Assembly (NCBI GenBank): GCA_034423575.1
Contig: DAOUIF010000084.1
Coordinates: 2,040-66,039, forward strand
Direction: 5' to 3'
DNA: 64,000 nt
Source: Dehalococcoidia bacterium
Lineage (GTDB): Bacteria > Chloroflexota > Dehalococcoidia > Lucifugimonadales > UBA3495
Shown: positions 1-64,000 of the stretch, in pieces
Numbering within the stretch: the first letter of the stretch is position 1
How the letters are laid out: every line of letters starts with the position of its first letter
Position numbers and translations under genes: made by a program
Notes under the pieces: model-generated
What the model saw: the letters and a program-made list of their open reading frames with translations, nothing else
What the model was told of the DNA's origin: nothing
The model's database searches: none

Positions 1-7812: not shown

Positions 7813-10007
7813 ACCCGGCGACGCAGGACAATTCGGAACGTCGCTCCGGCAAGGGGACCATTTTCCAGCAATTCGAGGTCCCCTGCGTAGTAGTCATTCA
7901 CTATCTCCCCGGCGATTGTCAATCCAAGTCCCACTCCGTTCGGTTTGGTGGAGAAATACGGGTCGAAAATTCGATCCCTGAAATCGGGACTCACACCGGG
8001 CCCGCTGTCTGAGAATACGACCTCCACTTCATCCGGCTCTCTTCGCCGCACGTGAACGGAGATTTGCCGGGTGTCCTGGGGCACATGACGCAACCAGTGC
8101 AGACTGTTTTGTAGGAGATTGATGACAACCTGCTGAATCTCTGCCTGGTCCACCGTGACCTGGGTCTTGGTATCCGGCAGGCTTATCTCCACTCCGACTT
8201 CCGCAATCTCGGTGTCGAGAACTGAAAAGGCATGCGCTATCACTTCCTCTAAAGAGACCAATCCCGGTCTCCCCCGCTTCCTTCCGCCAAATGGCTCGAT
8301 TTTTCTGAAGATGGTTGCCAGTGCGTCGGACTGGGTCACGATACCTCTGAATCTGTCCCCAAGTTTCACGATGGCGGCCATACTACCCTGACCCGACCGG
8401 TCCACGTCCCTTAGCCCTAGGACGGCCTCATTGTTTATTTTTGCCAGAGGCGCTCTGCCGTCATGCAGAACAACATCTATCAGCTGTCCGAGAGCAGCCA
8501 GACGGTGGTAGCGGGAAAGAACTTCCTGAATTCCCTGGGCGCGGGTTTCCAGTTCCCTTTCCGCATTCCCAACCAATTGCCTTAGATGATGGTCATCCGG
8601 GTGTTGGCGTTGCACATAATCGCGGACAGTCGCAAGGTCGAGGTCGGCAAAGAGGCCCCCGGCTTGCCGCCGCCGGGGTTGGGGAGTTGGATGACGGAGC
8701 TTGTACCTCCGAACCTCAAGTTCATGGAGGGTCATCTTGACCAACTCTCTGAGGCCGTCCAGAGGGGGGCCCTCGATGAGACCCTCCCGATTGCTCTGGT
8801 CCCTGAGATTCGGGTTTCCCTCGGATGAGATTAACACGTAGCCCAAGACCTGGTTGTTTGACAGTCGAAGTGTGGGGTTCTGCACACGACGCATATCCAG
8901 CCGCAACCAGTCATCGTCCGGTTCGCCGTAGGGCAGCACTCTGAACCCGTCCCGATAGATACTGATGCCGGCGCCATTGTCCAACATCCCCCTGACCTGG
9001 GAAACCGATTGGAACGAATGACGCTCCACCAGTTCGGCCATGGAAGTTGGGTCCCGGTCCCAAACCCGCAGTTCGACTCCTATGGGACCACATTCCGCCT
9101 CATGGCTTTTGGGGTTGAATTCGCCCTGAATTGACTCCTCGCTGCCTCCATCCCGCAGACCGATGTCAAAGTCATAGCGACCGTCCGCATTTATCGTGCC
9201 CTTCAATACGTAATGAGGACTACGGAGTAGTTCAGGAGGTTCGACGATACCGGACTGCTGTTCGAACGGCGGAGGAAGGTCAAGACACAGCTCGAATTGG
9301 TCATTCCTTGCTGACAGCTCGGCTCCAAAGAAGGGCGATACCAGGCGCGACAATCTGGTCCGCAGATCCTCAAATTCAGACCCGCTCCAGTTGCTCCGCA
9401 ACTGCTCCATTCGGAGGATTGTGCCGTGGGTCAGATCGTCCGGATTCGGCTCTCCACCGGAGTCCCACAGTCGTTCGACGATACCACCCGGTGCGAGTTC
9501 CGTGGGGTCTTCCTCCTCCCACAGAACCTCAATCTCGTCCAGGTATTTCCCCTCGTTGTCAAATTGCGCCCAGTCGAAATAGACTCGGGTTTCCTGCTCT
9601 GACTCCGCCCGACGGGTCACCACTTCAAGGAAGTTGGCCAAGCGTGAGGTGGCGAATCGCCCAATCCCTTTTTCTCCCAGAACGCGACGGCCCAATCGTT
9701 GGCTTCTCCGCTCCCGTTTCCTGGAGAGGGTGGCCGGCTCCATCCAGGTTGTCTGGATGGTTTCCAGCGACATTCCATGACCGTTGTCAATGACCTCGAC
9801 CTTCCCTTTCCCGATTTCGAGAGGCCCGTGAAATCTCACCAGTACCCTGGTGGCGTCGGCATCGTAGCAGTTCTTGACGAGCTCCATCAGCGCGACGGCT
9901 TCGCTGCTGATCAGTTCGTCGCCAAGAGTGCGAAGAATGCGGGCCCTCGGGCGAAGCGTGCTGGTCCCCGATGTGGAATTCGCTGTATCTGTCATCTCAA
10001 TGCCCAT
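7809..10007 (-). CDS. GHKL (MORC/MutL-like) ATPase fused to a sensor histidine kinase
   Basis: N-terminal GHKL motifs ELVKNCYDA, DNGHGM and GEKGIGRFA. C-terminal kinase has H-box VLHDGRAPL, N-box NLLQNS, DSGPG and FDPYFSTKPNGVGLGL. No transmembrane segments. Confidence 0.85.
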   Translation of the reverse strand: MGIEMTDTANSTSGTSTLRPRARILRTLGDELISSEAVALMELVKNCYDADATRVLVRFHGPLEIGKGKVEVIDNGHGMSLETIQTTWMEPATLSRKRERRSQRLGRRVLGEKGIGRFATSRLANFLEVVTRRAESEQETRVYFDWAQFDNEGKYLDEIEVLWEEEDPTELAPGGIVERLWDSGGEPNPDDLTHGTILRMEQLRSNWSGSEFEDLRTRLSRLVSPFFGAELSARNDQFELCLDLPPPFEQQSGIVEPPELLRSPHYVLKGTINADGRYDFDIGLRDGGSEESIQGEFNPKSHEAECGPIGVELRVWDRDPTSMAELVERHSFQSVSQVRGMLDNGAGISIYRDGFRVLPYGEPDDDWLRLDMRRVQNPTLRLSNNQVLGYVLISSEGNPNLRDQSNREGLIEGPPLDGLRELVKMTLHELEVRRYKLRHPTPQPRRRQAGGLFADLDLATVRDYVQRQHPDDHHLRQLVGNAERELETRAQGIQEVLSRYHRLAALGQLIDVVLHDGRAPLAKINNEAVLGLRDVDRSGQGSMAAIVKLGDRFRGIVTQSDALATIFRKIEPFGGRKRGRPGLVSLEEVIAHAFSVLDTEIAEVGVEISLPDTKTQVTVDQAEIQQVVINLLQNSLHWLRHVPQDTRQISVHVRRREPDEVEVVFSDSGPGVSPDFRDRIFDPYFSTKPNGVGLGLTIAGEIVNDYYAGDLELLENGPLAGATFRIVLRRRV

Positions 10008-10173
10008 CCTTGGGGCAAGGCCATTCGTCCATGACCCTGGAGTCTCTACTCCATACGTAATATACCCTCACCAGTCTATCCCTGCGGACTGGAGCCCAAC
10101 TCTTCAGGGAAGCCCTGCTGATTCGAGCGTCAAATCATTGCCCTGGACTGACCGCGAAGCGGTGGGGACCCCG

Positions 10174-10470
10174 TCAGGGATCGTGGTTTTTGGCTTGAGC
10201 CGCAAGGCATACCGAACACATCTGGATTGGCGTGAGCAGCCCGGGAGTCTGCTCCTCAGCACCGAGGGCCGTGACCAAATTGGGACCGCCGTAATGCCCG
10301 CAGATGGAACGTGTTGTTCCGTGGTCAGGGTCCTTGATGTGGTAGAGCCAATCCTGCAGGTAGAGTATCACCCGCTCTTGGATGTATTCATCGGGCGTCT
10401 GACCGTCGCACTCCGCCATGAAGTCCAAGGCTTCGGCCAAGTGGTCCGGGACATTGATCTTCGCTTTCAT
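10174..10470 (-). CDS. Small protein with ribbon-helix-helix-like N-terminus and possible Zn site
   Basis: MKAKINVPDHLAEALDFMAECDGQTPDEYI is an RHH-like pattern; ICGH and CSVC give Cys/His ligands. Confidence 0.45.
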   Translation of the reverse strand: MKAKINVPDHLAEALDFMAECDGQTPDEYIQERVILYLQDWLYHIKDPDHGTTRSICGHYGGPNLVTALGAEEQTPGLLTPIQMCSVCLAAQAKNHDP

Positions 10471-10740
10471 CGCGCTACTCTCCGTGACTTGATGCCGCTT
10501 GGGGTTGGGCGGGCAACCCTGCCATAACTACGAGGGTTCAGATTGATACTGCCCCGGTGGGATACCCTTACGGGCCACCTGACCCGCTTGGAAATGATGA
10601 TCGCTGCTTTCCACCAGCATACCATACGGCTCTGTGATACTTCATCGCCCTCAGGTCACTTCTTGCTGGGAGGTTGGAGAGCAACGGTCTGCATTCGGTA
10701 GCTCGCAGACGGATGCAACAGCATCGGGGCCGGTGAGGGG

Positions 10741-10749
10741 TGTTAGAAT
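10741..10749 (+). promoter_or_regulatory. Extended -10 promoter candidate upstream of the methyltransferase
   Basis: TGtTAGAAT about 165 bp before the ATG at 10916. Confidence 0.4.
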
Positions 10750-10915
10750 GTGCCCCTGAATGGCTTTCAGAGTTTAATGGATGGGCGAGTTCAGCATCTC
10801 CGGTTCGGTGGACTTGCCGGGAGGCCTGCCCGGCCCTCTTGAGTGGATACCTCCATCCTCGCGGAGTCGCTGAGGGCAGCCGGACATTCTCTTCCGGCTG
10901 AGGATTTACTGAACG

Positions 10916-12835
10916 ATGGATAATCCTTCCGAAACTGCCCAAAAACCTTCGTCCTACAGACTGCCCACCCACCGGGGGGAACGGATAAAACTAGTCCCTC
11001 ACCAGATGTCGCCGGACCCGAACGACGGGGATGCCGTACGCAGGTGGTTGGAAGAACGCCCACGCCCTTGGGCGATAGACCTCTTCTGCGGCGCCGGCGG
11101 GTTGAGCCTGGGATTGGAGGAGGCGGGCTTCTCCGTCATCGCCGCGGCAGACTTCGACCCTGTTTCGACCGAAACCCATGCCGCTAATATTCAGAGTCTC
11201 ACCTGGACGGGGGATCTTGCCGATCCCTCTGCCTTCATTCACCAATTGGACGAATGGGGCATTGAAGACGTTGACCTCTTGGCGGGTGGTCCTCCCTGCC
11301 AGCCGTTCTCCAGGGCCGGCGTCTCCAAGATTGGGAACCTGGTTAGGACGGGCAACCGCAGGGTTCTCGATGACAGAGCCGACCTGTGGCGGAGTTTCTT
11401 TTCCGTTATTGACAGGTTGAATCCGAAGGCAATGCTATTTGAGAACGTTCCCGATTTCGCCCAAGCTCAGGGAGGGGCGTTGTTGGTTGCCCTGATGGAT
11501 GAGCTGAAGAGCCGTGAGTATGAAGTGCACGTGAAGATGCTGCAGGCGTGGCAGTATCGTGTTCCTCAGCATCGCTCACGTCTCTTTGTGGTGGGGATTG
11601 CAGGAAACGGGAAATTCGAGTGGCCCAAACCTCGGGGGAGGCAACCGACGGTGGGGCAGGCCATCGGTGACCTACCAGTGGTTCCTGCGGATACCAGGGA
11701 CGAAACCCAGGTGTATGAGAGTCCACCTTCCTCAGCACTGGCGAAGTCGCTCAGAAGGGGATTGCGAGGCGAGGAATCCCGGCGGATTCGGGACCATGTA
11801 ACTAGGGCGGTGCGGCCGGATGACGCGCTGATCTACTCGCAACTGAACCCCGGTGATACCTACCTGGACGTACCCGAAGATTCCAGGAGATACCGATCCG
11901 ATATTTTCAATGATAAGTATGTAAGGTTGTCCTTCGAAGGCCTGTCCAGGACCATTACCGCTCATATAGCCAAGGATGGTTACTGGTACATCCATCCGAG
12001 AGAGGACCGCACCCTCTCCATAAGGGAGGCGGCCAGAATTCAAACCTTTCCGGATGGATTCAGGTTTGCCGGACACCCGTCCAGCAGGTATCGGCAAATT
12101 GGCAACGCGGTTCCCCCGATGCTCGCTTCGGCCATAGCTTCGTCGGTGAAACAAGTCCTGGGCGACAGTCCAGTCCACTCGGTGGTCAGAGAGAGCAGGG
12201 CCGAATACAGGACTTCCTTTCGGGACAGCCTAATTCAATGGTTCAAGTGGAACAGGCGTGACTTTCCCTGGAGGCGCTCTGACCTGAATCCCTGGCAGAC
12301 CTTGTTGTTAGAAATGTGCCTCCACCGTACAAGGGCCGAGCAGGTGGCACAGGTGGCTGACGAACTACTCAGCCTGGGCAGTACGCCTGATTCTTTTCTG
12401 AACAACCTGGAGGTCCTCGAACCTTCGGTGGCCTCCCTCGGACTCCACTGGCGGTCCGCGAATCTTGGCGCTGCTGCCGAGTTCATCAGGGACAGTGCGG
12501 GCGGTCAGGTGCCTGACAACTGGCACGGAATGGTTGCCATCCCAGGCGTGGGTGATTACATAGCCTCCGCTGTTCTCTGTTTCGCTTTTGGTCGTTCCAG
12601 CGTGATCATGGACACCAACACGATGAGGATTGCTCGCAGGGTGTCGGGCAAGGGTCCCAAGCAACCGAAGTGGGAACTCAGGCTTTCGCTATATGAAATG
12701 GCCGGAACCGAGGGAGCGGATGCGCGGTGGAACCAGGCTCTCTTGGATTTGGGAGCTCTGGTCTGCACGGCACGTGCGCCCAAGTGCGGGAGCTGCCCGG
12801 TCCGCGATAATTGCCACACAGGTCTTGACAGGTAA
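10916..12835 (+). CDS. DNA (cytosine-5)-methyltransferase fused to an HhH-GPD [4Fe-4S] glycosylase (Mig-like)
   Basis: C5-MTase motifs FCGAGG, GGPPCQPFS, FENV, QHRSR and YRQIGNAVPP. C-terminal domain has RRDFPWR, EMCLHRTRA, IPGVGDYIA, MDTN and CTARAPKCGSCPVRDNC (Fe-S loop). Confidence 0.9.
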   Translation: MDNPSETAQKPSSYRLPTHRGERIKLVPHQMSPDPNDGDAVRRWLEERPRPWAIDLFCGAGGLSLGLEEAGFSVIAAADFDPVSTETHAANIQSLTWTGDLADPSAFIHQLDEWGIEDVDLLAGGPPCQPFSRAGVSKIGNLVRTGNRRVLDDRADLWRSFFSVIDRLNPKAMLFENVPDFAQAQGGALLVALMDELKSREYEVHVKMLQAWQYRVPQHRSRLFVVGIAGNGKFEWPKPRGRQPTVGQAIGDLPVVPADTRDETQVYESPPSSALAKSLRRGLRGEESRRIRDHVTRAVRPDDALIYSQLNPGDTYLDVPEDSRRYRSDIFNDKYVRLSFEGLSRTITAHIAKDGYWYIHPREDRTLSIREAARIQTFPDGFRFAGHPSSRYRQIGNAVPPMLASAIASSVKQVLGDSPVHSVVRESRAEYRTSFRDSLIQWFKWNRRDFPWRRSDLNPWQTLLLEMCLHRTRAEQVAQVADELLSLGSTPDSFLNNLEVLEPSVASLGLHWRSANLGAAAEFIRDSAGGQVPDNWHGMVAIPGVGDYIASAVLCFAFGRSSVIMDTNTMRIARRVSGKGPKQPKWELRLSLYEMAGTEGADARWNQALLDLGALVCTARAPKCGSCPVRDNCHTGLDR

Positions 12836-12931
12836 AACCTTTTCGGTGAAGGCACTTGCTGGTTCATCCGAGTTTATAAATCGGCGGCCTCCCACGCTGC
12901 CCAGTTCGGACTTTACGGAGGATCACCGACA

Positions 12932-14356
12932 ATGAGAGCCTTTAACCGAATAACGCGCGCGATTCCTACCTGGATTTGGCTAACGCTTTTAATAGCGCTC
13001 ACCCTATTGGTCGGGGGTGTGGTCTCATATCGGTATTGGGTTGACCTGGGCGCTCCAGATGAGTCCGGCAGCACGACCATCCGAAATATCGTCTTGGTTC
13101 TAGCAGGGTTTATCGCTCTAGTCCTAGCTTTGTGGCGAGGAGCAATAGGTGAGCGGCAGGCGTCGGCGGCAGAGCGAACCGTTTTGGACGGACGCTACCA
13201 GCGTGGGATCGAGATGCTTGCCGGCGATAGCCTCTCTTCCCGTCTAGGTGGCATTTACTCGCTCCGGAACTTGGCCGAGAGCCAACCGGAACAGTACCAC
13301 ATCCAGATCATGCGGGTGTTCTGTGCCTTTGTTCGTCACCCCCCGCTGTACAACCCCGAGGAGGAAGAACGCGACTCCGGCAGAGCCGAGGCAGAAGCCA
13401 GCCCAAGAAGACACGTTCACGGTCGTCCCCGAGCGCGAGCGGACATTCAGGCCGTGATGGACGCTATCGGCTTACGCTCTGAGGCTGGAATTGAGATCGA
13501 GAAGAGGGCCGGTTTCGTGATTGACCTTAACGGGGCGGACTTATCGTGGACCCACCTTGAGAAGGCCGACCTTTCCAATGCAGACCTCACGTTTGCAAAT
13601 CTGTTTCGCGCCGTGTTCTACGAGTGGCGTCGTGGTTTCCCGCCTCCGCGCAGTTGGTTCTGCCTGAAACTGCGCGAGTTCAACCCAGGTAAGGAAAGGC
13701 CTCAGCCCGACAATTACTCGAACGAGAAGGGCTGGAGGCGGACATACACTGCCAAACTGTCAGGAGCAGACCTCTCCTACGCGAATCTGACCAGAGCCAG
13801 AATGGAGCACGTCAACCTATCGGAAGCGCAAATCAGGGAGGCAACGCTTTCCGGCGTCTGGCTTAGACACGCGAACCTGCGAGGGGCGAATTTGTTTGAG
13901 TCGAACTTGTCCCCCGCTGGTTCGATACCTATGGACTTGGGAGCAGATTTGACCGGAGCAGACCTGACAGACGCAAGCTTGGCTGGCAGCAACTGCTCTA
14001 TGGTCGAAATGGGAGCGGCGATTTTGCATGGGACCGGATTTGCCAGGGCAATACTCTGGGCCACAATGCTGAACAGTGCCGAATTTACAGACAAAGGTCG
14101 GCACGCGCCCGTTGGTCTTACTCAGGAACAACTAGACCAGGCCATCGTGGTTGCTGGAAATTACCCCGACTTGGAGGGGGTCGTGGATGCTCGAACTGGC
14201 GAGCAGTTGGCCTGGCGGGAGACCTTTTCCCGCGAAGTGAAGCTCGGCCGGGCGGGTCACTCGGAGGAGGACGAGGATGAAGACAAGGGCGACGGAGATT
14301 GTGCAGATGATGTGGAGGATGGTGAAGACGAACATCCGGCAGATTCCCGGAATTAG
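12932..14356 (+). CDS. Membrane-anchored pentapeptide-repeat protein
   Basis: Two N-terminal hydrophobic helices, RLGGIYSL segment, A(D/N)LxxA(D/N)L repeats and an acidic tail. Confidence 0.85.
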   Translation: MRAFNRITRAIPTWIWLTLLIALTLLVGGVVSYRYWVDLGAPDESGSTTIRNIVLVLAGFIALVLALWRGAIGERQASAAERTVLDGRYQRGIEMLAGDSLSSRLGGIYSLRNLAESQPEQYHIQIMRVFCAFVRHPPLYNPEEEERDSGRAEAEASPRRHVHGRPRARADIQAVMDAIGLRSEAGIEIEKRAGFVIDLNGADLSWTHLEKADLSNADLTFANLFRAVFYEWRRGFPPPRSWFCLKLREFNPGKERPQPDNYSNEKGWRRTYTAKLSGADLSYANLTRARMEHVNLSEAQIREATLSGVWLRHANLRGANLFESNLSPAGSIPMDLGADLTGADLTDASLAGSNCSMVEMGAAILHGTGFARAILWATMLNSAEFTDKGRHAPVGLTQEQLDQAIVVAGNYPDLEGVVDARTGEQLAWRETFSREVKLGRAGHSEEDEDEDKGDGDCADDVEDGEDEHPADSRN

Positions 14357-14378
14357 CTGATAGAATGAAAACCGCCTG

Positions 14379-14404
14379 GTAGGTGGAGTAGTAGCTCCGC
14401 CTAC
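14379..14404 (+). terminator. Hairpin after the pentapeptide gene
   Basis: gtaggtggag-tagtag-ctccgcctac. Confidence 0.4.
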
Positions 14405-14496
14405 TTGAGGGAGGCTCCCAACCATATTTCAGAGATGGTTCCGCTTACCGCCTCATCTGCCTCCCTATGATTCCCTCCCACTCAATGCAGCCATAG

Positions 14497-15531
14497 GTGA
14501 ACGAAATGAACACACGGTTTGACGTCGCATACTACTACCCAGCTCCTTATTGGGGCATTGCTGAAGGCGGGTGGGTGAAGTCGTTGCTTCTGTTCTTTGA
14601 TAAGGTTTCGATCCTGCTTCCGGATTATATGTATGGCCGACACCATGCAGCCGATCCCGTGTTAGCCGAGCCGCTTGAGGACCAAGGTCTACTGGAAGTC
14701 CTCGAACCGAAGATGTGGATTGATGAGGAAATGGCGAAGAGCTTAGCCGAAGCCATCAGCGGTTTGCTTGACAGCGGCGTGTTCGACGGGGTTTCCAATG
14801 ACGTTCGTTTCCACGAACTGTCCCAATCACGAATAGGTTATGGAGCTAACGTTGACTTGGCTGATTCGCTGGTATCAGAACTCCGGGCGAAGGGATTAGC
14901 AAAACCCAGTGAGGATGGCGTGTCGATACCTCTTCACCCAATGGTGCGCACAACTATCCTAGTCATACTGGCCCAACTCGCGCGCTCGGCAGGCAACAAG
15001 CAGAACCTGTTAGTGCATCCAGCTACCAATGACGGTCACGCCCTGCATGACCTCATTGAGACTCTTTCGAGGGAGCGAATGCCGTCGCGTGAAAGTGTAA
15101 TCGCTTTCGACCTCGAACCCGTTAGCTTCAACATGGACTCTGTACCGCTTGATGAACTCTTGCAATTCCGGGCCGAGCACCAAGCCGCCCACAAAGCATA
15201 CATGCGAGACCTGCGGGGATTCATGGCTGAGCTCGCCGACGTTAGCCACCCAGAGGAGCGTAAAACCCTCCTCCTACAACGTCGCCAGGATATGGCCGAC
15301 GCCGCCCACGATCTTCAGCGCTCCACCAGACGGGCATTGGGGAGGAACCTTCCCTCATGGTCGTTCGGACTTGCCGGCGGCGTTTGGTCAGCTGCTACAG
15401 GTGACCCACTAGGTCTGATTCTCGGTGCATTGGGGCTAGCCACTGGTATCGTCGGCTCTAGGAGCACCGATCCCAACAAAGTATCTGCCTACTCTTACCT
15501 GTTTCAAGCGGGACGCACCCTTGCGAGATAG
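14497..15531 (+). CDS. Hypothetical protein (DUF6236-like) with a C-terminal Gly-rich hydrophobic hairpin
   Basis: 344-aa ORF; N-terminal YYP...WVKSLLLFFDKV pattern; C-terminal FGLAGGVWSAATGDPLGLILGALGLATGIVG. Confidence 0.6.
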   Translation: MNEMNTRFDVAYYYPAPYWGIAEGGWVKSLLLFFDKVSILLPDYMYGRHHAADPVLAEPLEDQGLLEVLEPKMWIDEEMAKSLAEAISGLLDSGVFDGVSNDVRFHELSQSRIGYGANVDLADSLVSELRAKGLAKPSEDGVSIPLHPMVRTTILVILAQLARSAGNKQNLLVHPATNDGHALHDLIETLSRERMPSRESVIAFDLEPVSFNMDSVPLDELLQFRAEHQAAHKAYMRDLRGFMAELADVSHPEERKTLLLQRRQDMADAAHDLQRSTRRALGRNLPSWSFGLAGGVWSAATGDPLGLILGALGLATGIVGSRSTDPNKVSAYSYLFQAGRTLAR

Positions 15532-15586
15532 CTTAACGGCTAGTAGGCACTTTCAGCACGCGACTCGCTTGGTGCTAAATTGAGAT

Positions 15587-15620
15587 CTCCCACCGGAAAG
15601 TTCGCAAACGGTACACTTAG
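15587..15620 (+). repeat. Non-coding repeat, partial copy C
   Basis: ctcccaccggaaagttcgca is 20 bp identical to copies A and B, followed by aacggtacacttag versus tcacggtactcttag. Confidence 0.85.
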
Positions 15621-15716
15621 TCCCGCTTCGCAAGAGTAGGGTCTGCTGGTTTATAGGATGTTGTTCCACCTACGAGGCTATCGCAGGCCGGGAACCCAAT
15701 ACCCTTGGGGCTTCCT

Positions 15717-15890
15717 TCATTTGAACTTTTTCCATATCCACAGGGCAAGACCAACGATCAAGATTATGACAGCGATAACGAACAGGACTATAAACCACCA
15801 CTGTTGGAACAGCCATTGAATTCCGACAAAAATCATGGCCAAGACGATAACGGCGAGAACAAAAGGGTAGTAATTCTTGTCCGCCTTCAT
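15717..15890 (-). CDS. Small two-helix membrane protein (57 aa)
   Basis: MKADKNYYPFVLAVIVLAMIFVGIQWLFQQWWFIVLFVIAVIILIVGLALWIWKKFK. Perfect extended -10 TGGTATAAT on the minus strand at 15944-15952. Confidence 0.6.
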   Translation of the reverse strand: MKADKNYYPFVLAVIVLAMIFVGIQWLFQQWWFIVLFVIAVIILIVGLALWIWKKFK

Positions 15891-16148
15891 GGTGTTCTGC
15901 TCCGCCTTCGCCACGCAACCAAATGGCATTGATTTCGGTTGGGATTATACCACTCGCATCCGGCGGAATCCGACTACCGGCTAATCCGGTCGGCGAAGCT
16001 GACCTTTGCCCTCATAGATAAGGGCTTTCGTTCGGATAGCAGGGGTCTCCCAGATAGTCGTACTTTCCCTTGCTATAGAACGGGATGGCGGGTCATCGTT
16101 GCTCAGGGACTTGTACCTCAGCACGAAATCGTCTCACCCGGTGCTGGG

Positions 16149-16342
16149 CTTGCCATCAGCGCGACGCGGGTGGATAATGTGAGCACGAATTACCGGTGAC
16201 GGCGGTACGACAGAGGGCGTTTCCTCTACGCCCCGGACCCGCTGACTGCCTCGGCGTAGTCTTATGGCTTGACTTCCCTCGCTACTTTGTTAGGGAAACC
16301 TCCCACCGGAAAGTTCGCATCACGGTACTCTTAGGGGTACCA
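16149..16342 (+). repeat. Non-coding direct repeat, copy B, at the probable right end of the accessory island
   Basis: Homologous to 6043-6232, with the same TTGCCA-N17-GATAAT and an identical terminal 51 bp. Housekeeping-like catabolic genes follow. Confidence 0.9.
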
Positions 16343-16621
16343 CCATATCCTTTTTTATCGGCGCCGGAGAAGGCCCGAAGTTGGGATCGCGTCGTCGCTG
16401 TATCGACGCGGTCGGTGTATGGCGATTGGCGGGTTGAGATTACTCTCATCTTCGGCGCCGACAGACCTCGCCGGCCGTGGATAGTGGAATAATTGATGTC
16501 CGAGCTCTGAACGCGGACTTACCCGTTCCGAATTTTTGCGCGCGGCGTTGATCCATCTCGTCAGCGCAGATAGCGCCCCGTGCCATATAATGCCGCCGGA
16601 ACAGCATGCGAGGTGAAAGCG

Positions 16622-17038
16622 ATGGCGGATTTGCAACGGACGGCGATAACCAGCGATCAGGCCCCCCAACCCCTCGGCGCCTATTCGGTGGGAATGTCAG
16701 TAAACGCCGGGACGCTGATATATGTCGCTGGACAAGTTGGTGTGGACCTTTCGGGCGCCCTCGTAGGGCCCGGCGATGTCGCTGCCCAGACGCGCCAGGT
16801 CTTTGAGAACATTGGCGGCGTTCTGAGGTCAGCCGGCGCTGGATTTGACAACGTCGTAGAATTCACCACCTATGTGGTCGGACGCGACTCAGTGCAAGGG
16901 TTCATCGACGGGAGAAACCAGGTCTTCCCGGAAATCTTCCCGAACGGCGGCTACCCGCCCAACACGCTACTGGTAGTCGATGGTCTCGTACGTGATGAGT
17001 TCCTGGTCGAAATCAAGGCAGTGGCCGCTCTCCCGTGA
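16622..17038 (+). CDS. RidA/YjgF family protein
   Basis: APQPLGAYS, YVAGQVG, QTRQVFENI, PPNT and LVEIKAVA motifs; gaggtg RBS. Confidence 0.9.
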   Translation: MADLQRTAITSDQAPQPLGAYSVGMSVNAGTLIYVAGQVGVDLSGALVGPGDVAAQTRQVFENIGGVLRSAGAGFDNVVEFTTYVVGRDSVQGFIDGRNQVFPEIFPNGGYPPNTLLVVDGLVRDEFLVEIKAVAALP

Positions 17039-17115
17039 AGGGGTAGCTGAAGCCAAAGGCGGACTCCACCATAGAAAGTGCCAGCGCGCCGACAGGTACG
17101 AAGGGGGCCAGGGAT

Positions 17116-18516
17116 ATGGCTGACATGAAATTCGCCACTCTTTCGGGCGACTACACAGGGATCGGCGGAGCGGTTGTCGAAGGCTTTCGAGGCAGCTTGC
17201 ACGGCGAGTCACTCGCGCGGGGAGAAGACGGCTACGACCGCGCCAGGCAAGTCTGGAACGCCATGGTCGACAAACGACCGGCCCTTGTCGCCCGGTGTAC
17301 CGGAATGGCCGACGTGATCAAGTCGGTCAACTTCGCCAGGGCGAACGGCCTGCTGATTTCGGTACGTGGCGGCGGGCACAACTTCCCCGGCAACAGCGTC
17401 TGCGAAGACGGCCTGATGATCGACCTCTCCCGCATGACTGGCGTCCGGGTTGACCCGGCAGCCAAAAGGGTGCGCGCCCAGGGCGGCGCCAAATGGGGAG
17501 CCTTCGACCACGAAACCCAGGCTTTCGGCCTCGCCGCGCCCGGCGGCACCGATCCCGACACTGGCATCGCCGGCCTGACGCTGGGCGGAGGCATCGGTTG
17601 GCTGTCGGGTAGCTACGGTTTGAGTTGCGACAACCTGATCTCTGCCGACGTGGTGACGGCGGACGGCAACATGCTCACCGTCAGCTCCGACGAGAATCCA
17701 GACCTGTTGTGGGGCCTTCGTGGCGGTGGCGGCAATTTCGGCGTTGTCACCTCACTGGAGTACCGGTTGCATCCGGTCGGCCCAAAGGTTCTGGCGGGTT
17801 ACCTGGTTTACCCCTACGACAAGGCAAGGGAATTGTTCTCCCTGGTCGGCGAGTTTACCGCCGACATGCCCGACGAGATGAACATCATCACCTTCCTGGC
17901 AACCCTTCCTGAGACTGGGGAGAAGGTCTGCAGAATTCTCCTCTGTTACTACGGAGACATCAAAGAGGGAGAGAGGGTCATCCGGCCGCTGCGGGAGTTT
18001 GGCCCGCAGCTGTCGGACGATGTCCGACCCATGACCTACTCCGAGGCCCAGGCGCTGGCGTTGGCCCCGCAAGGCCGGCAAAACTACCTGAAGTCGCATT
18101 TCATGAGTCATGTGAGCGCCGACGCATTGGACATCAATCTCGACTTTTTCGACCGGGTGACCTCCCCGCTGTCCAGCGTCCTGTTCCAATATCTGGGTAA
18201 CGCTACACGGCGAGTGCCAGCCAACGACACGGCGTTTGGACACCGGGGCGCCCTATGCGAATGGGCGACAAACGCGGTCTTCCTCGATCCTGGCGAGTCG
18301 GAAATCCACATCCGGTGGGTCAGGGAATTCGCGTCGGCGTTGTCACCCTTTTCCTCAGGGCCGTACATCAACCAGGTGGGCGCCGAGGCGGAGGAGGGCG
18401 CCGCAGAGATTCAGGCGGCTTTCGGCGACAACTTCGAGAGATTGGCCGCCCTCAAGCAACGGTACGATCCGACGAACATGTTCAGCCACAACCACAATAT
18501 CCGGCCCCGCGTCTAG
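17116..18516 (+). CDS. FAD-binding oxidoreductase (VAO/berberine-bridge family)
   Basis: RGGGHN FAD site, GGGIGW, GGGGNFGVVT and C-terminal LKQRYDPTNMF. Confidence 0.9.
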   Translation: MADMKFATLSGDYTGIGGAVVEGFRGSLHGESLARGEDGYDRARQVWNAMVDKRPALVARCTGMADVIKSVNFARANGLLISVRGGGHNFPGNSVCEDGLMIDLSRMTGVRVDPAAKRVRAQGGAKWGAFDHETQAFGLAAPGGTDPDTGIAGLTLGGGIGWLSGSYGLSCDNLISADVVTADGNMLTVSSDENPDLLWGLRGGGGNFGVVTSLEYRLHPVGPKVLAGYLVYPYDKARELFSLVGEFTADMPDEMNIITFLATLPETGEKVCRILLCYYGDIKEGERVIRPLREFGPQLSDDVRPMTYSEAQALALAPQGRQNYLKSHFMSHVSADALDINLDFFDRVTSPLSSVLFQYLGNATRRVPANDTAFGHRGALCEWATNAVFLDPGESEIHIRWVREFASALSPFSSGPYINQVGAEAEEGAAEIQAAFGDNFERLAALKQRYDPTNMFSHNHNIRPRV

Positions 18517-18554
18517 AGCCCCACACGCACCCAGTTTGCGGCGGGGAAACGTCT

Positions 18555-18656
18555 GAATCAGGATTTACGGGATTTTATGATTTGACAGGATTGAGGGAGC
18601 TTTATCAAAGAACGGTTTCAATCCTGATAATCCCAAAATCTTGAAAATCCTGATTC
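18555..18656. repeat. AT-rich palindromic intergenic repeat (caggatt/aatcctg type)
   Basis: 12-bp terminal inverted repeat gaatcaggattt / aaatcctgattc with internal 8-9-bp ggatt/aatcc subrepeats, between convergent genes. Confidence 0.7.
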
Positions 18657-18698
18657 TGACGATTTACGAGAGTATCCGTGTTGTGTGTCAAGGGCCGT

Positions 18699-20066
18699 TC
18701 AGGTGCGAAGCAAGTCGACCAGGCCAGCGACCGGTTCTCCCTCTTCCAGCAAGTCCAGCCGGGACAACACTTCCGCGGTAGTCTCTTCGGACAACAACTG
18801 TGCCGCGCAGTCCCGGAATTTGTCCCGGATATCTTCCATAGTCACGCCGCGCAGGGCGCCGCTGTCGGCGCGGCGAGCCTCACGTCTGAGCACACTGCCA
18901 TCCTGGAGCTGGACTTCGACTTGGTGGTAGCCTTCGGTCCAGCTGGGCAGCCCTTCATTGCCCGGGATACGGCGCATGTCGATGCGCGGAATCAGCGCCT
19001 GCGCTTCCGGACGCATCACCTGATCGTCGGTGAATGACTGCAGCCCGACCCGACGATCCAGCAAGGCAGCCGCCAGGCAATATTGCATGCTGAACTTCCC
19101 TTCCAGCGATGACAACGGGCGCGAATGGATCAAAGAACGTGGCGGGTCGAAGTCCACCATCACATCGATACGGTCTACCGCCTCCGGATCAATGGGACCC
19201 TGGGACAGCAGGTCGAAAGTGGCATCCAGTGCCAGGTGAGCGCTGCCGCAGCAGGGGTATTTCTTGATCTCGATGCCCGACTCGACCAAGTAGCGTTTGT
19301 TGCCCAGGTTTCGCGCCACCTGCCCGCCGTCGAAACCCTGGCCGCCCGAAAACGCCCGAAGGAACCCAAACCGTCCTTCCAACGCGTCCGTGCTGGCGGT
19401 GAAACCTTCCCGCACCAGTTTGGCGGATGCAACCCCACTTCGGGAGGCGTCACCGGCGTGGAATGGCTTGGTCATGGTGCCGAAGTTCTGTCGCAAACCC
19501 GATGCTTGGGATGCCGCCAGGGAAACGGCCATCGCCGTACGTTCCGTATCCAGGGCCATAATCTTGCTGGCCGCAGCCGCCGCACCCACCGCTCCCAGGG
19601 GGCCGGTTGGATGCCACCCCAGATCATCGTAATATGCTTCGCTCAAGGCCTCGCCTACGGCGCACGCAACCTCAAACCCAGTCATATAGCCCAGCAGCAG
19701 GTCCTTGCCGGAAGCGCCGAGTTCCTCGGCCACCGCGAGGGATGCGGGCAGCAAAACCGCAGTGGGATGGGTCTTGGTAATCTGGGTGATGTCGTCGTAG
19801 TCCAGGGCATGTGCCATGGCGCCGTTGATCAGCGCAGCGTTGGCGGCGGAAGTCCTGAACCCGCGTCCCACGACGGTCGCGGATGGAGAGGCGCTTTCGG
19901 CCGCAACGTACTGGCAAAGAATATCCGACAGGGATTCATGCGACCCGGCCAGCATGCACGCCAGACAGTCCATGATCGCTCCCTTGGCGGCGTCAATCGC
20001 GTCGGGCGGGAAATCCTCGATGTCGGTGGCGGTGATGTACTCGGCGATACGCCCGGTAACGTCCAT
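18699..20066 (-). CDS. MmgE/PrpD family protein
   Basis: HALDYDD, HP, GWHPTG, TKPFHAG, KKYPCC and GKFSMQY motifs. Confidence 0.9.
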   Translation of the reverse strand: MDVTGRIAEYITATDIEDFPPDAIDAAKGAIMDCLACMLAGSHESLSDILCQYVAAESASPSATVVGRGFRTSAANAALINGAMAHALDYDDITQITKTHPTAVLLPASLAVAEELGASGKDLLLGYMTGFEVACAVGEALSEAYYDDLGWHPTGPLGAVGAAAAASKIMALDTERTAMAVSLAASQASGLRQNFGTMTKPFHAGDASRSGVASAKLVREGFTASTDALEGRFGFLRAFSGGQGFDGGQVARNLGNKRYLVESGIEIKKYPCCGSAHLALDATFDLLSQGPIDPEAVDRIDVMVDFDPPRSLIHSRPLSSLEGKFSMQYCLAAALLDRRVGLQSFTDDQVMRPEAQALIPRIDMRRIPGNEGLPSWTEGYHQVEVQLQDGSVLRREARRADSGALRGVTMEDIRDKFRDCAAQLLSEETTAEVLSRLDLLEEGEPVAGLVDLLRT

Positions 20067-20274
20067 TGATAACCTCCTGGCGGTTGCAGACCGCCGCGTC
20101 GCTTCCCCGCGTCGCGAGATAGTGCGAATGTAAGCCTTTTTGAAACGATGTCAAGTGGCCGCAGGGCCAATGGGTTGGCGCTTGTTCCCGACGCCCAAGG
20201 CATCTTCGCGATAGTCACCATCGGCTTGCCCGTGGAGGCTGCGCCCGCTGAGAAATTTCGGAGGCAGGCATCAT

Positions 20275-20304
20275 ACAAATAAAGCCCGCCCTCGCCGGGC
20301 GGGC
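20275..20304 (-). terminator. Intrinsic terminator of bfr
   Basis: gcccgccc-tcgcc-gggcgggc stem followed on the minus strand by tttatttgt. Confidence 0.7.
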
Positions 20305-20328
20305 CTCAGTGTACAATCGCAGCGGGCG

Positions 20329-20802
20329 TCACTCTTCGTGGATCTGCTGGTTGAGCCAGAGGTCGATGCCAATGATACCGATGGTTTCCATCTGGGTTTC
20401 CAGCCAGTCCACGTGCTCCTCCTCGGAGCGGATCATTTCTTGCAGGATGCCACGCGTGGTGTAGTCCTGCACCTGCTCGCAGTGGCTGATCGCGTCAACC
20501 AGTGCGCTCACGGCGTTCAACTCGGACTGCAGGTCCAGCTCCAGATCCTCCATCACCGACTCGCCGACCATCACCTGGTTGAGGCGCTGCAGATTGGGCA
20601 CACCCTCCAGGTAAAGGATGTGCTGAATGAGGTGCTGGGCATCTTCCATCTCTTCCAGACTCACGTCGCGGAACCGCTTGTAGAGGCGGTTGAATCCCCA
20701 GTTCTTGCACATCTCCGCCTGGATGAAGTACTGGTTGATGGCGGTGAGCTCTATGGTCAGCAGGTTGTTGAGGTGGTCGATAACTCCGTCTTTCGCTTTC
20801 AA
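20329..20802 (-). CDS. bfr: Bacterioferritin
   Basis: 157 aa with ELTAINQYF, E18/E51/M52/E94/E127/H130 and EEEHVDWLETQ. Position 54 is Asp rather than His. Confidence 0.93.
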   Translation of the reverse strand: MKAKDGVIDHLNNLLTIELTAINQYFIQAEMCKNWGFNRLYKRFRDVSLEEMEDAQHLIQHILYLEGVPNLQRLNQVMVGESVMEDLELDLQSELNAVSALVDAISHCEQVQDYTTRGILQEMIRSEEEHVDWLETQMETIGIIGIDLWLNQQIHEE

Positions 20803-21075
20803 TGGATATCCTTCCTCGGTTCAGACTCAATGGATACCCATGCTACCACCGTTTCGCACTCAATGAGCGGCGAGCTCCGAGGTGCATCAGGGGGAGCCGG
20901 ATTATGAATACCGACCCGAGTCGCAGCCGCTTGCGGTGGTGTCTGGAGCCGGCGAAACAAACCGTTCGATGGCAAAACCGGCTGTATCGAGCGTGAACGG
21001 CTTGGTCCGGCAGAGTGACAGGGACAACGTGGTGCGACCTTGATCGGAGGGAAACCGCACGGCCGATCTGATGAT

Positions 21076-21300
21076 CTAAGCCGCAGCCATTCCCGCACGC
21101 AATCCTCCCGCTCGCTCGGTTTTCATCAATTCCACCTGCACCAGCACGGCGACCTGCTCTATATCTTCGGCGCACCGACCGCAGCACTCGTCGTCGTCGA
21201 ACCCGAAAAACGCGCTTATCGATTCCGGCGAATCGATACCGGATCGGGCCGCGTCCACTGCTTCCGACATCGGCACTGCTTTACAAATGCACAAAAACAT
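21076..21300 (-). CDS. bfd: Bacterioferritin-associated [2Fe-2S] ferredoxin
   Basis: MFLCICKAV...CCGRC (CxC...CxxC), immediately upstream of bfr. Confidence 0.85.
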   Translation of the reverse strand: MFLCICKAVPMSEAVDAARSGIDSPESISAFFGFDDDECCGRCAEDIEQVAVLVQVELMKTERAGGLRAGMAAA

Positions 21301-21345
21301 GGGTCTCACCGATATAGGCCAGTCGTTTGCCTGCACGTGTCGGTC

Positions 21346-21381
21346 AATCTACTCTGATAACCTATGTTAGTCAATACGTAA
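21346..21381 (-). promoter_or_regulatory. sigma70 promoter of bfd-bfr with overlapping candidate metal-repressor operator
   Basis: Minus strand TTGACT (21369-21374)-N17-TAGATT (21346-21351); plus-strand TTAGTCAATACGTAA at 21367-21381. Confidence 0.55.
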
Positions 21382-22094
21382 TCAGCGATTAGCCGAGCAG
21401 GAAAGCAATGCGCTCCATGCACATCGGCACAATTCAGGCAAGGGGCGCCGGTTTCCAGCGTTCCGGCCGGGGTGAGCGGGCCACCGCCTCCAATAAAACC
21501 CCACTCCCGGACCCATCCGGCGCCCGACTTTGGTGACTTGCCAACTCGGCTGAAGCGGACGATTTCGGTCAAATCGTCGCTCTCGTACCCGATTGGGGAT
21601 TGAGGCAGCGATACAGAAACCGCGCACACCGTTCGCGTTGGATGAATGCTGGCTTGACTTGCACATGCGTCTGCATTAAATTGATCGCGCTGTTTCAACG
21701 TTGGAACGCTTATCGCTGTGTTGTGATGCGCCTTGTTTGGCGTCGATTCATTGCGCACAGCCAAGCCGTCGTACCGGCCAGAGGGAAGGGCCGGCCCCGA
21801 CGCCAATCGCGGATCAGTCAGCTCCGCCGCCAAGGACTTACGAGCGGATATACAGGGACCTCCGACGGTGTCGGGGCTCCGTGAAAGGGAGCAATGTTGG
21901 CTGATCAATTCGCGATCTGACCGATCGCCGGCAGCGAGCAACGAATCGGGGCGGGCCCGCGTGCGCGAACACTGCCATCCGCATCTGTGGCAGCGCGATC
22001 CCCCCGAACGTGTCAGATCCTGGGTACAGGCTGCTCGAGTACTGCCGTAGCAGAGGAAAACCGGCCGCTCGTCGATGCTTCGGAGATTATTGCG

Positions 22095-22829
22095 ATGTCG
22101 AACGCAGCGAACAACAGCATTTCAACGCATGCCGCATCAACCGACCGGTCGGCGCGCTGGGGCGGCTTATTCCTCGTGCTGACCGCGTTGGTTACCGCCG
22201 TCATGGTGTACGCCCGCGTCGCCTCAGAAGCCGACCAACAAACGCTGGCGGCATCCCTGGTGGCTGTGGCCGAGAACCGGGGCATATACACCCTGTTTGG
22301 CGCGAGCCGATTGGTCTCAGGGCTGACGCTTCTCCTGGCCGGTTGGTTTCTGCTGCGAACCTGGATAATCCGCGACCGATGGGCCACACCCTGGGTGCCG
22401 TATCTGTTCGCCATTTCGGGGGTGTGTACCATCGTATCCGGGGCCGGCGCGCTGCTCATCGCTTTCCAAGCCTGCGCCGCCGGAGCCGACATCTCGGGGA
22501 TGGGAGCCGTGGACAGCCTGCGCTGGATCTCGGGAAAGGTAGGGTTCACCGCCGCCGGCCTGGCGCTGATCGTCGCGGCATGGTTCCAGTGGCGGGTGGG
22601 AGGCGTGCTGCGCAAGGTGTCGCCTGCGTCCGCAATCCTCGGGGTCGCGATGCAATTTATCTGGCTGGAGGCGGCGACCATAGTCCATCCCATTGTGGGT
22701 GGCGTGTTCTTCCTGTGGCTCCTGTTGATTAGCGCGATGCTGGCAACCGGCCAGGTGGAAAAGCACTTCGTGAACCGGTACGGCGACGAAACACACGATG
22801 CGGCCGCCGAACCCGCTGGGGGATCGTAG
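22095..22829 (+). CDS. Hypothetical multi-pass membrane protein
   Basis: About six hydrophobic helices; ggag RBS before ATG 22095. Confidence 0.7.
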   Translation: MSNAANNSISTHAASTDRSARWGGLFLVLTALVTAVMVYARVASEADQQTLAASLVAVAENRGIYTLFGASRLVSGLTLLLAGWFLLRTWIIRDRWATPWVPYLFAISGVCTIVSGAGALLIAFQACAAGADISGMGAVDSLRWISGKVGFTAAGLALIVAAWFQWRVGGVLRKVSPASAILGVAMQFIWLEAATIVHPIVGGVFFLWLLLISAMLATGQVEKHFVNRYGDETHDAAAEPAGGS

Positions 22830-22835
22830 CGCGGG

Positions 22836-23105
22836 ATGCCGGCCACCAAACGACAAACGTGTCCCTGTTGCGCGGAGACCAACAATATTGTGAGCCGCCA
22901 CCGCAGGCGGGGCGAGACGGTGGTCCGAGAGCGATTCTGCAGAGGGTGCCGTCAAAGGTTCTACACCGTGGCGCGCGACGATGAAACTGAGCTTCATTGC
23001 GGCAATCCCTTCGCGTCCAGAGCGCGGACGCGGCCCCCGGCTGCGACTTACCCTGGGGAAGCAACGACGCCCGGCGAACGGTTCGAGGCCACGTCCGACG
23101 GGTGA
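22836..23105 (+). CDS. Small zinc-ribbon protein (resembles the NrdR N-terminal ribbon)
   Basis: CPCC...VVRERFCRGCRQRFYT, 6 bp after the previous stop. Confidence 0.45.
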   Translation: MPATKRQTCPCCAETNNIVSRHRRRGETVVRERFCRGCRQRFYTVARDDETELHCGNPFASRARTRPPAATYPGEATTPGERFEATSDG

Positions 23106-23170
23106 TAGCCGTCTGGCAGACCACCAATATGTTCTAGACAGCCAGGGATGACACCGGCACCGGAGAATGG

Positions 23171-24076
23171 ATGATGAGATGCGTCGTGACTGGAGGGTGC
23201 GGATTTATCGGCACGCACCTGGTTGACCGGTTGGTGCGCGATGGTCATCAGGTCATAGTGCTGGACGATCTGTCCACCGGCAATCTGGAGCGGCTCAACC
23301 CGTCGGCAAAACCTCTATATTGTTCCGTGACGGATGCGGACACGCTGGCATCCGCAACGGAGGGCGCCGAGGTGGTGTTTCACACGGCAGCCTGGGCTCG
23401 CATAGCTCGTTCGGTTGACGATCCGGTGGGCACACACGAGGTCAACGTTACGGGGACCCTGAACGTGCTGCGGGCGGCGCAGGTCAACGGCGTGCGCCGG
23501 GTGATCAACTCGTCCTCGTCCAGCGTGTACGGCGACCAGCCGACTCACCTGATGTGCGAGGACATGACGCCAAACCCCAAGTCGCCTTACGCTTTGCAAA
23601 AGCTGATGGGCGAGCAATACGCGAACATGTTCGCGGGGCTGTTCGGCATGAGTATCGTGTCTCTGCGCTATTTCAACGTTTATGGGCCCGGGCAGCCGTC
23701 AGAGGGGCAGTATTCGCTGGTGATTCCGCGGTTCCTTCGCATGCGGCGCGAGGGCAGTCCTCTGACCGTTTACGGCGACGGCGAGCAAACCCGCTCCTAC
23801 ACCCATGTGTCGGACATAGTGGAAGCCAACGTACTTGCCGCCAGCTCAGACCTGCCGCCGGCATGTCATGTCGCTTTGAATATAGGCACCGCACAGGAGA
23901 CTTCGGTCAATGACATCGCCGCTGCTATCGGCGGTCCGGTTCAGCACATTGTGCCCAACCCCAGGCGAGAGTTTGAAGAGGCCCGGAAAGCAGCCGACTG
24001 CTCACTGGCCCGGTCGGTCATCGGATGGGAGCCGCGGGTCGCGTTCGCCGACGGCATCAAGGACCTTCTGCAATAG
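23171..24076 (+). CDS. NAD-dependent epimerase/dehydratase (extended SDR, UDP-sugar epimerase-like)
   Basis: VTGGCGFIG, SSSSVYG, YALQK (YxxxK), LRYFNVYGP and GDGEQTRSYTHV. Confidence 0.92.
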   Translation: MMRCVVTGGCGFIGTHLVDRLVRDGHQVIVLDDLSTGNLERLNPSAKPLYCSVTDADTLASATEGAEVVFHTAAWARIARSVDDPVGTHEVNVTGTLNVLRAAQVNGVRRVINSSSSSVYGDQPTHLMCEDMTPNPKSPYALQKLMGEQYANMFAGLFGMSIVSLRYFNVYGPGQPSEGQYSLVIPRFLRMRREGSPLTVYGDGEQTRSYTHVSDIVEANVLAASSDLPPACHVALNIGTAQETSVNDIAAAIGGPVQHIVPNPRREFEEARKAADCSLARSVIGWEPRVAFADGIKDLLQ

Positions 24077-25486
24077 CCGTTGCCCACCGCTGTTGATCTC
24101 GGACCACACAGTCATCGCTGTGGCGACGACGAATGCCGCCCACCACGCGTAGGTAAGCTGCCAGGTTTCGGCGCTCCACAAGGTGTAGAGCGGGAACAGC
24201 CCAGCGGTGGCCTGAAACGGCACGAATGTCATATCGAAGGGATCCACCGCGATGGTGATTTCTCTGATTCGTCCAGCGTGAGCCAGGCCGGCGGTGAACG
24301 CCAGAGTGCATGCGCCCATCAGTGCAACTACCATCTTCATGGCCGATGAGCAGCGACCGATCAGCAAGGTCAGCGGAATGACGAACAGTGGCAGCACGGT
24401 CAGCATCGTGCGACCGGGGAACCACCAGCCCATCATGGTAATCGCGACGAAGGTCGCGATCAGCAGTTGTATGGCGATCAGGATAAGCACCAGGCGAAGC
24501 TCCCACGTGCGAATAATCAACAACGCCAATGCGGGAGCCGCCGCAAGCAACAACGGCGCCCACCGGCCGATCCCGAAGCGGCGGTCCAGGAACAAACCCC
24601 AGATGCGATAGTAGCGCTCCTCGAATGCTAGGTGGCCGCCGAGGATCTGGGCCGTGCCCAAATCCGCATAGACCGAATTGACCCCATAGGGAGTCAGGCC
24701 ACCGAAGACATGCAGGTGGAACCAGATAAACACAGTCGCCGATGGGACGCCCGCCGCTAGAAGGGAGGTCCGTCCTGCCCAATCGGCCCGCAACAGGAAA
24801 TAGGCGGCCACCGGGACCGCCAGCACCGTGTACTTGGAACCCAGCCAGCACAGCGCGGTCAGCGCAACCGCGAGAAACAAGGCGTCGGAGATACCCGCCC
24901 GGTTGCGCCGGGTGGCAATCAGCAGGGCCACGACCAATGCCAGGGCCCCCGGAAACTCGGGGTAAATCTCCGTAGAGTAGACGAACGCCGTCGCCGTCAG
25001 GCCTACTCCCAGGGTCGCCGCCCAGCAGATCACCCGGTGTCCCGTGAGCCGGTCGGCCAGCACGAAAGCCAGCGACATGGTGACCGCAGCCATGAGCATC
25101 AGCTGGACTTGGGTTCCGAGCAGTCCGCCCAGGCCGAACCCAGGGATCACCAAAACTGACAGCCCCGGGTTGTGCGGGCTGAGCAACCGACCATCGGCCG
25201 TGGGAACCGACTGGTACCACAGGCCGTCGGCATGGTCGAAGAACCGCTCGTAGGACTTGGCGTCATATTGGTTTTGCAGGTCCAAATCGCCATCGACCAG
25301 GAGGCTCTGGGTGGTCAGCAGGTAGAATGGCTCGTCCCCGGTGATGGTCGCGCCCCGACTGGCACGAAGGTCAATCGAGAACGCGTACGCAACGGATAGC
25401 AACAGGAAGAGAGCCGCCGCCCACAGCAGCAGCTCCCTTCCGAGAATGATTCGGCGTATGTTGCGTGGAATAGTGCTGGTGATCAC
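24002..25486 (-). CDS. GT-C-fold multi-pass membrane glycosyltransferase-like protein
   Basis: TGDEPFYLLTTQSL acidic first loop, YSTEIYPE, more than 10 hydrophobic helices; GTGA overlap with the upstream gene. Confidence 0.65.
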   Translation of the reverse strand: MITSTIPRNIRRIILGRELLLWAAALFLLLSVAYAFSIDLRASRGATITGDEPFYLLTTQSLLVDGDLDLQNQYDAKSYERFFDHADGLWYQSVPTADGRLLSPHNPGLSVLVIPGFGLGGLLGTQVQLMLMAAVTMSLAFVLADRLTGHRVICWAATLGVGLTATAFVYSTEIYPEFPGALALVVALLIATRRNRAGISDALFLAVALTALCWLGSKYTVLAVPVAAYFLLRADWAGRTSLLAAGVPSATVFIWFHLHVFGGLTPYGVNSVYADLGTAQILGGHLAFEERYYRIWGLFLDRRFGIGRWAPLLLAAAPALALLIIRTWELRLVLILIAIQLLIATFVAITMMGWWFPGRTMLTVLPLFVIPLTLLIGRCSSAMKMVVALMGACTLAFTAGLAHAGRIREITIAVDPFDMTFVPFQATAGLFPLYTLWSAETWQLTYAWWAAFVVATAMTVWSEINSGGQRLLQKVLDAVGERDPRLPSDDRPGQ

Positions 25487-26709
25487 GGCAAAACGCCGGT
25501 CTCCCTGAGAAGCCTGAGAGTGCCCTCGAGGTCGTTGAGGTTCCCCAGGTCCACGTCGGGTGGGTCAAGCGACGCCATCGGCGGCAGATCGCCCTCTGGT
25601 TGGACCCCGGCAGACACTGGGTACTCCTTGATTTCCTGCGCAAAGTAGGTTTGCGCCGGCTCTGTCAGCAGGAACTCCACGAATATCTCGGCTATGTCCT
25701 GGTTTTCAGAGGGTTCCAGGATGCCAACGCCGGCCACCAGCACCAGCGCGCCGGGGTCGCCGTTGCCGATGTAGTGGTTGCGGGCGCCGAACCCCTGCCC
25801 GTGCTCCTCCAGGAACCGCTCGAGATAATAGTGGTTGACGAACCCAACATCCACTTCGCCGGCCGCCGCGGCGGTCACAATGGTCGTGTTGTTGGGATAG
25901 TCAACCGCATCGTTGTCCCTAATTCCCTCCAGCCATTTACGCGCCGCGTCCTCGCCGATGGTGAGGCGCAGGGCCGTAACGAAAGCCTGGAAGGAACCGT
26001 TGCGCGGCGCCCAGCCGACACGTCCCCGCCATTCCGGAGCGGTGAAATCCAGGATGGAAGGCGGCAGGTCAGCCTCCGGGTCAATGGCGTCGGTATTGTA
26101 GATAATGGTGCGCGCCCGGCCCGATGTGCCGATCCAAAGGCCGGCCGGCGAGCGGAACCGCGGGTCCACCTTGTCCAACGTTTTTTGGGGGATTTGGGCA
26201 AGCATGCCCGAATCGGCCAGGATGCCCAGCGAGCCGGGGTCCTGCATGAACACCACGTCGGCCGGAGTATTGCCGCCCTCTTCCAGCAGCGTCGCCGCGG
26301 TGGACGCGCTGCCGGCGTACTTGACCCTGATGTCAATCCCGGTTTGCTCGCCAAAGGCCAGCAGCAGGGGATGGACGAGGGTCTGCGACCGGCCCGAGTA
26401 AACTGTGAGAGTACGGTCGGTGTAGTCGGGCGGCAACGGCCGGGCCGGAACGGCGGTCGGCGCCGGGGCCGGGGCCACGGGCGCCGCCGTCGGCGCGGAG
26501 ACTACCGCGGCCGGCTGGGTGGCCGGTGCGGGAGCCGCAGAGGGCGGTGACTTGGCGCCCCCGGCCGACGGCGAGGCAGTGCTGCCCCCGCCGCAGGCCA
26601 TCAGCGCTATCGCCACCAATAACGTTGCCAGTATCAGCAGAAACTGCGGACCCGCCTGGCGACGAAGATGAGCCATTCTGGTCTTCTCCCTGTGTTTGGG
26701 ATTGATCAT
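25483..26709 (-). CDS. Fe(III) ABC-transporter substrate-binding lipoprotein (FutA/AfuA-like)
   Basis: Lipobox ALMAC, Pro/Ala linker, YSGR, EGGNTPADV, NGSFQAF and VNHYY (paired Tyr ligands). Confidence 0.88.
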   Translation of the reverse strand: MINPKHREKTRMAHLRRQAGPQFLLILATLLVAIALMACGGGSTASPSAGGAKSPPSAAPAPATQPAAVVSAPTAAPVAPAPAPTAVPARPLPPDYTDRTLTVYSGRSQTLVHPLLLAFGEQTGIDIRVKYAGSASTAATLLEEGGNTPADVVFMQDPGSLGILADSGMLAQIPQKTLDKVDPRFRSPAGLWIGTSGRARTIIYNTDAIDPEADLPPSILDFTAPEWRGRVGWAPRNGSFQAFVTALRLTIGEDAARKWLEGIRDNDAVDYPNNTTIVTAAAAGEVDVGFVNHYYLERFLEEHGQGFGARNHYIGNGDPGALVLVAGVGILEPSENQDIAEIFVEFLLTEPAQTYFAQEIKEYPVSAGVQPEGDLPPMASLDPPDVDLGNLNDLEGTLRLLRETGVLP

Positions 26710-29354
26710 TAGTAGCCGGTTATGAGGTCGTCATCCGTCAACAAGAGCGCCGACGCAACCCCGTTCAGGGCGGCCAGCGCCGCGTCGCGCGACGCCTCGG
26801 TGATATCGTCCGCGTCGGCGGTGACGTAGGCCATGATGGTCTCGTCAGCCGACGGATCGGCCGCCGCGACCTCAGGCTGGATCGACTCGTAGAATGCCAG
26901 GGCTTCCACCTGGTGGGTGCCCGGGTCCTTGCCTTCCGCGACGTCCGCCTGTGACACGCCAATGTACCTGACGGTAGCCAGGTAGAAAATGGCGTTAAAG
27001 CGCGAGAACACTTCCTGGGCCGCAGCATTGCACGCGGCGGCGTCGCCGTTTTCGGCGGCCTGACGCACGCGTTCGAAGGCTTCCCTCAGCGGGATGTCGA
27101 TGGTGCCCTCGCGGCCGAAGTTGCCTTCACGGCTGCGGGCCAGCCTGGACAACGAGTAGGGGTAACTCCCATCGTCGCCCGGGAGGCCGACATAGATCCC
27201 CCAGCCCTCGTCGACATCACCCGAGTCCAGGTCGGCACAGCCGCCGATCACATAGTGCTTGGACCAGTGATAGAGGATCCGAAGAATGCCCTTGTTGATG
27301 GCTTGGCGCTTCTGGGCATCGGTCCAATCGGCAGCGGCGCCGCGTCCGCGTACCGTGTTGTTGATGGACGAGTCCAGGAAGGTACCGGACCCATAGTACT
27401 CGGTTGCCAGGGGGAATTCCTCGCCGCGTTCGGGATCACGAGCAAAGCCGCGGAGGGTCTTGCTGCGGACGCCGATGCGGGTGTGATGCCCAACCTCGTA
27501 CAGCAGGAAGATTTCTGCTGCGGGCAAAGGCTTCCCGTCATTGATGACGTTGGTCAGCGCCGCGATCTCCTGGTAATCCGAGGGGATCTTCTGATAATGC
27601 TCTCGGTTGGTTGTGGCGTGGTAGTACCCGTCGGACGGGCTCGGGACGCTCCGGTCCGTCTCGTGAGGGAGATTCACCGGGATGAACACGCTGGAGGAGA
27701 GGTCCAGATCGCCGGTGTAAGGTGACGCCGCGCCGCCGGGCCCGTCGCCAGTGTCGGAGGTGTACTCAGTGATGAGGTCGCTGTCGTCCAGCATGAGCGC
27801 CGAGGCAGTGCCGTTGAGCGCAGCGAGCACGTCGTCACGCGCGGTAATTGAAATCTCGCTGCCCTCGGCGGTCAGGTAATCCATGATCGTCTCGTCGGCA
27901 GCCGGGTCCGCCTTGGCGACATCGGGCTGAATCGACTGGTAGAACGCCAGGGCTTCGACCTGGTGGGTTCCCAGGGCGTCTCGGTCACCGGCCTGTGCAT
28001 CATCCAGCACGCGCCCGACGTACCTGACGGTGGCGAGGTAGAACATGGCGTTGAAACGCGAGTAAACCTCGTTGGTCGCGATTTCCAGAACGTCGGCATC
28101 GCCGTCGTCAGCGGCCTGCCGGGCCCGGTCCATGGCCTCGCGCAACGGGATGTCAATGGTGCCTGTCCGCCCGAAGTTGCCCTCGCGCGCCTGGGCCAAG
28201 GCGGCCAAAGAGTTCGGATACCGCCCGTCAACTTCCTCGCCAACGTAGACAGCCCAGGCTTCGTCAATCAGGCGGGAGCTCATGCGATCCTGGCCGATGA
28301 TCATGTAGAACTTGGCCCAGTGGTACAGAATACGGAGCATGCCCTTGTTGACCGCCTGGCGCTTCTGAGCGTCGGAGTAGTCGGCTGCTTCGCCACGCCC
28401 ACGGACTACATTCTCGATCGGATCGTCAAGGAAAGTATCGGAACCATAGAACTCGGCCGACTCAGGGTAATACCTGGATGGTGTGGAACCGGCCGCGAAG
28501 CTCCGGAGAGTGCGGCTCTGCGGGCCGAGACGTGTGTGCGAACCGGCTTCGTACAGGAGCCAGATCTCAGCCGCAGGGAAGGGCTTGCCCTCCTTGATCA
28601 CGTTGGTCAGCTTGGCTATTTCCTGGTAATCCGTGGATATCTTTGCGTAGATCTCCCGGTTGGTTGTGGCGGTGTAATACCCGTCGGAAGCGGTGGGACC
28701 CTCGGTCTCATAGCTCAGGTTGACAGGTATCCTCAGCCCGCCGGCTTCGACCTGGGCCGTCATCGCGCCGGTGGCAGTGCCCGACGCCGAACCGGTGTGC
28801 GTTCCAGTGCCGGATGCCGAGGCGGTGCCCGTTCCCGTGTGAGTGTGGGTGCCAGTGCCCGTATGAGTGCCAGTGCCGGTGCCGGTTCCGGTCCCTGTCC
28901 CGGTAGCCGTGCCAGTCCCGGTGCCAGTGCCAGTCCCGGTACCCGTGCCCGTTCCAGTACCCGTTCCCCCGGAATCGCCGCCGATCACCTGTATGGTGGG
29001 ACGGTCTTCACCCCGGCGAACTGCCTCATCAGCCGTCGCCTGAGCGTTGGCTGCGGCTTCCCCGGCCGCCGACGCGGCCGCCTGAGCCGTTTCTGCAGCC
29101 GCCTGGGCCTGGTTCGCCCTGGTCTCTGCTGCAGCCGCCCGGGCTTGCGCCTCGGCGGCCTGCCCACTGGCCTGCGCCAGCTGGGCCTGGGCCGCGGCGA
29201 TCGCCGCATCCAGGGCCGACGTGTCGGGCGCGGGTGCGGGCTGTGGCTCCGGCTGACACGCCAGCGCCAGCACAAGCACCATGGATACCGCCAATCCGGC
29301 GATCCAATGCGTGCGTCGAGGGCTTCTTCCCAACTTCGTCATGTGATGAAGCAC
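26709..29354 (-). CDS. Lipoprotein with two tandem FEA1-like (low-iron-inducible) domains
   Basis: Lipobox LALAC, Ala-rich coil and (GT)n linker, then two ~320-aa repeats sharing IPVNL..SDGYY.ATTNRE, LLYE.G.HTR, QKRQA.NKG.LRILYHW, DE.W..YVG, REGNFG and QVEALAFY. Confidence 0.7.
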   Translation of the reverse strand: MLHHMTKLGRSPRRTHWIAGLAVSMVLVLALACQPEPQPAPAPDTSALDAAIAAAQAQLAQASGQAAEAQARAAAAETRANQAQAAAETAQAAASAAGEAAANAQATADEAVRRGEDRPTIQVIGGDSGGTGTGTGTGTGTGTGTGTGTATGTGTGTGTGTGTHTGTGTHTHTGTGTASASGTGTHTGSASGTATGAMTAQVEAGGLRIPVNLSYETEGPTASDGYYTATTNREIYAKISTDYQEIAKLTNVIKEGKPFPAAEIWLLYEAGSHTRLGPQSRTLRSFAAGSTPSRYYPESAEFYGSDTFLDDPIENVVRGRGEAADYSDAQKRQAVNKGMLRILYHWAKFYMIIGQDRMSSRLIDEAWAVYVGEEVDGRYPNSLAALAQAREGNFGRTGTIDIPLREAMDRARQAADDGDADVLEIATNEVYSRFNAMFYLATVRYVGRVLDDAQAGDRDALGTHQVEALAFYQSIQPDVAKADPAADETIMDYLTAEGSEISITARDDVLAALNGTASALMLDDSDLITEYTSDTGDGPGGAASPYTGDLDLSSSVFIPVNLPHETDRSVPSPSDGYYHATTNREHYQKIPSDYQEIAALTNVINDGKPLPAAEIFLLYEVGHHTRIGVRSKTLRGFARDPERGEEFPLATEYYGSGTFLDSSINNTVRGRGAAADWTDAQKRQAINKGILRILYHWSKHYVIGGCADLDSGDVDEGWGIYVGLPGDDGSYPYSLSRLARSREGNFGREGTIDIPLREAFERVRQAAENGDAAACNAAAQEVFSRFNAIFYLATVRYIGVSQADVAEGKDPGTHQVEALAFYESIQPEVAAADPSADETIMAYVTADADDITEASRDAALAALNGVASALLLTDDDLITGY
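28768..28970 (-). repeat. Coding low-complexity Gly-Thr/Thr-His dipeptide repeat
   Basis: Encodes GGTGTGTGTGTGTGTGTGTATGTGTGTGTGTGTHTGTGTHTHTGTGTASASGTGTHTGSASGTAT with degenerate codons. Confidence 0.9.
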
Positions 29355-29387
29355 TTTGCCTATCCTCCTGGTCGATGATTTGCTCGA

Positions 29388-32300
29388 CTACTTGCTCAGC
29401 ATCTCCCGGAGCATCCCGGTGGGGACGCGCCAGAGGTACTTAGGACCGATGAACGAACTGCCCTGGGTGCGCCGCCGGTACGCAACAGGTACTTCCCGCA
29501 TCCGCATACCCTTTTTCAGCAGATCGAGGGTGAGCACCTGGGCGTAGTTGTAATCGTGGATGATTTCGGCGCACTCCAGCGCCCGGCGCGAGAAAGCCCG
29601 GAACCCGGTCTGCCCATCGGTGATACGGCGTCCAGTTGCCAAACTGAGCAGGCCGGTGAACGCGATATTGCCGATGCGTCGGAACACCCGTTGATCCGGG
29701 CGGTTGTCGAGGTAGCGCGATCCCAAAACGTAATCCGCTTCCCCGGACTCGATGGGCGCCAGCAGGTCGGGGATCTGCTCCGGCGGATACTCACCGTCGG
29801 CGTCCACGTACACGGCGGCCCGCGCGTCCAGTTCGTTGGCGGTGGCCAAGCCGGTGCGCAGCGCGGCGCCCAGGCCCCGGTTGCGCTGGTGCGAAACGAC
29901 CACATCAGCACCGTGTTGGTGCGCGATTTCCGCCGTGCCGTCAGTGGATCCGTCGTCCACCACGATCACCTTGAGGTCAGGCCGGTCGTTCCGAGGGATC
30001 CGGGCCAGTGTGGCCGGCAGGTTCTCCGACTCGTTGTAGGCGGGAACGATCACGGCGACGGGTCGGGTCATTTCATCGGCATCGGGTATCCCGAGGACTT
30101 GACCCACCGACTGTGCCGGCGGTTCGACGCCAAGGTAGTAGGCGATGGTGGCGGTCACGTCCATGACCGATTTGGGGTCTTCGACGGACCCCTGCAATTC
30201 AACGCCCTTTCCCCACATGATGCAGGGCACATACCGCTCCGTCGGGCCCATGTGGCCGTGCCCGCCGATGCCGATACCCTGCCCATGATCGGCGGTGATG
30301 ATGACCGTCGCGCCTTCCAGGTAGCCGATGGAATCGCACCACCCCAGGAAGTCCTCGATGTGGCGGTCGCTGTCCTCGATCTTGGCGAGGTACTCGGAGT
30401 TGTAGCTACCCCGGGCGTGCCCGGTCTGGTCAACGCTGAGGAGTTGCAGGACGATCAGGTCGGGGTCGTCCCGTTCAATCACCGCCTTGGCCCTCGCTTT
30501 CAGGGCATCATCGATCTCGTCGTTGTTGGTGACAGCAGTGACGGTTTCAATGTCGGTTTCGCCGAAGGCATCCACGAGGTGGGCGATCCCCACCAGCTTC
30601 CCAGTCAAGCCGCCGGCCCGCAGCGCGTCGAAGATGGTCTCGCACTTGACCCCCAGGCTGGGCACGAAATTGCTGGACATCCCGTGGACGCGCGGCGGCG
30701 CTCCGGTGAACATGGAGCTGAACCCCGTCACGGTGCGTGCCGGGTACACGGTAGACGTATCGACGTAATCGACGCCCTCCTGGCGGAGCTTGTCGATAAA
30801 CGGGGTGTCGGCTTCCTCGAGACGGTCGAACCGGCAGCCGTCGATGACTATGGTAATGAAGCGGCGCGATATTCTCCTGCCGGCCTCGGCCCGCAGACGA
30901 GTCGGCACCAGGGACGGCGCCGGAGGCCAGGTGAAGAACCACTGGTGCAGCAGCAAGGCGGTTATCGCGACACCGAGTGCGAAGCCTTCGACCGCCGCAA
31001 AGGTCCAGACTGTGGGACTTGCCACCAACATCTGGAATGCGAGCGCCAATATAACGAGCTTGGGTATCTGCTCCAGGAAGTTGCCGCTCGTCGGGTCGGG
31101 GTTTTCCAGCACCAGCCGCCAAAAGCGGGTGAAGTTGAACCACGACGTCCCGATGCGCAAGTGGTAATAGATGGTGCCCCACAGAACGATGGTGAAGGTG
31201 AGATACACCCCCAGGATCAGGCCGATTGCGATGAAATCAAAGAACCGGAACGCGGCCAGGAAAATTCCCAAGTACACCCACAGTGCAATCCGCAATTTCA
31301 AAGGGAAATCGAAGCGGTAGAAGATCACCAGCATCGGGGCCAGCGCCAGCAGCGCGAGTCCGGCCCGTAGCCAGTAGCCGCCGTCAGTGAGGTGGGGGAT
31401 GCTCAGCAGCCCGAGAATCCCCAAGGTGAACACCGGCGTGAATGGCTTGCCCTCGTTGAGAACGTTCCAGGCACGGGCGGCGAATATCTCGAACCGGGAG
31501 GCGTGTTTGTCGCCTTCTGCCGAACCTCGGAGAGCCCCCAATCCTTTTAGGGGAATGGCGTCGCGAACCGCCACCAGCGTGAACGCGGCTGCCACCGTGT
31601 ACGAGTACGCGAATTTGAGGCCGTGGGTGAGGACCGCCAGCGCCAACCCTTCCTGCCAGGGCACGCCCATGGCGAACAGCGCGCCGGTCATGCTGGCCTC
31701 ATATACGCCAATGCCGCCGGGCGTCACGTGAAACACCTGGAACAGGATGGTGAACGCCGTGACACCGATCAGGGCGGCCACGGACAGTTCCACTCCCAGC
31801 GCCTCCGCGGCCACCAACAGCACGCCAGCCTCGAGCGCCCAACTGGGGAGAGTCCACAGCGTCGCCCTGAGGATGCGTCCTGCGGAGATCTGGGCCAACT
31901 GCGTTCGCAAACCGTTTATGCTGCCCTGCAGGAATTGGGGCAAGACGCGGTCGAAGGTACGGTAGCGCAGCAATGCCAGGGCTGTCCCCGCGCCGGCCAC
32001 AACGACGACCGGGATCGCCAGGCTCCGCAACCAATCTGCCCGGCTGTCCAGCGAGGTCACCAACGCGCCACACACTCCGGCGATCAGGATCAGGCATCCG
32101 AAGTCCAGGAGACGCGCAACCGCAGTGGTGGCGGCCGCTTCGCTGAGGGGTATGCCGCGGCGGGCCGCCAGCAGTGGCCGGGCGGCCTCGCCCAACTTGA
32201 ACGGGAGCACGTGGTTGGCGAGGAGCGCCGCCTGGAGACAGGTGAACAGCCCGAACATTCCAGACCTAGTGGTCATCAGTTGGCGCCACGCCACCGCGCG

Positions 32301-32558
32301 TAGTGCGAACGCCGCCGTATAGGTGACCACGAGCACCGCGAGCAAATCCGCACGCCGGGCCAGCGTGGACACTGCGACGGCCAATTCGGACCAGTCGGCC
32401 AGCCACCACACCAACACTGCAACGGCGACGGTCAGCACTAATCCGATGAGTACGCGCGTGCCCTTACCTAACCCGAGGAATGCCTGTCCGTAGGAGCGCT
32501 CCGCTTCGGCACGGGTCACTCCAGCTTCGTGGAAGTCCGTTTCTGTCGACCGCCTCAT
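29388..32558 (-). CDS. Fusion: LPG-synthase-type transmembrane (flippase-like) domain + alkaline-phosphatase-superfamily phosphodiesterase + GT2 polyprenol-phosphate glycosyltransferase
   Basis: ANHVLPFKLGE, VARLLD and TPGGIGVYE (flippase-like domain). VIDGCRFD, PARTVTG, DQTGH and TADHG (AlkP). VIVPAYNE, DDGSTDGT, DADG and TDGQTGFRA (DPM1-like GT2). Start taken as ATG 32558. Confidence 0.85.
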   Translation of the reverse strand: MRRSTETDFHEAGVTRAEAERSYGQAFLGLGKGTRVLIGLVLTVAVAVLVWWLADWSELAVAVSTLARRADLLAVLVVTYTAAFALRAVAWRQLMTTRSGMFGLFTCLQAALLANHVLPFKLGEAARPLLAARRGIPLSEAAATTAVARLLDFGCLILIAGVCGALVTSLDSRADWLRSLAIPVVVVAGAGTALALLRYRTFDRVLPQFLQGSINGLRTQLAQISAGRILRATLWTLPSWALEAGVLLVAAEALGVELSVAALIGVTAFTILFQVFHVTPGGIGVYEASMTGALFAMGVPWQEGLALAVLTHGLKFAYSYTVAAAFTLVAVRDAIPLKGLGALRGSAEGDKHASRFEIFAARAWNVLNEGKPFTPVFTLGILGLLSIPHLTDGGYWLRAGLALLALAPMLVIFYRFDFPLKLRIALWVYLGIFLAAFRFFDFIAIGLILGVYLTFTIVLWGTIYYHLRIGTSWFNFTRFWRLVLENPDPTSGNFLEQIPKLVILALAFQMLVASPTVWTFAAVEGFALGVAITALLLHQWFFTWPPAPSLVPTRLRAEAGRRISRRFITIVIDGCRFDRLEEADTPFIDKLRQEGVDYVDTSTVYPARTVTGFSSMFTGAPPRVHGMSSNFVPSLGVKCETIFDALRAGGLTGKLVGIAHLVDAFGETDIETVTAVTNNDEIDDALKARAKAVIERDDPDLIVLQLLSVDQTGHARGSYNSEYLAKIEDSDRHIEDFLGWCDSIGYLEGATVIITADHGQGIGIGGHGHMGPTERYVPCIMWGKGVELQGSVEDPKSVMDVTATIAYYLGVEPPAQSVGQVLGIPDADEMTRPVAVIVPAYNESENLPATLARIPRNDRPDLKVIVVDDGSTDGTAEIAHQHGADVVVSHQRNRGLGAALRTGLATANELDARAAVYVDADGEYPPEQIPDLLAPIESGEADYVLGSRYLDNRPDQRVFRRIGNIAFTGLLSLATGRRITDGQTGFRAFSRRALECAEIIHDYNYAQVLTLDLLKKGMRMREVPVAYRRRTQGSSFIGPKYLWRVPTGMLREMLSK

Positions 32559-32765
32559 CGTTCTCTCTGTTTCCTGACGTGATCCAAGAACGGCAGCCAC
32601 TCTGTACGCATCTATCAAAGATGCGGCCTTGCCGGGAGGAGGGTGCCGACAAGGCCGGTAGCCCGGGAGGGGCGAATACCGGAGGGTCACCGCCGCTATA
32701 GCAACCCACCGATGTATTTCAGATCAGTTAGCCACTAGCCCACTCGTCGTGTACATGGCTCGCAT

Positions 32766-32794
32766 AAATTAGTGCATACGAAACCAAATGTCAA
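32766..32794 (-). promoter_or_regulatory. sigma70 promoter of the leftward iron/glycosylation operon with candidate operator
   Basis: Minus strand TTGACA (32789-32794)-N17-TAATTT (32766-32771); plus-strand TTAGTGCATACGAAA at 32769-32783. Confidence 0.55.
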
Positions 32795-33145
32795 TACCGA
32801 CAAATGGTTGGATTTGGCGCTACTCTAGAAGGCGCAATTTGCGGACATAGGGTCCGATGGTCAATCTGAGGTTTGCCTCGAGGAACATATCACGATCAAA
32901 GACACGAAAACCGCGAGTCGATGACGACGCTGAGAGGCGAGGCTATCGCGGCGCGGTGGCTGTAATCACTCGACTGACCGCCCGCCAAGTACCGCGACAG
33001 CAGATGATGAAATGCAATATCCGGAGAAAGCACGATCCGAAACAAGCCAAATCGCTCTGCTGGCTACCTAGTGCCCATTAACCCTGCGTTCCCGTACGGA
33101 ATCACGTGCCTCTTGCGTGGGAGGGCAAATCATACGGTGGGGTGC

Positions 33146-33174
33146 TTGACATACCAAATCAGGATATGCAAAAT
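33146..33174 (+). promoter_or_regulatory. sigma70 promoter of the imelysin operon
   Basis: TTGACA-N17-CAAAAT about 90 bp upstream of the ggagg RBS and ATG 33266. Confidence 0.5.
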
Positions 33175-33265
33175 GCCGGCCGTCGGTCCAATTACGCTGT
33201 TATTGCAGGGCCACAATTTCATTGGCAAAAGGTCAACAAAACGACCGCCTCGGAGGTACATCCAG

Positions 33266-34492
33266 ATGCAGCTGAATTTGCGACGTGCTTGGATAATGGT
33301 CCCGGGTCTGGCGCTATGCCTGGCGTTGGGAGCGGTGGCCTGCGCCAGCGAGCCACCTCCGGCTCCGACAGCTGAGCCAGCTGCCATGATGATGGAAGAG
33401 CCGAAGGTGGACGTCGACGCCCTCAAAGTGGAGGTGGTCGCCCACTATGCCAACGGCGTACATGGTCTCTATTCCCAGAGCCTGGCTTCGGCCAAGGTTA
33501 TGGATGGCGCCATCGACGCGTTCATCGCTGACCCCAATCCGGCCAGCCTCGAAGCAGCCAAGCGCGCCTGGCTGCACGCCCGCGACGATTACGGACCCAC
33601 CGAGGTGTTCCGGTTCTACGGGGGGCCCATTGACAACGAAGAGAATGGCCCTGAAGGTCTGATCAACGCCTGGCCCATGGACGAGTCGTACATCGATTAC
33701 GTGGAAGGCAACCCGACGGCTGGCATCATAAATATGCCGGACGAGTATCCGACCATCGACGCGGAGCTCATCATCTCCCTCAATGAGGAAGGCGGCGAGG
33801 AAAACGTCTCCACGGGCTGGCATGCCATCGAATTTCTGCTCTGGGGGCAGGACCTGAATGAAGGTGGTCCTGGCGCGCGTCCCGTAGAGGACTTCACGAC
33901 CAACGACAACGCCGACCGGCGGGCCCAGTACCTTGCGGTCGCGTCCGACACGCTGATCGGTCACCTGCAGGACCTAGTGGACGCCTGGGCGCCGGGCGGC
34001 AACAACTACCGGGCCGAGTTTCTGGCCAAGCCGGCCGATGACGCCCTGGTCGACATCATCACCGGCGCCGGCGCTCTCAGCAAGGGCGAACTGGCCGGGG
34101 AGCGCATGTTTGTGGCCTACTCGGAGAGGTCCCAGGAAGACGAGCATTCCTGCTTCTCCGACAACACCGTCGCCGACATCGTCGGCAACGCGATCGGCGT
34201 GCGCATGGTGCTGACGGGCGACTACGGCGTGGTTGTCGGGCCCGGCATCATCGACCTGTTCGCCGCCGACAACGAGGCTCTGGCTGATCGTCTGGTCAAC
34301 GAGACCGCGATGGCGGTGACCATGGCCCGCAACATCCCCGATCCTTTCGACCAGCATCTGACCGACACCGCGTCGGACAGCGCGTTCGGCCGGTCCCAGG
34401 TGCTGAGCACAATCGAGGCCCTGGAAAAGCAGGCGGACACCATAGTTGAAGGGGCGGCGGCTTTCGGCTTCACCATCAACACCTCGGTGTAG
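33266..34492 (+). CDS. Imelysin-family iron-regulated lipoprotein (IrpA-like)
   Basis: Lipobox GAVAC, INAWPMDESYIDYV, TGWHAIEFLLWGQD, GELAGER and QEDEHSCFSDNT. Confidence 0.9.
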   Translation: MQLNLRRAWIMVPGLALCLALGAVACASEPPPAPTAEPAAMMMEEPKVDVDALKVEVVAHYANGVHGLYSQSLASAKVMDGAIDAFIADPNPASLEAAKRAWLHARDDYGPTEVFRFYGGPIDNEENGPEGLINAWPMDESYIDYVEGNPTAGIINMPDEYPTIDAELIISLNEEGGEENVSTGWHAIEFLLWGQDLNEGGPGARPVEDFTTNDNADRRAQYLAVASDTLIGHLQDLVDAWAPGGNNYRAEFLAKPADDALVDIITGAGALSKGELAGERMFVAYSERSQEDEHSCFSDNTVADIVGNAIGVRMVLTGDYGVVVGPGIIDLFAADNEALADRLVNETAMAVTMARNIPDPFDQHLTDTASDSAFGRSQVLSTIEALEKQADTIVEGAAAFGFTINTSV

Positions 34493-34507
34493 CTGTCCTT
34501 TATACGC

Positions 34508-35961
<1,454 letters not shown>

Positions 35962-35965
<4 letters not shown>

Positions 35966-37065
35966 CCCACCCACGGATCTTTGTTCTGCTGCCGTTGCTA
36001 GCGCTGGCGCTGCTGTTGCCGGTCGCGTGCTCCAGCGCACCGCCACCTTCCAAGCAAGACGTGATTGTCAGTTTGACCGGCGATCTGATCGTGCCGCGGT
36101 TCCAAACGGTAGCTGCGGAGACCGGCCAGCTTCGGAACGCCCTCCATTCCCTGTGCGCCAATCCCTCCGGAGAAACGCTGGATGCCGCGCGGACCGCCTG
36201 GCGCGAAGCGAGGGCCCCCTGGTTGCGGTCACAGTCGATGTGGTTCGGCCCGGTGATGGACAGACGCTCCCGAATCCTGGTGGACTGGTCGCCTGTCGAC
36301 CCTGAGCGCATCGAAGGCACACTGGCCAAACGCGAGTCCGTTTCGGCTAGCGATATACGGGAGTTTTTCGGCTCGACACAGCGTGGGCTGGGAGCCATCG
36401 AATACGTGATCTTTGCCCCGGACTCGGAAGCCCTGGCGTCTCTGGGTGATCCTGCCGGGATACGTTGCCAATACCTGACCGCATTGGGCGACGTGGTGGC
36501 GGATGAGATATCGGGCGTGTTGGCGGACTGGACGGGCGACGGGTCGGCTGAAGGTGGCTATGCCGGCTATTTCAAGGGCACGGCCGGAGTCGCGCTCGTT
36601 GATCAGCAGGCGGTCGACGAAGTGGTCCGGACCTCGGTGTTCATCACCCGCAGCATCAACGACATGAGGCTGGGCAAGGCGCTGGGCGCGGATGGTGTTG
36701 AACCCGATCCGTCGGCCATCCCCGGCGGCAATGGCCACAACGCCGTCACCGACCTGCGCAACCAGGTATTGGGGATGCAGGACACGTACCTGGGCGCCGG
36801 CGTCGAGGAATCTTTGGGCATTAGCGCACTGGTGCAGGGTGTCTCAAAGGAGGCCGACGAGCGGATGCGTGGGCATTTCACCGCAGCGCTGGAGTCGATC
36901 GACGGGTTGCAGGAGCCCTTGCAAGCGACGGTCGCATCCGACCCGGTACCGGCTCGCCTCGCGCACCAGCGGATCCAGGAACTCCAGCGCACGCTCAACA
37001 CCGAGGTGGTCAGCCTCCTGGGCGTTACCGTCGGGTTCGCCGACACCGACGGCGACGGCGGTTAG
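35962..37065 (+). CDS. Imelysin-family lipoprotein (second, His-less type)
   Basis: Lipobox PVAC, WFGPV and QRGLGAIEYVIF; coupled to the di-heme gene. Confidence 0.8.
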
Positions 37066-38429
37066 GGACTCTCCGAGTTCTTTTTGCCGCTGACTGCCGC
37101 ATCGTCCGGCTCGTAGGGCAACACCCAACGCTTGGGCGCGATGGCGGACCGAACGGACGCCAGGTCCACGTCGGGATCGATCAGCCGAGCATTCGGTCGT
37201 CCGTTGAAGGCGACGAACGCGTCGGCGTTCACAGTCACGTGCGTAGAACCGTCTTCCGCTAAATCCCTGGCGATCATACGGGCGGTCTGGTGGATCATGT
37301 CCGGTTGGAAAGACATTCTTTCCACCTGAAGCGGGGTCAAATATTGGTCCGGTTCGATGAGCCAGGACTGGCCGGTTTCGACGTCCCGCACGCGGTATTG
37401 CACAAAGCCAACCTTTTCTGAAAGCATCACTCGCCACGCGAAGCGGTAACCTTCCTCGTTCCACCGGACATTCCCGGGATAGGCGAAGTGGCGCAGGGGC
37501 AACGCCAACTGGACCACGGCGAACATCGCCAACGCAATCAGGGCCGCCCGGGCGCGCCATGGTTGGTTGGCGGGCTGTGGGGGCTCGCCGCGAGGGCGTC
37601 GGTCGGGCATGCGTATCAGCCGCACCAGCCGTCGCGGCCAACCGGGGTCGAAAAATATCAGGGACAGCCCGATCATCAACCAGGGGAATACGCCAAGCTG
37701 CGGGAACAGAATCCAGGTCGCTAAATGGAAAGCTACGAGAGCGGCGTAGGCGAATGGCCGGGTGCGTCTCCACAACAGCGAGGGAACGATCGCCAGGTCG
37801 AACAGGGCGCCGCCCCAACTCATGACATATGCTGCCCAGGTTTCCTGAATCAGCCGGCCGATTACCGGCAAGTCGCCGTGCTGGTAGAGCCAGATGCGCA
37901 TGGGCAGCGCGTGGAACAGCCAGTCGGGGTTGATCTTGGCCAGGCCCGCGAACAAGTACACGACGGCGATCTGCCCGCGCAGCGTCCAGACAACCCAGAG
38001 CGGTGATGAACCCCGCCCAAAGGGCAGGACGGCCAGCAGCAAACTCACCAGGCTCATCAAGTAGTGATGATTGAGGTAGGTGGCGCTGTCGATCAGTTCT
38101 ACATAGGTGAACCCAACGCAGAACAGGGCAGCACACAGCCGTGGACGGAAACCCGCCGCGATGCCCACGCTCAACGCCCCTAGCGCGATGAAGTGGGCGT
38201 GCATCCCCCAGCCGGGCCACGGTCTTACCCAACCGAATCCCAGGTAGGTGAAATGGTGGTCCGGCTCCACGTAAAGCGGGCCGATCCATCCGTGAGCGAA
38301 AAAGCGGGCGACGACCAGGACGCCGAGCAGACCGAAGATGGCCCGGAAGGTTATGATCGATGCGCTATCAACCTGCTCGCTCGCGTTATATCTGGCGATT
38401 TTTAGCCAGACAGCCGGATTGATGGTCAT
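37062..38429 (-). CDS. HTTM-domain / vitamin K-dependent gamma-carboxylase-like membrane protein
   Basis: FRAIFG, YLNHHYL, YLFAGLAKINPDWL, GYRFAWRVML and MSFQPDMI. Confidence 0.85.
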   Translation of the reverse strand: MTINPAVWLKIARYNASEQVDSASIITFRAIFGLLGVLVVARFFAHGWIGPLYVEPDHHFTYLGFGWVRPWPGWGMHAHFIALGALSVGIAAGFRPRLCAALFCVGFTYVELIDSATYLNHHYLMSLVSLLLAVLPFGRGSSPLWVVWTLRGQIAVVYLFAGLAKINPDWLFHALPMRIWLYQHGDLPVIGRLIQETWAAYVMSWGGALFDLAIVPSLLWRRTRPFAYAALVAFHLATWILFPQLGVFPWLMIGLSLIFFDPGWPRRLVRLIRMPDRRPRGEPPQPANQPWRARAALIALAMFAVVQLALPLRHFAYPGNVRWNEEGYRFAWRVMLSEKVGFVQYRVRDVETGQSWLIEPDQYLTPLQVERMSFQPDMIHQTARMIARDLAEDGSTHVTVNADAFVAFNGRPNARLIDPDVDLASVRSAIAPKRWVLPYEPDDAAVSGKKNSESP

Positions 38430-38462
38430 GGCCAGCCCGATCCGGAGTGCGAATGTATCGGT

Positions 38463-39227
38463 TCAGCTGTCAGATTCGTACGGCCGAACCACGATCTGGC
38501 GCGCCACGTCATAGCCGATGGAAACCCGGTCCACCTCGGTCTCCACCTGCATCACGCCCAGGTACGGTATGGCCTCCAGCAGTGTGACTCGGTGATAGGG
38601 GACCAAACGCGCTCCGGTCAAAAACCTCAATAGCTCGGGGTTTTCCTCCGGCACCCGGTCAACCACGTACGGCGCATCGGCGACGGCGCTGTCCAGCGCC
38701 ACCGCACCTGGTGCCGATCCCGTGGCGCCGCTACCGGGAATGGGCCACCCAAAAGGCGAATGGGTCGGATTGCCCAGGCGCTCCTTTAACCTGTTCACCA
38801 GTATCTCGGACATGCCGTGCTCGAGTTGATGGGCTTCGGTGTGCGCTTCGTGAAGCTCCATCCCGAGAAGACTCACAACCAACCATTCGGCCAACCGATG
38901 GCGCTGCGCGATGTTCTCCCCCTCCAAGATGCCCCGGTCGGTCAGGCGGATCCGCTTGTCGCCGCCGACCTCGACCAGGCCTTGTTCCTGCATCCGTCGC
39001 AACATTCCGGCGACAGACGGCACGGAGGTGCCCAACCCCTCAGTGGGCGGCAACTGGCGCAACGCTTCCGCCAGTTGCGTCAGGGTGGGCGATTCGGAGC
39101 CCTCCCACATCTTGTACAGGGAGAGGAGATAGTTCTCCGTTACCGGAGACAATCGGTCGGAACTATTGGTCCTTCGATCTCGTGAGCTTGGATTGGCGTT
39201 TGATCTTCGGGAACGGGCCACAGTCAA
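38463..39227 (-). CDS. DtxR/IdeR/MntR-family metal-dependent repressor with C-terminal FeoA domain
   Basis: ENYLLSLY winged HTH, QRHRLAEWL, AHTEAHQLEH, PTHSPFGWPIP and a C-terminal SH3/FeoA-like region. Confidence 0.9.
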   Translation of the reverse strand: MTVARSRRSNANPSSRDRRTNSSDRLSPVTENYLLSLYKMWEGSESPTLTQLAEALRQLPPTEGLGTSVPSVAGMLRRMQEQGLVEVGGDKRIRLTDRGILEGENIAQRHRLAEWLVVSLLGMELHEAHTEAHQLEHGMSEILVNRLKERLGNPTHSPFGWPIPGSGATGSAPGAVALDSAVADAPYVVDRVPEENPELLRFLTGARLVPYHRVTLLEAIPYLGVMQVETEVDRVSIGYDVARQIVVRPYESDS

Positions 39228-39420
39228 ATCCTGTTAGCGGCGTAAAAGTATGCGAAGAGTATACCCCAACGCGCCGGCCCGGGTTTCAATAGGAGTGCGT
39301 CGCTCAGCGAATCGCTGACGTGTCGCGGGCTCAGTCAATGAGCCGTGAGTTGCCCGCCTCCGTGCTATCATGGGCCGCACACACGCTGCAAAATACCGGA
39401 CGAGAAGGAGGGCATGGCAA

Positions 39421-40221
39421 ATGACGATGGGCACGGTCACTTGGACCGAAGAGTTCCCGGAGGTAGCGGGCGCCAAACTTCAGTTAGTCAAGGGTGGCGC
39501 GGGTGATCCCCTGCTGATCCTGCATGACGAAATGGGCCACCATGGGCAAGTGCGATACCACGACGAACTGGCCCTGGACTATACCGTCCACATTCCTTCC
39601 CACCCTGGTTTCGGGGCCACGGAAGGCCAGGAATGGATCATGAACATGCGGGACATGGCGGGCTGGTATCTGGAAGCTCTGGATGACCTGAACCTTGGCC
39701 CGGTGAACCTGCTGGGATTCTCGTTGGGAGGCTGGCTGGCCGCGGAAATGGCGTCGATGAGTCCCGACTTGGTCCGCAAACTGGTGCTGGTAGCGCCGGC
39801 CGGAATTCGCCCGCCTTCCGGAGAAATATTCGACATGTTCCTGGTGGTGCCAAGAGACTACATCGTCGCCGGCTTCCTGGACCCCGAATCGACCCCCGAA
39901 TTTGATGAGGTCTGCCCAGAGGAACCCGCTGCTGAGCTGAACGAAGCCTGGGCCGTGGCGCGGGAGGAGGCGTGTCGCCTCAGCTGGCGTCCCTACATGC
40001 ACAATCTGGCCATGCCCAATCTGGTCCGCCGGCTCAAGCGCGTGCCCACCCAGATCATCTGGGGACGCGAAGACAACATCGTCCCCGTGTCTGCCGCTCA
40101 GGCGTACCACGATTCCATCCCCGGCTCGCGGCTGGAGATCCTGGACAGATGCGGCCATCGCCCCGAACTGGAGAAGACCGACGAATTCCTGACCCTGGTC
40201 AAGCAATTCCTTTCGTCATAA
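39421..40221 (+). CDS. Alpha/beta-fold hydrolase
   Basis: HPGFG, GFSLGG nucleophile elbow, WGREDNIVP and CGHRP. Confidence 0.88.
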   Translation: MTMGTVTWTEEFPEVAGAKLQLVKGGAGDPLLILHDEMGHHGQVRYHDELALDYTVHIPSHPGFGATEGQEWIMNMRDMAGWYLEALDDLNLGPVNLLGFSLGGWLAAEMASMSPDLVRKLVLVAPAGIRPPSGEIFDMFLVVPRDYIVAGFLDPESTPEFDEVCPEEPAAELNEAWAVAREEACRLSWRPYMHNLAMPNLVRRLKRVPTQIIWGREDNIVPVSAAQAYHDSIPGSRLEILDRCGHRPELEKTDEFLTLVKQFLSS

Positions 40222-40241
40222 CTTCCGGGAGCACGAGACAC

Positions 40242-40628
40242 GTGACCACCACCTCAATTCAAAACCGAGTGGACGAGCTTTGTGCCGACGCCCGAGACAT
40301 GCAAGCCCAGACCATCGCCTGTCTTGACCAGGGCGATGGCCGCGACGCGGCGGAGAAAGCCTGGTGCGCCACCAAGCGAGCCACCGACGGCCTCATCCTG
40401 GCTCGCACCGGCGAAGAACCGGTGACGACCGCACGCACCACTGGCGAGTTGGACGCACTTATCGACCGTGAGCCAGCTGCGGAAAGTCTCCTGGGCCGCT
40501 ATTTCAGCCGCCTGGGGCAACTCGACGGCGCCTGCTTCTACGACAAGCGCTGCAACCCACAGACCGAACGGCGTATAAGAGAAACCGCCCAGTACATCAG
40601 CGACGCCGAAGTTCTGGCAGCCCAATGA
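40242..40628 (+). CDS. PaREP1/HEPN-like helical protein
   Basis: GDGRDAAEKAWCA and C-terminal L..ACFYD resemble PaREP1 motifs; GTG start inferred. Confidence 0.5.
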   Translation: MTTTSIQNRVDELCADARDMQAQTIACLDQGDGRDAAEKAWCATKRATDGLILARTGEEPVTTARTTGELDALIDREPAAESLLGRYFSRLGQLDGACFYDKRCNPQTERRIRETAQYISDAEVLAAQ

Positions 40629-40684
40629 ACGTACCCTCCGTATGGTAAAATCCGGCCGTACCCGGAACCGCAAGGAGAAGCGAC

Positions 40685-41974
40685 ATGTTTATCGGATACT
40701 TTACGGAAAGGCCGTACCAGGATCCCAAATCCGGGTACTTTGGCGCCACCGGCAAGTCCATCATGGACCTAAACGTCAGTAACGATATATACGATCCCGA
40801 GCTGGGCGCCGGTCTCTACAACCGGTACCTAGATGAGAAGATCTACGCCGAGGAGATGGGCTTCGACGGGCTGATGCTCAATGAGCACCACAGCACGCCC
40901 TTCTGCATGGGCGGCGCCATGAACGTGGAGGCGTCCATCCTGGCCCGCATCACCAATCGAGCCAAGATCGTGCTCCTTGGCAACATCCTGCCCCTCTGGG
41001 ACGACCCGCTCTGGCTGGTTGAGCAGCTGGCCATGATCGACATGATCTCGCACGGCCGCCTGGTGTCCGGCTGGGTGCGCGGCACCGGCCGGGAGAGCGT
41101 GGCCCACAACATCGAGCCACATTACAACTGGGAGCGTTTCAAGGAGGCCCACGAGCTCATCGTCAAGGCGTGGACCACCCCCGGCCCCTTCCGCTGGGAG
41201 GGCAAGCACTTCCACTTCCGGCACGTCAATCCCTGGGTGCGTCCCTACCAGAAGCCGCACCCGCCAATCTGGCTACCCGGCGTAGTCTCCCGCGACTCCC
41301 TGGTGTGGGCTGCCGAGCAGCGCATCCCCTACATCATGCTGGCCACCGAGATGGAGCCAACCAAGCAGGCGTTCCAGATTTACCATGACACCGCAGCGGA
41401 ATTGGGATACGAGTCGGGACCGCAGAACATCGGGTACCTGTGGAAGGTCCACGTCGACGAGACCGAAGAGCTTGCCGAGCAGACCGGCCGCAAGTACGTG
41501 CAGGGGCCGAGCAACCCCTTCCTCGCCGGCAACGAGGGAACCACCAACCAGGCCCTGCTGCATCTCCCCGGGTTGACCTCGCGGCGTCGCGTCCTGCCCA
41601 CCACGGACGTCGCCACTGCGGCCAGAGGCGGAAGCGCGGGTCCCGGCGGTGTACTCTCCCGCCCCTACGAGCAGCAGATCAACGACTATACGATCATCTC
41701 CGGCACGCCGGACACCGTCATCCCCAAGATACGCCATGTGCTGGAGACCATCCGCCCCGGCAGCATCTTCTTCTGGGACGGCGACGGCGCGATGACCCAC
41801 GACGACGCCATGCGCAGCCTGCGCCTGATGGGCCAGGAGGTACTGCCCGCAGTGCGCGAAATGGCCAAGGAACTGGATCTGCCCGGGCCCTTCGAGGTGG
41901 ACCCGGCCACCAACAAGCCTTACGAGGCACAAACGTACTCCGCGCAACCGGCCGAGGTCACGGCCGACGATTAG
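40685..41974 (+). CDS. Luciferase-like (LLM) flavin-dependent monooxygenase
   Basis: MGFDGLMLNEHH, DMISHGRLVSGWVRG and PYQKPHPPIW. Confidence 0.92.
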   Translation: MFIGYFTERPYQDPKSGYFGATGKSIMDLNVSNDIYDPELGAGLYNRYLDEKIYAEEMGFDGLMLNEHHSTPFCMGGAMNVEASILARITNRAKIVLLGNILPLWDDPLWLVEQLAMIDMISHGRLVSGWVRGTGRESVAHNIEPHYNWERFKEAHELIVKAWTTPGPFRWEGKHFHFRHVNPWVRPYQKPHPPIWLPGVVSRDSLVWAAEQRIPYIMLATEMEPTKQAFQIYHDTAAELGYESGPQNIGYLWKVHVDETEELAEQTGRKYVQGPSNPFLAGNEGTTNQALLHLPGLTSRRRVLPTTDVATAARGGSAGPGGVLSRPYEQQINDYTIISGTPDTVIPKIRHVLETIRPGSIFFWDGDGAMTHDDAMRSLRLMGQEVLPAVREMAKELDLPGPFEVDPATNKPYEAQTYSAQPAEVTADD

Positions 41975-42075
41975 GATCGAACCATACTCTCAGCATGCGC
42001 GCCTCTCCCAACCAGGGGGAGGCCGTTTGCTATATCCGACGCATCTTCCGATCACACCCCATACGGAGCGCAACC

Positions 42076-43092
42076 ATGCCTTACGGAGACAATGACTGGC
42101 TGGCCCTGACCGCCGAACCCTCCCTTGAACCTGATCTGCCCATCTGCGACGCCCATCACCACTTCTGGGACTCCCGCATGGATCGCGTCCCCTACCACCG
42201 CTACCTGTTGGACGAGCTGGCGGCGGACGTGAATAGCGGCCACAACGTGCGCTCTACGGTCTTCCTGGAAGCGCGGTCGATGTACCGACCCGACGGACCG
42301 GAAGAGCTGCGCTCGGTGGGCGAGGTCGAATTCGTGCAGGGGATTGCCGCCGCCAGCGCCACCGGCCTTTACGGCCCAACCAAAGCCGCTGCCGCCATCA
42401 TCGGCGCCGCTGACCTTGCTCTGGGAGACGACGTGGCTCGCGTGCTGGACGCCCTCCAAGCCGCCAGCCCCAACCGCTTCCGCGGCATCCGATACAACAC
42501 CGGCTGGGATCCCCATCCTGAGTTGGAAAGCCGCTCCACTGAGCACAAGCTGGCGGATCCGCAGGTACGAGCCGGCGCCCAAGTGCTGTCCGACCGTGGG
42601 CTGGTGTACGAAAACGTGGTGTTCTACCCGCAGCTTTCTGACCTGGTGGACTTCGCCAACGCCCTCCCAAACTTGACGATCGTATCGAACCACATCGGCG
42701 GTTTAATCCGTGTCGGCCCTTACGGCAATCGGGACGACGAGGTCATGCCGGCCTGGCGCGAGGGCGTGGCGTCGCTGGCCCAGTGTCCCAACGTGGTGAT
42801 GAAGCTGGGCGGCGTGGGCCAGCCCCGGTACGGGTTCGACTGGCACACTCGGGCGGAGCCTATCGGTTCCGAACGGTTGGCGCAGGAGATGGGCCCGCTG
42901 ATCACCTACTGCATCGACCAGTTTGGGCCCGACCGCTGCCTGTTCGAGAGCAACTTCCCGCCCGACAAGGTATCCTTCTCGTACAACGTTATGTACAACG
43001 CTTTCAAGCGCATGACGTCGGGCTACTCGGCCAGCGAGCGCGCCGCCATGTTCCACGACAACGCGGCTCGGATCTACAGCATCGAGTACTAG
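42076..43092 (+). CDS. Amidohydrolase_2 family protein (lactonase-like)
   Basis: DAHHHFWD, RFRGIR, NHIGG, KLGG and FGPDRCLFESNFP; start at ATG 42076. Confidence 0.88.
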   Translation: MPYGDNDWLALTAEPSLEPDLPICDAHHHFWDSRMDRVPYHRYLLDELAADVNSGHNVRSTVFLEARSMYRPDGPEELRSVGEVEFVQGIAAASATGLYGPTKAAAAIIGAADLALGDDVARVLDALQAASPNRFRGIRYNTGWDPHPELESRSTEHKLADPQVRAGAQVLSDRGLVYENVVFYPQLSDLVDFANALPNLTIVSNHIGGLIRVGPYGNRDDEVMPAWREGVASLAQCPNVVMKLGGVGQPRYGFDWHTRAEPIGSERLAQEMGPLITYCIDQFGPDRCLFESNFPPDKVSFSYNVMYNAFKRMTSGYSASERAAMFHDNAARIYSIEY

Positions 43093-43094
43093 CG

Positions 43095-44450
43095 CTACAC
43101 GGTCGCAAGCAAAGCGGTCAGCTCGCCCACGTCAGACAACCGATCCAGGCGGCTGACCGTTTCTACCACCTTCTGGACGCCGCTGCTGCCCACGGTGTCG
43201 CGCGACAGAAGGTCGAACTTGCCCAGCAACTCCTCACGGCTGGCGGGGTTGGAGAAGTCCCCTCGCTGAGAGGTAACTTCCGCGCGGCGGACCCGGCCGT
43301 CAGTCAGCTGCACGGCGACCCGGGCCGCCGGATAGTCGTACCGGCGCAGGTTCATCTCGGGGTCGGCGTCCAGCGAGACGCGCTCGGCCAGTCGTCGGAT
43401 GTCCGCTCTGTCCACCCGATCGGGCAGAAAAGCGGTGACGTCGGTCCTCCCGTAGCAGATGGCGGCGGCCACCGCGTATGGGATCGAGAACTTGGCGGCC
43501 AGCATGTTGTCGGGGTGCGGGTCGGCCATGATGCCGGCGATGGGAGGCGCGGCAACCGCGATGCTTTTCACGTCAGATGGTGTGAAGGGTTCCTCGCGGA
43601 GCAGGTCCTGGACTGCATCCAGCACCGGGTGGTTGTACAGGCAGCAGGCATGCAGCTTGAAATAGTTTTGCTGGATGCGCAGGCGGCCGCCGGTACCGAG
43701 ACCGTCGGTCACCGCCTCGGGGTCGAAGCCTTCGCCCAGGAAAGTTCGGTACAGGTCCGCCGGCCCGTCGGCAATGGCGGTGTACCCGCACTGGCTCAGG
43801 TGGGCCGCCATGATCCCCTGGAAACCGGATCGGCCGGGGTACAGGTTGCGCACGGTGGCTCCCTCGATGCAGGGCGTCCAGGTGTTAGCCGGGCTCATGG
43901 ACATGGCCAGGTTCATCACCACGCGGGTTTGCCCCGCGTCGAAACCCATCAACCGCGCCGCGGCGGCTGCAGTACCTATGGTTCCCCAGGTGCCGTGGGA
44001 ATGCACCTCCGCCTTGACTGTAGTCGCCGTGCCGATGCGCGAGATGACCTCGTAGCCAACTATGATGCTCGCCAGCACCTCGCTGCCGCTGCACGCCAGA
44101 TCTTCGGCAACGGCAATTGCCCCGGGCGTCACGTGGATGGACGGATGGCCGCCTCCCAGACGATTGCCCTCATCCATTTCCAGCGACACGCCGGCGGTGG
44201 CGTTCACCATGGTCGCCCATACGGGCTGCACGCGAACATCATGCCCGAAGACGGTCGCGTTGCCGGGTCCGCTCATGGTCGCCGCGAGCCCGGCGAAGTT
44301 GGCGTTTTCGGGCAGGCGGCTGCCAGCGACGATCGCGCCGACCGTGTCCAGCACCACGTCCTTGGCGGCAGCGATGGCGGCGGGATCAAAGTCATCCCAC
44401 CGCGTTTCGGCAACAAATTCGGCCAGAAGGTCAAGGTAATCCTGGGCCAT
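43095..44450 (-). CDS. MmgE/PrpD family protein (second paralogue)
   Basis: LEMDEG, GHP, HSHGTWG, YFKLHACC and AKFSIPY; start at ATG 44450. Confidence 0.88.
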   Translation of the reverse strand: MAQDYLDLLAEFVAETRWDDFDPAAIAAAKDVVLDTVGAIVAGSRLPENANFAGLAATMSGPGNATVFGHDVRVQPVWATMVNATAGVSLEMDEGNRLGGGHPSIHVTPGAIAVAEDLACSGSEVLASIIVGYEVISRIGTATTVKAEVHSHGTWGTIGTAAAAARLMGFDAGQTRVVMNLAMSMSPANTWTPCIEGATVRNLYPGRSGFQGIMAAHLSQCGYTAIADGPADLYRTFLGEGFDPEAVTDGLGTGGRLRIQQNYFKLHACCLYNHPVLDAVQDLLREEPFTPSDVKSIAVAAPPIAGIMADPHPDNMLAAKFSIPYAVAAAICYGRTDVTAFLPDRVDRADIRRLAERVSLDADPEMNLRRYDYPAARVAVQLTDGRVRRAEVTSQRGDFSNPASREELLGKFDLLSRDTVGSSGVQKVVETVSRLDRLSDVGELTALLATV

Positions 44451-44458
44451 GATCGCAC

Positions 44459-45337
44459 CTACCGGGTGAAGAATTCGTGGAGCAGACGGTACGCGTCGTC
44501 GGGCAGTTCCTCGGCGATGTAGTGCCCGCAAGGCAATGACTGCCCCTCCACGTTGTTGGAATAATTGCGCCACACGCCGAGAACGTCCTGGGTGCGGCCC
44601 ACGTACCCCCGATCGCTCCACAGGGCCAGGTGAGGACAGTTCACCTTGTTGTCGAAGTCGGCCTCGTCGTGCTCCAGGTCAATGCTCGCGCCGGCGCGAT
44701 AGTCCTCGCATGCTCCGTGAATGGCATCGGGGTTGCTGAAGCAGCGCACGTACTCCTCCACGGCTTCCAGAGGGAAAACCTCTTCGGCGTTCCGCTCGCG
44801 CATAAACCGGGACCGGATGAAATAGTCGGGGTCGGCGCCGATGACACGCTCGGGAAAGTCATAAGGCTGAATCAGGAAGAACCAGTGGTAGGTGTTGGTC
44901 GCAAATTCCTTATTCACGATGCTGAACATGTGGCGCGTGGGCACGATGTCCAGCGTCGCCAGGCGCAGCACACGCTGGGGATGGTCCTTCGTCAGCCGGT
45001 GGGCGACGCGGGCCCCACGGTCATGGCTGCCCAGGAAGAAACTTTCGAACCCGAGGTGCGACATGGCGTCAACCAGGTCCTGCGCTTGCGCCCGTTTGCA
45101 GTGGTTGGAGTGGTCGGCGGTGCCCTGGGGCTTGCCGCTGTCGCCGTAGCCGCGCAGGTCCGCCGCTACCACCGTGAAATCCTCCGCCAGCCTCGGCGCG
45201 ATCTTGTGCCACATGGTATGGGTCTGCGGATAGCCGTGCAGCAGCAGCAGCGGGGGGCCGCTGCCGCCCTTCACCAGGTTCACCGGCTCTCCGCTGGTCT
45301 CCACCAGCATGCGATCAAATCCCTCGAACAAAGCCAT
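44459..45337 (-). CDS. Haloacetate/fluoroacetate dehalogenase-like alpha/beta hydrolase
   Basis: LLHGYPQT, DLRGYG, HDRGARV (Asp nucleophile with two Arg), YHWFF, CEDYRA and CGHY. Confidence 0.8.
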   Translation of the reverse strand: MALFEGFDRMLVETSGEPVNLVKGGSGPPLLLLHGYPQTHTMWHKIAPRLAEDFTVVAADLRGYGDSGKPQGTADHSNHCKRAQAQDLVDAMSHLGFESFFLGSHDRGARVAHRLTKDHPQRVLRLATLDIVPTRHMFSIVNKEFATNTYHWFFLIQPYDFPERVIGADPDYFIRSRFMRERNAEEVFPLEAVEEYVRCFSNPDAIHGACEDYRAGASIDLEHDEADFDNKVNCPHLALWSDRGYVGRTQDVLGVWRNYSNNVEGQSLPCGHYIAEELPDDAYRLLHEFFTR

Positions 45338-45508
45338 CTTCCGCTCCTTGGCAATTCTCAACTGAGCACGAACCGTGCGCTCACGGGTTGATACATAATG
45401 CGTCGGCGCGCCGATGATGTAAATACTTTGCGCCGCGCCCTTTGACACCATATTCGCGCCCGTGTAACGTAGGCACGAATCTGCCGGACAGGCCTGTTGA
45501 GAGCACAG

Positions 45509-46681
45509 ATGACCACCGCCTCGGTACCCCATGACATAGCCCACTACCTGGACGCGGCACGACCGTTTGTGACCCGCGTCGACGAGTCCGCCGACTGGAT
45601 CGACGCCGAGCGGCAGATGCCTGCCGACCTCGCCGCGGACATGGCCGACGCCGGATTCTTCCGGCTGCTGTTGCCCCGGGAGTTGGGCGGCGCCGAGTTG
45701 GCCCATCCCGATTTCCTGAACATCCTGGAGATGTTCGCCGGAGCTGATGCCAGCGTGGCCTGGTGCCTCAACCAGAACAACGTTTTCTCAACGCGGTCCA
45801 CGCGTATGTCAATGGCGACGGCGCGGGAAATCTGGGGCGAGCAACGGGGCGTGATGACCAACGGACCGCCGGCCGCCGGGTCGAAATCGGTGCCGGTGCC
45901 GGGAGGGTTCCGGCTGAGCGGGCACTGGAACTTCAGCAGCGGCAGCGACCACGCCACCTGGATCGCGGCGCTGGCGCCCGTCGTCCCGGAGAACGGAGCA
46001 GGTGCCGATGGGCAACCCCCGCAAACCCGCCTCCACCTGATGCCCATTGACCAGGTGCGCATGGTGGACCTGTGGCAAGTAGCCGGACTTCGCGGAACCG
46101 GCAGTTTCAGCTTCCAGGTGGACGACCTGCTCATTCCCGAGGAACGCACCTTCGTGCAGGAAGGAGCGTCCTGGTCCGACGCCCCACTTTATGGGATACC
46201 CACCACGCTGCTCTTCGCCACGGGGTTCGCAACCGTCGCGCTGGGCGTTGCGCGCAAGAGCCTGGACATCGCCATCGAAGTGGGACGGAACCGGACTCCC
46301 TATCGATCGGGCGTGCTCCTTCGCGATCACCAGACCACCCAACGCACCATAGGAGAGGCTCACGCGCAGCAGAGCTCAGCCAGGGCGTTCCTCAGGGAAG
46401 CGCACGGGCGGCTTTGGGAGTCGGCCTGCGCCTCCGGCGTTCTCACCACCGACGAGCGTATCCAGCTCCGCGTGGCCGCGACTCATGCCATCCGCACATC
46501 GGCCCAAGTGGTGGACGCCGCGTACACCCTGTGCGGGGCCAGCGGCATCTTCCAGACCAACCCGATCCAGCGTAGGTTCCAGGACATGCACGTCATCACA
46601 CAGCACGTCCAAGGGCACCACGTACACTACGAAACTGCCGGCCAGTACCTGCTGGGATTGGATCCGCAGGGCGTTTTCTAG
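45509..46681 (+). CDS. Acyl-CoA-dehydrogenase-fold flavin-dependent monooxygenase (HsaA/C2-like)
   Basis: DASVAW, SGHWNFSSGSDHATW, GLRGTGS and QRRFQDMH. Confidence 0.85.
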   Translation: MTTASVPHDIAHYLDAARPFVTRVDESADWIDAERQMPADLAADMADAGFFRLLLPRELGGAELAHPDFLNILEMFAGADASVAWCLNQNNVFSTRSTRMSMATAREIWGEQRGVMTNGPPAAGSKSVPVPGGFRLSGHWNFSSGSDHATWIAALAPVVPENGAGADGQPPQTRLHLMPIDQVRMVDLWQVAGLRGTGSFSFQVDDLLIPEERTFVQEGASWSDAPLYGIPTTLLFATGFATVALGVARKSLDIAIEVGRNRTPYRSGVLLRDHQTTQRTIGEAHAQQSSARAFLREAHGRLWESACASGVLTTDERIQLRVAATHAIRTSAQVVDAAYTLCGASGIFQTNPIQRRFQDMHVITQHVQGHHVHYETAGQYLLGLDPQGVF

Positions 46682-46691
46682 CGTTCACTTC

Positions 46692-46797
46692 TGTCATTGC
46701 GAAAAGCGCAGCGACGTGGCTATCTCGTGAAATGTGGATGACGTCGCCCATGCGCTCGCTGCGCTGACGAGATTGCCACGCTGCGCTCGCAATGACA
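46692..46797. repeat. GTCATTGCGA-type palindromic intergenic repeat
   Basis: Terminal inverted repeat tgtcattgcga / tcgcaatgaca with inner cgtggctatctcgt / acgagattgccacg arms. Confidence 0.8.
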
Positions 46798-46814
46798 TTG
46801 AGGAGGGGAATATT

Positions 46815-48233
46815 ATGGCCGCCAATCATGTGGACACCGTCATAGTGGGCGGGCAGATCGTAACCTCGTCGCAGGTTTATGAGAGTTCCATCGCCATTTC
46901 CGGCGAGAAGATCGTCGCGATTGGCCCGGAAAACTACCTGCCGCCGGCCGACCGGTACATCGACGCTTCCGGCAAGTTCGTGCTTCCTGGGCTGATCGAC
47001 AGCCATGTCCACCTGGACGGCCACGACGATTACGCCCTGGGGTCATTGGCCGCCGCTCACGCCGGCCTGACCACCCTCGTACCCTTCGGTACCTACCAGC
47101 TGGAAGGCGACGAGAGCCTACCGCAGGCTACGCATCGTACCCGCGAAACCGTGGAGCAGTGCGCCCTGACCGATTTCGCCTTTCACTTCATCCTGCAGAA
47201 CCGGCCAAGCATCCTGTCGGGGTTGCCCCAGGCGATCGATCTGGGCGTCAAGTCCTTCAAGATGTTCATGACCTATAAGAAGCGTCCCGGCCGGATGTGT
47301 GACGACGATTACATCTGCGAGGCGATGGACCTGGTGGGACGCAGCGGCGGTGTCCTGCAGCTCCATTGCGAAAGCGGCAACATCATCGAATACCTGGAGA
47401 ACAAACTGCTGGGCGAGGGCCACACTCACCCGACGGATTTTCCGACGGCGTGCCCGGACTGGGCGGAAGAGGAGGCGATCAACCGGGCGGTGAAGATGTC
47501 AGCCGCAACCCGCTGTCCCACCTACGTAGTGCACCTCAGCACACAACTGGGACTGGAGCGGATCAAGCAGGCCCAGAGCCTCGGACAGCGAGTATGGACC
47601 GAGACGTGCCCACAATATCTGCTGCTGTCCGACGCCCAGATGGCTGAGTTCGGGCCGCTGGCCAAGATCGGGCCGCCCCTGCGACCCGAGGACGGCCCCG
47701 ACCGCGACGCGCTGTGGCAGGGGCTGCGCCAGGGCCACGTGTCCATCGTCGCCAGCGACCACTCGCCGCACCCCCGCGAGCTCAAGCAGCCCGGCTGGGA
47801 CAACATCTTCGTGGACTCCAATGGCACGTCCATCCCCTTCGGCTCCCCCGGCATCGAGACGATCGTGCCGTTGATGTACAGCGAGGGCGTGGTCAAGCGC
47901 GGCCTGCCCATCTGGTGGCTGGCCCGGGTCATGGCGGAAAACCCGGCGCGCATCTTCGGCATCTACCCGCGTAAGGGCGTGATCCAGGTGGGTTCCGACG
48001 CCGATTTCCTCATCTTGGACCCCAACGGCGATCGCATCGTCACCGCCAGCGACCACCACAGCAACGCGGGATACACCTTGTTCGAAGGCTGGCGCGTCAA
48101 CGGCCGCCCCTGGATAACCATGCTCCGCGGGCAGGTGCTGCTTCAGGATGGCGAGATCCAGCAGAACCCGGGATACGGGACCTTCATCGAGAGCGGGTCT
48201 CCAGTCGCGCCCCTCGGCGGTCCGGTCGATTAG
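46815..48233 (+). CDS. Dihydropyrimidinase/hydantoinase-family cyclic amidohydrolase
   Basis: PGLIDSHVH, SFKMFM (carbamylated Lys), LHCE, VVHLS, ETCPQY, ASDHSP and NPARIFG. Confidence 0.88.
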   Translation: MAANHVDTVIVGGQIVTSSQVYESSIAISGEKIVAIGPENYLPPADRYIDASGKFVLPGLIDSHVHLDGHDDYALGSLAAAHAGLTTLVPFGTYQLEGDESLPQATHRTRETVEQCALTDFAFHFILQNRPSILSGLPQAIDLGVKSFKMFMTYKKRPGRMCDDDYICEAMDLVGRSGGVLQLHCESGNIIEYLENKLLGEGHTHPTDFPTACPDWAEEEAINRAVKMSAATRCPTYVVHLSTQLGLERIKQAQSLGQRVWTETCPQYLLLSDAQMAEFGPLAKIGPPLRPEDGPDRDALWQGLRQGHVSIVASDHSPHPRELKQPGWDNIFVDSNGTSIPFGSPGIETIVPLMYSEGVVKRGLPIWWLARVMAENPARIFGIYPRKGVIQVGSDADFLILDPNGDRIVTASDHHSNAGYTLFEGWRVNGRPWITMLRGQVLLQDGEIQQNPGYGTFIESGSPVAPLGGPVD

Positions 48234-49277
48234 ATGAAAATCACCGAGGTACGCGCCGTATACCCCAACTACCGGTACGTCGTCCCGTCCTGGCGCACCC
48301 ACTTCTGGCAGATCGTAGTTCGCGTCGAGACGAACGTCGGAGCCGTCGGCCTCGGATACGGCGGTGGCGGAGTGGCGGGCGTGGAAATCGTCAACCGCCA
48401 CTTTCGCGAGCTGTTGCTGGACCGTGAGTTGAGCAGCCCGGCGGAAATCAAGGACACATGGGATTACCTCTACGAACAGTCACTGCCCTACGGGCGCAAG
48501 GGATTGGCGATGATGGCGCTCAGCGGTGTGGACCTGGCCCTCTACGATCTGCTGGCCAAGGCCGAGGACATGCCGGTGTACGAGTTGCTGGGCGGCCGGA
48601 ATACAAACATGCTCGCGTACGCCACGGGGCCGGATTCGGAAGCGTATCGCGACCTCGGCTTCCGCGCCCACAAGTTTCCCCACCGTTGGGCCAGCGACGT
48701 CGACTACGAGACGGCGGTAAGAGCAGCGGAAAACGCCCGGCAGCTATACGGACCGTACGCCCGCCTCATGGTCGATTGCTACATGTCGTGGGATGCGGCA
48801 GTCACTACGCGCATGGCGGACATCCTGGCCGAATACAACCTCTACTGGTATGAGGACGTGCTGACTCCGGACGATCTGGCCGGCCAGGCCGACCTGCGCG
48901 CCGTGGCCGCCCCGACGCTCATCGCCGGCGGCGAGCACGAGTTCACCCACTTCGGTTTTGCTGACATCGCCCGCGCTGACTCCCTTGGCCTGTGGCAGCC
49001 CGATATAACTTGGTGCGGCGGAATCACGGCGGGGCTTCGCATCATCGATCTGGCGCGAGATGCCGGCATTCCAGTTTCGCCCCATCGGGGCGCGGAAGTC
49101 TGGGGTCTGCATCTCATCGCTGCCTCCGACTGGGCGGATTTTGCCGAGTGCCATGCCGACCACATCCGTTCGCCCCGGGATGAACTCTGGCTCAACGAGC
49201 CGGGGCCGGTGGACGGCTATATCGCACCGTCTGACGCCCCCGGGTTCGGGGTCACTATGAATGAGGCAATGCTGTAA
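48234..49277 (+). CDS. Mandelate racemase/enolase-superfamily dehydratase (L-rhamnonate dehydratase-like)
   Basis: PYGRKG, VDLALYDL, YATG, MVDCYMS, WYED, GEHE and QPDITWCGG. Confidence 0.85.
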   Translation: MKITEVRAVYPNYRYVVPSWRTHFWQIVVRVETNVGAVGLGYGGGGVAGVEIVNRHFRELLLDRELSSPAEIKDTWDYLYEQSLPYGRKGLAMMALSGVDLALYDLLAKAEDMPVYELLGGRNTNMLAYATGPDSEAYRDLGFRAHKFPHRWASDVDYETAVRAAENARQLYGPYARLMVDCYMSWDAAVTTRMADILAEYNLYWYEDVLTPDDLAGQADLRAVAAPTLIAGGEHEFTHFGFADIARADSLGLWQPDITWCGGITAGLRIIDLARDAGIPVSPHRGAEVWGLHLIAASDWADFAECHADHIRSPRDELWLNEPGPVDGYIAPSDAPGFGVTMNEAML

Positions 49278-49279
49278 CC

Positions 49280-50452
49280 ATGGCCGGACCGCTCAACGCC
49301 TTCATCCCCGATAGCAACGCTCATGTACCGGGCGTCGATGGCGGACCTCTGTCCGGCCTCACCTTCGCCGCCAAGGACATATTCGACATCGCCGGGCACG
49401 TCACCGGCTGCGGCAATCCCCATTGGCTGGCCACCCACGGGCCCGCCGAGACCAACGCCTGGGTGGTGCAAAAGCTGGTCGACGCCGGCGCTGCCATGGT
49501 GGGCAAGACCATCACCGACGAGCTCACCCGCGGGATATTCGGCGAGAACATGCACTACGGCACGCCGCTGAATCCCAGGGCGCCGGGCCGCGTGCCGGGC
49601 GGGTCGTCCAGCGGATCGGCTTCAGCAGTGGCCGGCCAACTGGTGGATTTTGCCCTGGGCTCGGACACCGGAGGCTCGGTGCGGGTGCCCTCCAGCTTCT
49701 GCGGGCTGTACGGGTTGCGGCCAACGCACGGGCGAATTCCGCTAGAAGGCATGCTGCTCCAGGCCCCGTCGTTCGATACCATCGGCTGGTTTACCCGGGA
49801 CGCGGAGACCTTCGCCCGCGTAGCGACGGTCATCCTGCCGCCGGGCCCTGCAGTTGAACGCCCCCAGCGCCTGGTCATCGCGGAGGACGCCTGGGAACTC
49901 GCCGAGCCGGCCACGCGCCAATCTTTGGAAAACGAGTTGGAAAGGATCGAAGCGCTGTTTGCCTCGTCTTCAACGGTGCGACTTTCGCCAACCAGCCTGG
50001 AGGAGTGGTCGGGTCACCAGCAAATGCTGCAGAGCCGGGAGGCATGGGAGTCGGCCCGGGAGTGGATCGATCAGGTCAATCCGACCTTCAGCTTTGAGGT
50101 CTCCGACCGTTACGCAACTGCGCGCGGAGTGACCGACGAGCAGATCGTCGTCGCACAGGCCGGCCGCGATGCCGTCAACGCGCGCATGAACGAGGTATTC
50201 GACGGCGGCGGCGTGGTGATTTGCCTGCCCACCACGGTGTCCCCGGCTCCACTCATTGGCCAGCGAGTTTCCGAGCGACACACGTTGCGCCTGCGCAACA
50301 GCGCCCTTACATCCGTAGCCGGGAACACCGGCCGGCCGCAGATCAGCTTGCCGTTGGCAGAAGTCGACGGCCTGCCCGTCGGCCTGTCGCTGCTGGGAAA
50401 CTATGGAGCCGACGAGCAACTGATCGAACTGGCGAGGGAGATTATCGGCTAA
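49280..50452 (+). CDS. Amidase-signature family protein
   Basis: AKD, GKT, PGGSSSGSA and GSDTGGSVRVPSSFCG. Confidence 0.92.
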   Translation: MAGPLNAFIPDSNAHVPGVDGGPLSGLTFAAKDIFDIAGHVTGCGNPHWLATHGPAETNAWVVQKLVDAGAAMVGKTITDELTRGIFGENMHYGTPLNPRAPGRVPGGSSSGSASAVAGQLVDFALGSDTGGSVRVPSSFCGLYGLRPTHGRIPLEGMLLQAPSFDTIGWFTRDAETFARVATVILPPGPAVERPQRLVIAEDAWELAEPATRQSLENELERIEALFASSSTVRLSPTSLEEWSGHQQMLQSREAWESAREWIDQVNPTFSFEVSDRYATARGVTDEQIVVAQAGRDAVNARMNEVFDGGGVVICLPTTVSPAPLIGQRVSERHTLRLRNSALTSVAGNTGRPQISLPLAEVDGLPVGLSLLGNYGADEQLIELAREIIG

Positions 50453-50456
50453 CCCG

Positions 50457-52160
50457 TTACTTGTTGAGGACGACGTCGATTAAGGCGATCCGTCCTTGGT
50501 TGACGGCGTCCAGGCCATTTTGAAGCGCCTGGGCCAGGTGACCGGGGTCGTCCACCCGCTCGCCATACCCGCCGAAGGGCTCCACGAGCTTGGAGTAATC
50601 GGGCCCGGGGATGTGGACCCCGTGCCAGATGTCGGAGCGCGCGGCGACGCCATCAGGATAGTAGGCGAGGTGGTTGCCCCGCATGGCCTCGTAGCCCTGG
50701 TTGTTGAACAGCACGGTCATGAAGGGCAGGTTGGCCTCGCCGGCCACGCCGAAGCATTGGGGCACCGGGTTGTACAGGAACCCTCCGTCGCCCATGAGCG
50801 CAACCACCGGCTGGTCGGATTTCGCCAGCTTGACGCCCAGGGCGAGTCCCAGCCCCTGACCCAGGCCGCCGTTGGTCTTGTAGTAACTCTGGGGCCGGTC
50901 CCAGACGACGTGGCGGCCGATGGCGCCCCGATGGGTGGTGACTTCCTCGGAGTACACCACGTTTTCGGGCATGACTTCGCTGAGCACGGCGCACAGCCAT
51001 GCCGGGTCGATGGGCCGGCTGCTGCTGGCAGCGGCTTCGGCCGCGTAGGTCGCTTCGGCCAATCGCTCGTGTTCTTCAGCCCAGCGCTGGCGCCGCGCTT
51101 CGATTGCATCCCGGTGACTGGCCGCCATAGGTTGCAACGCCTCCACCAGCAGGCCCAGGCCCAGGGTGATATCGCCCTCCACATAGCGGTCGGCGAAGAG
51201 GTTCTGGTACACCATGTAATCCTTCACCGTAGTCTCGCCCATAGCCACAACGGTGGCATGTTGCGGGCCGGCCTGGGGTGGATACCAGGGGGCGCGGCTG
51301 GCAGCCAGGATCACCAAGTCGGCCTGCTGCAGGTACCGCTCCGACTGGCCGCCCAGATACAGGGGATGACCCTTGGGGAAATTGGCGTACAGAGGGTTGC
51401 TCTCGACCACGGGAATGGCGAAAAGCTCGGCCAGGGCGACCAGGTTGTTGAAGCCGGCCACATCGCGGCCCGCGCTGTCGGTGATGATCAGCGGTGATCT
51501 GCTGCGGGCGATCAGATCTGCCAGCTCGGCGATGTCCTGATCCGCCGGGCGGATCTTGGGCGCGGACGGCACGGTCCGCAGCTTTTCCGGCGGCGTCCAG
51601 GCGTGCACCATGGTCTCAATAGGAATGTTCATGAAGGACGGCCCCTGGGGAACCCGCTGCGCCACTTCTCCGGCCCGCACCACCTGCTCGTACACCGTGT
51701 GGGGACTGGTGGCCCGACCACTCCATTTGGTGAAAGCGTCGGCGAAACGATCCGGCCCGCCAACCACGCTGAGGTTGCGATACCACTGCCCCTGGGGGTC
51801 GATCTCCGGATCCTCGCCGTAGCTGGTTGCTTCACCGGAACATACCAGCATGGGCACTTCGCCGATCATCGCGCCGTGCACCCCCATGCTGCCCTGGAGC
51901 AAGCCGACCCCGGCGTGCAGCAGGACCGCCTGCATGCGGCCCGTGACCCGGGTGTACCCGCTGGCCATGTTCACGGCCAGGGTCTCATGCCAGCAGTTGA
52001 TGTACTGCGGGCCCGGCGTCTCGTCGACCTTCTGGCGGGCCAGCGCTTCCCATACGGGCGCCCACTCGGAACCGGGTGACGAAATTATGTAATCGACGCC
52101 GAGGTTGCGAAACGCCTCAAGGATGGCTTCGCCGCAGTCTTTCGTGGCGGTGGTAGTCAT
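50457..52160 (-). CDS. Thiamine-diphosphate-dependent enzyme (acetolactate synthase/benzoylformate decarboxylase-like)
   Basis: SPGSEW, HE, LHAGVG and GDGGFLYN...NN TPP motif. Confidence 0.9.
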   Translation of the reverse strand: MTTTATKDCGEAILEAFRNLGVDYIISSPGSEWAPVWEALARQKVDETPGPQYINCWHETLAVNMASGYTRVTGRMQAVLLHAGVGLLQGSMGVHGAMIGEVPMLVCSGEATSYGEDPEIDPQGQWYRNLSVVGGPDRFADAFTKWSGRATSPHTVYEQVVRAGEVAQRVPQGPSFMNIPIETMVHAWTPPEKLRTVPSAPKIRPADQDIAELADLIARSRSPLIITDSAGRDVAGFNNLVALAELFAIPVVESNPLYANFPKGHPLYLGGQSERYLQQADLVILAASRAPWYPPQAGPQHATVVAMGETTVKDYMVYQNLFADRYVEGDITLGLGLLVEALQPMAASHRDAIEARRQRWAEEHERLAEATYAAEAAASSSRPIDPAWLCAVLSEVMPENVVYSEEVTTHRGAIGRHVVWDRPQSYYKTNGGLGQGLGLALGVKLAKSDQPVVALMGDGGFLYNPVPQCFGVAGEANLPFMTVLFNNQGYEAMRGNHLAYYPDGVAARSDIWHGVHIPGPDYSKLVEPFGGYGERVDDPGHLAQALQNGLDAVNQGRIALIDVVLNK

Positions 52161-52163
52161 GGT

Positions 52164-53681
52164 TTAGTCCTCCTGTGCCGGGCCAGTTGCGGGGCGGAGC
52201 GAGGGTTCAGGTTGGGGGCGGGCAGGCACGGCCTGGTCTTCCCGGTGGGTGGGCAGGGCCGACAAAAAGAGCGCGACGGACAATGACCCGATCATGGCGA
52301 AGAAAGCGTACCTCATGCCCAGGGTAAATGCGGCTCCCACGCCGCTGGCCGAACCATGGCGCACTGCATCCAGGCTTGGCTCGTAGCCCATGGACCCCAT
52401 GGTGGCGGTGACGATGGCGGTGGCGACGGCGACGCTCACCACGTTGCCGGCGTTGCGTATCAGATTGACCAGCGCCGAAATGACACCATGGCTTTCCCTT
52501 TCCACCGCGCTGAGAATGGAGCTGGAATTGGGCGAGTAGAATGTGCCCATGCCACTACTGGTGAGCATCAGGCCGGGGATCACCTGGTACAGGGAAGATT
52601 CCGCGGTTGCTTGAGACAGAATGGCGATCCCAGTGGTCGACAGCAACAGCCCCGTCACGGTGAACTTGCGCCAGCCGTAACGGTCCGAAAGTCTCCCGCT
52701 TATCGGTCCCAGAGTAGCCATGCACAGGGCTCCCGGCACCACGCAAAGGCCGGCCACCGTCGGGCTGTAACCCAGTACGTTTTGCAGGTAGAACGGCGTC
52801 ATGAACAGTATTGCCGAGCTGCCGATGAACATTAGGTAGTTGGCCGTCACGCCCAGGAAAAAGTTGCGTCGGCGGAACAGTCGCAGGTTCAGCATGGGGC
52901 CGGCTATGCGGAGTTCCCACCAGATGAACCCGGCAAGCAGAACCACGAAAGCGACGGCTGCGCCGAGGATCGGCGGGGAAGTCCACCCGGTGCGGTGCGC
53001 GTTGGTGATGCCCAACAGCAGCGCCAGCAGCGCGCTGGATGACAAAAACGCTCCCAGCCAGTCGAACCTGCCCTGACCCGGACCGCGAACCGCGCGCGGC
53101 TGGTCGGCGCTGGTTAAAACGGCTACGCACATGGCGATGCTGACCGCGACCATGGGGACAGTGGCGAAGAACACTGATCGCCAACCGAAAGCGTCCACGA
53201 GGAAACCGCCCAGCGCCGGACCGGCCACGGCTCCGGTGCCGACCATGGTCATGATCAGGCCAATCGCTTTGCCCCGCTCGTTGGCAGGGAACGCGCCGAT
53301 CATGATTGCCATTCCCGTGCCCTGCGTCATGGCGGAGCCGGTCCCCTGCACGAGGCGCGCCACGATGAGCACTCCCAGGTCGGTTGAGGTGCCGGCGACT
53401 ATGGACCCGACGATGATCACCGCGGAGCCGATGACGTAGACCCGCTTCGAGGTGATGAGATCCGCCAGCCGGCCCATGGGCAGCAGCAGGGCGATGATCG
53501 TCATGGCATATCCGATCACCAGCCACTGCACGCTGGGAATATCGGTCTGGAAGTAGGTCGCTATGGTCGGCAGGGCCACGCCCACGCTGCCGTGGTCGAC
53601 CACGGACGCGAAGATGCCCACCGCCAGGGTGGCAAAAGCGTACCACTTGTAATGGGGGCTTCGCGACAGCGACGAGATCAC
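52164..53681 (-). CDS. MFS transporter, DHA2 (14-TM) type
   Basis: GRLADL motif A, GPALGG, WRSVF and about 14 hydrophobic helices. Confidence 0.9.
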   Translation of the reverse strand: MISSLSRSPHYKWYAFATLAVGIFASVVDHGSVGVALPTIATYFQTDIPSVQWLVIGYAMTIIALLLPMGRLADLITSKRVYVIGSAVIIVGSIVAGTSTDLGVLIVARLVQGTGSAMTQGTGMAIMIGAFPANERGKAIGLIMTMVGTGAVAGPALGGFLVDAFGWRSVFFATVPMVAVSIAMCVAVLTSADQPRAVRGPGQGRFDWLGAFLSSSALLALLLGITNAHRTGWTSPPILGAAVAFVVLLAGFIWWELRIAGPMLNLRLFRRRNFFLGVTANYLMFIGSSAILFMTPFYLQNVLGYSPTVAGLCVVPGALCMATLGPISGRLSDRYGWRKFTVTGLLLSTTGIAILSQATAESSLYQVIPGLMLTSSGMGTFYSPNSSSILSAVERESHGVISALVNLIRNAGNVVSVAVATAIVTATMGSMGYEPSLDAVRHGSASGVGAAFTLGMRYAFFAMIGSLSVALFLSALPTHREDQAVPARPQPEPSLRPATGPAQED

Positions 53682-53713
53682 GACTGCTTTGCTGAGCGAT
53701 CCAGGGGGCCCGG

Positions 53714-54673
53714 TTACTCGCCGGCGAAAAAGCGTCGGGGATTTTCCACGGTGATCTGGTGAATATCCGCGTCGGACGCTCCCATTTCCTTGAGGCGAGG
53801 CAGCACGTAACGGGGGATGAATTTATAGCCGTCGGGATTGGCCTGTCGCCGTTGCTCCTGTACCTCAGCGCCGTAGCGCGCCTTGGGCACGGAGTAGTCG
53901 TGGGAGAGGAAAATCCTGTGAGTGAAGCCGGCGTCCATCAACGCCTTGGCGACCTCGGTGCGCTGCTCCCAGTCGGGTGTGCCGGGCCGCGTGCCGCCGG
54001 GATAACGATCCAGGCCCAGCCATACCCCCTTATTCAACAGACCCAGCAGGTACTCCAGGTCGGTGTCATCGTTGCTGTGGCCGATGTACACGCGGTCCAG
54101 GTCAACGCCCTCTTCTTCAAGGATGCGCACCTGGGCATCGCCGATGCGTTCGGGCGACCAGGTGTGGGTCGAAATGGGAACTCCGGTGGATTTCTGGGCG
54201 CGCGCGGCGGCGCGCAGCACGTTCTCTTGTGGGGCGGTGATTCCCCCTGCGTCACTGGCTACCTTTATGATGCCGGCCTTGATGCCCGTGCCCTCGATGC
54301 CCTCCTCGATTTCCCGAACGTAAAGTTCGGCGATGACGTCGGGAGAGATTTCGCCGAAGGGCCGCGGCACGGCCAAGTGGTTGCCGGTGGCGACTACCAC
54401 CTGCATGTCACTGCCCAGCGCCACCTCGCGAATCAACTGCACGTCGCGCCCCAGGTCGAAGGTGCTGACGTCGATAACGGTCCGGACACCATCCTCCCGG
54501 ACGGCGCGCATGGCGGCGATGGACTGTCCGCGGATGCCGTCACGGTCGATGATCTCCGGGTAGGTGTGGCGGAGGCCGGCAGCGTTGGTTCCAACGTGCT
54601 CGTGGCTCAGGGTGAACCCCAGGTCGTCGGTATCTATGGGCCCCATCACGCTGTTCACGGTTGCCATTGCCAT
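53714..54673 (-). CDS. Phosphotriesterase-family lactonase
   Basis: TLSHEH, GIKAGIIK, STH, IGHS and LSHD metal ligands. Confidence 0.9.
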   Translation of the reverse strand: MAMATVNSVMGPIDTDDLGFTLSHEHVGTNAAGLRHTYPEIIDRDGIRGQSIAAMRAVREDGVRTVIDVSTFDLGRDVQLIREVALGSDMQVVVATGNHLAVPRPFGEISPDVIAELYVREIEEGIEGTGIKAGIIKVASDAGGITAPQENVLRAAARAQKSTGVPISTHTWSPERIGDAQVRILEEEGVDLDRVYIGHSNDDTDLEYLLGLLNKGVWLGLDRYPGGTRPGTPDWEQRTEVAKALMDAGFTHRIFLSHDYSVPKARYGAEVQEQRRQANPDGYKFIPRYVLPRLKEMGASDADIHQITVENPRRFFAGE

Positions 54674-54862
54674 CCCTCCTGGCCGTGGGCGAATGCGGGT
54701 ATTCTATTACGAATTCCGCTGGGACGATACGAGAGGCCCGACCCCGAAGCATCCGGCTGCGTTGCGTCTACGGCGTTCATTAGCTGCGGTGCGGACGCCC
54801 GTTCGACTTGCTGGGCGATCGTTGGCCCGCCTATATTGGCCGAAACGCATCGGGAGGCAAAC

Positions 54863-55414
54863 ATGCGCACGCCCATTTTGACACGTGACCAGGTTCCGGA
54901 AGAACTGCGGGAGGCATTTGACCACGAGACCGCCGGCTCCGACGGCGTGGTTTCCAGCGGTCCCGGTTCCGCCATGATCAACAGCCCCGAGATGCGGAGG
55001 CGGGCTAATTATCTCGTCAACTACCTGCGGGACGAGTCCTCGCTGCCCAAGAAGATCCAGGAGCTGGCGATGATCCTGACGGCGCGCAACATGGACTGCC
55101 AGTACATCTGGTTCGCTCACTCCGTCCGAGCCAAGGAACAGGGCATCAGCGCGGAGTTCGTTGACAACCTGCGGGACCGCAAAGCTTTGCCGCAACTGCC
55201 TGCAGACGAGCAGACCGTGGTGAACTATGCCACCGAACTGTTCAACAACCACCGCGTCACGGATGCGACCTTCCAGGCCGCCATCGACCAGTTCGGCGCC
55301 TTGAGTCTGACGGAGCTGACGACGCTGTTCGGGTACTACTCGCTCCTGGCCTTCAACGCCAACGCCTTCGATATTGACGTGCCGGACGGCGACGAGCCCA
55401 AGCTGCCAATCTAG
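54863..55414 (+). CDS. Carboxymuconolactone decarboxylase (AhpD-like) family protein
   Basis: LPKKIQELAMILTAR...YIWFAH; gggagg RBS before ATG 54863. Confidence 0.8.
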   Translation: MRTPILTRDQVPEELREAFDHETAGSDGVVSSGPGSAMINSPEMRRRANYLVNYLRDESSLPKKIQELAMILTARNMDCQYIWFAHSVRAKEQGISAEFVDNLRDRKALPQLPADEQTVVNYATELFNNHRVTDATFQAAIDQFGALSLTELTTLFGYYSLLAFNANAFDIDVPDGDEPKLPI

Positions 55415-55474
55415 CAACCCTGTGAACATAGCTGTCGTTGGGCGCATTGATCCGGGCAGGTACTCGTGCGCTGC

Positions 55475-56560
55475 TCAGCGCGGCAGTCGGCTCAGCAGGC
55501 TGACGTACCACCGGGACAGTTGCACGACGAAACCACCCCGGTGATGCAGCCGAGCCGGCGCGGACCGAGCCGGAACGCTCTCAGCGAGCATCGGAGCCAA
55601 CACCCGGTCCTGGAACTGCTCAACCAGCGCGCGATCGTCAGTGCGCAGGACAACCTCCTGCTGCAGGTCATAGGCGACGAAATCGAAATTGCAGCTGCCG
55701 AGGATGAGCTGCGCGCCGTCTATAAGCACGGCTTTGACGTGGCACATTTCCGGTTGATAAAGCAAGACTTCGAGATTGGAGCCGGCGGTCGAGCGGAATA
55801 AGGCCTGCTGCAAGATGGCCTTGTTGTTGTGCGCAGGGTTGATCACCCGAACCCGGACCGATGCCGGGAGCCGTGCGAGGCGCCCCAGCAAGGGATCGGA
55901 AATATAAGGCGTGATCACGTCGACCGATTGTTCGGCCCGACCGATGGCAGCGAAGAGTTCCTCGTATTCCGCTCGGCTGCGGCGGCCGTCCAAGAAGTAG
56001 AGGTCTCCCAAGGGCGTCGGCGCCACCCGCGACGCGTTGACTCCGCTCAGTGTGTCGTAGAAATCCTGGACTAGCGCATCCACCAGGGCCGGGCAATCGG
56101 TTCGCATCATCATGTCGTGCCACCGGAAATTGTGCTCGCTGAGGTTAATGCCGCCCAGGAAAGCCTGATCGTCAACGACCATCATCTTTTTGTGATTGCG
56201 GAAGGGGAACTTGCGCCAAAGGCAACCCATGGGGTTGGTAACGACGATACGCACACCGTCGCGCTCGGACAGGCGGAGCAGGCGGCGCGTATCGCGTACC
56301 TCCCGCCGGAATTCCGTATCCAACAGGAACCTCGGGCTGAACACCAGATCGTCGCTGATTTTCGCCGTGGAAAAAGCGTCCACGCACAATATTTTTTGCT
56401 CCGCCGGCGAATGGACGAGCAGGTCCCAGAAATGACGGCCCACTGAATCCAGATCGAAGGTCATCACCTGGAACAGCACACGGCGACGCGCCTGCAGGAT
56501 GGCCGGCTCTACCTCGGCGACGAACTCTGGGGAATTTACCAGCAGCGTGGTAGCGTGCAC
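55475..56560 (-). CDS. Phospholipase D superfamily protein (cardiolipin-synthase-like)
   Basis: Two HKD motifs: HKKMMVVD...GGINL and HVKAVLID...GSCNFD. Confidence 0.88.
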   Translation of the reverse strand: MHATTLLVNSPEFVAEVEPAILQARRRVLFQVMTFDLDSVGRHFWDLLVHSPAEQKILCVDAFSTAKISDDLVFSPRFLLDTEFRREVRDTRRLLRLSERDGVRIVVTNPMGCLWRKFPFRNHKKMMVVDDQAFLGGINLSEHNFRWHDMMMRTDCPALVDALVQDFYDTLSGVNASRVAPTPLGDLYFLDGRRSRAEYEELFAAIGRAEQSVDVITPYISDPLLGRLARLPASVRVRVINPAHNNKAILQQALFRSTAGSNLEVLLYQPEMCHVKAVLIDGAQLILGSCNFDFVAYDLQQEVVLRTDDRALVEQFQDRVLAPMLAESVPARSAPARLHHRGGFVVQLSRWYVSLLSRLPR

Positions 56561-56563
56561 TGG

Positions 56564-57556
56564 TCAGCGAGACGGGAAACGGACGGCAAGGACGTCCGCG
56601 ATCAAACGCGCGGCCACCTGCGCAGTCAGATCCGACACGTCGTAAGGCGGCGCAACCTCCACCACGTCTAGCGCGACCAGGTTGGAGCGGGCCACCAGGG
56701 CAGTCAGGCAGCGGCGGCACTCCTCGTAATACAGGCCGCCGACTTCCGGCGTTCCGGTTCCGGGGGCCTGCGTCGGGTCGAGGACGTCCACATCGAAGGT
56801 GATGTACAGATTGGACCCGACGGGCAGGCTCTCGGCCACCGCCTCCGGACCCGCGTCCCGAAACTGCCGAGTGGTGACGATGTTGTTGCCGTGGGCCACG
56901 GCTTGCTCGTAGGGAGCGCGACGCACGCTGCGGATGCCCACCGACGAAATGGAGCCGACGTGCTCCAGCTCATGGCAACGGCGAATCGGGCTGCCATGGG
57001 TCAGCAGAGTTCCCTGGTAGTCGTGGGTGTAGTCCAGGTGTGCGTCGAAGTGCACTATGTCCAACGGAGCGAAACAACCCAGGCCGGCCACAGCCGGGAA
57101 GGTGATCGCGTGGTCACCGCCGAGGATCACCGGAAACGCGCCGCGCTCGGCGATCCGCGCCACCACGCCGGCCAAACGCTCGAAATTGTGCACCACATCG
57201 GATGGGTTCACCGTCACGTTGCCGCAGTCTGCCATGGTGATGCCTCGAAGCAGTTCATCTCCGGTGTCGGCGTCGAAAAAGCCCTCGGCGTCCTGTCCCC
57301 GCCCATAAGGGTCAAGGTACGAATAGGCCCGCGGCGCATCCCGCAGCGCATCGGGTCCGTAACGAGCCCCGGGACGTCCGAACGTGCCCTGGTCGAAGGG
57401 CATGCCTATGAACGCGACGTCGGCATCCAGCTGATCGATGTCGGAGCAACGGGGTGTCCGGAACATGGTCCGGGGCCTGAGGTCCAGCGGCGGGACATCG
57501 CCCGAAGACGCATCCGGCAGGTATTGTGGTGCGATATTGAAATTCGAAGCGGTCAT
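56564..57556 (-). CDS. Agmatinase/ureohydrolase family protein
   Basis: GARYGP, GGDHAIT, HFDAHLD, HGSP and FDVDVLDP. Confidence 0.92.
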   Translation of the reverse strand: MTASNFNIAPQYLPDASSGDVPPLDLRPRTMFRTPRCSDIDQLDADVAFIGMPFDQGTFGRPGARYGPDALRDAPRAYSYLDPYGRGQDAEGFFDADTGDELLRGITMADCGNVTVNPSDVVHNFERLAGVVARIAERGAFPVILGGDHAITFPAVAGLGCFAPLDIVHFDAHLDYTHDYQGTLLTHGSPIRRCHELEHVGSISSVGIRSVRRAPYEQAVAHGNNIVTTRQFRDAGPEAVAESLPVGSNLYITFDVDVLDPTQAPGTGTPEVGGLYYEECRRCLTALVARSNLVALDVVEVAPPYDVSDLTAQVAARLIADVLAVRFPSR

Positions 57557-57683
57557 GTCCGTGCAATCATTGTGATGCGAGGCAAGGGCGGTCGGCCACG
57601 GCGTGGGCAGCGTTATGCCCCCCATCCCCCACGCGCCGGCGGTTGTTGATTATACTTGACGGCAACCGACGAAAGAAAAGGAG

Positions 57684-58460
57684 ATGGTCATGGCGCGGTT
57701 TGAGGACTACCAGAACCGGTTCCAGTTTGCCAAGTTCGAGCGGGAGGACAGCATCCTCCAGATGACGCTGCACAGTGACGGCGACACCCTGCAGTGGGGC
57801 GCCGGTCCGCACACCGAGCTGCCCGAGGTGTTTCATACCATCGGCACCGACCCGGAGAACAAAGTGATCATCATGACCGGCGCCGGCGACGGGTTCACCG
57901 GTCCGGCCGGCAGCAGCGACACCGTGCCGCGGCGCACGCCGGAGCAGTGGGACGCCACCTACTGGGAAGGAAAGCACCTGCTGGGCAACCTGCTCAACAT
58001 CGAGGTGCCGATCATCGCGGCCATCAACGGGCCGGCATTGAGACATTCTGAATTGCCGTTGCTGAGCGACATCGTCCTGGCTGCGCCGCACACCACCTTC
58101 CAGGACTCCGGTCACTTCATGAGCGGACTGACCCCGGGTGACGGCATGCATATCATCTACCCACTGCTGCTGGGGATCAACCGGGGCCGCTATTTTCTGC
58201 TGACCGGCCAGATGCTGGACGCCGAAAAGGCGCGGGAGTTCGGGCTGGTCGCCGAGGTGCTGCCCACGGACGAACTGCTGCCCCGGGCCTGGGAATTGGC
58301 AAGACAACTGGCCCAGCAACCGCGGCTGGTCCTGCGCTATTCGCGGGTCCTGCTGACGCACCAGTTGAAAGGGGTACTGCACGACATATTGGGCTATGGC
58401 CTGGCGCTGGAGGGCCTGGGTTCGGCGCAGGACTACCTGGACCGGGGGCAAGGCCGCTGA
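57684..58460 (+). CDS. Crotonase-superfamily enzyme, 6-oxocamphor (beta-diketone) hydrolase-like
   Basis: IEVPIIAAINGP, FQDSGH, PGDGMH, NRGRYFLLTGQ and LLPRAWELA. Confidence 0.85.
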   Translation: MVMARFEDYQNRFQFAKFEREDSILQMTLHSDGDTLQWGAGPHTELPEVFHTIGTDPENKVIIMTGAGDGFTGPAGSSDTVPRRTPEQWDATYWEGKHLLGNLLNIEVPIIAAINGPALRHSELPLLSDIVLAAPHTTFQDSGHFMSGLTPGDGMHIIYPLLLGINRGRYFLLTGQMLDAEKAREFGLVAEVLPTDELLPRAWELARQLAQQPRLVLRYSRVLLTHQLKGVLHDILGYGLALEGLGSAQDYLDRGQGR

Positions 58461-59758
58461 TCCCGCGAGCTCAGGGTTGCATCAGCCTTGTGCGGAGGCA
58501 ACGCCGTGAGCATGAGCAAGGCCGTGCAAGCGTAGATGCCCAACAGGGTCCACCAGGCCAGCAGGTACGAGCCCGAATAGTCGTGCAAGTAGCCGACCAG
58601 CGGCGCGCCGAGACCGGCGGACAGCAGATTTATCGGCATCACGATGCCTCGTATGGTTCCCAGGAAGGCGCGGCCGTAATAGGCGGCGAAGATGTAGGTG
58701 TGCACGATCATGCCGACGCCCACCGAACAGCCGAATACGATAGTGGACAGGAACATCATCCCTACCGATGACACGTAAATCATCAGCACGATGGCGATGA
58801 TGAAACCGGAGAATGAGGCTGCGGCAAGGAACCGCGTCGGGATCCGGTCGGCCAGCCAGCCCGCCACCAGCGAGGTGGCGGCGGCTCCGCCGGCGTCGGC
58901 CGCGAACGACCAGGAAACCGTCAACGGGTCGTGACCCTTCTCGACAAAGTACGGGATCCGATGAAAGCTCGCGCCGCCCTGGGCTACGCCGGACAAGGCG
59001 AACACCGCGATCAGTTTCCACATGGTTCCGGTCCGAAAGGCTTCCCGCACCGTCCACATCACTTCCTGGTCGCCCTGCAGTACGGGTGACGCGTCCAAAC
59101 CCTGGTTGGCGGCGTCCGCCGGCAGGTCACCGTCCACCTGGAGACCCAGATCCTCGGGTTGGCGTCGCAGGAATAAAGCCGCCGCGGGCACGGATATCAC
59201 GAGGAAAAACAGCGCCAGGATCCGCCAGGTGCCTCGCCATCCGTAAGCATCGATGAGCCATTGGGTCACCGGCAGGAGCGCGATGCCTCCAATGCCCAGC
59301 CCCGCGCCAGCCAGGGCCAGTGCACGCCCCCGCCGGCGGACGAACCACTTGGCCACGGGAACCGAGGTCACGATGCCGTTGGGCGCGGCCAGACCGGACG
59401 CCCCTATGAGGCCGAAGAACAGGATCAGCTGCCACGCATGGCTGCTGAAGCTCACCACCATAAGACAGGCGAAGATCAGAAACGCCGACACCGGGATGTA
59501 AGCTCGCGGTCCGTAGCAGTCGATCAGCCAGCCCACGGCAAAACTGAAAACACCGGTGGCCAGCCGCCGCGTGGTCTGCATCCAGCCAAAGGTCGCGCGG
59601 GACAGCGCCAGGTCCCGCTGCATCGGCAGCACGAAGAGCCCGTAGTTCAGCGTGCCAGTCGCCATCGTCGAGAAGTTGATGGCGAACATGGCCGCAACGA
59701 TGACCCAACCGTAGAAGACCGTCCTCTGGCCGGGAACGTGTTCACCAGTGTGGTTCAT
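58433..59758 (-). CDS. MFS transporter (OFA/MCT-like)
   Basis: YGWVIV, GWLIDCYGPR, KWFVRRRGRAL and YYGRAFLGTIRG; 12 TM. Confidence 0.88.
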   Translation of the reverse strand: MNHTGEHVPGQRTVFYGWVIVAAMFAINFSTMATGTLNYGLFVLPMQRDLALSRATFGWMQTTRRLATGVFSFAVGWLIDCYGPRAYIPVSAFLIFACLMVVSFSSHAWQLILFFGLIGASGLAAPNGIVTSVPVAKWFVRRRGRALALAGAGLGIGGIALLPVTQWLIDAYGWRGTWRILALFFLVISVPAAALFLRRQPEDLGLQVDGDLPADAANQGLDASPVLQGDQEVMWTVREAFRTGTMWKLIAVFALSGVAQGGASFHRIPYFVEKGHDPLTVSWSFAADAGGAAATSLVAGWLADRIPTRFLAAASFSGFIIAIVLMIYVSSVGMMFLSTIVFGCSVGVGMIVHTYIFAAYYGRAFLGTIRGIVMPINLLSAGLGAPLVGYLHDYSGSYLLAWWTLLGIYACTALLMLTALPPHKADATLSSRDQRPCPRSR

Positions 59759-59819
59759 GTCAGAAACAAAATAGGGGCGAATGATCATTCGCCCCTACGT
59801 ACATTGGCAGCGCTGCCGC

Positions 59820-60656
59820 TCAGATGGCCTGCCAATAGCGTCGCCCCTGCAATCGCACGATCTTGCCAAACCCGGGGGCGGGGAGATGCACCGCCGCCAC
59901 GGGTATCCCCTCACTCTCGAGGCGGTCCAACACCGATTCCCGAGTGGCAACGGCCTGCTCCGGGATGATGTCGGCGCGGGACGCCCAGTGTGTCTGCTGG
60001 ATCTGCGACGTGTTGTGCAGCACGTCCCCCAGGACCAGGGCGCGCTCCCCGCCAGAGTTGATCATGATGCTCATGTGGCCCGGCGTGTGGCCAGGGGTGG
60101 GCATCGTGGTCAGCTCACCGGTGATGCTGAACTCGCCTTCCATCAGCTCCACCAGACCCATGTCGACCAGGGGCCAAACGCAATCGGGGGCGTTGGGGAA
60201 CCGGTCGGGCTGCAATGCCGGGTCGTGGCTGGCGTCGAGATCGACCTTGCTGAAGTAATACCGGGCGTTGGGGAAGGTCGGCTTTAGGTTGCCGCCGTCA
60301 TCGCGGACGGTGTTCCAGCCGACATGGTCCCGGTGCAGGTGGGTCATCACCACGGCGTCGATGTCGCCGGGGGCAAGACCGTTTCGGGACATGTCGTCCA
60401 GCAGTTCGCCCCAGGGCGTTTCGGGCGTGTCCTTGGCTCCCAGGCCGGTGTCGATGGCGATGTTCTTGCCCTCCGAGCGCACCAGGAAACAGGCGAGGTT
60501 GAAGCTCACCTTGCGGTCGGGTGTCAGATGGTCGTGGAAGGGTTCCCAGTCCGATGCTGGAATATCCGGAAAGAAGTTGCAGATGTCGAACTCCAGTAGT
60601 CCGTCCGACAGCGAGGCGATCTCCACGTTGCCAATAGTAATCTTGCTGGCAGCCAT
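59820..60656 (-). CDS. MBL-fold metallohydrolase (YtnP/AHL-lactonase-like)
   Basis: IDTG, THLHRDHVGWN, TPGHTPGH, LGDVLH and HLP. Confidence 0.9.
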   Translation of the reverse strand: MAASKITIGNVEIASLSDGLLEFDICNFFPDIPASDWEPFHDHLTPDRKVSFNLACFLVRSEGKNIAIDTGLGAKDTPETPWGELLDDMSRNGLAPGDIDAVVMTHLHRDHVGWNTVRDDGGNLKPTFPNARYYFSKVDLDASHDPALQPDRFPNAPDCVWPLVDMGLVELMEGEFSITGELTTMPTPGHTPGHMSIMINSGGERALVLGDVLHNTSQIQQTHWASRADIIPEQAVATRESVLDRLESEGIPVAAVHLPAPGFGKIVRLQGRRYWQAI

Positions 60657-60793
60657 AGTCCCTCCAGATGCCGTGAATTGGCGCATTCTACCACCGGCAG
60701 CGGGACCGACGCCGCGCTTAGCAGGCAACGCTGGAGGTTGCTGACACCCAGCGATAGACGCGCGCGACCAACGGGTGGTACACCTGACCCAGG

Positions 60794-62077
60794 TTGCCAT
60801 CGATGAACGTCAACGACCCGCACGATCCGCTACCGCCTATCACGGAAAAACAGCTGGCGCGCCTGTGGCAGCGACGGGCGTCGCGGAGCCGCGCCCTCCG
60901 AACCGAACGCGGAAACCGGATCAGAGTGCTCTATCCGGGACGCCCGGGAGTGACGGCCGGGCCTGATTTTCGGAATGCCCTGCTGCTGGTGGAAGACCAG
61001 GGCCTCGTGCAGGGCGACGTCGAAGTGCATTTGCGACAGCACGATTGGCGGTCCCACGGTCACCACGAAGACCCCAACTACAACGGCGTCGCTCTGCACG
61101 TCGCGCTGGAGACCACCGGCTCCCGTTCGGATACGGCCAGCGGCGGCAAACCCCCATTGGTTGGATTGCGCGGACTGCTGGATGATCCGCCGGCCGATGA
61201 AACGTCGGGCGAGGTGAGGGATCACCTCTGGCGGTTGCTGGAAGGGCACGGCTACCGGCGCCCCGACTCGGCGGAACGGATGGCCGCCTTGCTCAACCGG
61301 GCCGGCGACGAGCGGTTTCTCGCCAGGAGCCTCGTGCTGCAACAGCTGATGTCCGAGCAGCCGGCTGCCCAAACTCTGTGGGAATCGATCTGCGAGGCGC
61401 TGGGTTACCGGCACAACCAGCACGCGTTCCTGCAACTGGCGATGGTTGCCCCGATCGCGTCGCTGGAAGCGCTGGCGCGTAGGTCACCTGAAAGCGGGCG
61501 GATCGCCCTGCTGACCGCCACCCTGCTAGGACTGTCGGGATTTAGCGACCCGACGCGGCCGTCGTTTCCCGACAAAACCCATGAGCAACTGGGACCGGCG
61601 TTGGATGTCAACCAGTGGAAGCTGTTCAGGGTCCGTCCATCGAATCATCCCCGGCGCAGAATCGCAGGAGCCGCCGGGTTGCTGGCCCGATTCGCCGACC
61701 GGGGCCTGCTGGCGGCGATGGCGAACGCCGCCGCGCAATGCAATCCGTCCGCGCTGACGCGGGCTTTGAGCGTCGGCAGCGGCGGGGCGCATGAACCGGC
61801 ATTGATCGGGCCCGGCCGAGCGGGCGATATCGCCGTCAACGCGGTTCTGCCGTTCCTGCACGGGTGGACCGCCCTCAACGGTCAGGCAGAGAAATCCCGA
61901 GAAATGTTGGAACTGTACAGAAAGTACGGAAAACTCACCGAAAACGAAATCACCCGGGAACTGGCATCAGCATTGCAGCCAGCGGAATGGGGAAGAGTGG
62001 CCCGCACCGCCCGGCAGCAACAGGGGCTAATTCACCTGCAACGGTTGCTGGCCGGAGCGTCCAACGCGCGACGCTAA
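60794..62077 (+). CDS. DUF2851 family protein
   Basis: LYPG..AGPDF, GDVEVH, W.SHGH.EDPNY..V.LHV, RPSNHP.RRI and QQQGLIHL. Confidence 0.85.
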   Translation: MPSMNVNDPHDPLPPITEKQLARLWQRRASRSRALRTERGNRIRVLYPGRPGVTAGPDFRNALLLVEDQGLVQGDVEVHLRQHDWRSHGHHEDPNYNGVALHVALETTGSRSDTASGGKPPLVGLRGLLDDPPADETSGEVRDHLWRLLEGHGYRRPDSAERMAALLNRAGDERFLARSLVLQQLMSEQPAAQTLWESICEALGYRHNQHAFLQLAMVAPIASLEALARRSPESGRIALLTATLLGLSGFSDPTRPSFPDKTHEQLGPALDVNQWKLFRVRPSNHPRRRIAGAAGLLARFADRGLLAAMANAAAQCNPSALTRALSVGSGGAHEPALIGPGRAGDIAVNAVLPFLHGWTALNGQAEKSREMLELYRKYGKLTENEITRELASALQPAEWGRVARTARQQQGLIHLQRLLAGASNARR

Positions 62078-62135
62078 TGGGGGCGACTTTCCCGTCGCCC
62101 CCAAAGTTGTTGCTGCGGTTTCCGGTCGGCTCACG

Positions 62136-62468
62136 TCATTTCAGGGGCACTGCCAGGGACACCCGCGGTTCCTCGCCAACGTTGCGGATGATGTGCCCAT
62201 GACCGGTGAGGTCTTCGGCTACCAGCACATCGCCGGGGCCGAACTGGCGTTTCTCGCCGCCTGCCACCTCGATTTCCGCGCCGCCGGCCATGAATACGAC
62301 GTACTGGTGGCGGGGAGCAGTGTGATAATCCTGCCACCAGCCGGCGGGCCGTTGCCCCACCGTGATGTCGCCGGGGCCGACATCATTGGCGATGTCGGCA
62401 AACTGGTCGGCGGTCAGGTCTTCGAAATGGGATTCGCCGTCGTCGCCGGCGTAAATACGGACAATCAT
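62136..62468 (-). CDS. Small cupin-fold protein (paralogue 1)
   Basis: DDGESHF, YHTAPRHQYV and AEDLTGHGH. Confidence 0.8.
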   Translation of the reverse strand: MIVRIYAGDDGESHFEDLTADQFADIANDVGPGDITVGQRPAGWWQDYHTAPRHQYVVFMAGGAEIEVAGGEKRQFGPGDVLVAEDLTGHGHIIRNVGEEPRVSLAVPLK

Positions 62469-62493
62469 GGGTCAATTCCTCCCGGCTACCGGT

Positions 62494-62838
62494 CTAGCCC
62501 TCGGCGAGGGGAACAGCCAGGGAGACGCGGAAGTCGTCCCCGATACTGCGGGCGATGTGTCCGTGGCCGGTCAGGTCCTCGGCGACCAGAACGTCCCCCG
62601 GGAACATTCTCACCTTGGAGCCGTCGGCGGTTTCGAATTCGGCGATCCCGTTCAGATTGACCACGTACTGCCTTCTTGGGGCGTTATGGTAATCGGAGAA
62701 GCTGGGGGACTCCCGTCGATTGACGTTGATGTCACCAGGGCCGACGTTGTTGGCAATCTCGGCGAACTGGTCCGGCGTCAATTCTTCAAAGTGGCTTTCG
62801 CCGTCGTCGCCGGTGTAAACGCGCACTATCTGTCCCAT
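62494..62838 (-). CDS. Small cupin-fold protein (paralogue 2)
   Basis: DDGESHF, YHNAPRRQYV and AEDLTGHGH. Confidence 0.8.
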   Translation of the reverse strand: MGQIVRVYTGDDGESHFEELTPDQFAEIANNVGPGDINVNRRESPSFSDYHNAPRRQYVVNLNGIAEFETADGSKVRMFPGDVLVAEDLTGHGHIARSIGDDFRVSLAVPLAEG

Positions 62839-62878
62839 GAGGTTAGCCTCCTGTGTGTTGAGGTGAATGGTCAGTGGA

Positions 62879-63217
62879 TCAATTGGCCAGGGGGATCACG
62901 GCGGTGAGACTCGGAACGTCGCCGACGACGCGGGTGGTGTGGCCCTGTCCGGTGGTGTCTTCCACCAGCCGCGCATCCCCCGGGCCGTAACGGAACGTGG
63001 TGCCGTCGCCGAGGCCGATCTCGATCTCGCCGCGAAGGGAGATGATGTACTGCCGGCGCGGAGCCGGGTGCCAGTCGATGAAGTGTCCCGGCGGCCATTC
63101 CCGGAAGTTGATCGACTGCGCCGCCTGCGCATCGCCCAATTCCGGATGGTCGGCCAAGCTGGTCTCTTCGATATGCGACTGGCCGTCGTCGTCGGCGTAT
63201 AGTCGGTAGATCGCCAT
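62879..63217 (-). CDS. Small cupin-fold protein (paralogue 3)
   Basis: DDGQSHI, WHPAPRRQYI and VEDTTGQGH; start at ATG 63217. Confidence 0.8.
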   Translation of the reverse strand: MAIYRLYADDDGQSHIEETSLADHPELGDAQAAQSINFREWPPGHFIDWHPAPRRQYIISLRGEIEIGLGDGTTFRYGPGDARLVEDTTGQGHTTRVVGDVPSLTAVIPLAN

Positions 63218-63371
63218 GGGTTCACCTGCTGTAACGGGCGGGGAGCCCGAAGTGCGGTCATAGTACCCTGCGGCCGGCGTGGTAGCAACCTGCTTGTCAG
63301 TGCGTCCGGAGTCAATTACGCTGGAAAGAGCATGATACTGACGATGCAATAAACGGGATGGAGGACACGAT

Positions 63372-64000
63372 ATGTCTCAACCGATAGAGCAGACCCACGA
63401 ATACACCATGGGTTACAGTCCTGAGTTTCTGCAACTGCTGGACCGTCGCAACGCCGAGACCCACGCCTCTCACCTGCTGCCGCACCTCCGATCCGGTATG
63501 CGAGTGCTGGACTTCGGCTGCGGGCCGGGCACCATCACGGTGGGACTGGCGGCGACGGCGCATCCGGGGGAAGTCCACGGCATAGACATGGAGGAATCGC
63601 AGATAGAGTTGGCGCGCGCTGCCGCTGCCGCCGGCGAACATGACAATATCACGTTCCACGTGGGCAACGTGTATGAGTTGCCCTTTGAAGACAACTACTT
63701 CGACGCCGCGCACTGCCACGCGGTGCTGATGCACGTTCCCGACACCCAGGCGGCACTTCGAGAAGTAAAGCGGGCGCTCAAGCCGGGGGGCGTCATAGCG
63801 TGCCGGGAGGTGATTGTCGCATCGTCCTTTGTGGAGCCCAGCAGCGAGCATACGCCGGCGGCGTGGACAACCTTCGGCAAACTGCTAACCGCAAACGGCG
63901 GACACCCTCAGATGGGCCGGGAACTGAAGAACGCGCTGCTGGAAGCGGGGTTCGGCGATGTTCAGGCCGGCGCGTCCTTCGAGGTGTTCAGCGCTCCGGC
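63372..64000 (+). CDS. Class I SAM-dependent methyltransferase, runs off the 3' end of the window
   Basis: Read directly from the sequence (not in the ORF track): MSQPIEQTHEYTMGY...VLDFGCGPG...GIDM...LPFEDNYFD...LKPGG; ggagg RBS. Confidence 0.88.
   Translation, partial: MSQPIEQTHEYTMGYSPEFLQLLDRRNAETHASHLLPHLRSGMRVLDFGCGPGTITVGLAATAHPGEVHGIDMEESQIELARAAAAAGEHDNITFHVGNVYELPFEDNYFDAAHCHAVLMHVPDTQAALREVKRALKPGGVIACREVIVASSFVEPSSEHTPAAWTTFGKLLTANGGHPQMGRELKNALLEAGFGDVQAGASFEVFSAP

Follow-up and report, generated by a model that had tools for sequence, protein, structure and literature searches.

A C5-cytosine methyltransferase fused to a Mig/MutY-family glycosylase domain, a candidate self-repairing methylase

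The 64-kb window considered here, meaning the whole stretch of DNA that was analyzed, carries a gene in which a C5-cytosine methyltransferase (C5-MTase) is joined to a C-terminal HhH/[4Fe-4S] glycosylase domain of the Mig/MutY family. We propose that the product is a self-marking methylase with built-in repair of T:G or U:G mispairs at its own sites, a reading to which we assign a probability of roughly 0.6, and that the fusion probably repairs the C-to-T damage caused by its own methylation. Because 5mC is intrinsically mutagenic, every C5-methylase burdens its host with a C-to-T load. Two remedies are known: bacteria use Vsr nicking, and one archaeal plasmid system has the Mig.MthI glycosylase. 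The locus suggests that a third arrangement, in which the glycosylase is joined to the methylase, is widespread among Chloroflexota, Actinomycetota, and Dormibacterota. There it would provide the self-marking function of anti-phage cassettes of three or more kinds.

Results

The fusion gene and its relatives

The fusion gene lies at positions 10916..12835 of the plus strand, begins with ATG, and encodes 639 aa, the stop codon being included in these coordinates. The ORF is interrupted by neither a stop nor a frameshift, and the fusion that the initial annotation had described was borne out, both domains being complete and conserved in relatives. The protein opens with a conserved N-terminal extension (aa 1-53; 10916..11074) to which homologues align from residue 1. 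G21, L26, and W44 are invariant among close homologues, while aa 1-18 were modelled with pLDDT below 50.

The C5-MTase domain follows at aa 54-412 (11075..12151), matched along its full length by Pfam DNA_methylase (2e-56). It passed the C5-MTase cutoffs of both PF00145 (192 bits, cutoff 22) and TIGR00675 (174 bits, cutoff 100.65). Motif I (FxGxG, here DLFCGAGGLSLG; 11078-11113), motif IV (PCQ, within GGPPCQPFS; 11285-11311), motif VI (ENV, within FENVP; 11438-11452), motif VIII (QxRxR, within QHRSRLF; 11567-11587), motif IX (12008-12055), and motif X (GNAVP, within GNAVPP; 12101-12118) were all located. The large TRD, at approximately aa 235-375, was poorly modelled, and comparison of the TRD and MTase with solved structures gave no match of known specificity; DNMT1, M.HaeIII, and M.HhaI resembled the MTase in the core motifs alone. 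Analysis of k-mer over- and under-representation across the 64 kb likewise gave no methylated-motif or VSP-like signature beyond generic depletion of CTAG, GATC, CGCG, and GGCC.

A disordered, fast-evolving linker (aa 413-434; 12152..12217; pLDDT below 50 at aa 418-432) leads to the monofunctional Mig/MutY-family glycosylase domain (aa 435-639; 12218..12832; pLDDT 80-94). The glycosylase domain gave a dN/dS of 0.19-0.20 and the MTase one of 0.08-0.11, against 0.6-1.0 in the linker. A fold search with the full-length model returned MTase-only matches and no solved structure having both domains. Around the fusion gene, a scan for sigma-70 promoters gave no match, and a terminator scan gave a single terminator-like site, located inside the ORF.

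Full-length relatives make up more than 120 protein clusters at 68-93% identity, and of 80 genome loci surveyed, from Chloroflexota, Actinomycetota, and Dormibacterota, no fewer than 74 carry the full-length fusion. An assembly artefact, which the initial annotation had named as one way in which its reading could fail, is ruled out by this broad conservation, by the occurrence of the same domain order in long-read complete MAG chromosomes, and by purifying selection (dN/dS of about 0.2). As the family is so widespread, the fusion in the window is less of a surprise. The open literature yielded no description of a bacterial MTase-glycosylase fusion, subscription-only literature and REBASE having been outside the search; a 2011 survey by Iyer, Abhiman, and Aravind may reportedly list such architectures.

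Linkage to C5-MTases recurs outside the window's clade. Two proteins there, P0218 and P0228, are fusions in the reverse order, with the glycosylase preceding the MTase. The two domains appear to have been joined on two or more occasions, in one order and in the other. Short Mig-type homologues lie beside dcm on plasmids of Caldicellulosiruptor, Thermus (5 bp downstream), and Haloplanus; the Gloeothece homologue has no dcm beside it. No MTase-glycosylase fusion was found in the plasmid collection. Taking every short match of the representative search as a stand-alone Mig-like protein was rejected. One of them, P0132, is probably a truncated fusion, since it runs off the end of its contig and a HATPase_c_3 gene comes next. 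P0125, on the other hand, truly stands alone, with no dcm beside it.

Neighbouring genes and Vsr

Divergent from the fusion gene, on the minus strand, is a gene for an HK-like paraMORC protein of 732 aa (7809..10007) having an N-terminal HATPase_c_3 domain, a histidine-kinase-like middle, and a C-terminal HATPase_c domain. It is followed on the same strand by a gene for an RR-like protein of 403 aa (6601..7812), consisting of a REC domain, a helical linker, and a beta-rich C-terminal domain for which a MazF-like fold is a lead. The divergent intergenic region also holds a small minus-strand ORF of 98 aa (10174..10470), kept only in the two closest relatives; it is a possible regulator whose membership in the system is uncertain. 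The locus lies in a defence island.

The arrangement of HATPase_c_3, HK core, and HATPase_c, with a REC partner and a C5-MTase, is the layout of the HEF_HK/Response_reg_2 R-M-associated TCS-like cassettes. The pair shows full-length homology to the Hymenobacter pair (4e-97), and the HK-like gene accompanies the fusion in 11-13 of the 80 loci. PF19191 and PF19192 gave no match to the window pair at E<=5; since the Hymenobacter pair also gave none at E<=0.01, the two models may be missing from the profile set searched or drawn too narrowly. Altogether, the fusion lies beside Mza-like, DISARM-like, or HK-like/RR-like genes in 71 of 80 loci, 68 of these having a recognisable cassette and three a lone HATPase_c_3 gene. 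The Mza-like partners comprise HATPase_c_3/Z1/DUF4420/AIPR, and a classical Mza-like cassette of Rhizobium reads vsr-dcm-ATPase-Z1-PD(D/E)XK. Classical forms of both the Mza-like and the HK-like/RR-like cassettes combine Dcm with Vsr (PMC8011034, PMC2292703). The fusion gene would thus be one part, the modifying one, of a defence cassette of several genes, a context that the initial annotation had missed, as it had the breadth of the family.

The initial annotation had remarked that no vsr gene is nearby, and this held throughout the 64 kb of the window, in which tblastn (E<=1) with Vsr of E. coli and of Rhizobium gave no match. Thirteen other loci did give one in that search, at 33-42% identity. 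As these 64 kb are what was covered, a vsr gene could sit elsewhere in the genome. The window has no Vsr-like PD-(D/E)XK sequence, and the glycosylase domain would resemble Vsr in proposed function without belonging to its family.

The further claim that the fusion replaces Vsr stands for the window's branch, in which the window is free of vsr and the classical cassette types have it, but does not hold generally. Thirteen of 80 distant loci carry both fusion and Vsr with no second dcm, several of them in one operon, and the two are therefore not strictly interchangeable. The presence of Vsr is anticorrelated with the Ala-type pocket: Ala, as at Ala474 of the window protein, occurred without Vsr in 55 cases and with Vsr in two, and other residues occurred with Vsr in nine and without it in five (Fisher p = 1.3e-6, phylogeny not being taken into account). 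In the branch where Vsr coexists, the pocket residues are D/R or P/R, and the catalytic residues are kept. We infer that in the window's branch the fusion supplies the function that Vsr gives in the classical cassettes.

This coexistence of fusion and Vsr in several cassettes, and the divergence of the pocket to D/R or P/R there while catalytic residues stay, would also fit a reading in which the glycosylase is offensive or serves no repair, acting in a restriction-type manner on unmethylated or foreign-modified DNA or, at the least where Vsr is kept, having undergone neofunctionalisation. Such an enzyme would suit a defence island, and there is precedent for restriction that works by excising bases (cited in PMC12707154). 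The fusion, however, has dedicated effector cassettes beside it in 68 of 80 loci and is almost never alone, two of the cassette types have, in their classical forms, a Dcm without a fused domain and often Vsr as well, and the window's own branch combines a Mig-type Ala pocket with the lack of Vsr. The restriction glycosylases known so far differ from the domain in fold. We regard an offensive role as improbable.

The glycosylase domain

All hallmarks of the HhH/[4Fe-4S] superfamily are present in the C-terminal domain, namely G544-V-G546, D566, and C617/624/627/633. Pfam EndIII_4Fe-2S matches aa 617-633, and NCBIfam mutY TIGR01084 matches aa 435-634 (1.4e-35; profile positions 2-207 of 277) with a score of 123 bits, below the mutY equivalog cutoff of 286.5. 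Among 71-75 relatives, and again among 49 close homologues, there is hardly any variation at the catalytic Glu466 (12311-12313) and Asp566 (12611-12613), the GVG, or the four Cys. The protein stops six residues past the last Cys of the cluster loop (C617-X6-C624-X2-C627-X5-C633; 12764..12814) and thus has no MutY C-terminal (NUDIX) domain. NUDIX_4 was found in all true MutYs scanned and is absent from the window protein.

We compared the domain with the Mig.MthI chain of 1KEA. An N-terminal fragment used as PDB query gave spurious ETV6 matches, and a motif-biased query retrieved 1KEA. The window protein has NRRDFPWR, E466-MCLH-R471-TR-A474, GVGDYIASAVLCFAFG (aa 544-559), and N606-Q607-AL, and Mig.MthI has DRRDFPWR, E42-ILLR-R47-TT-A50, GVGKYTCAAVMCLAFG, and FN-L187-GL. 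The strings quoted for the window in the initial annotation were all found in the translation, and those it had given for Mig.MthI and E. coli MutY (EcMutY; EVMLQQTQV) agreed with the 1KEA chain and with PMC2714593, respectively. Its two residue matches also proved correct, Arg471 (12326-12328) and Ala474 (12335-12337) aligning with Mig R47 and A50, as did its observation of a MutY-type Gln, Gln607 (12734-12736), where Mig has L187.

Among short forms, Arg occupies the fifth position after the catalytic Glu (E+5) in 79 of 94 and Ala the eighth (E+8) in 74 of 94, and both reverse-order fusions are alike in this; in the MutYs scanned that bear a NUDIX domain, the two positions are without exception Gln and Val. 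His-Arg replaces the MutY QQ at E+4/E+5 in the window protein and Ala replaces Val45, so that Gln607 alone matches MutY. This residue is equivalent to EcMutY Q182 and not to the Mig-type Leu187, which is hydrophobic and lines the thymine-methyl pocket. Across the fusion family the position holds Q in 41, Y in 15, R in nine, and L in two, and in short forms mostly L, Y, or W. Within the HhH GVG-D-Tyr548 segment (12539-12574), Tyr548 takes the position of Mig Y126, where EcNth has Lys, and the domain accordingly is without the Nth/DEMETER lyase Lys. A hydrogen bond from Mig Y126 to thymine O2 has been proposed (PMC2714593). The glycosylase architecture is thus Mig-type in its Arg (E+5), its Ala (E+8), its Tyr for Lys, and its lack of a NUDIX domain.

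Overall similarity discriminates less sharply. The domain scored 99.4 bits against MutY and 97.5 against Mig.MthI, and MutY was the top match in both PDB and NCBIfam. The nearest relatives outside the fusion family, mostly of 210-250 aa, scored 116-148 bits, above MutY (99) and Mig (97.5). The initial annotation had suggested a tree with Mig, MutY, and Nth; the tree that we built excluded no grouping and did not single out one with Mig, as of 60 NJ bootstrap replicates the fusion clade joined Mig in 26 and MutY in 24, with Mig+MutY in the other 10.

The top matches and the 24 replicates, together with Gln607 as the Q182 equivalent and the presence of six of seven EcMutY adenine-pocket residues (R, E, L, N, Q, and D, which are also common to Mig), would fit a truncated MutY-like adenine glycosylase acting on A:G and weakly on A:8-oxoG, with no specific role in 5mC deamination. 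The lack of a NUDIX/8-oxoG domain, the score far below the equivalog cutoff, and the HR in place of QQ all speak against this, as does the change of Val45 to Ala, since V45A cripples EcMutY A/G activity. Nor would an adenine glycosylase explain why linkage to C5-MTases recurs and why fusion to them took place twice independently, and we consider it very unlikely.

The EcMutY V45A variant has the same Ala and Gln combination as the window protein; it lost A/G activity and gained T/G affinity, which favors T/G recognition by the domain, but it bound T/G tightly without cleaving it (PMC2714593). For that last reason the combination gives no guarantee of T excision, and mutagenesis leaves T-versus-A specificity in the MutY/Mig family unsettled (PMC2714593). 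A T:G (or U:G) substrate for the domain is suggested by its context. The behavior of V45A, and the cooperation of GHKL/MutL-type proteins with mismatch-recognising partners (PMC2292703), could point to a catalytically silent DNA-binding, mismatch-sensing, or [4Fe-4S] redox-sensing module that places or controls the methylase or its GHKL partner, a reading that we hold to be most improbable given the dN/dS of about 0.2 and the near-invariance across phyla of the catalytic Glu and Asp, which would be unexpected for a module that only binds.

Discussion

The self-marking methylase with built-in repair that we favor would operate as the modification subunit of a paraMORC-type cassette, alongside an HK-like GHKL ATPase and an RR-like effector. 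The N-terminal C5-MTase would methylate its own motif. Deamination turns 5mC into T, and C5-MTases also promote conversion of C to U where they act, so that T:G or U:G mispairs would arise exactly at the recognition sites of the enzyme. The C-terminal monofunctional glycosylase would then excise T or U opposite G, and host AP endonuclease, polymerase, and ligase would restore a C that could be methylated again.

Other C5-MTases bind mismatched target bases more tightly. A bolder and rather doubtful version of the proposal would make the MTase a sequence-specific reader that locates its deaminated sites and passes the flipped T or U on to the attached glycosylase. The protein would then be a site-directed epigenetic enzyme that writes and proof-reads within one polypeptide, and the glycosylase of the Vsr-keeping D/R branch would have been retargeted to another substrate, with a possible offensive role in defence.

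If the repair reading is true, the locus is a clean natural case of Vsr displaced by a non-homologous enzyme, hundreds of genes labelled only "DNA cytosine methyltransferase" need re-annotation, and the protein is a compact natural scaffold in which reading of a DNA sequence is coupled to removal of a base. The complementarity between pocket residue and Vsr offers a direct way into the T-versus-A specificity of MutY/Mig enzymes.

Mig.MthI is reportedly encoded on plasmid pFV1 beside the GGCC C5-methylase M.MthTI, as Horst and Fritz are said to have found in 1996. It is the T/G-U/G mismatch glycosylase of Methanothermobacter (PDB 1KEA), and its role is to counter 5mC deamination (PMC2714593). 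The window domain resembles it in being a monofunctional HhH and [4Fe-4S] protein of similar size with no NUDIX domain, in having equivalents of E42, R47, A50, Y126, and D144, and in its genetic linkage to a C5-MTase. It differs in its covalent fusion, in Gln607 for Leu187, in an identity of only ~30-35%, in the mesophilic bacterial lineage of its host, and in its defence-cassette setting. With MutY it shares the catalytic-domain family, the Fe-S loop, the best raw sequence score, and the Gln182 equivalent; unlike MutY, it is without the C-terminal 8-oxoG domain, Val45, and the QQ dipeptide, and it falls below the family cutoff.

The parallel with Dcm-Vsr pairs, including those of the Mza/paraMORC and HEF_HK/Response_reg_2 cassettes, lies in the T:G correction proposed at the sites of the MTase itself and in the same cassette slot. 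Vsr, however, is a separate PD-(D/E)XK nicking endonuclease and not a glycosylase, with no homology to the domain; BER would follow excision in place of nick-directed resynthesis, and 13 of 80 relatives have both proteins. The HEF_HK/Response_reg_2 systems described by Bellieny-Rabelo et al. in 2021 (PMC8011034) have the same neighbour architecture and adjacency, the window genes being full-length homologues of the Hymenobacter pair. In those systems Vsr was reported as a frequent member, with no mention of a glycosylase (PMC8011034), whereas the window is without Vsr, its genes are divergently oriented, and the glycosylase is carried by the MTase itself.

The methyltransferase and glycosylase share one open reading frame

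Positions 10916-12835 (+) form an uninterrupted open reading frame of 639 residues. A complete C5 cytosine methyltransferase lies at residues 54-412 (Pfam DNA_methylase, 2e-56; TIGR00675, 174 bits, cutoff 100.65), with the full catalytic set of motifs located: I (DLFCGAGG), IV (GPPCQ), VI (ENV), VIII (QHRSR), IX, and X (GNAVPP). Residues 435-634 matched the MutY catalytic domain (TIGR01084, 1.4e-35), a partial match that spans profile positions 2-207 of 277 and, at 123 bits, lies below the cutoff of 286.5. This domain also carries the endonuclease-III Fe-S motif, and the protein ends 6 residues past the last cluster cysteine. In the AlphaFold model, the glycosylase domain has pLDDT values of 80-94 and the methyltransferase core is mostly confident, except for the motif IV loop region (residues ~127-160); the TRD is ill-defined and the linker (residues 418-432) disordered. 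The fusion described in the initial annotation was confirmed by Pfam and TIGRFAM matches within one frame and by a conserved family. All motif strings quoted there are present in the protein, and the Mig.MthI motifs given there agree with the actual chain of this Methanothermobacter T/G-U/G mismatch glycosylase (1KEA).

The fusion family is widespread and conserved

A database search returned more than 120 protein clusters matching the fusion at 68-93% identity and ~100% coverage; those that are named carry only "DNA (cytosine-5-)-methyltransferase". Scanning one genome per species gave 486 related stretches, and at least 74 of the best 80 hold full-length fusions. The hosts of these 80 loci are Dehalococcoidia and other Chloroflexota, Solirubrobacterales, Gaiellaceae, Acidimicrobiales, Euzebyales, Dormibacteria, and a few others. 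Complete long-read chromosomes are among the genomes carrying the fusion, and a sponge-associated Chloroflexi MAG (L001) is ~95% identical to the window at this gene. At least one genome, from the Dehalococcoidia, has two paralogous fusion genes in differing contexts (L025, L026).

Glu466, Asp566, the HhH G-V-G, the four cysteines, and the methyltransferase Cys128 and Glu176 are near-invariant in 71-75 relatives. With two close relatives as reference, the glycosylase domain gave a dN/dS of 0.19-0.20, the methyltransferase 0.08-0.11, and the linker 0.6-1.0. An assembly artefact, raised initially as a possible refutation, is contradicted by the same architecture in long-read chromosomes and in at least 74 of the best 80 loci; a decaying domain is likewise excluded by the breadth of the family, the conserved residues, and dN/dS.

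The glycosylase domain combines Mig-type and MutY-type residues

Geobacillus MutY scored 99.4 bits and Mig.MthI 97.5 bits against the glycosylase domain, with EndoIII lower at ~55 bits; in raw similarity, MutY and Mig.MthI are equally close to the domain. When 1.8 billion representatives were searched exhaustively, its nearest relatives beyond the fusion family were mostly proteins of 210-250 residues (116-148 bits, above MutY and Mig), part of these short matches being fusion fragments at contig ends. Alignment with the references upheld the earlier assignment of the Arg and Ala found five and eight residues after catalytic Glu466 (E+5 and E+8) to Mig.MthI R47 and A50. Mig-type residues occupy E+5 in 79 and E+8 in 74 of 94 short forms (Arg or Lys scored at E+5), and Gln and Val occupy them in E. 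coli MutY, Geobacillus MutY, and all NUDIX_4-bearing proteins scanned. Tyr548 aligns with Mig Y126 at the position of the lyase Lys of Nth, from which a monofunctional enzyme is predicted. Gln607, also reported as MutY-type, indeed aligns with MutY Q182 and differs from Mig L187; across the family this position is Gln in 41, Tyr in 15, and Arg in 9.

In the tree proposed as a check, fusion glycosylase domains formed a clade of their own by neighbor joining, but its kinship was split, with 26 of 60 bootstrap replicates joining it to Mig, 24 joining it to MutY, and 10 joining Mig and MutY to each other. E. coli MutY V45A, which has the same Ala and Gln combination as the window domain, has lost its activity on A/G and A/8-oxoG and binds T/G better but does not cleave it, and Mig A50V/L187Q moves in preference toward A/G (PMC2714593). 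Taking the residue mix, the bootstrap split, and these mutants together, sequence alone leans toward a Mig-type domain and does not settle its substrate.

Short homologues adjoin dcm on Caldicellulosiruptor, Thermus, and Haloplanus plasmids; the one on a Gloeothece plasmid has no adjoining dcm. On Thermus thermophilus plasmid pTthSNM7-6d (L090:4001-4588), the Mig-like frame begins 5 bp past the dcm stop codon; it is absent from the plasmid gene table, and an IS1634 transposase comes next on the plasmid. Two proteins from the representative search, P0218 (580 residues) and P0228 (554 residues), carry an N-terminal HhH glycosylase and a C-terminal C5-methyltransferase, with the same K/R and Ala signature. 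Their reversed order and position outside the window clade suggest that the domains were joined independently at least twice, and such repeated joining is, in the classical Rosetta-stone sense, evidence that they share a pathway.

The fusion gene accompanies paraMORC-type and other defence cassettes

Divergently upstream of the fusion gene are encoded a 732-residue protein (7809-10007, -) with HATPase_c_3 at its N-terminus and a histidine-kinase ATPase at its C-terminus and a 403-residue REC-domain protein (6601-7812, -). The pair belongs with the paraMORC-derived elements that Bellieny-Rabelo et al. 2021 (PMC8011034) call "HK-like/RR-like", in which an upstream C5-methyltransferase is conserved and Vsr genes are frequent; a glycosylase is nowhere mentioned in that paper. 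It shows full-length homology to a dcm-linked pair of a Hymenobacter plasmid and adjoins the fusion in 11-13 of the 80 loci, with identity as low as 40-50% and varying gene orders. The RR-like protein (AlphaFold pLDDT 78) has a C-terminal beta-rich domain (residues ~244-360) resembling MazF/MoxT-type mRNA interferase toxins (target-normalised TM-score 0.60-0.73, Foldseek probability 1.00), within which lies its invariant P-S-C-D motif (residues 262-265). The 2021 paper (PMC8011034) reported no other known domain in this family; from the model, the protein may be a phospho-regulated toxin effector.

Across the 80 loci, some of which have two cassette types, the fusion accompanies a Mza-like HATPase_c_3/Z1/DUF4420/AIPR cassette in 49, a DISARM-like helicase and MZB/DUF1998 cassette in 13, an HK-like gene in 11, and a lone HATPase_c_3 gene in 3. 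No partner was recognised in 9, 5 with little flanking DNA and 4 partial matches. The DISARM-like operon (e.g. L021, L026) comprises a NERD/UvrD helicase, a 1127-residue DEAD-type helicase, and an MZB/DUF1998 protein, and is closed by the fusion. A Rhizobium plasmid has the classical Mza-like order vsr-dcm-ATPase-Z1-PD(D/E)XK, and Dcm and Vsr are regular members of MORC/paraMORC neighbourhoods (Iyer et al. 2008, PMC2292703). From the recurrent linkage and these classical forms, we infer that the fusion gene is the modification module of such systems, its extra domain standing in the place usual for Vsr.

The first ~16 kb of the window form a defence island of lower GC (0.54-0.58 over 1-16 kb versus 0.60-0.65 beyond, the step at ~16000), which fits horizontal acquisition; no tRNA genes were found in the 64-kb window. 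Another defence system lies upstream (124-5208, +), comprising a match to the C-terminal half of a "6A-MBL system MBL-fold protein" (124-795, +), an E2-E1-JAB "cap2_3" protein (792-3176, +; NF058523, 2e-103, above cutoff), a second MBL-fold protein (3214-4065, +; PADLOC PDC-M48B, 8e-90), and a patatin-like phospholipase (4066-5208, +). Just past the RR-like gene, adjoining the putative 5mC-writing system, a 174-residue frame (5449-5973, -) has a match to the PADLOC entry "Type II methyl-directed restriction enzyme" (3.5e-32) and none to a Pfam or NCBIfam family. The 900-bp divergent intergenic region holds a 98-residue frame (10174-10470, -) whose N-terminus (KINVPDHLAEALD) looks ribbon-helix-helix-like; it has no match in Pfam, NCBIfam, or the PDB, and among the relatives only the nearest two keep it (98% and 78% identity). 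Downstream of the fusion (12932-15531, +) are encoded a 474-residue pentapeptide-repeat protein with apparent N-terminal membrane helices and a 344-residue protein of no family. These genes differ from those of the closest relatives (L001, L002), which puts the end of the conserved unit at the fusion gene.

Vsr co-occurs with a variant glycosylase pocket

The reported absence of a nearby gene for Vsr, the T:G nicking endonuclease, held throughout the 64-kb window, in which no Vsr-like sequence was detected; the same search located Vsr in 13 of the 80 loci. All 13 belong to a distant Actinomycetota-type branch (40-51% identity), usually with the order fusion, HATPase_c_3, Vsr, Z1, and none has a second dcm. 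Solirubrobacterales-type cassettes with both (L077:7890-14345, L063, L061, L057, L040, L079, and others) are ordered fusion, HATPase_c_3, Vsr, Z1, DUF4420. The pocket in Vsr-bearing loci is mostly D/R or P/R, not A/Q or A/Y, and the catalytic residues are kept. Ala occurs without Vsr in 55 loci and with it in 2, and non-Ala residues with Vsr in 9 and without it in 5 (Fisher p = 1.3e-6, kinship of loci ignored). In our reading, the Ala-type domain, the window's included, covers the Vsr function, and the variant-pocket branch lost or changed that function and retains Vsr. The idea that the glycosylase replaces Vsr accordingly suits the window locus, with its Ala pocket and no Vsr, but is not a general rule, as 13 of 80 loci have both.

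Proposed function and comparison with known systems

We consider the likeliest mechanism, at a probability of about 0.6, to be self-marking by the methyltransferase with removal of T or U from T:G or U:G by the tethered glycosylase. The methyltransferase would mark self DNA for the paraMORC-type system beside it; where marked sites deaminate, T:G or U:G would arise; the tethered, putatively monofunctional glycosylase would excise the T or U; and host BER would restore C. Of this scheme, the analysis shows the architecture, the intact active sites, the selection, the linkage, and the lack of Vsr in the window; the substrate, its coupling to the methyltransferase site, and the function of the cassette are inferred. 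An offensive or otherwise non-repair glycosylase, which the defence setting might suggest, is unlikely. A MutY-like adenine glycosylase is slightly less probable again, with Gln607 and the MutY score on its side and the Mig-type Arg and Ala against it. The domain could also serve as a non-catalytic DNA-binding module, the least credible option with Glu466 and Asp566 near-invariant.

The preferred mechanism, excision of T or U at methylated sites, extends a principle known from Dcm-Vsr and M.MthTI-Mig.MthI, in which a C5-methyltransferase is paired with a T:G repair enzyme dedicated to it. Such a fusion is mentioned neither in the two cassette papers (PMC8011034, PMC2292703) nor in a review of noncatalytic-domain glycosylases. 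New here are the covalent fusion, its breadth, the use of this modification module in several defence cassettes, the reverse-order fusions, and the complementarity of Vsr and pocket, none of which turned up in full-text searches of the openly accessible literature. The finding is neat, testable, and relevant to annotation, and to a specialist plausible rather than startling.

Follow-up and report, generated by a model that had tools for sequence, protein, structure and literature searches.

A putative three-component glycosylation system encoded within an Fe(III)-acquisition operon of Chloroflexota

GT2 polyprenol-phosphate-sugar synthases, flippases, and GT-C transferases are parts of lipid-linked glycosylation pathways. 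In a Dehalococcoidia bacterium such genes share one operon with iron-capture lipoproteins, which raises the question of what the glycosylation machinery would modify and how it is related to iron uptake. We analyzed this operon in a stretch of 64,000 nucleotides (hereafter, the window) and in related loci, all drawn from metagenome-assembled genomes. Our preferred reading, to which we give slightly less than an even chance, is that an operon devoted to Fe(III) acquisition also encodes a three-component extracytoplasmic glycosylation system of its own, the acceptor most likely being a lipoprotein tether.

The operon encodes a flippase-like/AlkP/GT2 fusion, an FEA1-like lipoprotein, an FbpA-like binding lipoprotein, and a membrane protein, M494 (Table 1). 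This order had been given in a preliminary description of the sequence, and all details of it proved correct: a 33-nt spacer containing AGGAGGA separates the first two genes, and the two subsequent junctions are a TAATG and a GTGA overlap, respectively. The epimerase gene indeed converges on the operon end, where it shares 75 nt with the 3′ end of M494. The arrangement recurs in 80 species-level genomes and is far beyond chance. FbpB and FbpC have no match within the window, where the FbpA-like protein thus lacks a cognate permease or ATPase.

Table 1. Features of the operon and its surroundings in the window.
Feature	Position (nt)	Strand	Details
Bacterioferritin	20329–20802	−	Pfam PF00210
Bfd-like [2Fe-2S] protein	21076–21336	−	Pfam PF04324
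SDR nucleotide-sugar 4-epimerase gene, GalE/WbpP-like	23171–24076	+	301 aa
Four-protein operon	24002–32558	−	sequence reading
M494 gene (GT-C-fold membrane protein, unnamed family)	24002–25486	−	494 aa, roughly 12 TM
FbpA/HitA-type ferric-iron substrate-binding lipoprotein gene	25483–26709	−	408 aa
FEA1/phytotransferrin-related lipoprotein gene	26709–29354	−	881 aa
(G-T)n tract in the FEA1-like gene	about 28752–28970	−	about 70 aa
GEDRPTIQVIG motif in the FEA1-like gene	28980–29012	−	
Fusion gene (flippase-like/AlkP/GT2)	29388–32558	−	1056 aa, ends TAG
Structured 5′ leader RNA, three hairpins, between promoter and fusion gene	32610–32715	−	alignment, RNAalifold, covariance model
Sigma-70-like operon promoter, TTGACA-N17-TAATTT	32766–32794	−	read from sequence
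Divergent iron-associated operon: imelysin lipoprotein, di-haem DHOR (DUF1111), imelysin lipoprotein	33071–37065	+	Pfam PF09375, PF06537
HTTM-domain gene	37062–38429	−	Pfam PF05090
DtxR/IdeR-family iron-dependent repressor with FeoA/SH3 domain	38463–39227	−	Pfam PF02742, PF01325, PF04023

Both the −35 and −10 promoter elements are conserved in an alignment of 16 loci. The leader block is near-invariant across 16 loci, with variable flanks on both sides, and RNAalifold folds it into 29 pairs, three of them compensatory; searches with the covariance model located it once, and once only, in each of 17 loci, in every case upstream of the fusion gene, and there is no match in Rfam. The leader is a candidate cis-regulatory element. 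We infer that the operon may be regulated by iron; no actinobacterial-type IdeR box was found within the window.

The fusion protein consists of a PplT/MprF-type flippase-like domain (~8 TM), ~6 more TM helices, an AlkP-superfamily domain, and a GT2 domain. The N-terminal domain belongs to PF03706 (LPG_synthase_TM, E = 3e-36, positions 2–296 of 302), scoring above the curated Pfam threshold (125.7 bits against 33.4). PF03706 is the flippase domain of MprF; in archaeal AglD it occurs as a fusion with GT2, and PMT/STT3-like genes are among its neighbors (PMC5898192; bioRxiv 10.1101/2022.03.11.483950). The AlkP-type domain (PF01663/PF00884, E = 8e-24; 85 bits against a cut-off of 23 for PF01663; PF01676 also matches) retains the motifs for the metal ligands and the Thr nucleophile (IDGxR, YPxxT, DQTGH, DHG, and GGHGH), invariant in 75 homologs, as is characteristic of this superfamily. 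The final TM helix is followed by an R-rich segment. AlkP and GT2, which have no TM helix between them, are both predicted to be cytoplasmic; polyprenyl-diphosphate or nucleotide-sugar phosphohydrolysis may be guessed as the role of the AlkP domain.

The GT2 domain (PF00535, E = 1e-30), in which the DxD-type motifs VVDDGS and VDADGE are readily seen, is of the polyprenyl-phosphate sugar synthase type, its closest solved structures in PDB being DPM synthase (5mlz, E = 1e-17) and ArnC (E = 8e-14). The best NCBIfam matches are AglJ and the haloarchaeal dolichyl-phosphate hexose transferase; the domain reaches no equivalog cut-off (106 against 325 bits for AglJ, 100 against 375 for the hexose transferase, 70 against 370 for PpgS, and 56 against 529 for ArnC), and hence the sugar is not named by a family model.

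Sequence searches with M494 yielded no Pfam or NCBIfam match at E ≤ 0.01 and no PDB sequence match; none of the 33 members compared with GT-C family models matches at E ≤ 10, its profile gives only noise against PDB sequences, and all database relatives (3438 cluster representatives in the family) are unnamed or “hypothetical.” By sequence, it thus belongs to none of the named GT-C families (PMT/PMT_2, ArnT, STT3, Emb/Aft, PimE, YfhO, and others). The fold is more telling. In a Foldseek comparison of the AF2 model (pLDDT 92.6, pTM 0.92) with PDB, ranks 1–31 are all occupied by GT-C-fold proteins (probability 0.95–1.00; TM-scores of 0.19–0.50 in both normalizations), with AftB at the top (E = 7e-5), ArnT second, and ALG12 also among the leaders, along with ALG3/9, STT3/AglB, OST, Emb, AftA/D, DPY19, Pmt4, PimE, and PIG-U. 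The motif D51-E52-P53-x-Y55, invariant in 132 sequences with 27–85% identity, provides the acidic loop-1 signature, located where the first extracytoplasmic-loop helix begins, after TM1. Moreover, M494 relatives occur as fusions with GT2, with PF03706 and GT2, and with the epimerase (the latter in P0207), topologically consistent with an N-in/C-in arrangement.

Hence the modeled structure confirms the GT-C fold, which the preliminary description had proposed for the last gene, and M494 is predicted to be the terminal glycosyltransferase of the operon, representing an unnamed, new family. The other two enzyme parts named there were recovered as well, as a DPMS/ArnC/AglJ-like GT2 and an MprF/AglD-type flippase domain. 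The M494 fusions to GT2, PF03706, and epimerase show functional coupling of these components, and the adjacent or fused DPMS-like GT2 and flippase domain support, by context, a polyprenyl-phosphate-linked sugar as the likely donor.

M494 might instead be a membrane part of an iron transporter, e.g., a permease or receptor partner of the FbpA-like protein, given that the binding-protein gene directly precedes M494 in 59 out of 80 loci, most of them having no permease or ATPase gene within 10 kb, and that M494 is the last gene of FbpA-FbpB-M494 in Actinomycetota. We regard this as very improbable: transporters match the model with a probability of at most 0.1, all the top structural matches have the GT-C fold, and neither the invariant loop-1 motif nor the fusions to GT2, flippase domain, and epimerase fit a transporter; furthermore, M494 coexists with complete FbpABC in four loci (L072–L074 and L085).

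Synteny counts were based on 67 Chloroflexota loci with full flanks. All 67 contain one or more iron genes; 65 have the fusion, 65 the FbpA-like gene, and 62 the FEA1-like gene. GT2, flippase, and GT-C are hence encoded together as coupled components, being co-operonic, co-located in 65 out of 67 loci, and linked by fusions among all three. In deeper Chloroflexota branches, the order is fusion-(FEA1)-FbpA-FbpB-FbpC-M494. A clade of M494 from Actinomycetota, with ~30% identity, adjoins iron genes in seven out of seven sampled loci and GT2 also in seven out of seven, GT2 being fused to PF03706 in at least five; its FbpA-FbpB-M494 genes are co-directional and adjacent, overlapping in L004 and L090, and its neighbors also include DtxR, FTR1, imelysin with DyP, and cupredoxin. 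The iron systems of Actinomycetota differ from those of Chloroflexota, yet the linkage to M494 is kept. Glycosyltransferase genes separated from iron genes in other genomes would have spoken against the preliminary description; synteny revealed linkage throughout, in 67 out of 67 Chloroflexota and seven out of seven Actinomycetota loci.

In a third clade, from soil metagenomes, M494 is paired with TM-AlkP-GT2, and homology and motif scans of the flanks detected no iron genes and no G[ST]-repeat tethers. Thus, the GT-C and AlkP-GT2 machinery is not intrinsically iron-specific and can serve other acceptors. This clade would suit a general-purpose system of envelope or protein glycosylation that is merely sited in, or co-regulated with, an iron island and has no specific role in iron uptake, as would the size of the family, whose 3438 cluster representatives necessarily occur in diverse contexts. 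Such an explanation seems improbable to us, as the linkage holds in about 80 species from two phyla even though these differ in their iron systems (FEA1/FbpA, FbpABC, FTR1/imelysin/DyP), and the iron genes are flanked on both sides by glycosylation genes, with stop codons that overlap start codons; neutral co-location is not expected to yield such persistence.

The acceptor may be sought among the co-encoded lipoproteins. The FEA1-like protein matches NCBIfam NF038033 in two stretches (E = 1.8e-51; 175 bits, below the cut-off of 250) and no solved structure by sequence; the window protein does not match Pfam Fea1 at E ≤ 0.01, while a divergent ortholog from L079 matches PF07692 with E = 1e-31. 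It comprises a lipobox (LALAC), an Ala/Gln-rich spacer, GEDRPTIQVIG, the (G-T)n tract, and two FEA1-like domains, 63% identical due to internal duplication. The binding protein aligns over its whole mature domain (residues 100–407) with PDB structures (7w3w, E = 6e-76; HitA, E = 5e-61; range to 1e-49), its NHYY corresponding to NNYY with the Tyr-Tyr iron ligands, which places it in the FbpA/HitA class; it has a lipobox (LMAC) and a 56-aa linker rich in S/T/P/A. Both lipoproteins therefore carry the Thr/Ser/Pro-rich linkers ascribed to them earlier, which are of low complexity.

Conservation of the two linkers differs. The tag formed by the lipobox, GEDRPx[IV]x[VI][IV], and (G[ST])n is present in 72 out of 89 loci. 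FEA1-like and cupredoxin-like lipoproteins, which are unrelated families, both bear it, and some operons encode the two together. The codons of the (G-T)n tract are diversified, which indicates that selection acts on the protein sequence. In Actinomycetota, (G-S)n is likewise found in imelysin and cupredoxin lipoproteins adjoining M494. The binding-protein linker, on the other hand, has only two to seven residues in about half of the Chloroflexota loci, as well as in actinobacterial L004 and L086, and thus cannot be the conserved acceptor. Consequently, the proposal that the iron lipoproteins are O-glycosylated stands in part: the conserved tether with its GEDRP motif, common to FEA1-like and cupredoxin lipoproteins, favors it and is a plausible O-glycosylation tether, whereas the linker of the binding protein, missing from roughly half the loci and from Actinomycetota, does not.

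The epimerase (Pfam PF01370, E = 1.5e-58; PDB 7ys8, E = 3e-55; WbpP/WbgU, E ~ 1e-44) adjoins M494 in 47 out of 80 loci, and a full-length UDP-glucose dehydrogenase (Ugd) is found in 33 out of 80 related loci, with a short Ugd-like gene in others. The latter enzyme hints at a uronic-acid sugar, and is among the observations that would fit a non-protein acceptor: with the same machinery, M494 would, under iron scarcity, add sugar to a lipid or glycolipid of the membrane or to a polymer of the envelope, e.g., a uronic acid or another sugar that changes the surface charge or concentrates Fe(III) near the lipoproteins and transporters. M494 is an all-membrane GT-C protein, as are ALG3/9/12, PimE, and AftB, whose acceptors are lipid-linked or polymeric, and the lack of a soluble outside domain in M494 is equally compatible with lipid or glycan acceptors (ALG, PimE, AftB, ArnT). 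In MprF, and probably in GpgSDF, the PF03706 domain serves to flip modified lipids, and the flippases of this family are best documented for modified phospholipids, in MprF and GpgF (PMC12713373). In addition, the iron link is kept where the binding protein has no S/T-rich linker (L004, L086, L090), and the flanks of the third clade offered no protein as a candidate acceptor. We nevertheless consider a lipid or polymer acceptor rather unlikely, as it leaves unexplained both the GEDRP-(G[ST])n tag common to two unrelated lipoprotein families and the co-directional, adjacent, often overlapping position of M494 relative to lipoprotein or transporter genes in two phyla; besides, there is no Ugd in the window, and the epimerase resembles hexose/HexNAc 4-epimerases more closely than it does UDP-GlcA epimerases or decarboxylases.

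ArnC/ArnT and Rhizobium RgtE/RgtA-D perform Ugd-dependent lipid-linked transfer of Ara4N or GalA to lipid A or core. The combination of Ugd, SDR, ArnC-like GT2, and GT-C in the relatives, along with the rank of ArnT among the structural matches, resembles these systems. However, the operon contains no aminotransferase, formyltransferase, or deformylase (no ArnA formyltransferase/decarboxylase, ArnB, ArnD, or ArnE/F), and thus does not encode an Arn (Ara4N) pathway; its host bacteria are not known to have lipid A. The cargo proteins are homologous to Fe(III)-binding proteins, namely algal FEA1, diatom phytotransferrin ISIP2a, and those of FbpABC/HitABC ferric transport, the FbpA-like domain aligning end to end with solved FbpA/HitA structures; unlike FEA1 and ISIP2a, the FEA1-like protein is a lipoprotein of bacteria, in which the domain is repeated in tandem and a G-T tether is present, and, unlike in FbpABC/HitABC, the FbpA-like gene of this lineage is separated from permease and ATPase.

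A precedent for a tether acceptor is provided by streptococcal GtrB/PgtC2 and Pgf (PgfS/PgfM1/PgfE/PgfM2), which attach O-glycans to disordered, Ser/Thr-rich tethers of proteins associated with the membrane, lipoproteins among them, and protect these from proteolysis (PMC12041528). These share with our operon a GT2, which in streptococci makes an undecaprenyl-phosphate sugar, and an epimerase step (PgfE), but the GT-C of our operon comes from another, unnamed family, its flippase takes the form of a fused MprF/AglD-type domain instead of a small GtrA-like protein, the fusion also includes an AlkP-type domain, the setting is an operon for iron uptake, and the putative acceptors bear the GEDRP-(G-T)n tag; glycosylation has been shown there and is predicted here from genes. 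Gtr-type systems (GtrA/GtrB/GtrC; CsbB/YfhO; pentofuranose systems, PMC11127046) likewise combine a polyprenyl-phosphate-sugar synthase, a flippase, and an outside GT-C, with auxiliary epimerases setting the sugar; they decorate O-antigens, teichoic acids, or arabinan from polysaccharide loci, whereas here the genes accompany iron capture, and the flippase and GT-C families are different. Archaeal AglD (PMC5898192) is also a GT2-PF03706 fusion with a GT-C-like membrane protein in its conserved neighborhood; in our bacterial fusion, in contrast, the domain order is reversed, PF03706 being N-terminal, additional TM and AlkP domains are found, the surrounding genes concern iron uptake and not S-layer N-glycosylation, and the scores are far under the equivalog cut-offs (see above).

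For the reading that we prefer, with a tether as the acceptor, the following scheme may be proposed. The epimerase would make the nucleotide sugar, joined in many relatives by UDP-glucose dehydrogenase; the GT2 domain of the fusion would load this sugar onto polyprenyl phosphate at the cytoplasmic face, the fused MprF/AglD-type domain would flip the lipid-linked sugar, and M494 would transfer it to an acceptor outside the membrane. The likeliest acceptor would be the membrane-proximal Gly-Thr/Gly-Ser tether after the GEDRPxIxVI motif of the co-encoded iron-capture lipoproteins, that is, of the FEA1-like protein here and of cupredoxin-like lipoproteins in relatives; the S/T/P-rich linker of the FbpA-like protein could be a further acceptor in this lineage. 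Sugars would stiffen the tether, protect it, or make it anionic.

The module itself is real, a variant of three-component glycosylation with a candidate acceptor only. Thus, the Chloroflexota operon suggests sugar-coating of a part of the iron-uptake apparatus, with the module echoed in Actinomycetota.

The preliminary description had placed glycosylation genes around iron-binding lipoproteins in one operon, with a 33-nt gap, TAATG and GTGA overlaps, and an epimerase gene converging on the operon end. The sequence bears out this gene order and all these structural features (see the table), and the 33-nt spacer, between genes 1 and 2, contains AGGAGGA. The epimerase is nearest to the GalE- and WbpP-type 4-epimerases. 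The operon belongs to an iron island (20.3-39.2 kb of the window), along with bacterioferritin and Bfd, an imelysin–DHOR–imelysin operon, an HTTM gene, and a DtxR/IdeR repressor. The imelysin, DHOR, imelysin, and HTTM genes, the same four, adjoin the operon in several relatives, e.g., in loci L001, L022, L037, and L039.

Features of the glycosylation–iron operon and its surroundings (window coordinates)
Feature	Coordinates	Strand	Details
Fusion (gene 1)	29388-32558	-	ATG start, TAG stop; 1056 aa
FEA1-related lipoprotein (gene 2)	26709-29354	-	GTG start; TAATG stop/start overlap with gene 3
FbpA/HitA-type lipoprotein (gene 3)	25483-26709	-	GTGA overlap with gene 4
M494, membrane protein (gene 4)	24002-25486	-	494 aa
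SDR epimerase	23171-24076	+	convergent; 75-nt overlap with the M494 gene
Multi-TM ORF	within 21987-23105	+	280 aa; no family match; just upstream of epimerase
Small Cys-rich ORF	22836-23105	+	zinc-ribbon-like; just upstream of epimerase
Imelysin–DHOR(DUF1111)–imelysin operon and HTTM (vitamin-K-carboxylase-like) gene	33071-38429		operon divergent from the fusion operon; HTTM gene next, convergent
Promoter TTGACA-N17-TAATTT	32766-32794	-	upstream of the fusion gene
Structured leader	32610-32715	-	106 nt; between promoter and fusion gene
Tag of the FEA1-like lipoprotein	28752-29012	-	GEDRP motif and (G-T)n; seen across L006-L085

The linkage of glycosylation to iron genes in other genomes, tested as a point on which the claim could have failed, held. 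A scan of Chloroflexota with one genome per species yielded 80 loci, mostly from Dehalococcoidia, with M494 47-79% identical. Among the 67 loci with complete 10-kb flanks, the fusion was found in 65, an FbpA-like gene in 65, an FEA1-like gene in 62, and at least one iron gene in all 67; the FbpA-like gene lies directly 5' of M494 in 59 out of 80 loci. Beyond Chloroflexota, the sample comprised seven Actinomycetota loci and one further clade. M494 stands beside a GT2 gene and iron genes in seven out of seven Actinomycetota loci, the GT2 being fused to the flippase-like domain PF03706 in at least five. The iron genes are arranged as FbpA–FbpB–M494 with DtxR and FbpC in L004, L090, and L091, and as FbpA–FbpB–M494 with an epimerase in L086, while L005, L087, and L088 contain FTR1, DtxR, and cupredoxin, and L005 also imelysin, DyP, ferritin, and Bfd. 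The public plus-strand gene call at 4394-5182 of L091 (262 aa, no Pfam match) looks spurious, as tblastn gives GT2 on the minus strand. All compared sequences come from metagenome-assembled genomes.

In deeper branches (L072-L074 and L085), the gene order is fusion–(FEA1)–FbpA–FbpB–FbpC–M494, and thus a complete ferric ABC transporter is flanked by glycosylation genes. In the window lineage, the permease and the ATPase have left the operon; neither was found for the FbpA-like protein within the 64-kb window. In some relatives, FbpB and FbpC have moved a few kb off, to the opposite strand.

In the third clade, represented by soil metagenome contigs (L103-L105, L112, L116, L122, L130, L135, L136, L140, and L143), M494 is convergent with a TM–AlkP–GT2 protein. 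Apart from weak generic ABC-ATPase matches and a single cupredoxin-like one at 36%, scanning the flanks by homology revealed no iron genes there, and a motif scan detected no G[ST]-repeat proteins close by; the flanks of one locus were also checked against Pfam. Since this clade retains M494 and AlkP–GT2 without recognizable iron genes, the core of the system is M494 with (AlkP–)GT2, and the link to iron is strong in two clades and not universal. With neither recognizable iron genes nor G[ST]-repeat proteins in the third clade, this core pair predates the iron link or exists independently of it.

The glycosylation parts (GT2, PF03706, epimerase, and M494) are also coupled to one another. Members of the M494 family are fused with GT2 (P0153), with PF03706 and GT2 (P0188, P0129), and with an SDR epimerase (P0207), and the topology of each fusion is compatible with an N-in/C-in protein of approximately 12 TM helices. 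An annotated 642-aa "fusion" of M494 with cupredoxin (P0130) was rejected: as it contains an internal lipoprotein signal peptide, a lipobox, and a Ser/Gly tract, it probably represents two neighbouring genes that gene calling has joined, which still demonstrates adjacency.

M494 has no sequence match in Pfam, NCBIfam, or PDB, even when 33 members were scanned or a profile was used, and all its relatives lack a name, although the family has 3438 cluster representatives at E<=1e-3. As sequence-level search gave nothing, assignment to PMT, ArnT, or another named GT-C family was ruled out; by sequence, M494 belongs to none of them. The AF2 model built from 33 close homologues was unusable (pLDDT 49.5); addition of an Actinomycetota clade with about 30% identity yielded pLDDT 92.6 and pTM 0.92. 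In the Foldseek comparison of this model with PDB, ranks 1-31 were occupied exclusively by GT-C-fold proteins (AftB, ArnT, ALG12/3/9, STT3/AglB, EmbA-C, AftA/D, DPY19, Pmt4, PimE, PIG-U) at probability 0.95-1.00, with TM-scores of 0.19-0.50 over both normalizations, and transporters appeared at probability <=0.1 only. All of 132 sequences share, without variation, the motif D51-E52-P53-x-Y55 at the start of the first outside-loop helix, as well as H105, Y175-P176-E177, W214, R294, and G353-x-W355-x-x-G358-R359. Taken together, the fold and the invariant loop motif support the earlier reading of M494 as a GT-C protein.

In the fusion protein, PF03706 (LPG_synthase_TM, E=3e-36) is followed by about six further TM helices, an AlkP-superfamily domain (PF01663, E=8e-24; PF00884 and PF01676 match as well), and GT2 (PF00535, E=1e-30). 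The nearest solved relatives of the GT2 domain are Pyrococcus DPM synthase 5mlz (1e-17) and ArnC (8e-14), and the best NCBIfam models, all scoring far below the equivalog cut-offs, are AglJ, haloarchaeal dolichyl-phosphate hexose transferase, and PpgS; the predicted enzyme class is clearly polyprenyl-phosphate-sugar-synthase-like. Across 75 homologues, the catalytic motifs of AlkP show no variation. As the AlkP–GT2 stretch contains no TM helix and an Arg-rich segment lies past the last one, both domains are likely cytoplasmic; the same features rule out an extracellular, LtaS/EptA-like AlkP. The AlkP domain thus placed (fusion residues ~555-830), its catalytic motifs intact, is joined to the polyprenyl-phosphate-sugar-synthase-like GT2, and TM–AlkP–GT2 without PF03706 also occurs in the distant soil clade (L105). 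To our knowledge, no function has been described for the TM–AlkP–GT2 arrangement.

PF03706 is the flippase domain of MprF, and in archaeal AglD it is fused to GT2 and adjoins PMT/STT3-like genes (PMC5898192; bioRxiv 10.1101/2022.03.11.483950); in GpgSDF, it goes along with the glycosylation of phospholipids (PMC12713373).

The match of the FEA1-related lipoprotein to NF038033 (E=2e-51) is under the cut-off, and the protein has no Pfam match of its own, while its divergent orthologue in L079 matches Pfam Fea1 at 1e-31; comparison with PDB sequences produced low-complexity noise only. It contains two FEA1-like domains, 63% identical to each other. The second lipoprotein is an FbpA/HitA-type Fe3+-binding protein (E=6e-76 to 7w3w along the entire mature domain, with the Tyr-Tyr motif aligned). 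Its 56-aa S/T/P/A linker is retained in about half of the loci only, and in the other half and in Actinomycetota merely 2-7 residues follow the lipobox Cys; hence, this linker was ruled out as a conserved glycosylation target.

The FEA1-like lipoprotein has a tag in which the motif GEDRPx[IV]x[VI][IV] leads into a (G-T)n or (G-S)n tether 30-100 residues long; this tag is present in 72 out of 89 loci overall and in nearly every Chloroflexota locus. It is found on FEA1-like proteins just 27-30% identical to that of the window, and also on unrelated small cupredoxin-like lipoproteins; both kinds occur in one operon in L074 and L080 and are fused in L036. The (G-T)n tract of the window consists of imperfect repeats with diversified codons, which points to selection acting on the peptide. 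In Actinobacteria, imelysin and cupredoxin lipoproteins adjoining M494 have (G-S)n past the lipobox. Some tag tracts contain His-rich inserts (HTHTG, GHGHAHG, HAHDHDH) that could bind metal themselves. In the window lineage only, an Ala/Gln-rich, probably helical spacer separates the lipobox from the GEDRP motif (FEA1-like residues ~35-115); in many relatives, the motif directly follows the lipobox Cys.

In streptococci, GtrB/PgtC2 or Pgf O-glycosylate Ser/Thr-rich tethers and thereby shield them against proteolysis (PMC12041528). Given this precedent, the conserved tag on two kinds of lipoproteins, the peptide-level selection, and (G-S)n in Actinobacteria, O-glycosylation of the tether would be the best-supported model for the acceptor. 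Its main rival is a lipid or polymer acceptor of M494, consistent with the all-membrane architecture of this protein, the phospholipid precedents for PF03706, the third clade, where the scans detected neither iron genes nor tethers, and UDP-glucose dehydrogenase (Ugd) genes in many relatives. Full-length Ugd is divergent from the fusion gene in 33 out of 80 genome loci, and also in L001 and L002; in other relatives, a short Ugd-like gene encoding 265 aa precedes an ORF of 165 aa (L079, 11365-12660). Since the window itself has no Ugd, these patterns hint that the sugar may differ by lineage, being a uronic acid in some and a hexose or HexNAc in others.

The leader preceding the fusion gene is near-invariant in 16 related loci, with both flanks variable, and forms three hairpins in which some of the changes are compensatory. 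The third hairpin is GC-rich, with a CCCUCCUCC loop and then a U-containing tail. A covariance model found a single leader in each of 17 loci, invariably 5' of the fusion gene, and the Rfam scan of 20-40 kb gave no match to it, making the leader a candidate new cis-regulatory RNA. It was also considered as an N-terminal coding extension starting from GTG at 32690, which was ruled out, as the stretch from the conserved block to the ATG varies extremely and has many indels. For the actinobacterial IdeR/DtxR operator consensus, no site was found in the window at <=5 mismatches, the count being at or below that in shuffled sequence, and nothing informative came from short inverted repeats around the promoter; due to the lack of such a box, it is only the neighbourhood that suggests iron regulation of the operon.

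Absence of ArnA, ArnB, and ArnD from the operon rules out the Arn pathway. The working logic is the same as that of Gtr-type three-component extracytoplasmic glycosylation (PMC11127046), and among the protein-targeting versions the streptococcal systems are the most similar. Unlike these, the operon system has a new GT-C family, a fused MprF/AglD-type flippase domain, and an added AlkP domain, its genes are embedded in iron-uptake operons, and its candidate acceptors carry a specific tag. Literature searches on FEA1 bacterial lipoproteins, GT-C with IdeR, and Chloroflexi O-glycosylation found no paper on this glycosylation–iron association.

A joint reading, tentative and rather doubtful as a whole, is that iron operons of monoderm Chloroflexota and Actinomycetota encode dedicated O-glycosylation, where the new GT-C family would decorate the portable tag on iron-capture proteins of the FEA1-like and cupredoxin-like kinds. 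In view of Ugd in relatives, the glycan may be acidic; either Fe(III) capture or survival of the tether would depend on it, and the operon would be under the control of a lineage-specific leader RNA.

If true, this would bridge lipid-linked glycosylation and metal acquisition in bacteria, fields seldom in contact, and open a first way into the function of a large nameless GT-C-fold family with no Pfam or NCBIfam model. Parts open to test would be the sequon-like tag, AlkP fused to the polyprenyl-phosphate sugar synthase, and the candidate regulatory RNA. Bacterial homologues of FEA1/phytotransferrin would then be lipoproteins with a conserved tether, and the FEA1 lipoproteins bear on the ferric-iron supply of Dehalococcoidia, with no siderophore genes in view, that are abundant in the environment and associated with sponges.

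Follow-up and report, generated by a model that had tools for sequence, protein, structure and literature searches.

The gene under study lies at 26709..29354 on the minus strand of a 64-kb window (the whole stretch of DNA that we analyzed) from a member of the Dehalococcoidia (Chloroflexota). All features given with coordinates below are on this strand. The open reading frame encodes a protein of 881 amino acids with tandem domains of the Fea1 superfamily, and an AGGAGG Shine-Dalgarno sequence is found 10 nt 5' of its GTG start codon. Its first 33 residues (29256..29354) read as a lipoprotein signal peptide with a lipobox: a positively charged n-region and a hydrophobic core are followed by ...VLALAC33, and homologs have canonical L-[AI]-A-C lipoboxes at the equivalent place. 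The first-pass annotation had described this frame as a bacterial lipoprotein with an internal duplication, and both descriptions held up.

Between the lipobox and the first domain lie several distinct segments. An Ala/Gln-rich spacer (amino acids 45-113; 29016..29222), which is probably helical, is a variable insertion that only some homologs have (similar segments occur in P0028, P0097, and P0117). Next is a conserved "GEDRPxVxVI" motif (amino acids 114-125, RGEDRPTIQVIG; 28980..29015); comparison of homologs shows that in most bacterial Fea1 lipoproteins, distant ones included, this motif directly follows the lipobox. Finally, there is a low-complexity (Gly-Thr)n tether with scattered His (amino acids 126-200; 28755..28979). 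The tether's 75 residues include 30 Thr and 27 Gly, its DNA has imperfect 6/18/30-nt tandem repeats at 28775-28967, and its pLDDT in our two-domain model is below 50.

Self-alignment delimited domain 1 (amino acids 206-531; 27762..28739) and domain 2 (amino acids 556-881; 26712..27689), and these boundaries are within 2 nt of those given before. The two domains (326 amino acids each) are 63% identical over 328 amino acids (E = 8e-141), and their nucleotide sequences are 68.6% identical over 950 nt, which is far above chance. Two motifs that had been likened to those of FEA1/ISIP2a-type proteins, DE(A/G)W(A/G)(V/I)YVG and REGNFG, are indeed found in each repeat (28239-28265 and 28170-28187 in domain 1, with the sequence DEAWAVYVG for the first motif; 27186-27212 and 27114-27131 in domain 2, with DEGWGIYVG). 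Besides the lipobox C33, the protein has just two cysteines, C706 (27237-27239) and C775 (27030-27032). Both are in domain 2 and domain 1 has none, as the first-pass annotation had noticed. Among homologs the pair co-occurs: nine have both cysteines, one has only the second, and 50 have neither. The linker between the domains (amino acids 532-555, TSDTGDGPGGAASPYTGDLDLSSS; 27690..27761) has low confidence in the two-domain model, where construct residues 335-383 have pLDDT below 50. Within the linker, "DDTGDGPSGAPSPYTG" is kept by other two-domain homologs.

Immediately downstream is an FbpA/HitA-type ferric-iron substrate-binding lipoprotein (25483..26709; Pfam SBP_bac_8/6/1/11), whose ATG overlaps the TAA of the Fea1 gene by 1 nt. 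In the PDB, it matches 7w3w_A (E = 6e-76), Thermus FbpA (3wae/4elo, about 1e-58), and the Haemophilus and Neisseria FbpA structures (about 1e-49), and the tandem YY is retained. By sequence, this partner is a true FbpA that is translationally coupled to the Fea1 gene. Its TGA in turn overlaps the GTG (as GTGA) of a conserved polytopic membrane protein of 494 amino acids (24002..25486). The membrane protein had no match in Pfam, NCBIfam, or the PDB, and a large homolog search gave more than 785 homologs, all unannotated. Upstream, on the same strand, a fusion of LPG_synthase_TM, an alkaline-phosphatase-superfamily phosphodiesterase, and GT2 (29388..32690; Pfam) ends 33 nt before the Fea1 gene, with no terminator-like site in between. 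Promoter and terminator scans gave no more sites than expected from shuffled sequences.

Other genes near the locus include a DtxR-family repressor and, 3.7 kb from the Fea1 gene and divergent from it, an imelysin / di-heme oxidoreductase / imelysin cluster that recurs in many related loci. The iron role proposed earlier thus gains support from context, through the FbpA partner and this nearby iron island. A search with the proteins of a distant relative (L065) found no FbpB or FbpC in the 64-kb window, nor did the window contain any DtxR/IdeR box with up to three mismatches to the consensus.

Relationship to the Fea1 superfamily

The domains had been assigned to the FEA1 family of algae. This stood at the level of the superfamily but not as a direct match to the Pfam family: PF07692 (Fea1, low iron-inducible periplasmic protein; gathering threshold of 25 bits in hmmscan) gave no match at E <= 1 for the full-length protein, and none at E <= 10 when each lobe was scanned separately. 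NCBIfam's NF038033 (FEA1_rel_lipo), a curated equivalog model with a single domain of 406 positions and a cut-off of 250 bits, did match, with E = 1.8e-51 and, for the two lobes together, a sub-cut-off 175.1 bits. There were two matched stretches, with the model aligning end to end with each lobe, and, as expected for NF038033, the protein has a signal peptide with a lipobox cysteine. Ten relatives scored 91-192 bits, also below the cut-off, so the protein and its relatives form a separate Dehalococcoidia subfamily.

PF07692 is carried by 4 of 31 close family members (best 7.5e-24). A search of 1.84 billion representatives with a family profile returned only 282 proteins, and 9 of 10 sampled distant matches have PF07692 (for distant matches, we judged bacterial versus eukaryotic origin from lipoboxes and domain content). 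When we compared the family with five PF07692-positive, non-lipoprotein sequences of algal type using HHalign, the probability was 99.7% (E = 3.8e-26, 289 columns). From these comparisons, the tandem domains are homologous, at the superfamily level, to the domain of about 320 amino acids in FEA1/FEA2 of Chlamydomonas, Ot-Fea1 of Ostreococcus, and ISIP2a of diatoms. In some family members, matches to DUF4856 overlap the Fea1 region. In the literature collection available to us, we found nothing on Fea1 in bacteria, on DUF4856, or on an iron site in FEA1.

That there is a family of FEA1-related lipoproteins was already known, as NCBI's curators had flagged it. Like our protein, NF038033 combines a lipoprotein signal, a Ser/Gly/Thr linker, and a Fea1-like domain; it differs in being a single-domain model, and the NCBIfam family has no function attached. 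The two-domain form is also common in the clade (47 of 70 loci), so we view the protein as a useful lead and not a surprise.

The best-conserved positions of the superfamily are those of DExWxxYxG and RxxNFG, and both lobes keep them. Across 63 Fea1 domains, the conserved sites include D160 (100%), E161 (81%), W163 (87%), Y166 (81%), G168 (90%), R187 (81%), and F191 (84%), as well as D38 (98%), Y64 (92%), R77, R127, Y242, and E262. Apart from conservative changes of R to K, each lobe retains these sites. Algal Fea1 proteins have a DExWxxYxG + RxxxF core and share Asp, Tyr, and Arg positions with the bacterial protein. The near-invariant Asp, Glu, Tyr, and Arg residues of each domain probably make up an Fe(III) site.

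Predicted fold of the domains

The AF2 model of domain 2 consists of helices only and is of very high confidence (pLDDT 96, pTM 0.94). The first-pass annotation had pictured a bilobed, transferrin-like structure, and the models do not bear this out. The predicted domain is all-alpha and lacks the two alpha/beta subdomains of a Venus flytrap. Foldseek found nothing in the PDB at E <= 1e-3, and no transferrin or periplasmic binding protein was among the 50 matches listed. PDB sequence searches (phmmer) and profile searches with the protein gave only low-complexity or chance matches. In the two-lobe model (pTM 0.50, from a shallow alignment of 20 sequences), the linker is disordered and the lobes have no confident interface.

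FbpA (the "bacterial transferrin") and the eukaryotic transferrins resemble the Fea1 lipoprotein in their presumed high-affinity capture of Fe(III), and transferrin is also a tandem duplication with two lobes. Their fold, however, is unrelated to the predicted all-alpha domain, and the two-lobe model shows no confident packing of the Fea1 lobes against each other. At this locus, the protein with the transferrin fold is the neighboring FbpA. Given the predicted all-alpha domain, "transferrin" describes a function in this family, not a fold.

All-alpha, extracytoplasmic proteins of iron-uptake loci also include EfeO and the imelysins (Peptidase_M75), and imelysin genes adjoin this locus. The lipoprotein might bind or oxidize iron as an EfeO/imelysin-like partner, in redox-coupled uptake with the neighboring imelysins and di-heme oxidoreductase, instead of simply capturing Fe(III). 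The recurrence of that cluster and the DUF4856 co-matches fit this idea. The top Foldseek match was also an imelysin (3n8u_A), but it was not significant (E = 0.085, TM-score 0.19, probability 0.38), and HHalign gave a probability of 0.1% against the window's two imelysins (with just those two sequences in the imelysin profile). With no significant structural or profile similarity, a relationship to imelysins is unsupported, though the imelysin profile was thin, and we consider this explanation very unlikely.

A candidate route for ferric iron

The Fea1 gene is followed by fbpA in about 65 of 73 species-level Dehalococcoidia genomes, although much of this synteny comes from fairly close relatives. 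Among more distant loci, L065 (about 54% identity) has the order Fea1-FbpA-FbpB-FbpC, and L067 and L073 (about 50% identity) retain Fea1-FbpA. L077 retains two-domain Fea1, FbpA, and the membrane protein even though its Fea1 is only 30-37% identical. In L078, Fea1 has an FbpAB system on one side and a FecCD-type system on the other. The membrane protein is linked to Fea1/FbpA in L065, L077 (61% identity), and L078 (32% identity). We also considered a PBP_like_2-Fea1 fusion (P0218) as a "Rosetta stone" for the coupling to FbpA and rejected it because the PBP_like_2 domain and the window's FbpA are not similar.

Beyond the architecture, homology, predicted fold, operon structure, and conserved synteny demonstrated here, we propose, with moderate confidence, that the most likely function of the protein is that of a tethered antenna that captures Fe(III) and feeds FbpA. 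It would be lipid-anchored and surface-exposed, with two all-alpha Fea1 domains that fold independently and are joined by a flexible linker. The antenna would capture labile ferric iron at a distance from the membrane, raise its local concentration, and pass it to the co-translated FbpA lipoprotein, which would then supply an FbpB/FbpC ABC importer whose genes are at another place in the genome.

The same loci could be read another way. The lipoprotein could be associated with the cell envelope or with glycans, either as a structural component or because a glycosylation pathway uses it as carrier or substrate, and its link to iron would then be incidental. The LPG_synthase_TM fusion, the polytopic membrane protein, and a sugar-nucleotide epimerase flank Fea1 in nearly all related loci, and a long Thr/Gly/Ser tether is typical of glycosylated linkers. 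A distant member, P0146, is found among heparinase, GT1, sulfotransferase, and epimerase genes. The cluster always carries glycosyltransferase and epimerase genes, and the distant Fea1 gene of L076 is in a purely polysaccharide context, so the logic of the operon is not exclusively about iron. We nevertheless consider this reading quite unlikely: the Fea1 gene is translationally coupled to fbpA, the operon is complete with FbpABC in L065, two iron ABC systems flank Fea1 in L078, and the domains are homologous to iron-assimilation proteins. As for the glycosylation genes, an equally good explanation is that they modify the linkers of both lipoproteins.

We infer Fe(III) binding by the antenna from homology to Ot-Fea1, which comes iron-loaded on purification, and to ISIP2a; the proposed role of ISIP2a/FEA1 is to build up a high concentration of iron on the surface of the cell (PMC4855317, PMC7676907, PMC8098128). 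Transfer of the iron to FbpA is likewise presumed, as would be any part played by carbonate, for which the sequence offers conserved Arg/Lys, Asp, and Tyr positions. The protein might instead serve the ABC importer with another ligand (Zn, Mn, an iron chelate, or an oxyanion), or only one lobe might bind while the other (such as a disulfide-bearing lobe 2) makes contact with FbpA or the envelope. Zinc, like iron, affects the expression of Ot-Fea1 (PMC4855317). Identity between the lobes has fallen to 63%, with the co-varying Cys pair in lobe 2 only, and in a tree most domain 1 and most domain 2 sequences fall in separate clades, which suggests long-standing subfunctionalization of the lobes. 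But the partner belongs to the FbpA ferric-binding family, the superfamily's acidic, Tyr, and Arg positions are intact in both lobes, and in 23 loci a single-domain form takes the corresponding place in the operon. Overall, a different ligand or a division of labor seems unlikely.

The bacterial protein and algal Fea1 proteins are alike in being extracytoplasmic and membrane-tethered in a context of iron acquisition. The anchors differ: the bacterial protein has an N-terminal lipid anchor, whereas ISIP2a has a C-terminal membrane anchor with an endocytosis motif (PMC7972479). No such C-terminal anchor or motif is present in the bacterial protein, which stops with lobe 2 (...DDLITGY*). Other differences from algal Fea1 are its long (Gly-Thr)n tether and its coupling to FbpA as an ABC-importer partner; and since the host is a bacterium, there is no endocytic release step. 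In algae, tandem multiplication of the Fea1 domain (2 to 10 copies) had several independent origins (PMC4855317).

A broader scenario, which we regard as possible but doubtful, is that the Fea1-FbpA operon of monoderm Chloroflexota still shows the setting in which the "phytotransferrin" domain originally worked. Bacteria would have evolved Fea1, an all-alpha Fe(III) receptor that is not a transferrin, as the outer antenna of FbpA, and algae would later have acquired the domain and re-coupled it to endocytosis. The repeated duplications in bacteria and in algae would then reflect an advantage of multivalent capture, and the membrane protein and glycosyltransferase module would be obligatory parts.

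Phytotransferrins (ISIP2a/FEA1) govern iron uptake by marine phytoplankton. Our PDB searches matched no solved structure. In the papers available to us, structural work on FEA1 goes no further than crystallization and phasing of the apo form, and that report calls the mechanism by which FEA1 functions unknown (PMC8098128). The bacterial homolog, which models at very high confidence and has FbpA as a clear downstream acceptor, is a tractable subject for studying the ligand of Fea1, the need for carbonate, and iron release without endocytosis. Ecologically, the sequences may point to a dedicated route for scavenging inorganic Fe(III) in Dehalococcoidia.

As a separate observation, judging by the names of records and isolates, the related genomes include bins from the SAR202 cluster and bins that are apparently sponge-associated.

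The two repeats and their family

The Fea1 gene (26709-29354, minus strand) encodes a protein of 881 amino acids. The internal duplication reported by the first-pass annotation is real, and the computed bounds of the repeats differ from those it gave by at most 2 nt: lobe 1 (repeat 1) spans amino acids 206-531 (27762-28739, minus strand) and lobe 2 (repeat 2) spans amino acids 556-881 (26712-27689, minus strand), with a linker of 24 residues between them. When we compared the halves of the protein by BLASTP, the repeats were 63% identical over 328 amino acids with five gapped positions (E = 8e-141); nucleotide identity between the copies is 68.6% over 950 nt. Of the three cysteines in the protein (C33, C706, and C775), two are indeed confined to the second repeat, as had been noticed. 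Among 60 close domain sequences, nine have both of these cysteines, one has a single one, and 50 have neither, a tally that includes a separate single-domain subclade. This pattern of co-occurrence fits a disulfide between C706 and C775.

The first-pass annotation had also proposed that the repeats are FEA1-like, which holds at the level of the superfamily but not by the thresholds of the databases. Pfam has no match for the whole protein (E ≤ 1) or for either lobe (E ≤ 10). The NCBIfam model NF038033 (“FEA1-related lipoprotein”) matches two stretches of the protein at E = 1.8e-51, yet the score of 175 bits falls short of the curated cut-off of 250 bits; for ten relatives, the scores lie at 91-192 bits. 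When lobe 2 was used in a word-indexed search, 96 relatives came up; almost all are metagenome proteins without a name, and a few have precomputed matches to PF07692. In a domain-only alignment of 31 sequences (A2), four members match PF07692 (best E = 7.5e-24). Among 1.84 billion representatives, just 282 proteins matched the profile of this alignment at E ≤ 1e-3. Nine of 10 sampled distant matches were PF07692-positive; these include multidomain proteins of eukaryote type that also have Ephrin-receptor-like or Somatomedin-B domains. Furthermore, when A2 was compared by HHalign with five PF07692-positive sequences without a lipobox, the probability was 99.7% (E = 3.8e-26, 289 columns). Judging from these profile comparisons, we place the protein in the Fea1 superfamily as a divergent bacterial member; by their own thresholds, it lies outside the Pfam and NCBIfam families.

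In an alignment of 63 superfamily domains (lobe 2 numbering), the best-conserved positions are D160 (100%), D38 (98%), R127 (95%), Y64 (92%), R77 and G168 (90% each), W163 (87%), F191 and E262 (84% each), E161, Y166, and R187 (81% each), and Y242 (76%). The motifs that the first-pass annotation had named as FEA1-like (D-E-x-W-x-x-(F/Y)-x-G and R-x-x-NFG) are among these positions and so belong to the true superfamily core. Both lobes retain the best-conserved positions except for changes at R77 (K632 in lobe 2, with an arginine at the adjoining next position) and R127 (K331 and K682, with an arginine at the next position in each case). Because the lobes are homologous to iron-loaded Ot-Fea1 and to ISIP2a/FEA1, which were proposed to be cell-surface iron concentrators (PMC4855317, PMC7676907, PMC8098128), each lobe would most likely bind Fe(III) via the conserved Asp/Tyr/Glu positions. 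Arg/Lys might hold an anion, and binding might depend on carbonate. With the core positions kept in both lobes, we consider a different ligand, or specialisation between the lobes, to be unlikely.

Some domain combinations were seen along the way. Weak Pfam matches to DUF4856 (6e-05 and 1.7e-05) overlap the Fea1 domain in its C-terminal half in P0264 and three of the 31 A2 members, so DUF4856 may be a remote Fea1 relative. A eukaryote-like protein of 1165 amino acids from a Logan contig (P0218) combines two Fea1 domains with PBP_like_2 (PstS-type) and Somatomedin-B domains; we found no similarity between its PBP part and FbpA from the window. A single-lobe protein (P0045, locus L062) has an extra N-terminal domain of ~130 amino acids (residues ~95-215) between the tether and the lobe, which looks cupredoxin-like by eye, as in EfeO, and has no Pfam match.

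Predicted structure, anchor, and tether

The AlphaFold2 model of lobe 2, built on A2, is all-alpha with 17 helices (mean pLDDT 96, pTM 0.94). Foldseek found no match to this model in the PDB at E ≤ 1e-3, and the top match was an imelysin (E = 0.085, TM 0.19). HHalign against the two imelysins of the window gave no signal. Sequence and profile searches of the PDB with the Fea1 protein were also empty, in line with a published remark that FEA1 lacks homologs in the PDB (PMC8098128). For the two lobes together (amino acids 200-881, modeled from an alignment of only 20 sequences), pLDDT was 77 and pTM was 0.50. Because of this pTM and the low confidence of the inter-lobe segment (pLDDT <50), the lobes look like beads on a string. 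The description “transferrin-like” from the first-pass annotation is thus at most a functional analogy: the model of lobe 2 is all-alpha, the two-lobe model shows no confident packing between the lobes, and no transferrin or periplasmic-binding-protein fold is among the Foldseek matches listed.

The lipoprotein signal (amino acids 1-33, MLHHMTKLGRSPRRTHWIAGLAVSMVLVLALAC) is matched in homologs by canonical lipoboxes at the equivalent position. A GEDRPxVxVI motif directly follows the lipobox in the majority of bacterial Fea1 lipoproteins, even in very distant members (e.g., P0101, P0106, P0111, P0144, and P0153). In the window's protein, this motif (amino acids 114-125, 28980-29015, RGEDRPTIQVIG) is pushed away from the lipobox by an inserted Ala/Gln-rich segment (amino acids 45-113), which only part of the homologs have. 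Then comes a (Gly-Thr)n tether (amino acids 126-200, 28755-28979) with 30 threonines and 27 glycines in 75 residues and scattered histidines (THTGTGTHTHTG); its DNA consists of imperfect, hexanucleotide-based tandem repeats of 6/18/30 nt (28775-28967). The linkers of homologs vary greatly in length and composition (Ser/Gly, Thr/Gly, or Met/Thr). Lobe 2 runs to the very end of the protein, which thus lacks a C-terminal anchor. Chloroflexota are generally taken to be monoderm, so the spacer of roughly 170 residues would keep the two lobes of this lipoprotein off the membrane.

An operon with FbpA and a membrane protein

The TAA of the Fea1 gene and the ATG of the next gene (25483-26709, minus strand) overlap by one base. 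The product of this gene is a genuine ferric-binding protein (FbpA): it matches PDB 7w3w_A at E = 6e-76, Thermus FbpA (3wae/4elo) at about 1e-58, and Haemophilus/Neisseria FbpA at about 1e-49, and it retains the tandem Tyr-Tyr. Its TGA is overlapped in turn (GTGA) by the GTG of a polytopic membrane protein (24002-25486, minus strand; 494 amino acids, roughly 10-12 hydrophobic segments). Searches of Pfam, NCBIfam, and the PDB gave no match for this protein, and its >785 homologs are all unannotated. Its linkage with FbpA/Fea1 is kept at identities as low as 32% (loci L065, L077, and L078), and it is a conserved partner of the two without a family assignment. Given the translational coupling and the conserved adjacency, we argue that the lobes would pass their iron to the FbpA lipoprotein, from which FbpBC, putatively encoded elsewhere in the genome, would import it; the 64-kb window contains no FbpB or FbpC homolog. 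We favor this mechanism as a whole, from Fe(III) capture to import, as the probable one, with binding, its carbonate dependence, and hand-off being inferred.

On the same strand, a gene (29388-32690, minus strand) ends 33 nt upstream of the Fea1 gene and encodes a fusion of 1100 amino acids that combines LPG_synthase_TM (flippase-like), an alkaline-phosphatase-superfamily phosphodiesterase, and GT2. We found no terminator-like site between the GT2 fusion, Fea1, FbpA, and membrane-protein genes. On the other side of the Fea1-FbpA pair is an NAD-dependent sugar epimerase (23171-24076, plus strand). The GT2-fusion/epimerase module might glycosylate the Thr/Ser/Pro-rich tethers of both lipoproteins. 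With FbpA directly coupled to Fea1, an envelope or glycan role for Fea1 itself seems quite doubtful. The module reappears in the distant loci L077 and L078.

Divergently upstream of the operon lies an iron island (33071-39227): an imelysin (33071-34492, plus strand), a di-haem oxidoreductase (DHOR; 34508-35965, plus strand), a second imelysin (35962-37065, plus strand), an HTTM/vitamin-K-carboxylase-like membrane protein (37062-38429, minus strand), and a DtxR/IdeR-type repressor with a C-terminal FeoA domain (38463-39227, minus strand). Even with these neighbors, we consider it very improbable that Fea1 has an EfeO/imelysin-like redox role. A scan of the window did not find the IdeR-box consensus. 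Many related loci, and the SAR202 bin L071, have the same genes alongside Fea1. Farther away are two unrelated metabolic genes, a FAD-binding/BBE oxidase (17116-18516, plus strand) and a MmgE/PrpD-family protein (18699-20066, minus strand). The G+C content is about 0.55 over the window's first 15 kb and climbs to about 0.63-0.65 across the remainder.

Related loci and the history of the duplication

A scan with one genome per species identified 73 loci, all from MAGs of Chloroflexota/Dehalococcoidia, including, by their record names, a SAR202-cluster bin and apparently sponge-derived bins. The order of GT fusion, Fea1, FbpA, membrane protein, and reversed epimerase is kept almost throughout, and the imelysin/DHOR cluster is often close by. 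There are two full lobes in 47 loci and one lobe in 23, which makes the tandem form the usual one in the clade.

Loci that are more distant still show the tie to iron ABC transport. L065 (about 54% identity) has Fea1, FbpA, FbpB (528 amino acids), FbpC, and the membrane protein, and Fea1-FbpA is also kept in L067 and L073 (about 50% identity). The same slot is occupied in L077 by a two-lobe, PF07692-positive Fea1 (6001-8166) whose lobes share just 30-37% identity with those of the window's protein, versus 68% for FbpA, 61% for the membrane protein, and 74% for the GT; either this surface protein evolved much faster than its neighbors or it was replaced by a paralog. In L078, Fea1 (P0265, 6001-7335) is fused to a Pfam Mtb12_C domain and sits between FbpA-FbpB-membrane protein (membrane protein 32% identical) and a Peripla_BP_2/FecCD/ABC_tran set, and is thus embedded between two iron-type ABC importers. 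There are exceptions: P0081 (L002) stands by itself, P0250 adjoins a SBP_bac_10 gene and others without an evident iron role, and P0146 is surrounded by polysaccharide genes.

Bacterial FEA1-related lipoproteins were already recognized, since a curated NCBIfam model exists, and multi-domain Fea1 proteins were known in algae; the literature that we searched contained nothing on the bacterial members. What is new is a distinct Dehalococcoidia subfamily under the thresholds of both Pfam and NCBIfam, the prevalence of its two-lobe form, the operon that it shares with FbpA and an unassigned membrane protein, and a high-confidence predicted all-alpha model of the Fea1 domain.

In a rough neighbor-joining tree (without support values), most lobe-1 sequences group together and most lobe-2 sequences form a clade of their own, which implies a single old duplication. 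In five loci (L028, L039, L023, L060, and L063), the protein's own two lobes pair together, and two distant proteins, P0101 and P0106, were each duplicated separately. Similarly, the algal Fea1 domain was reported to have multiplied repeatedly and independently, to 2 to 10 copies (PMC4855317).
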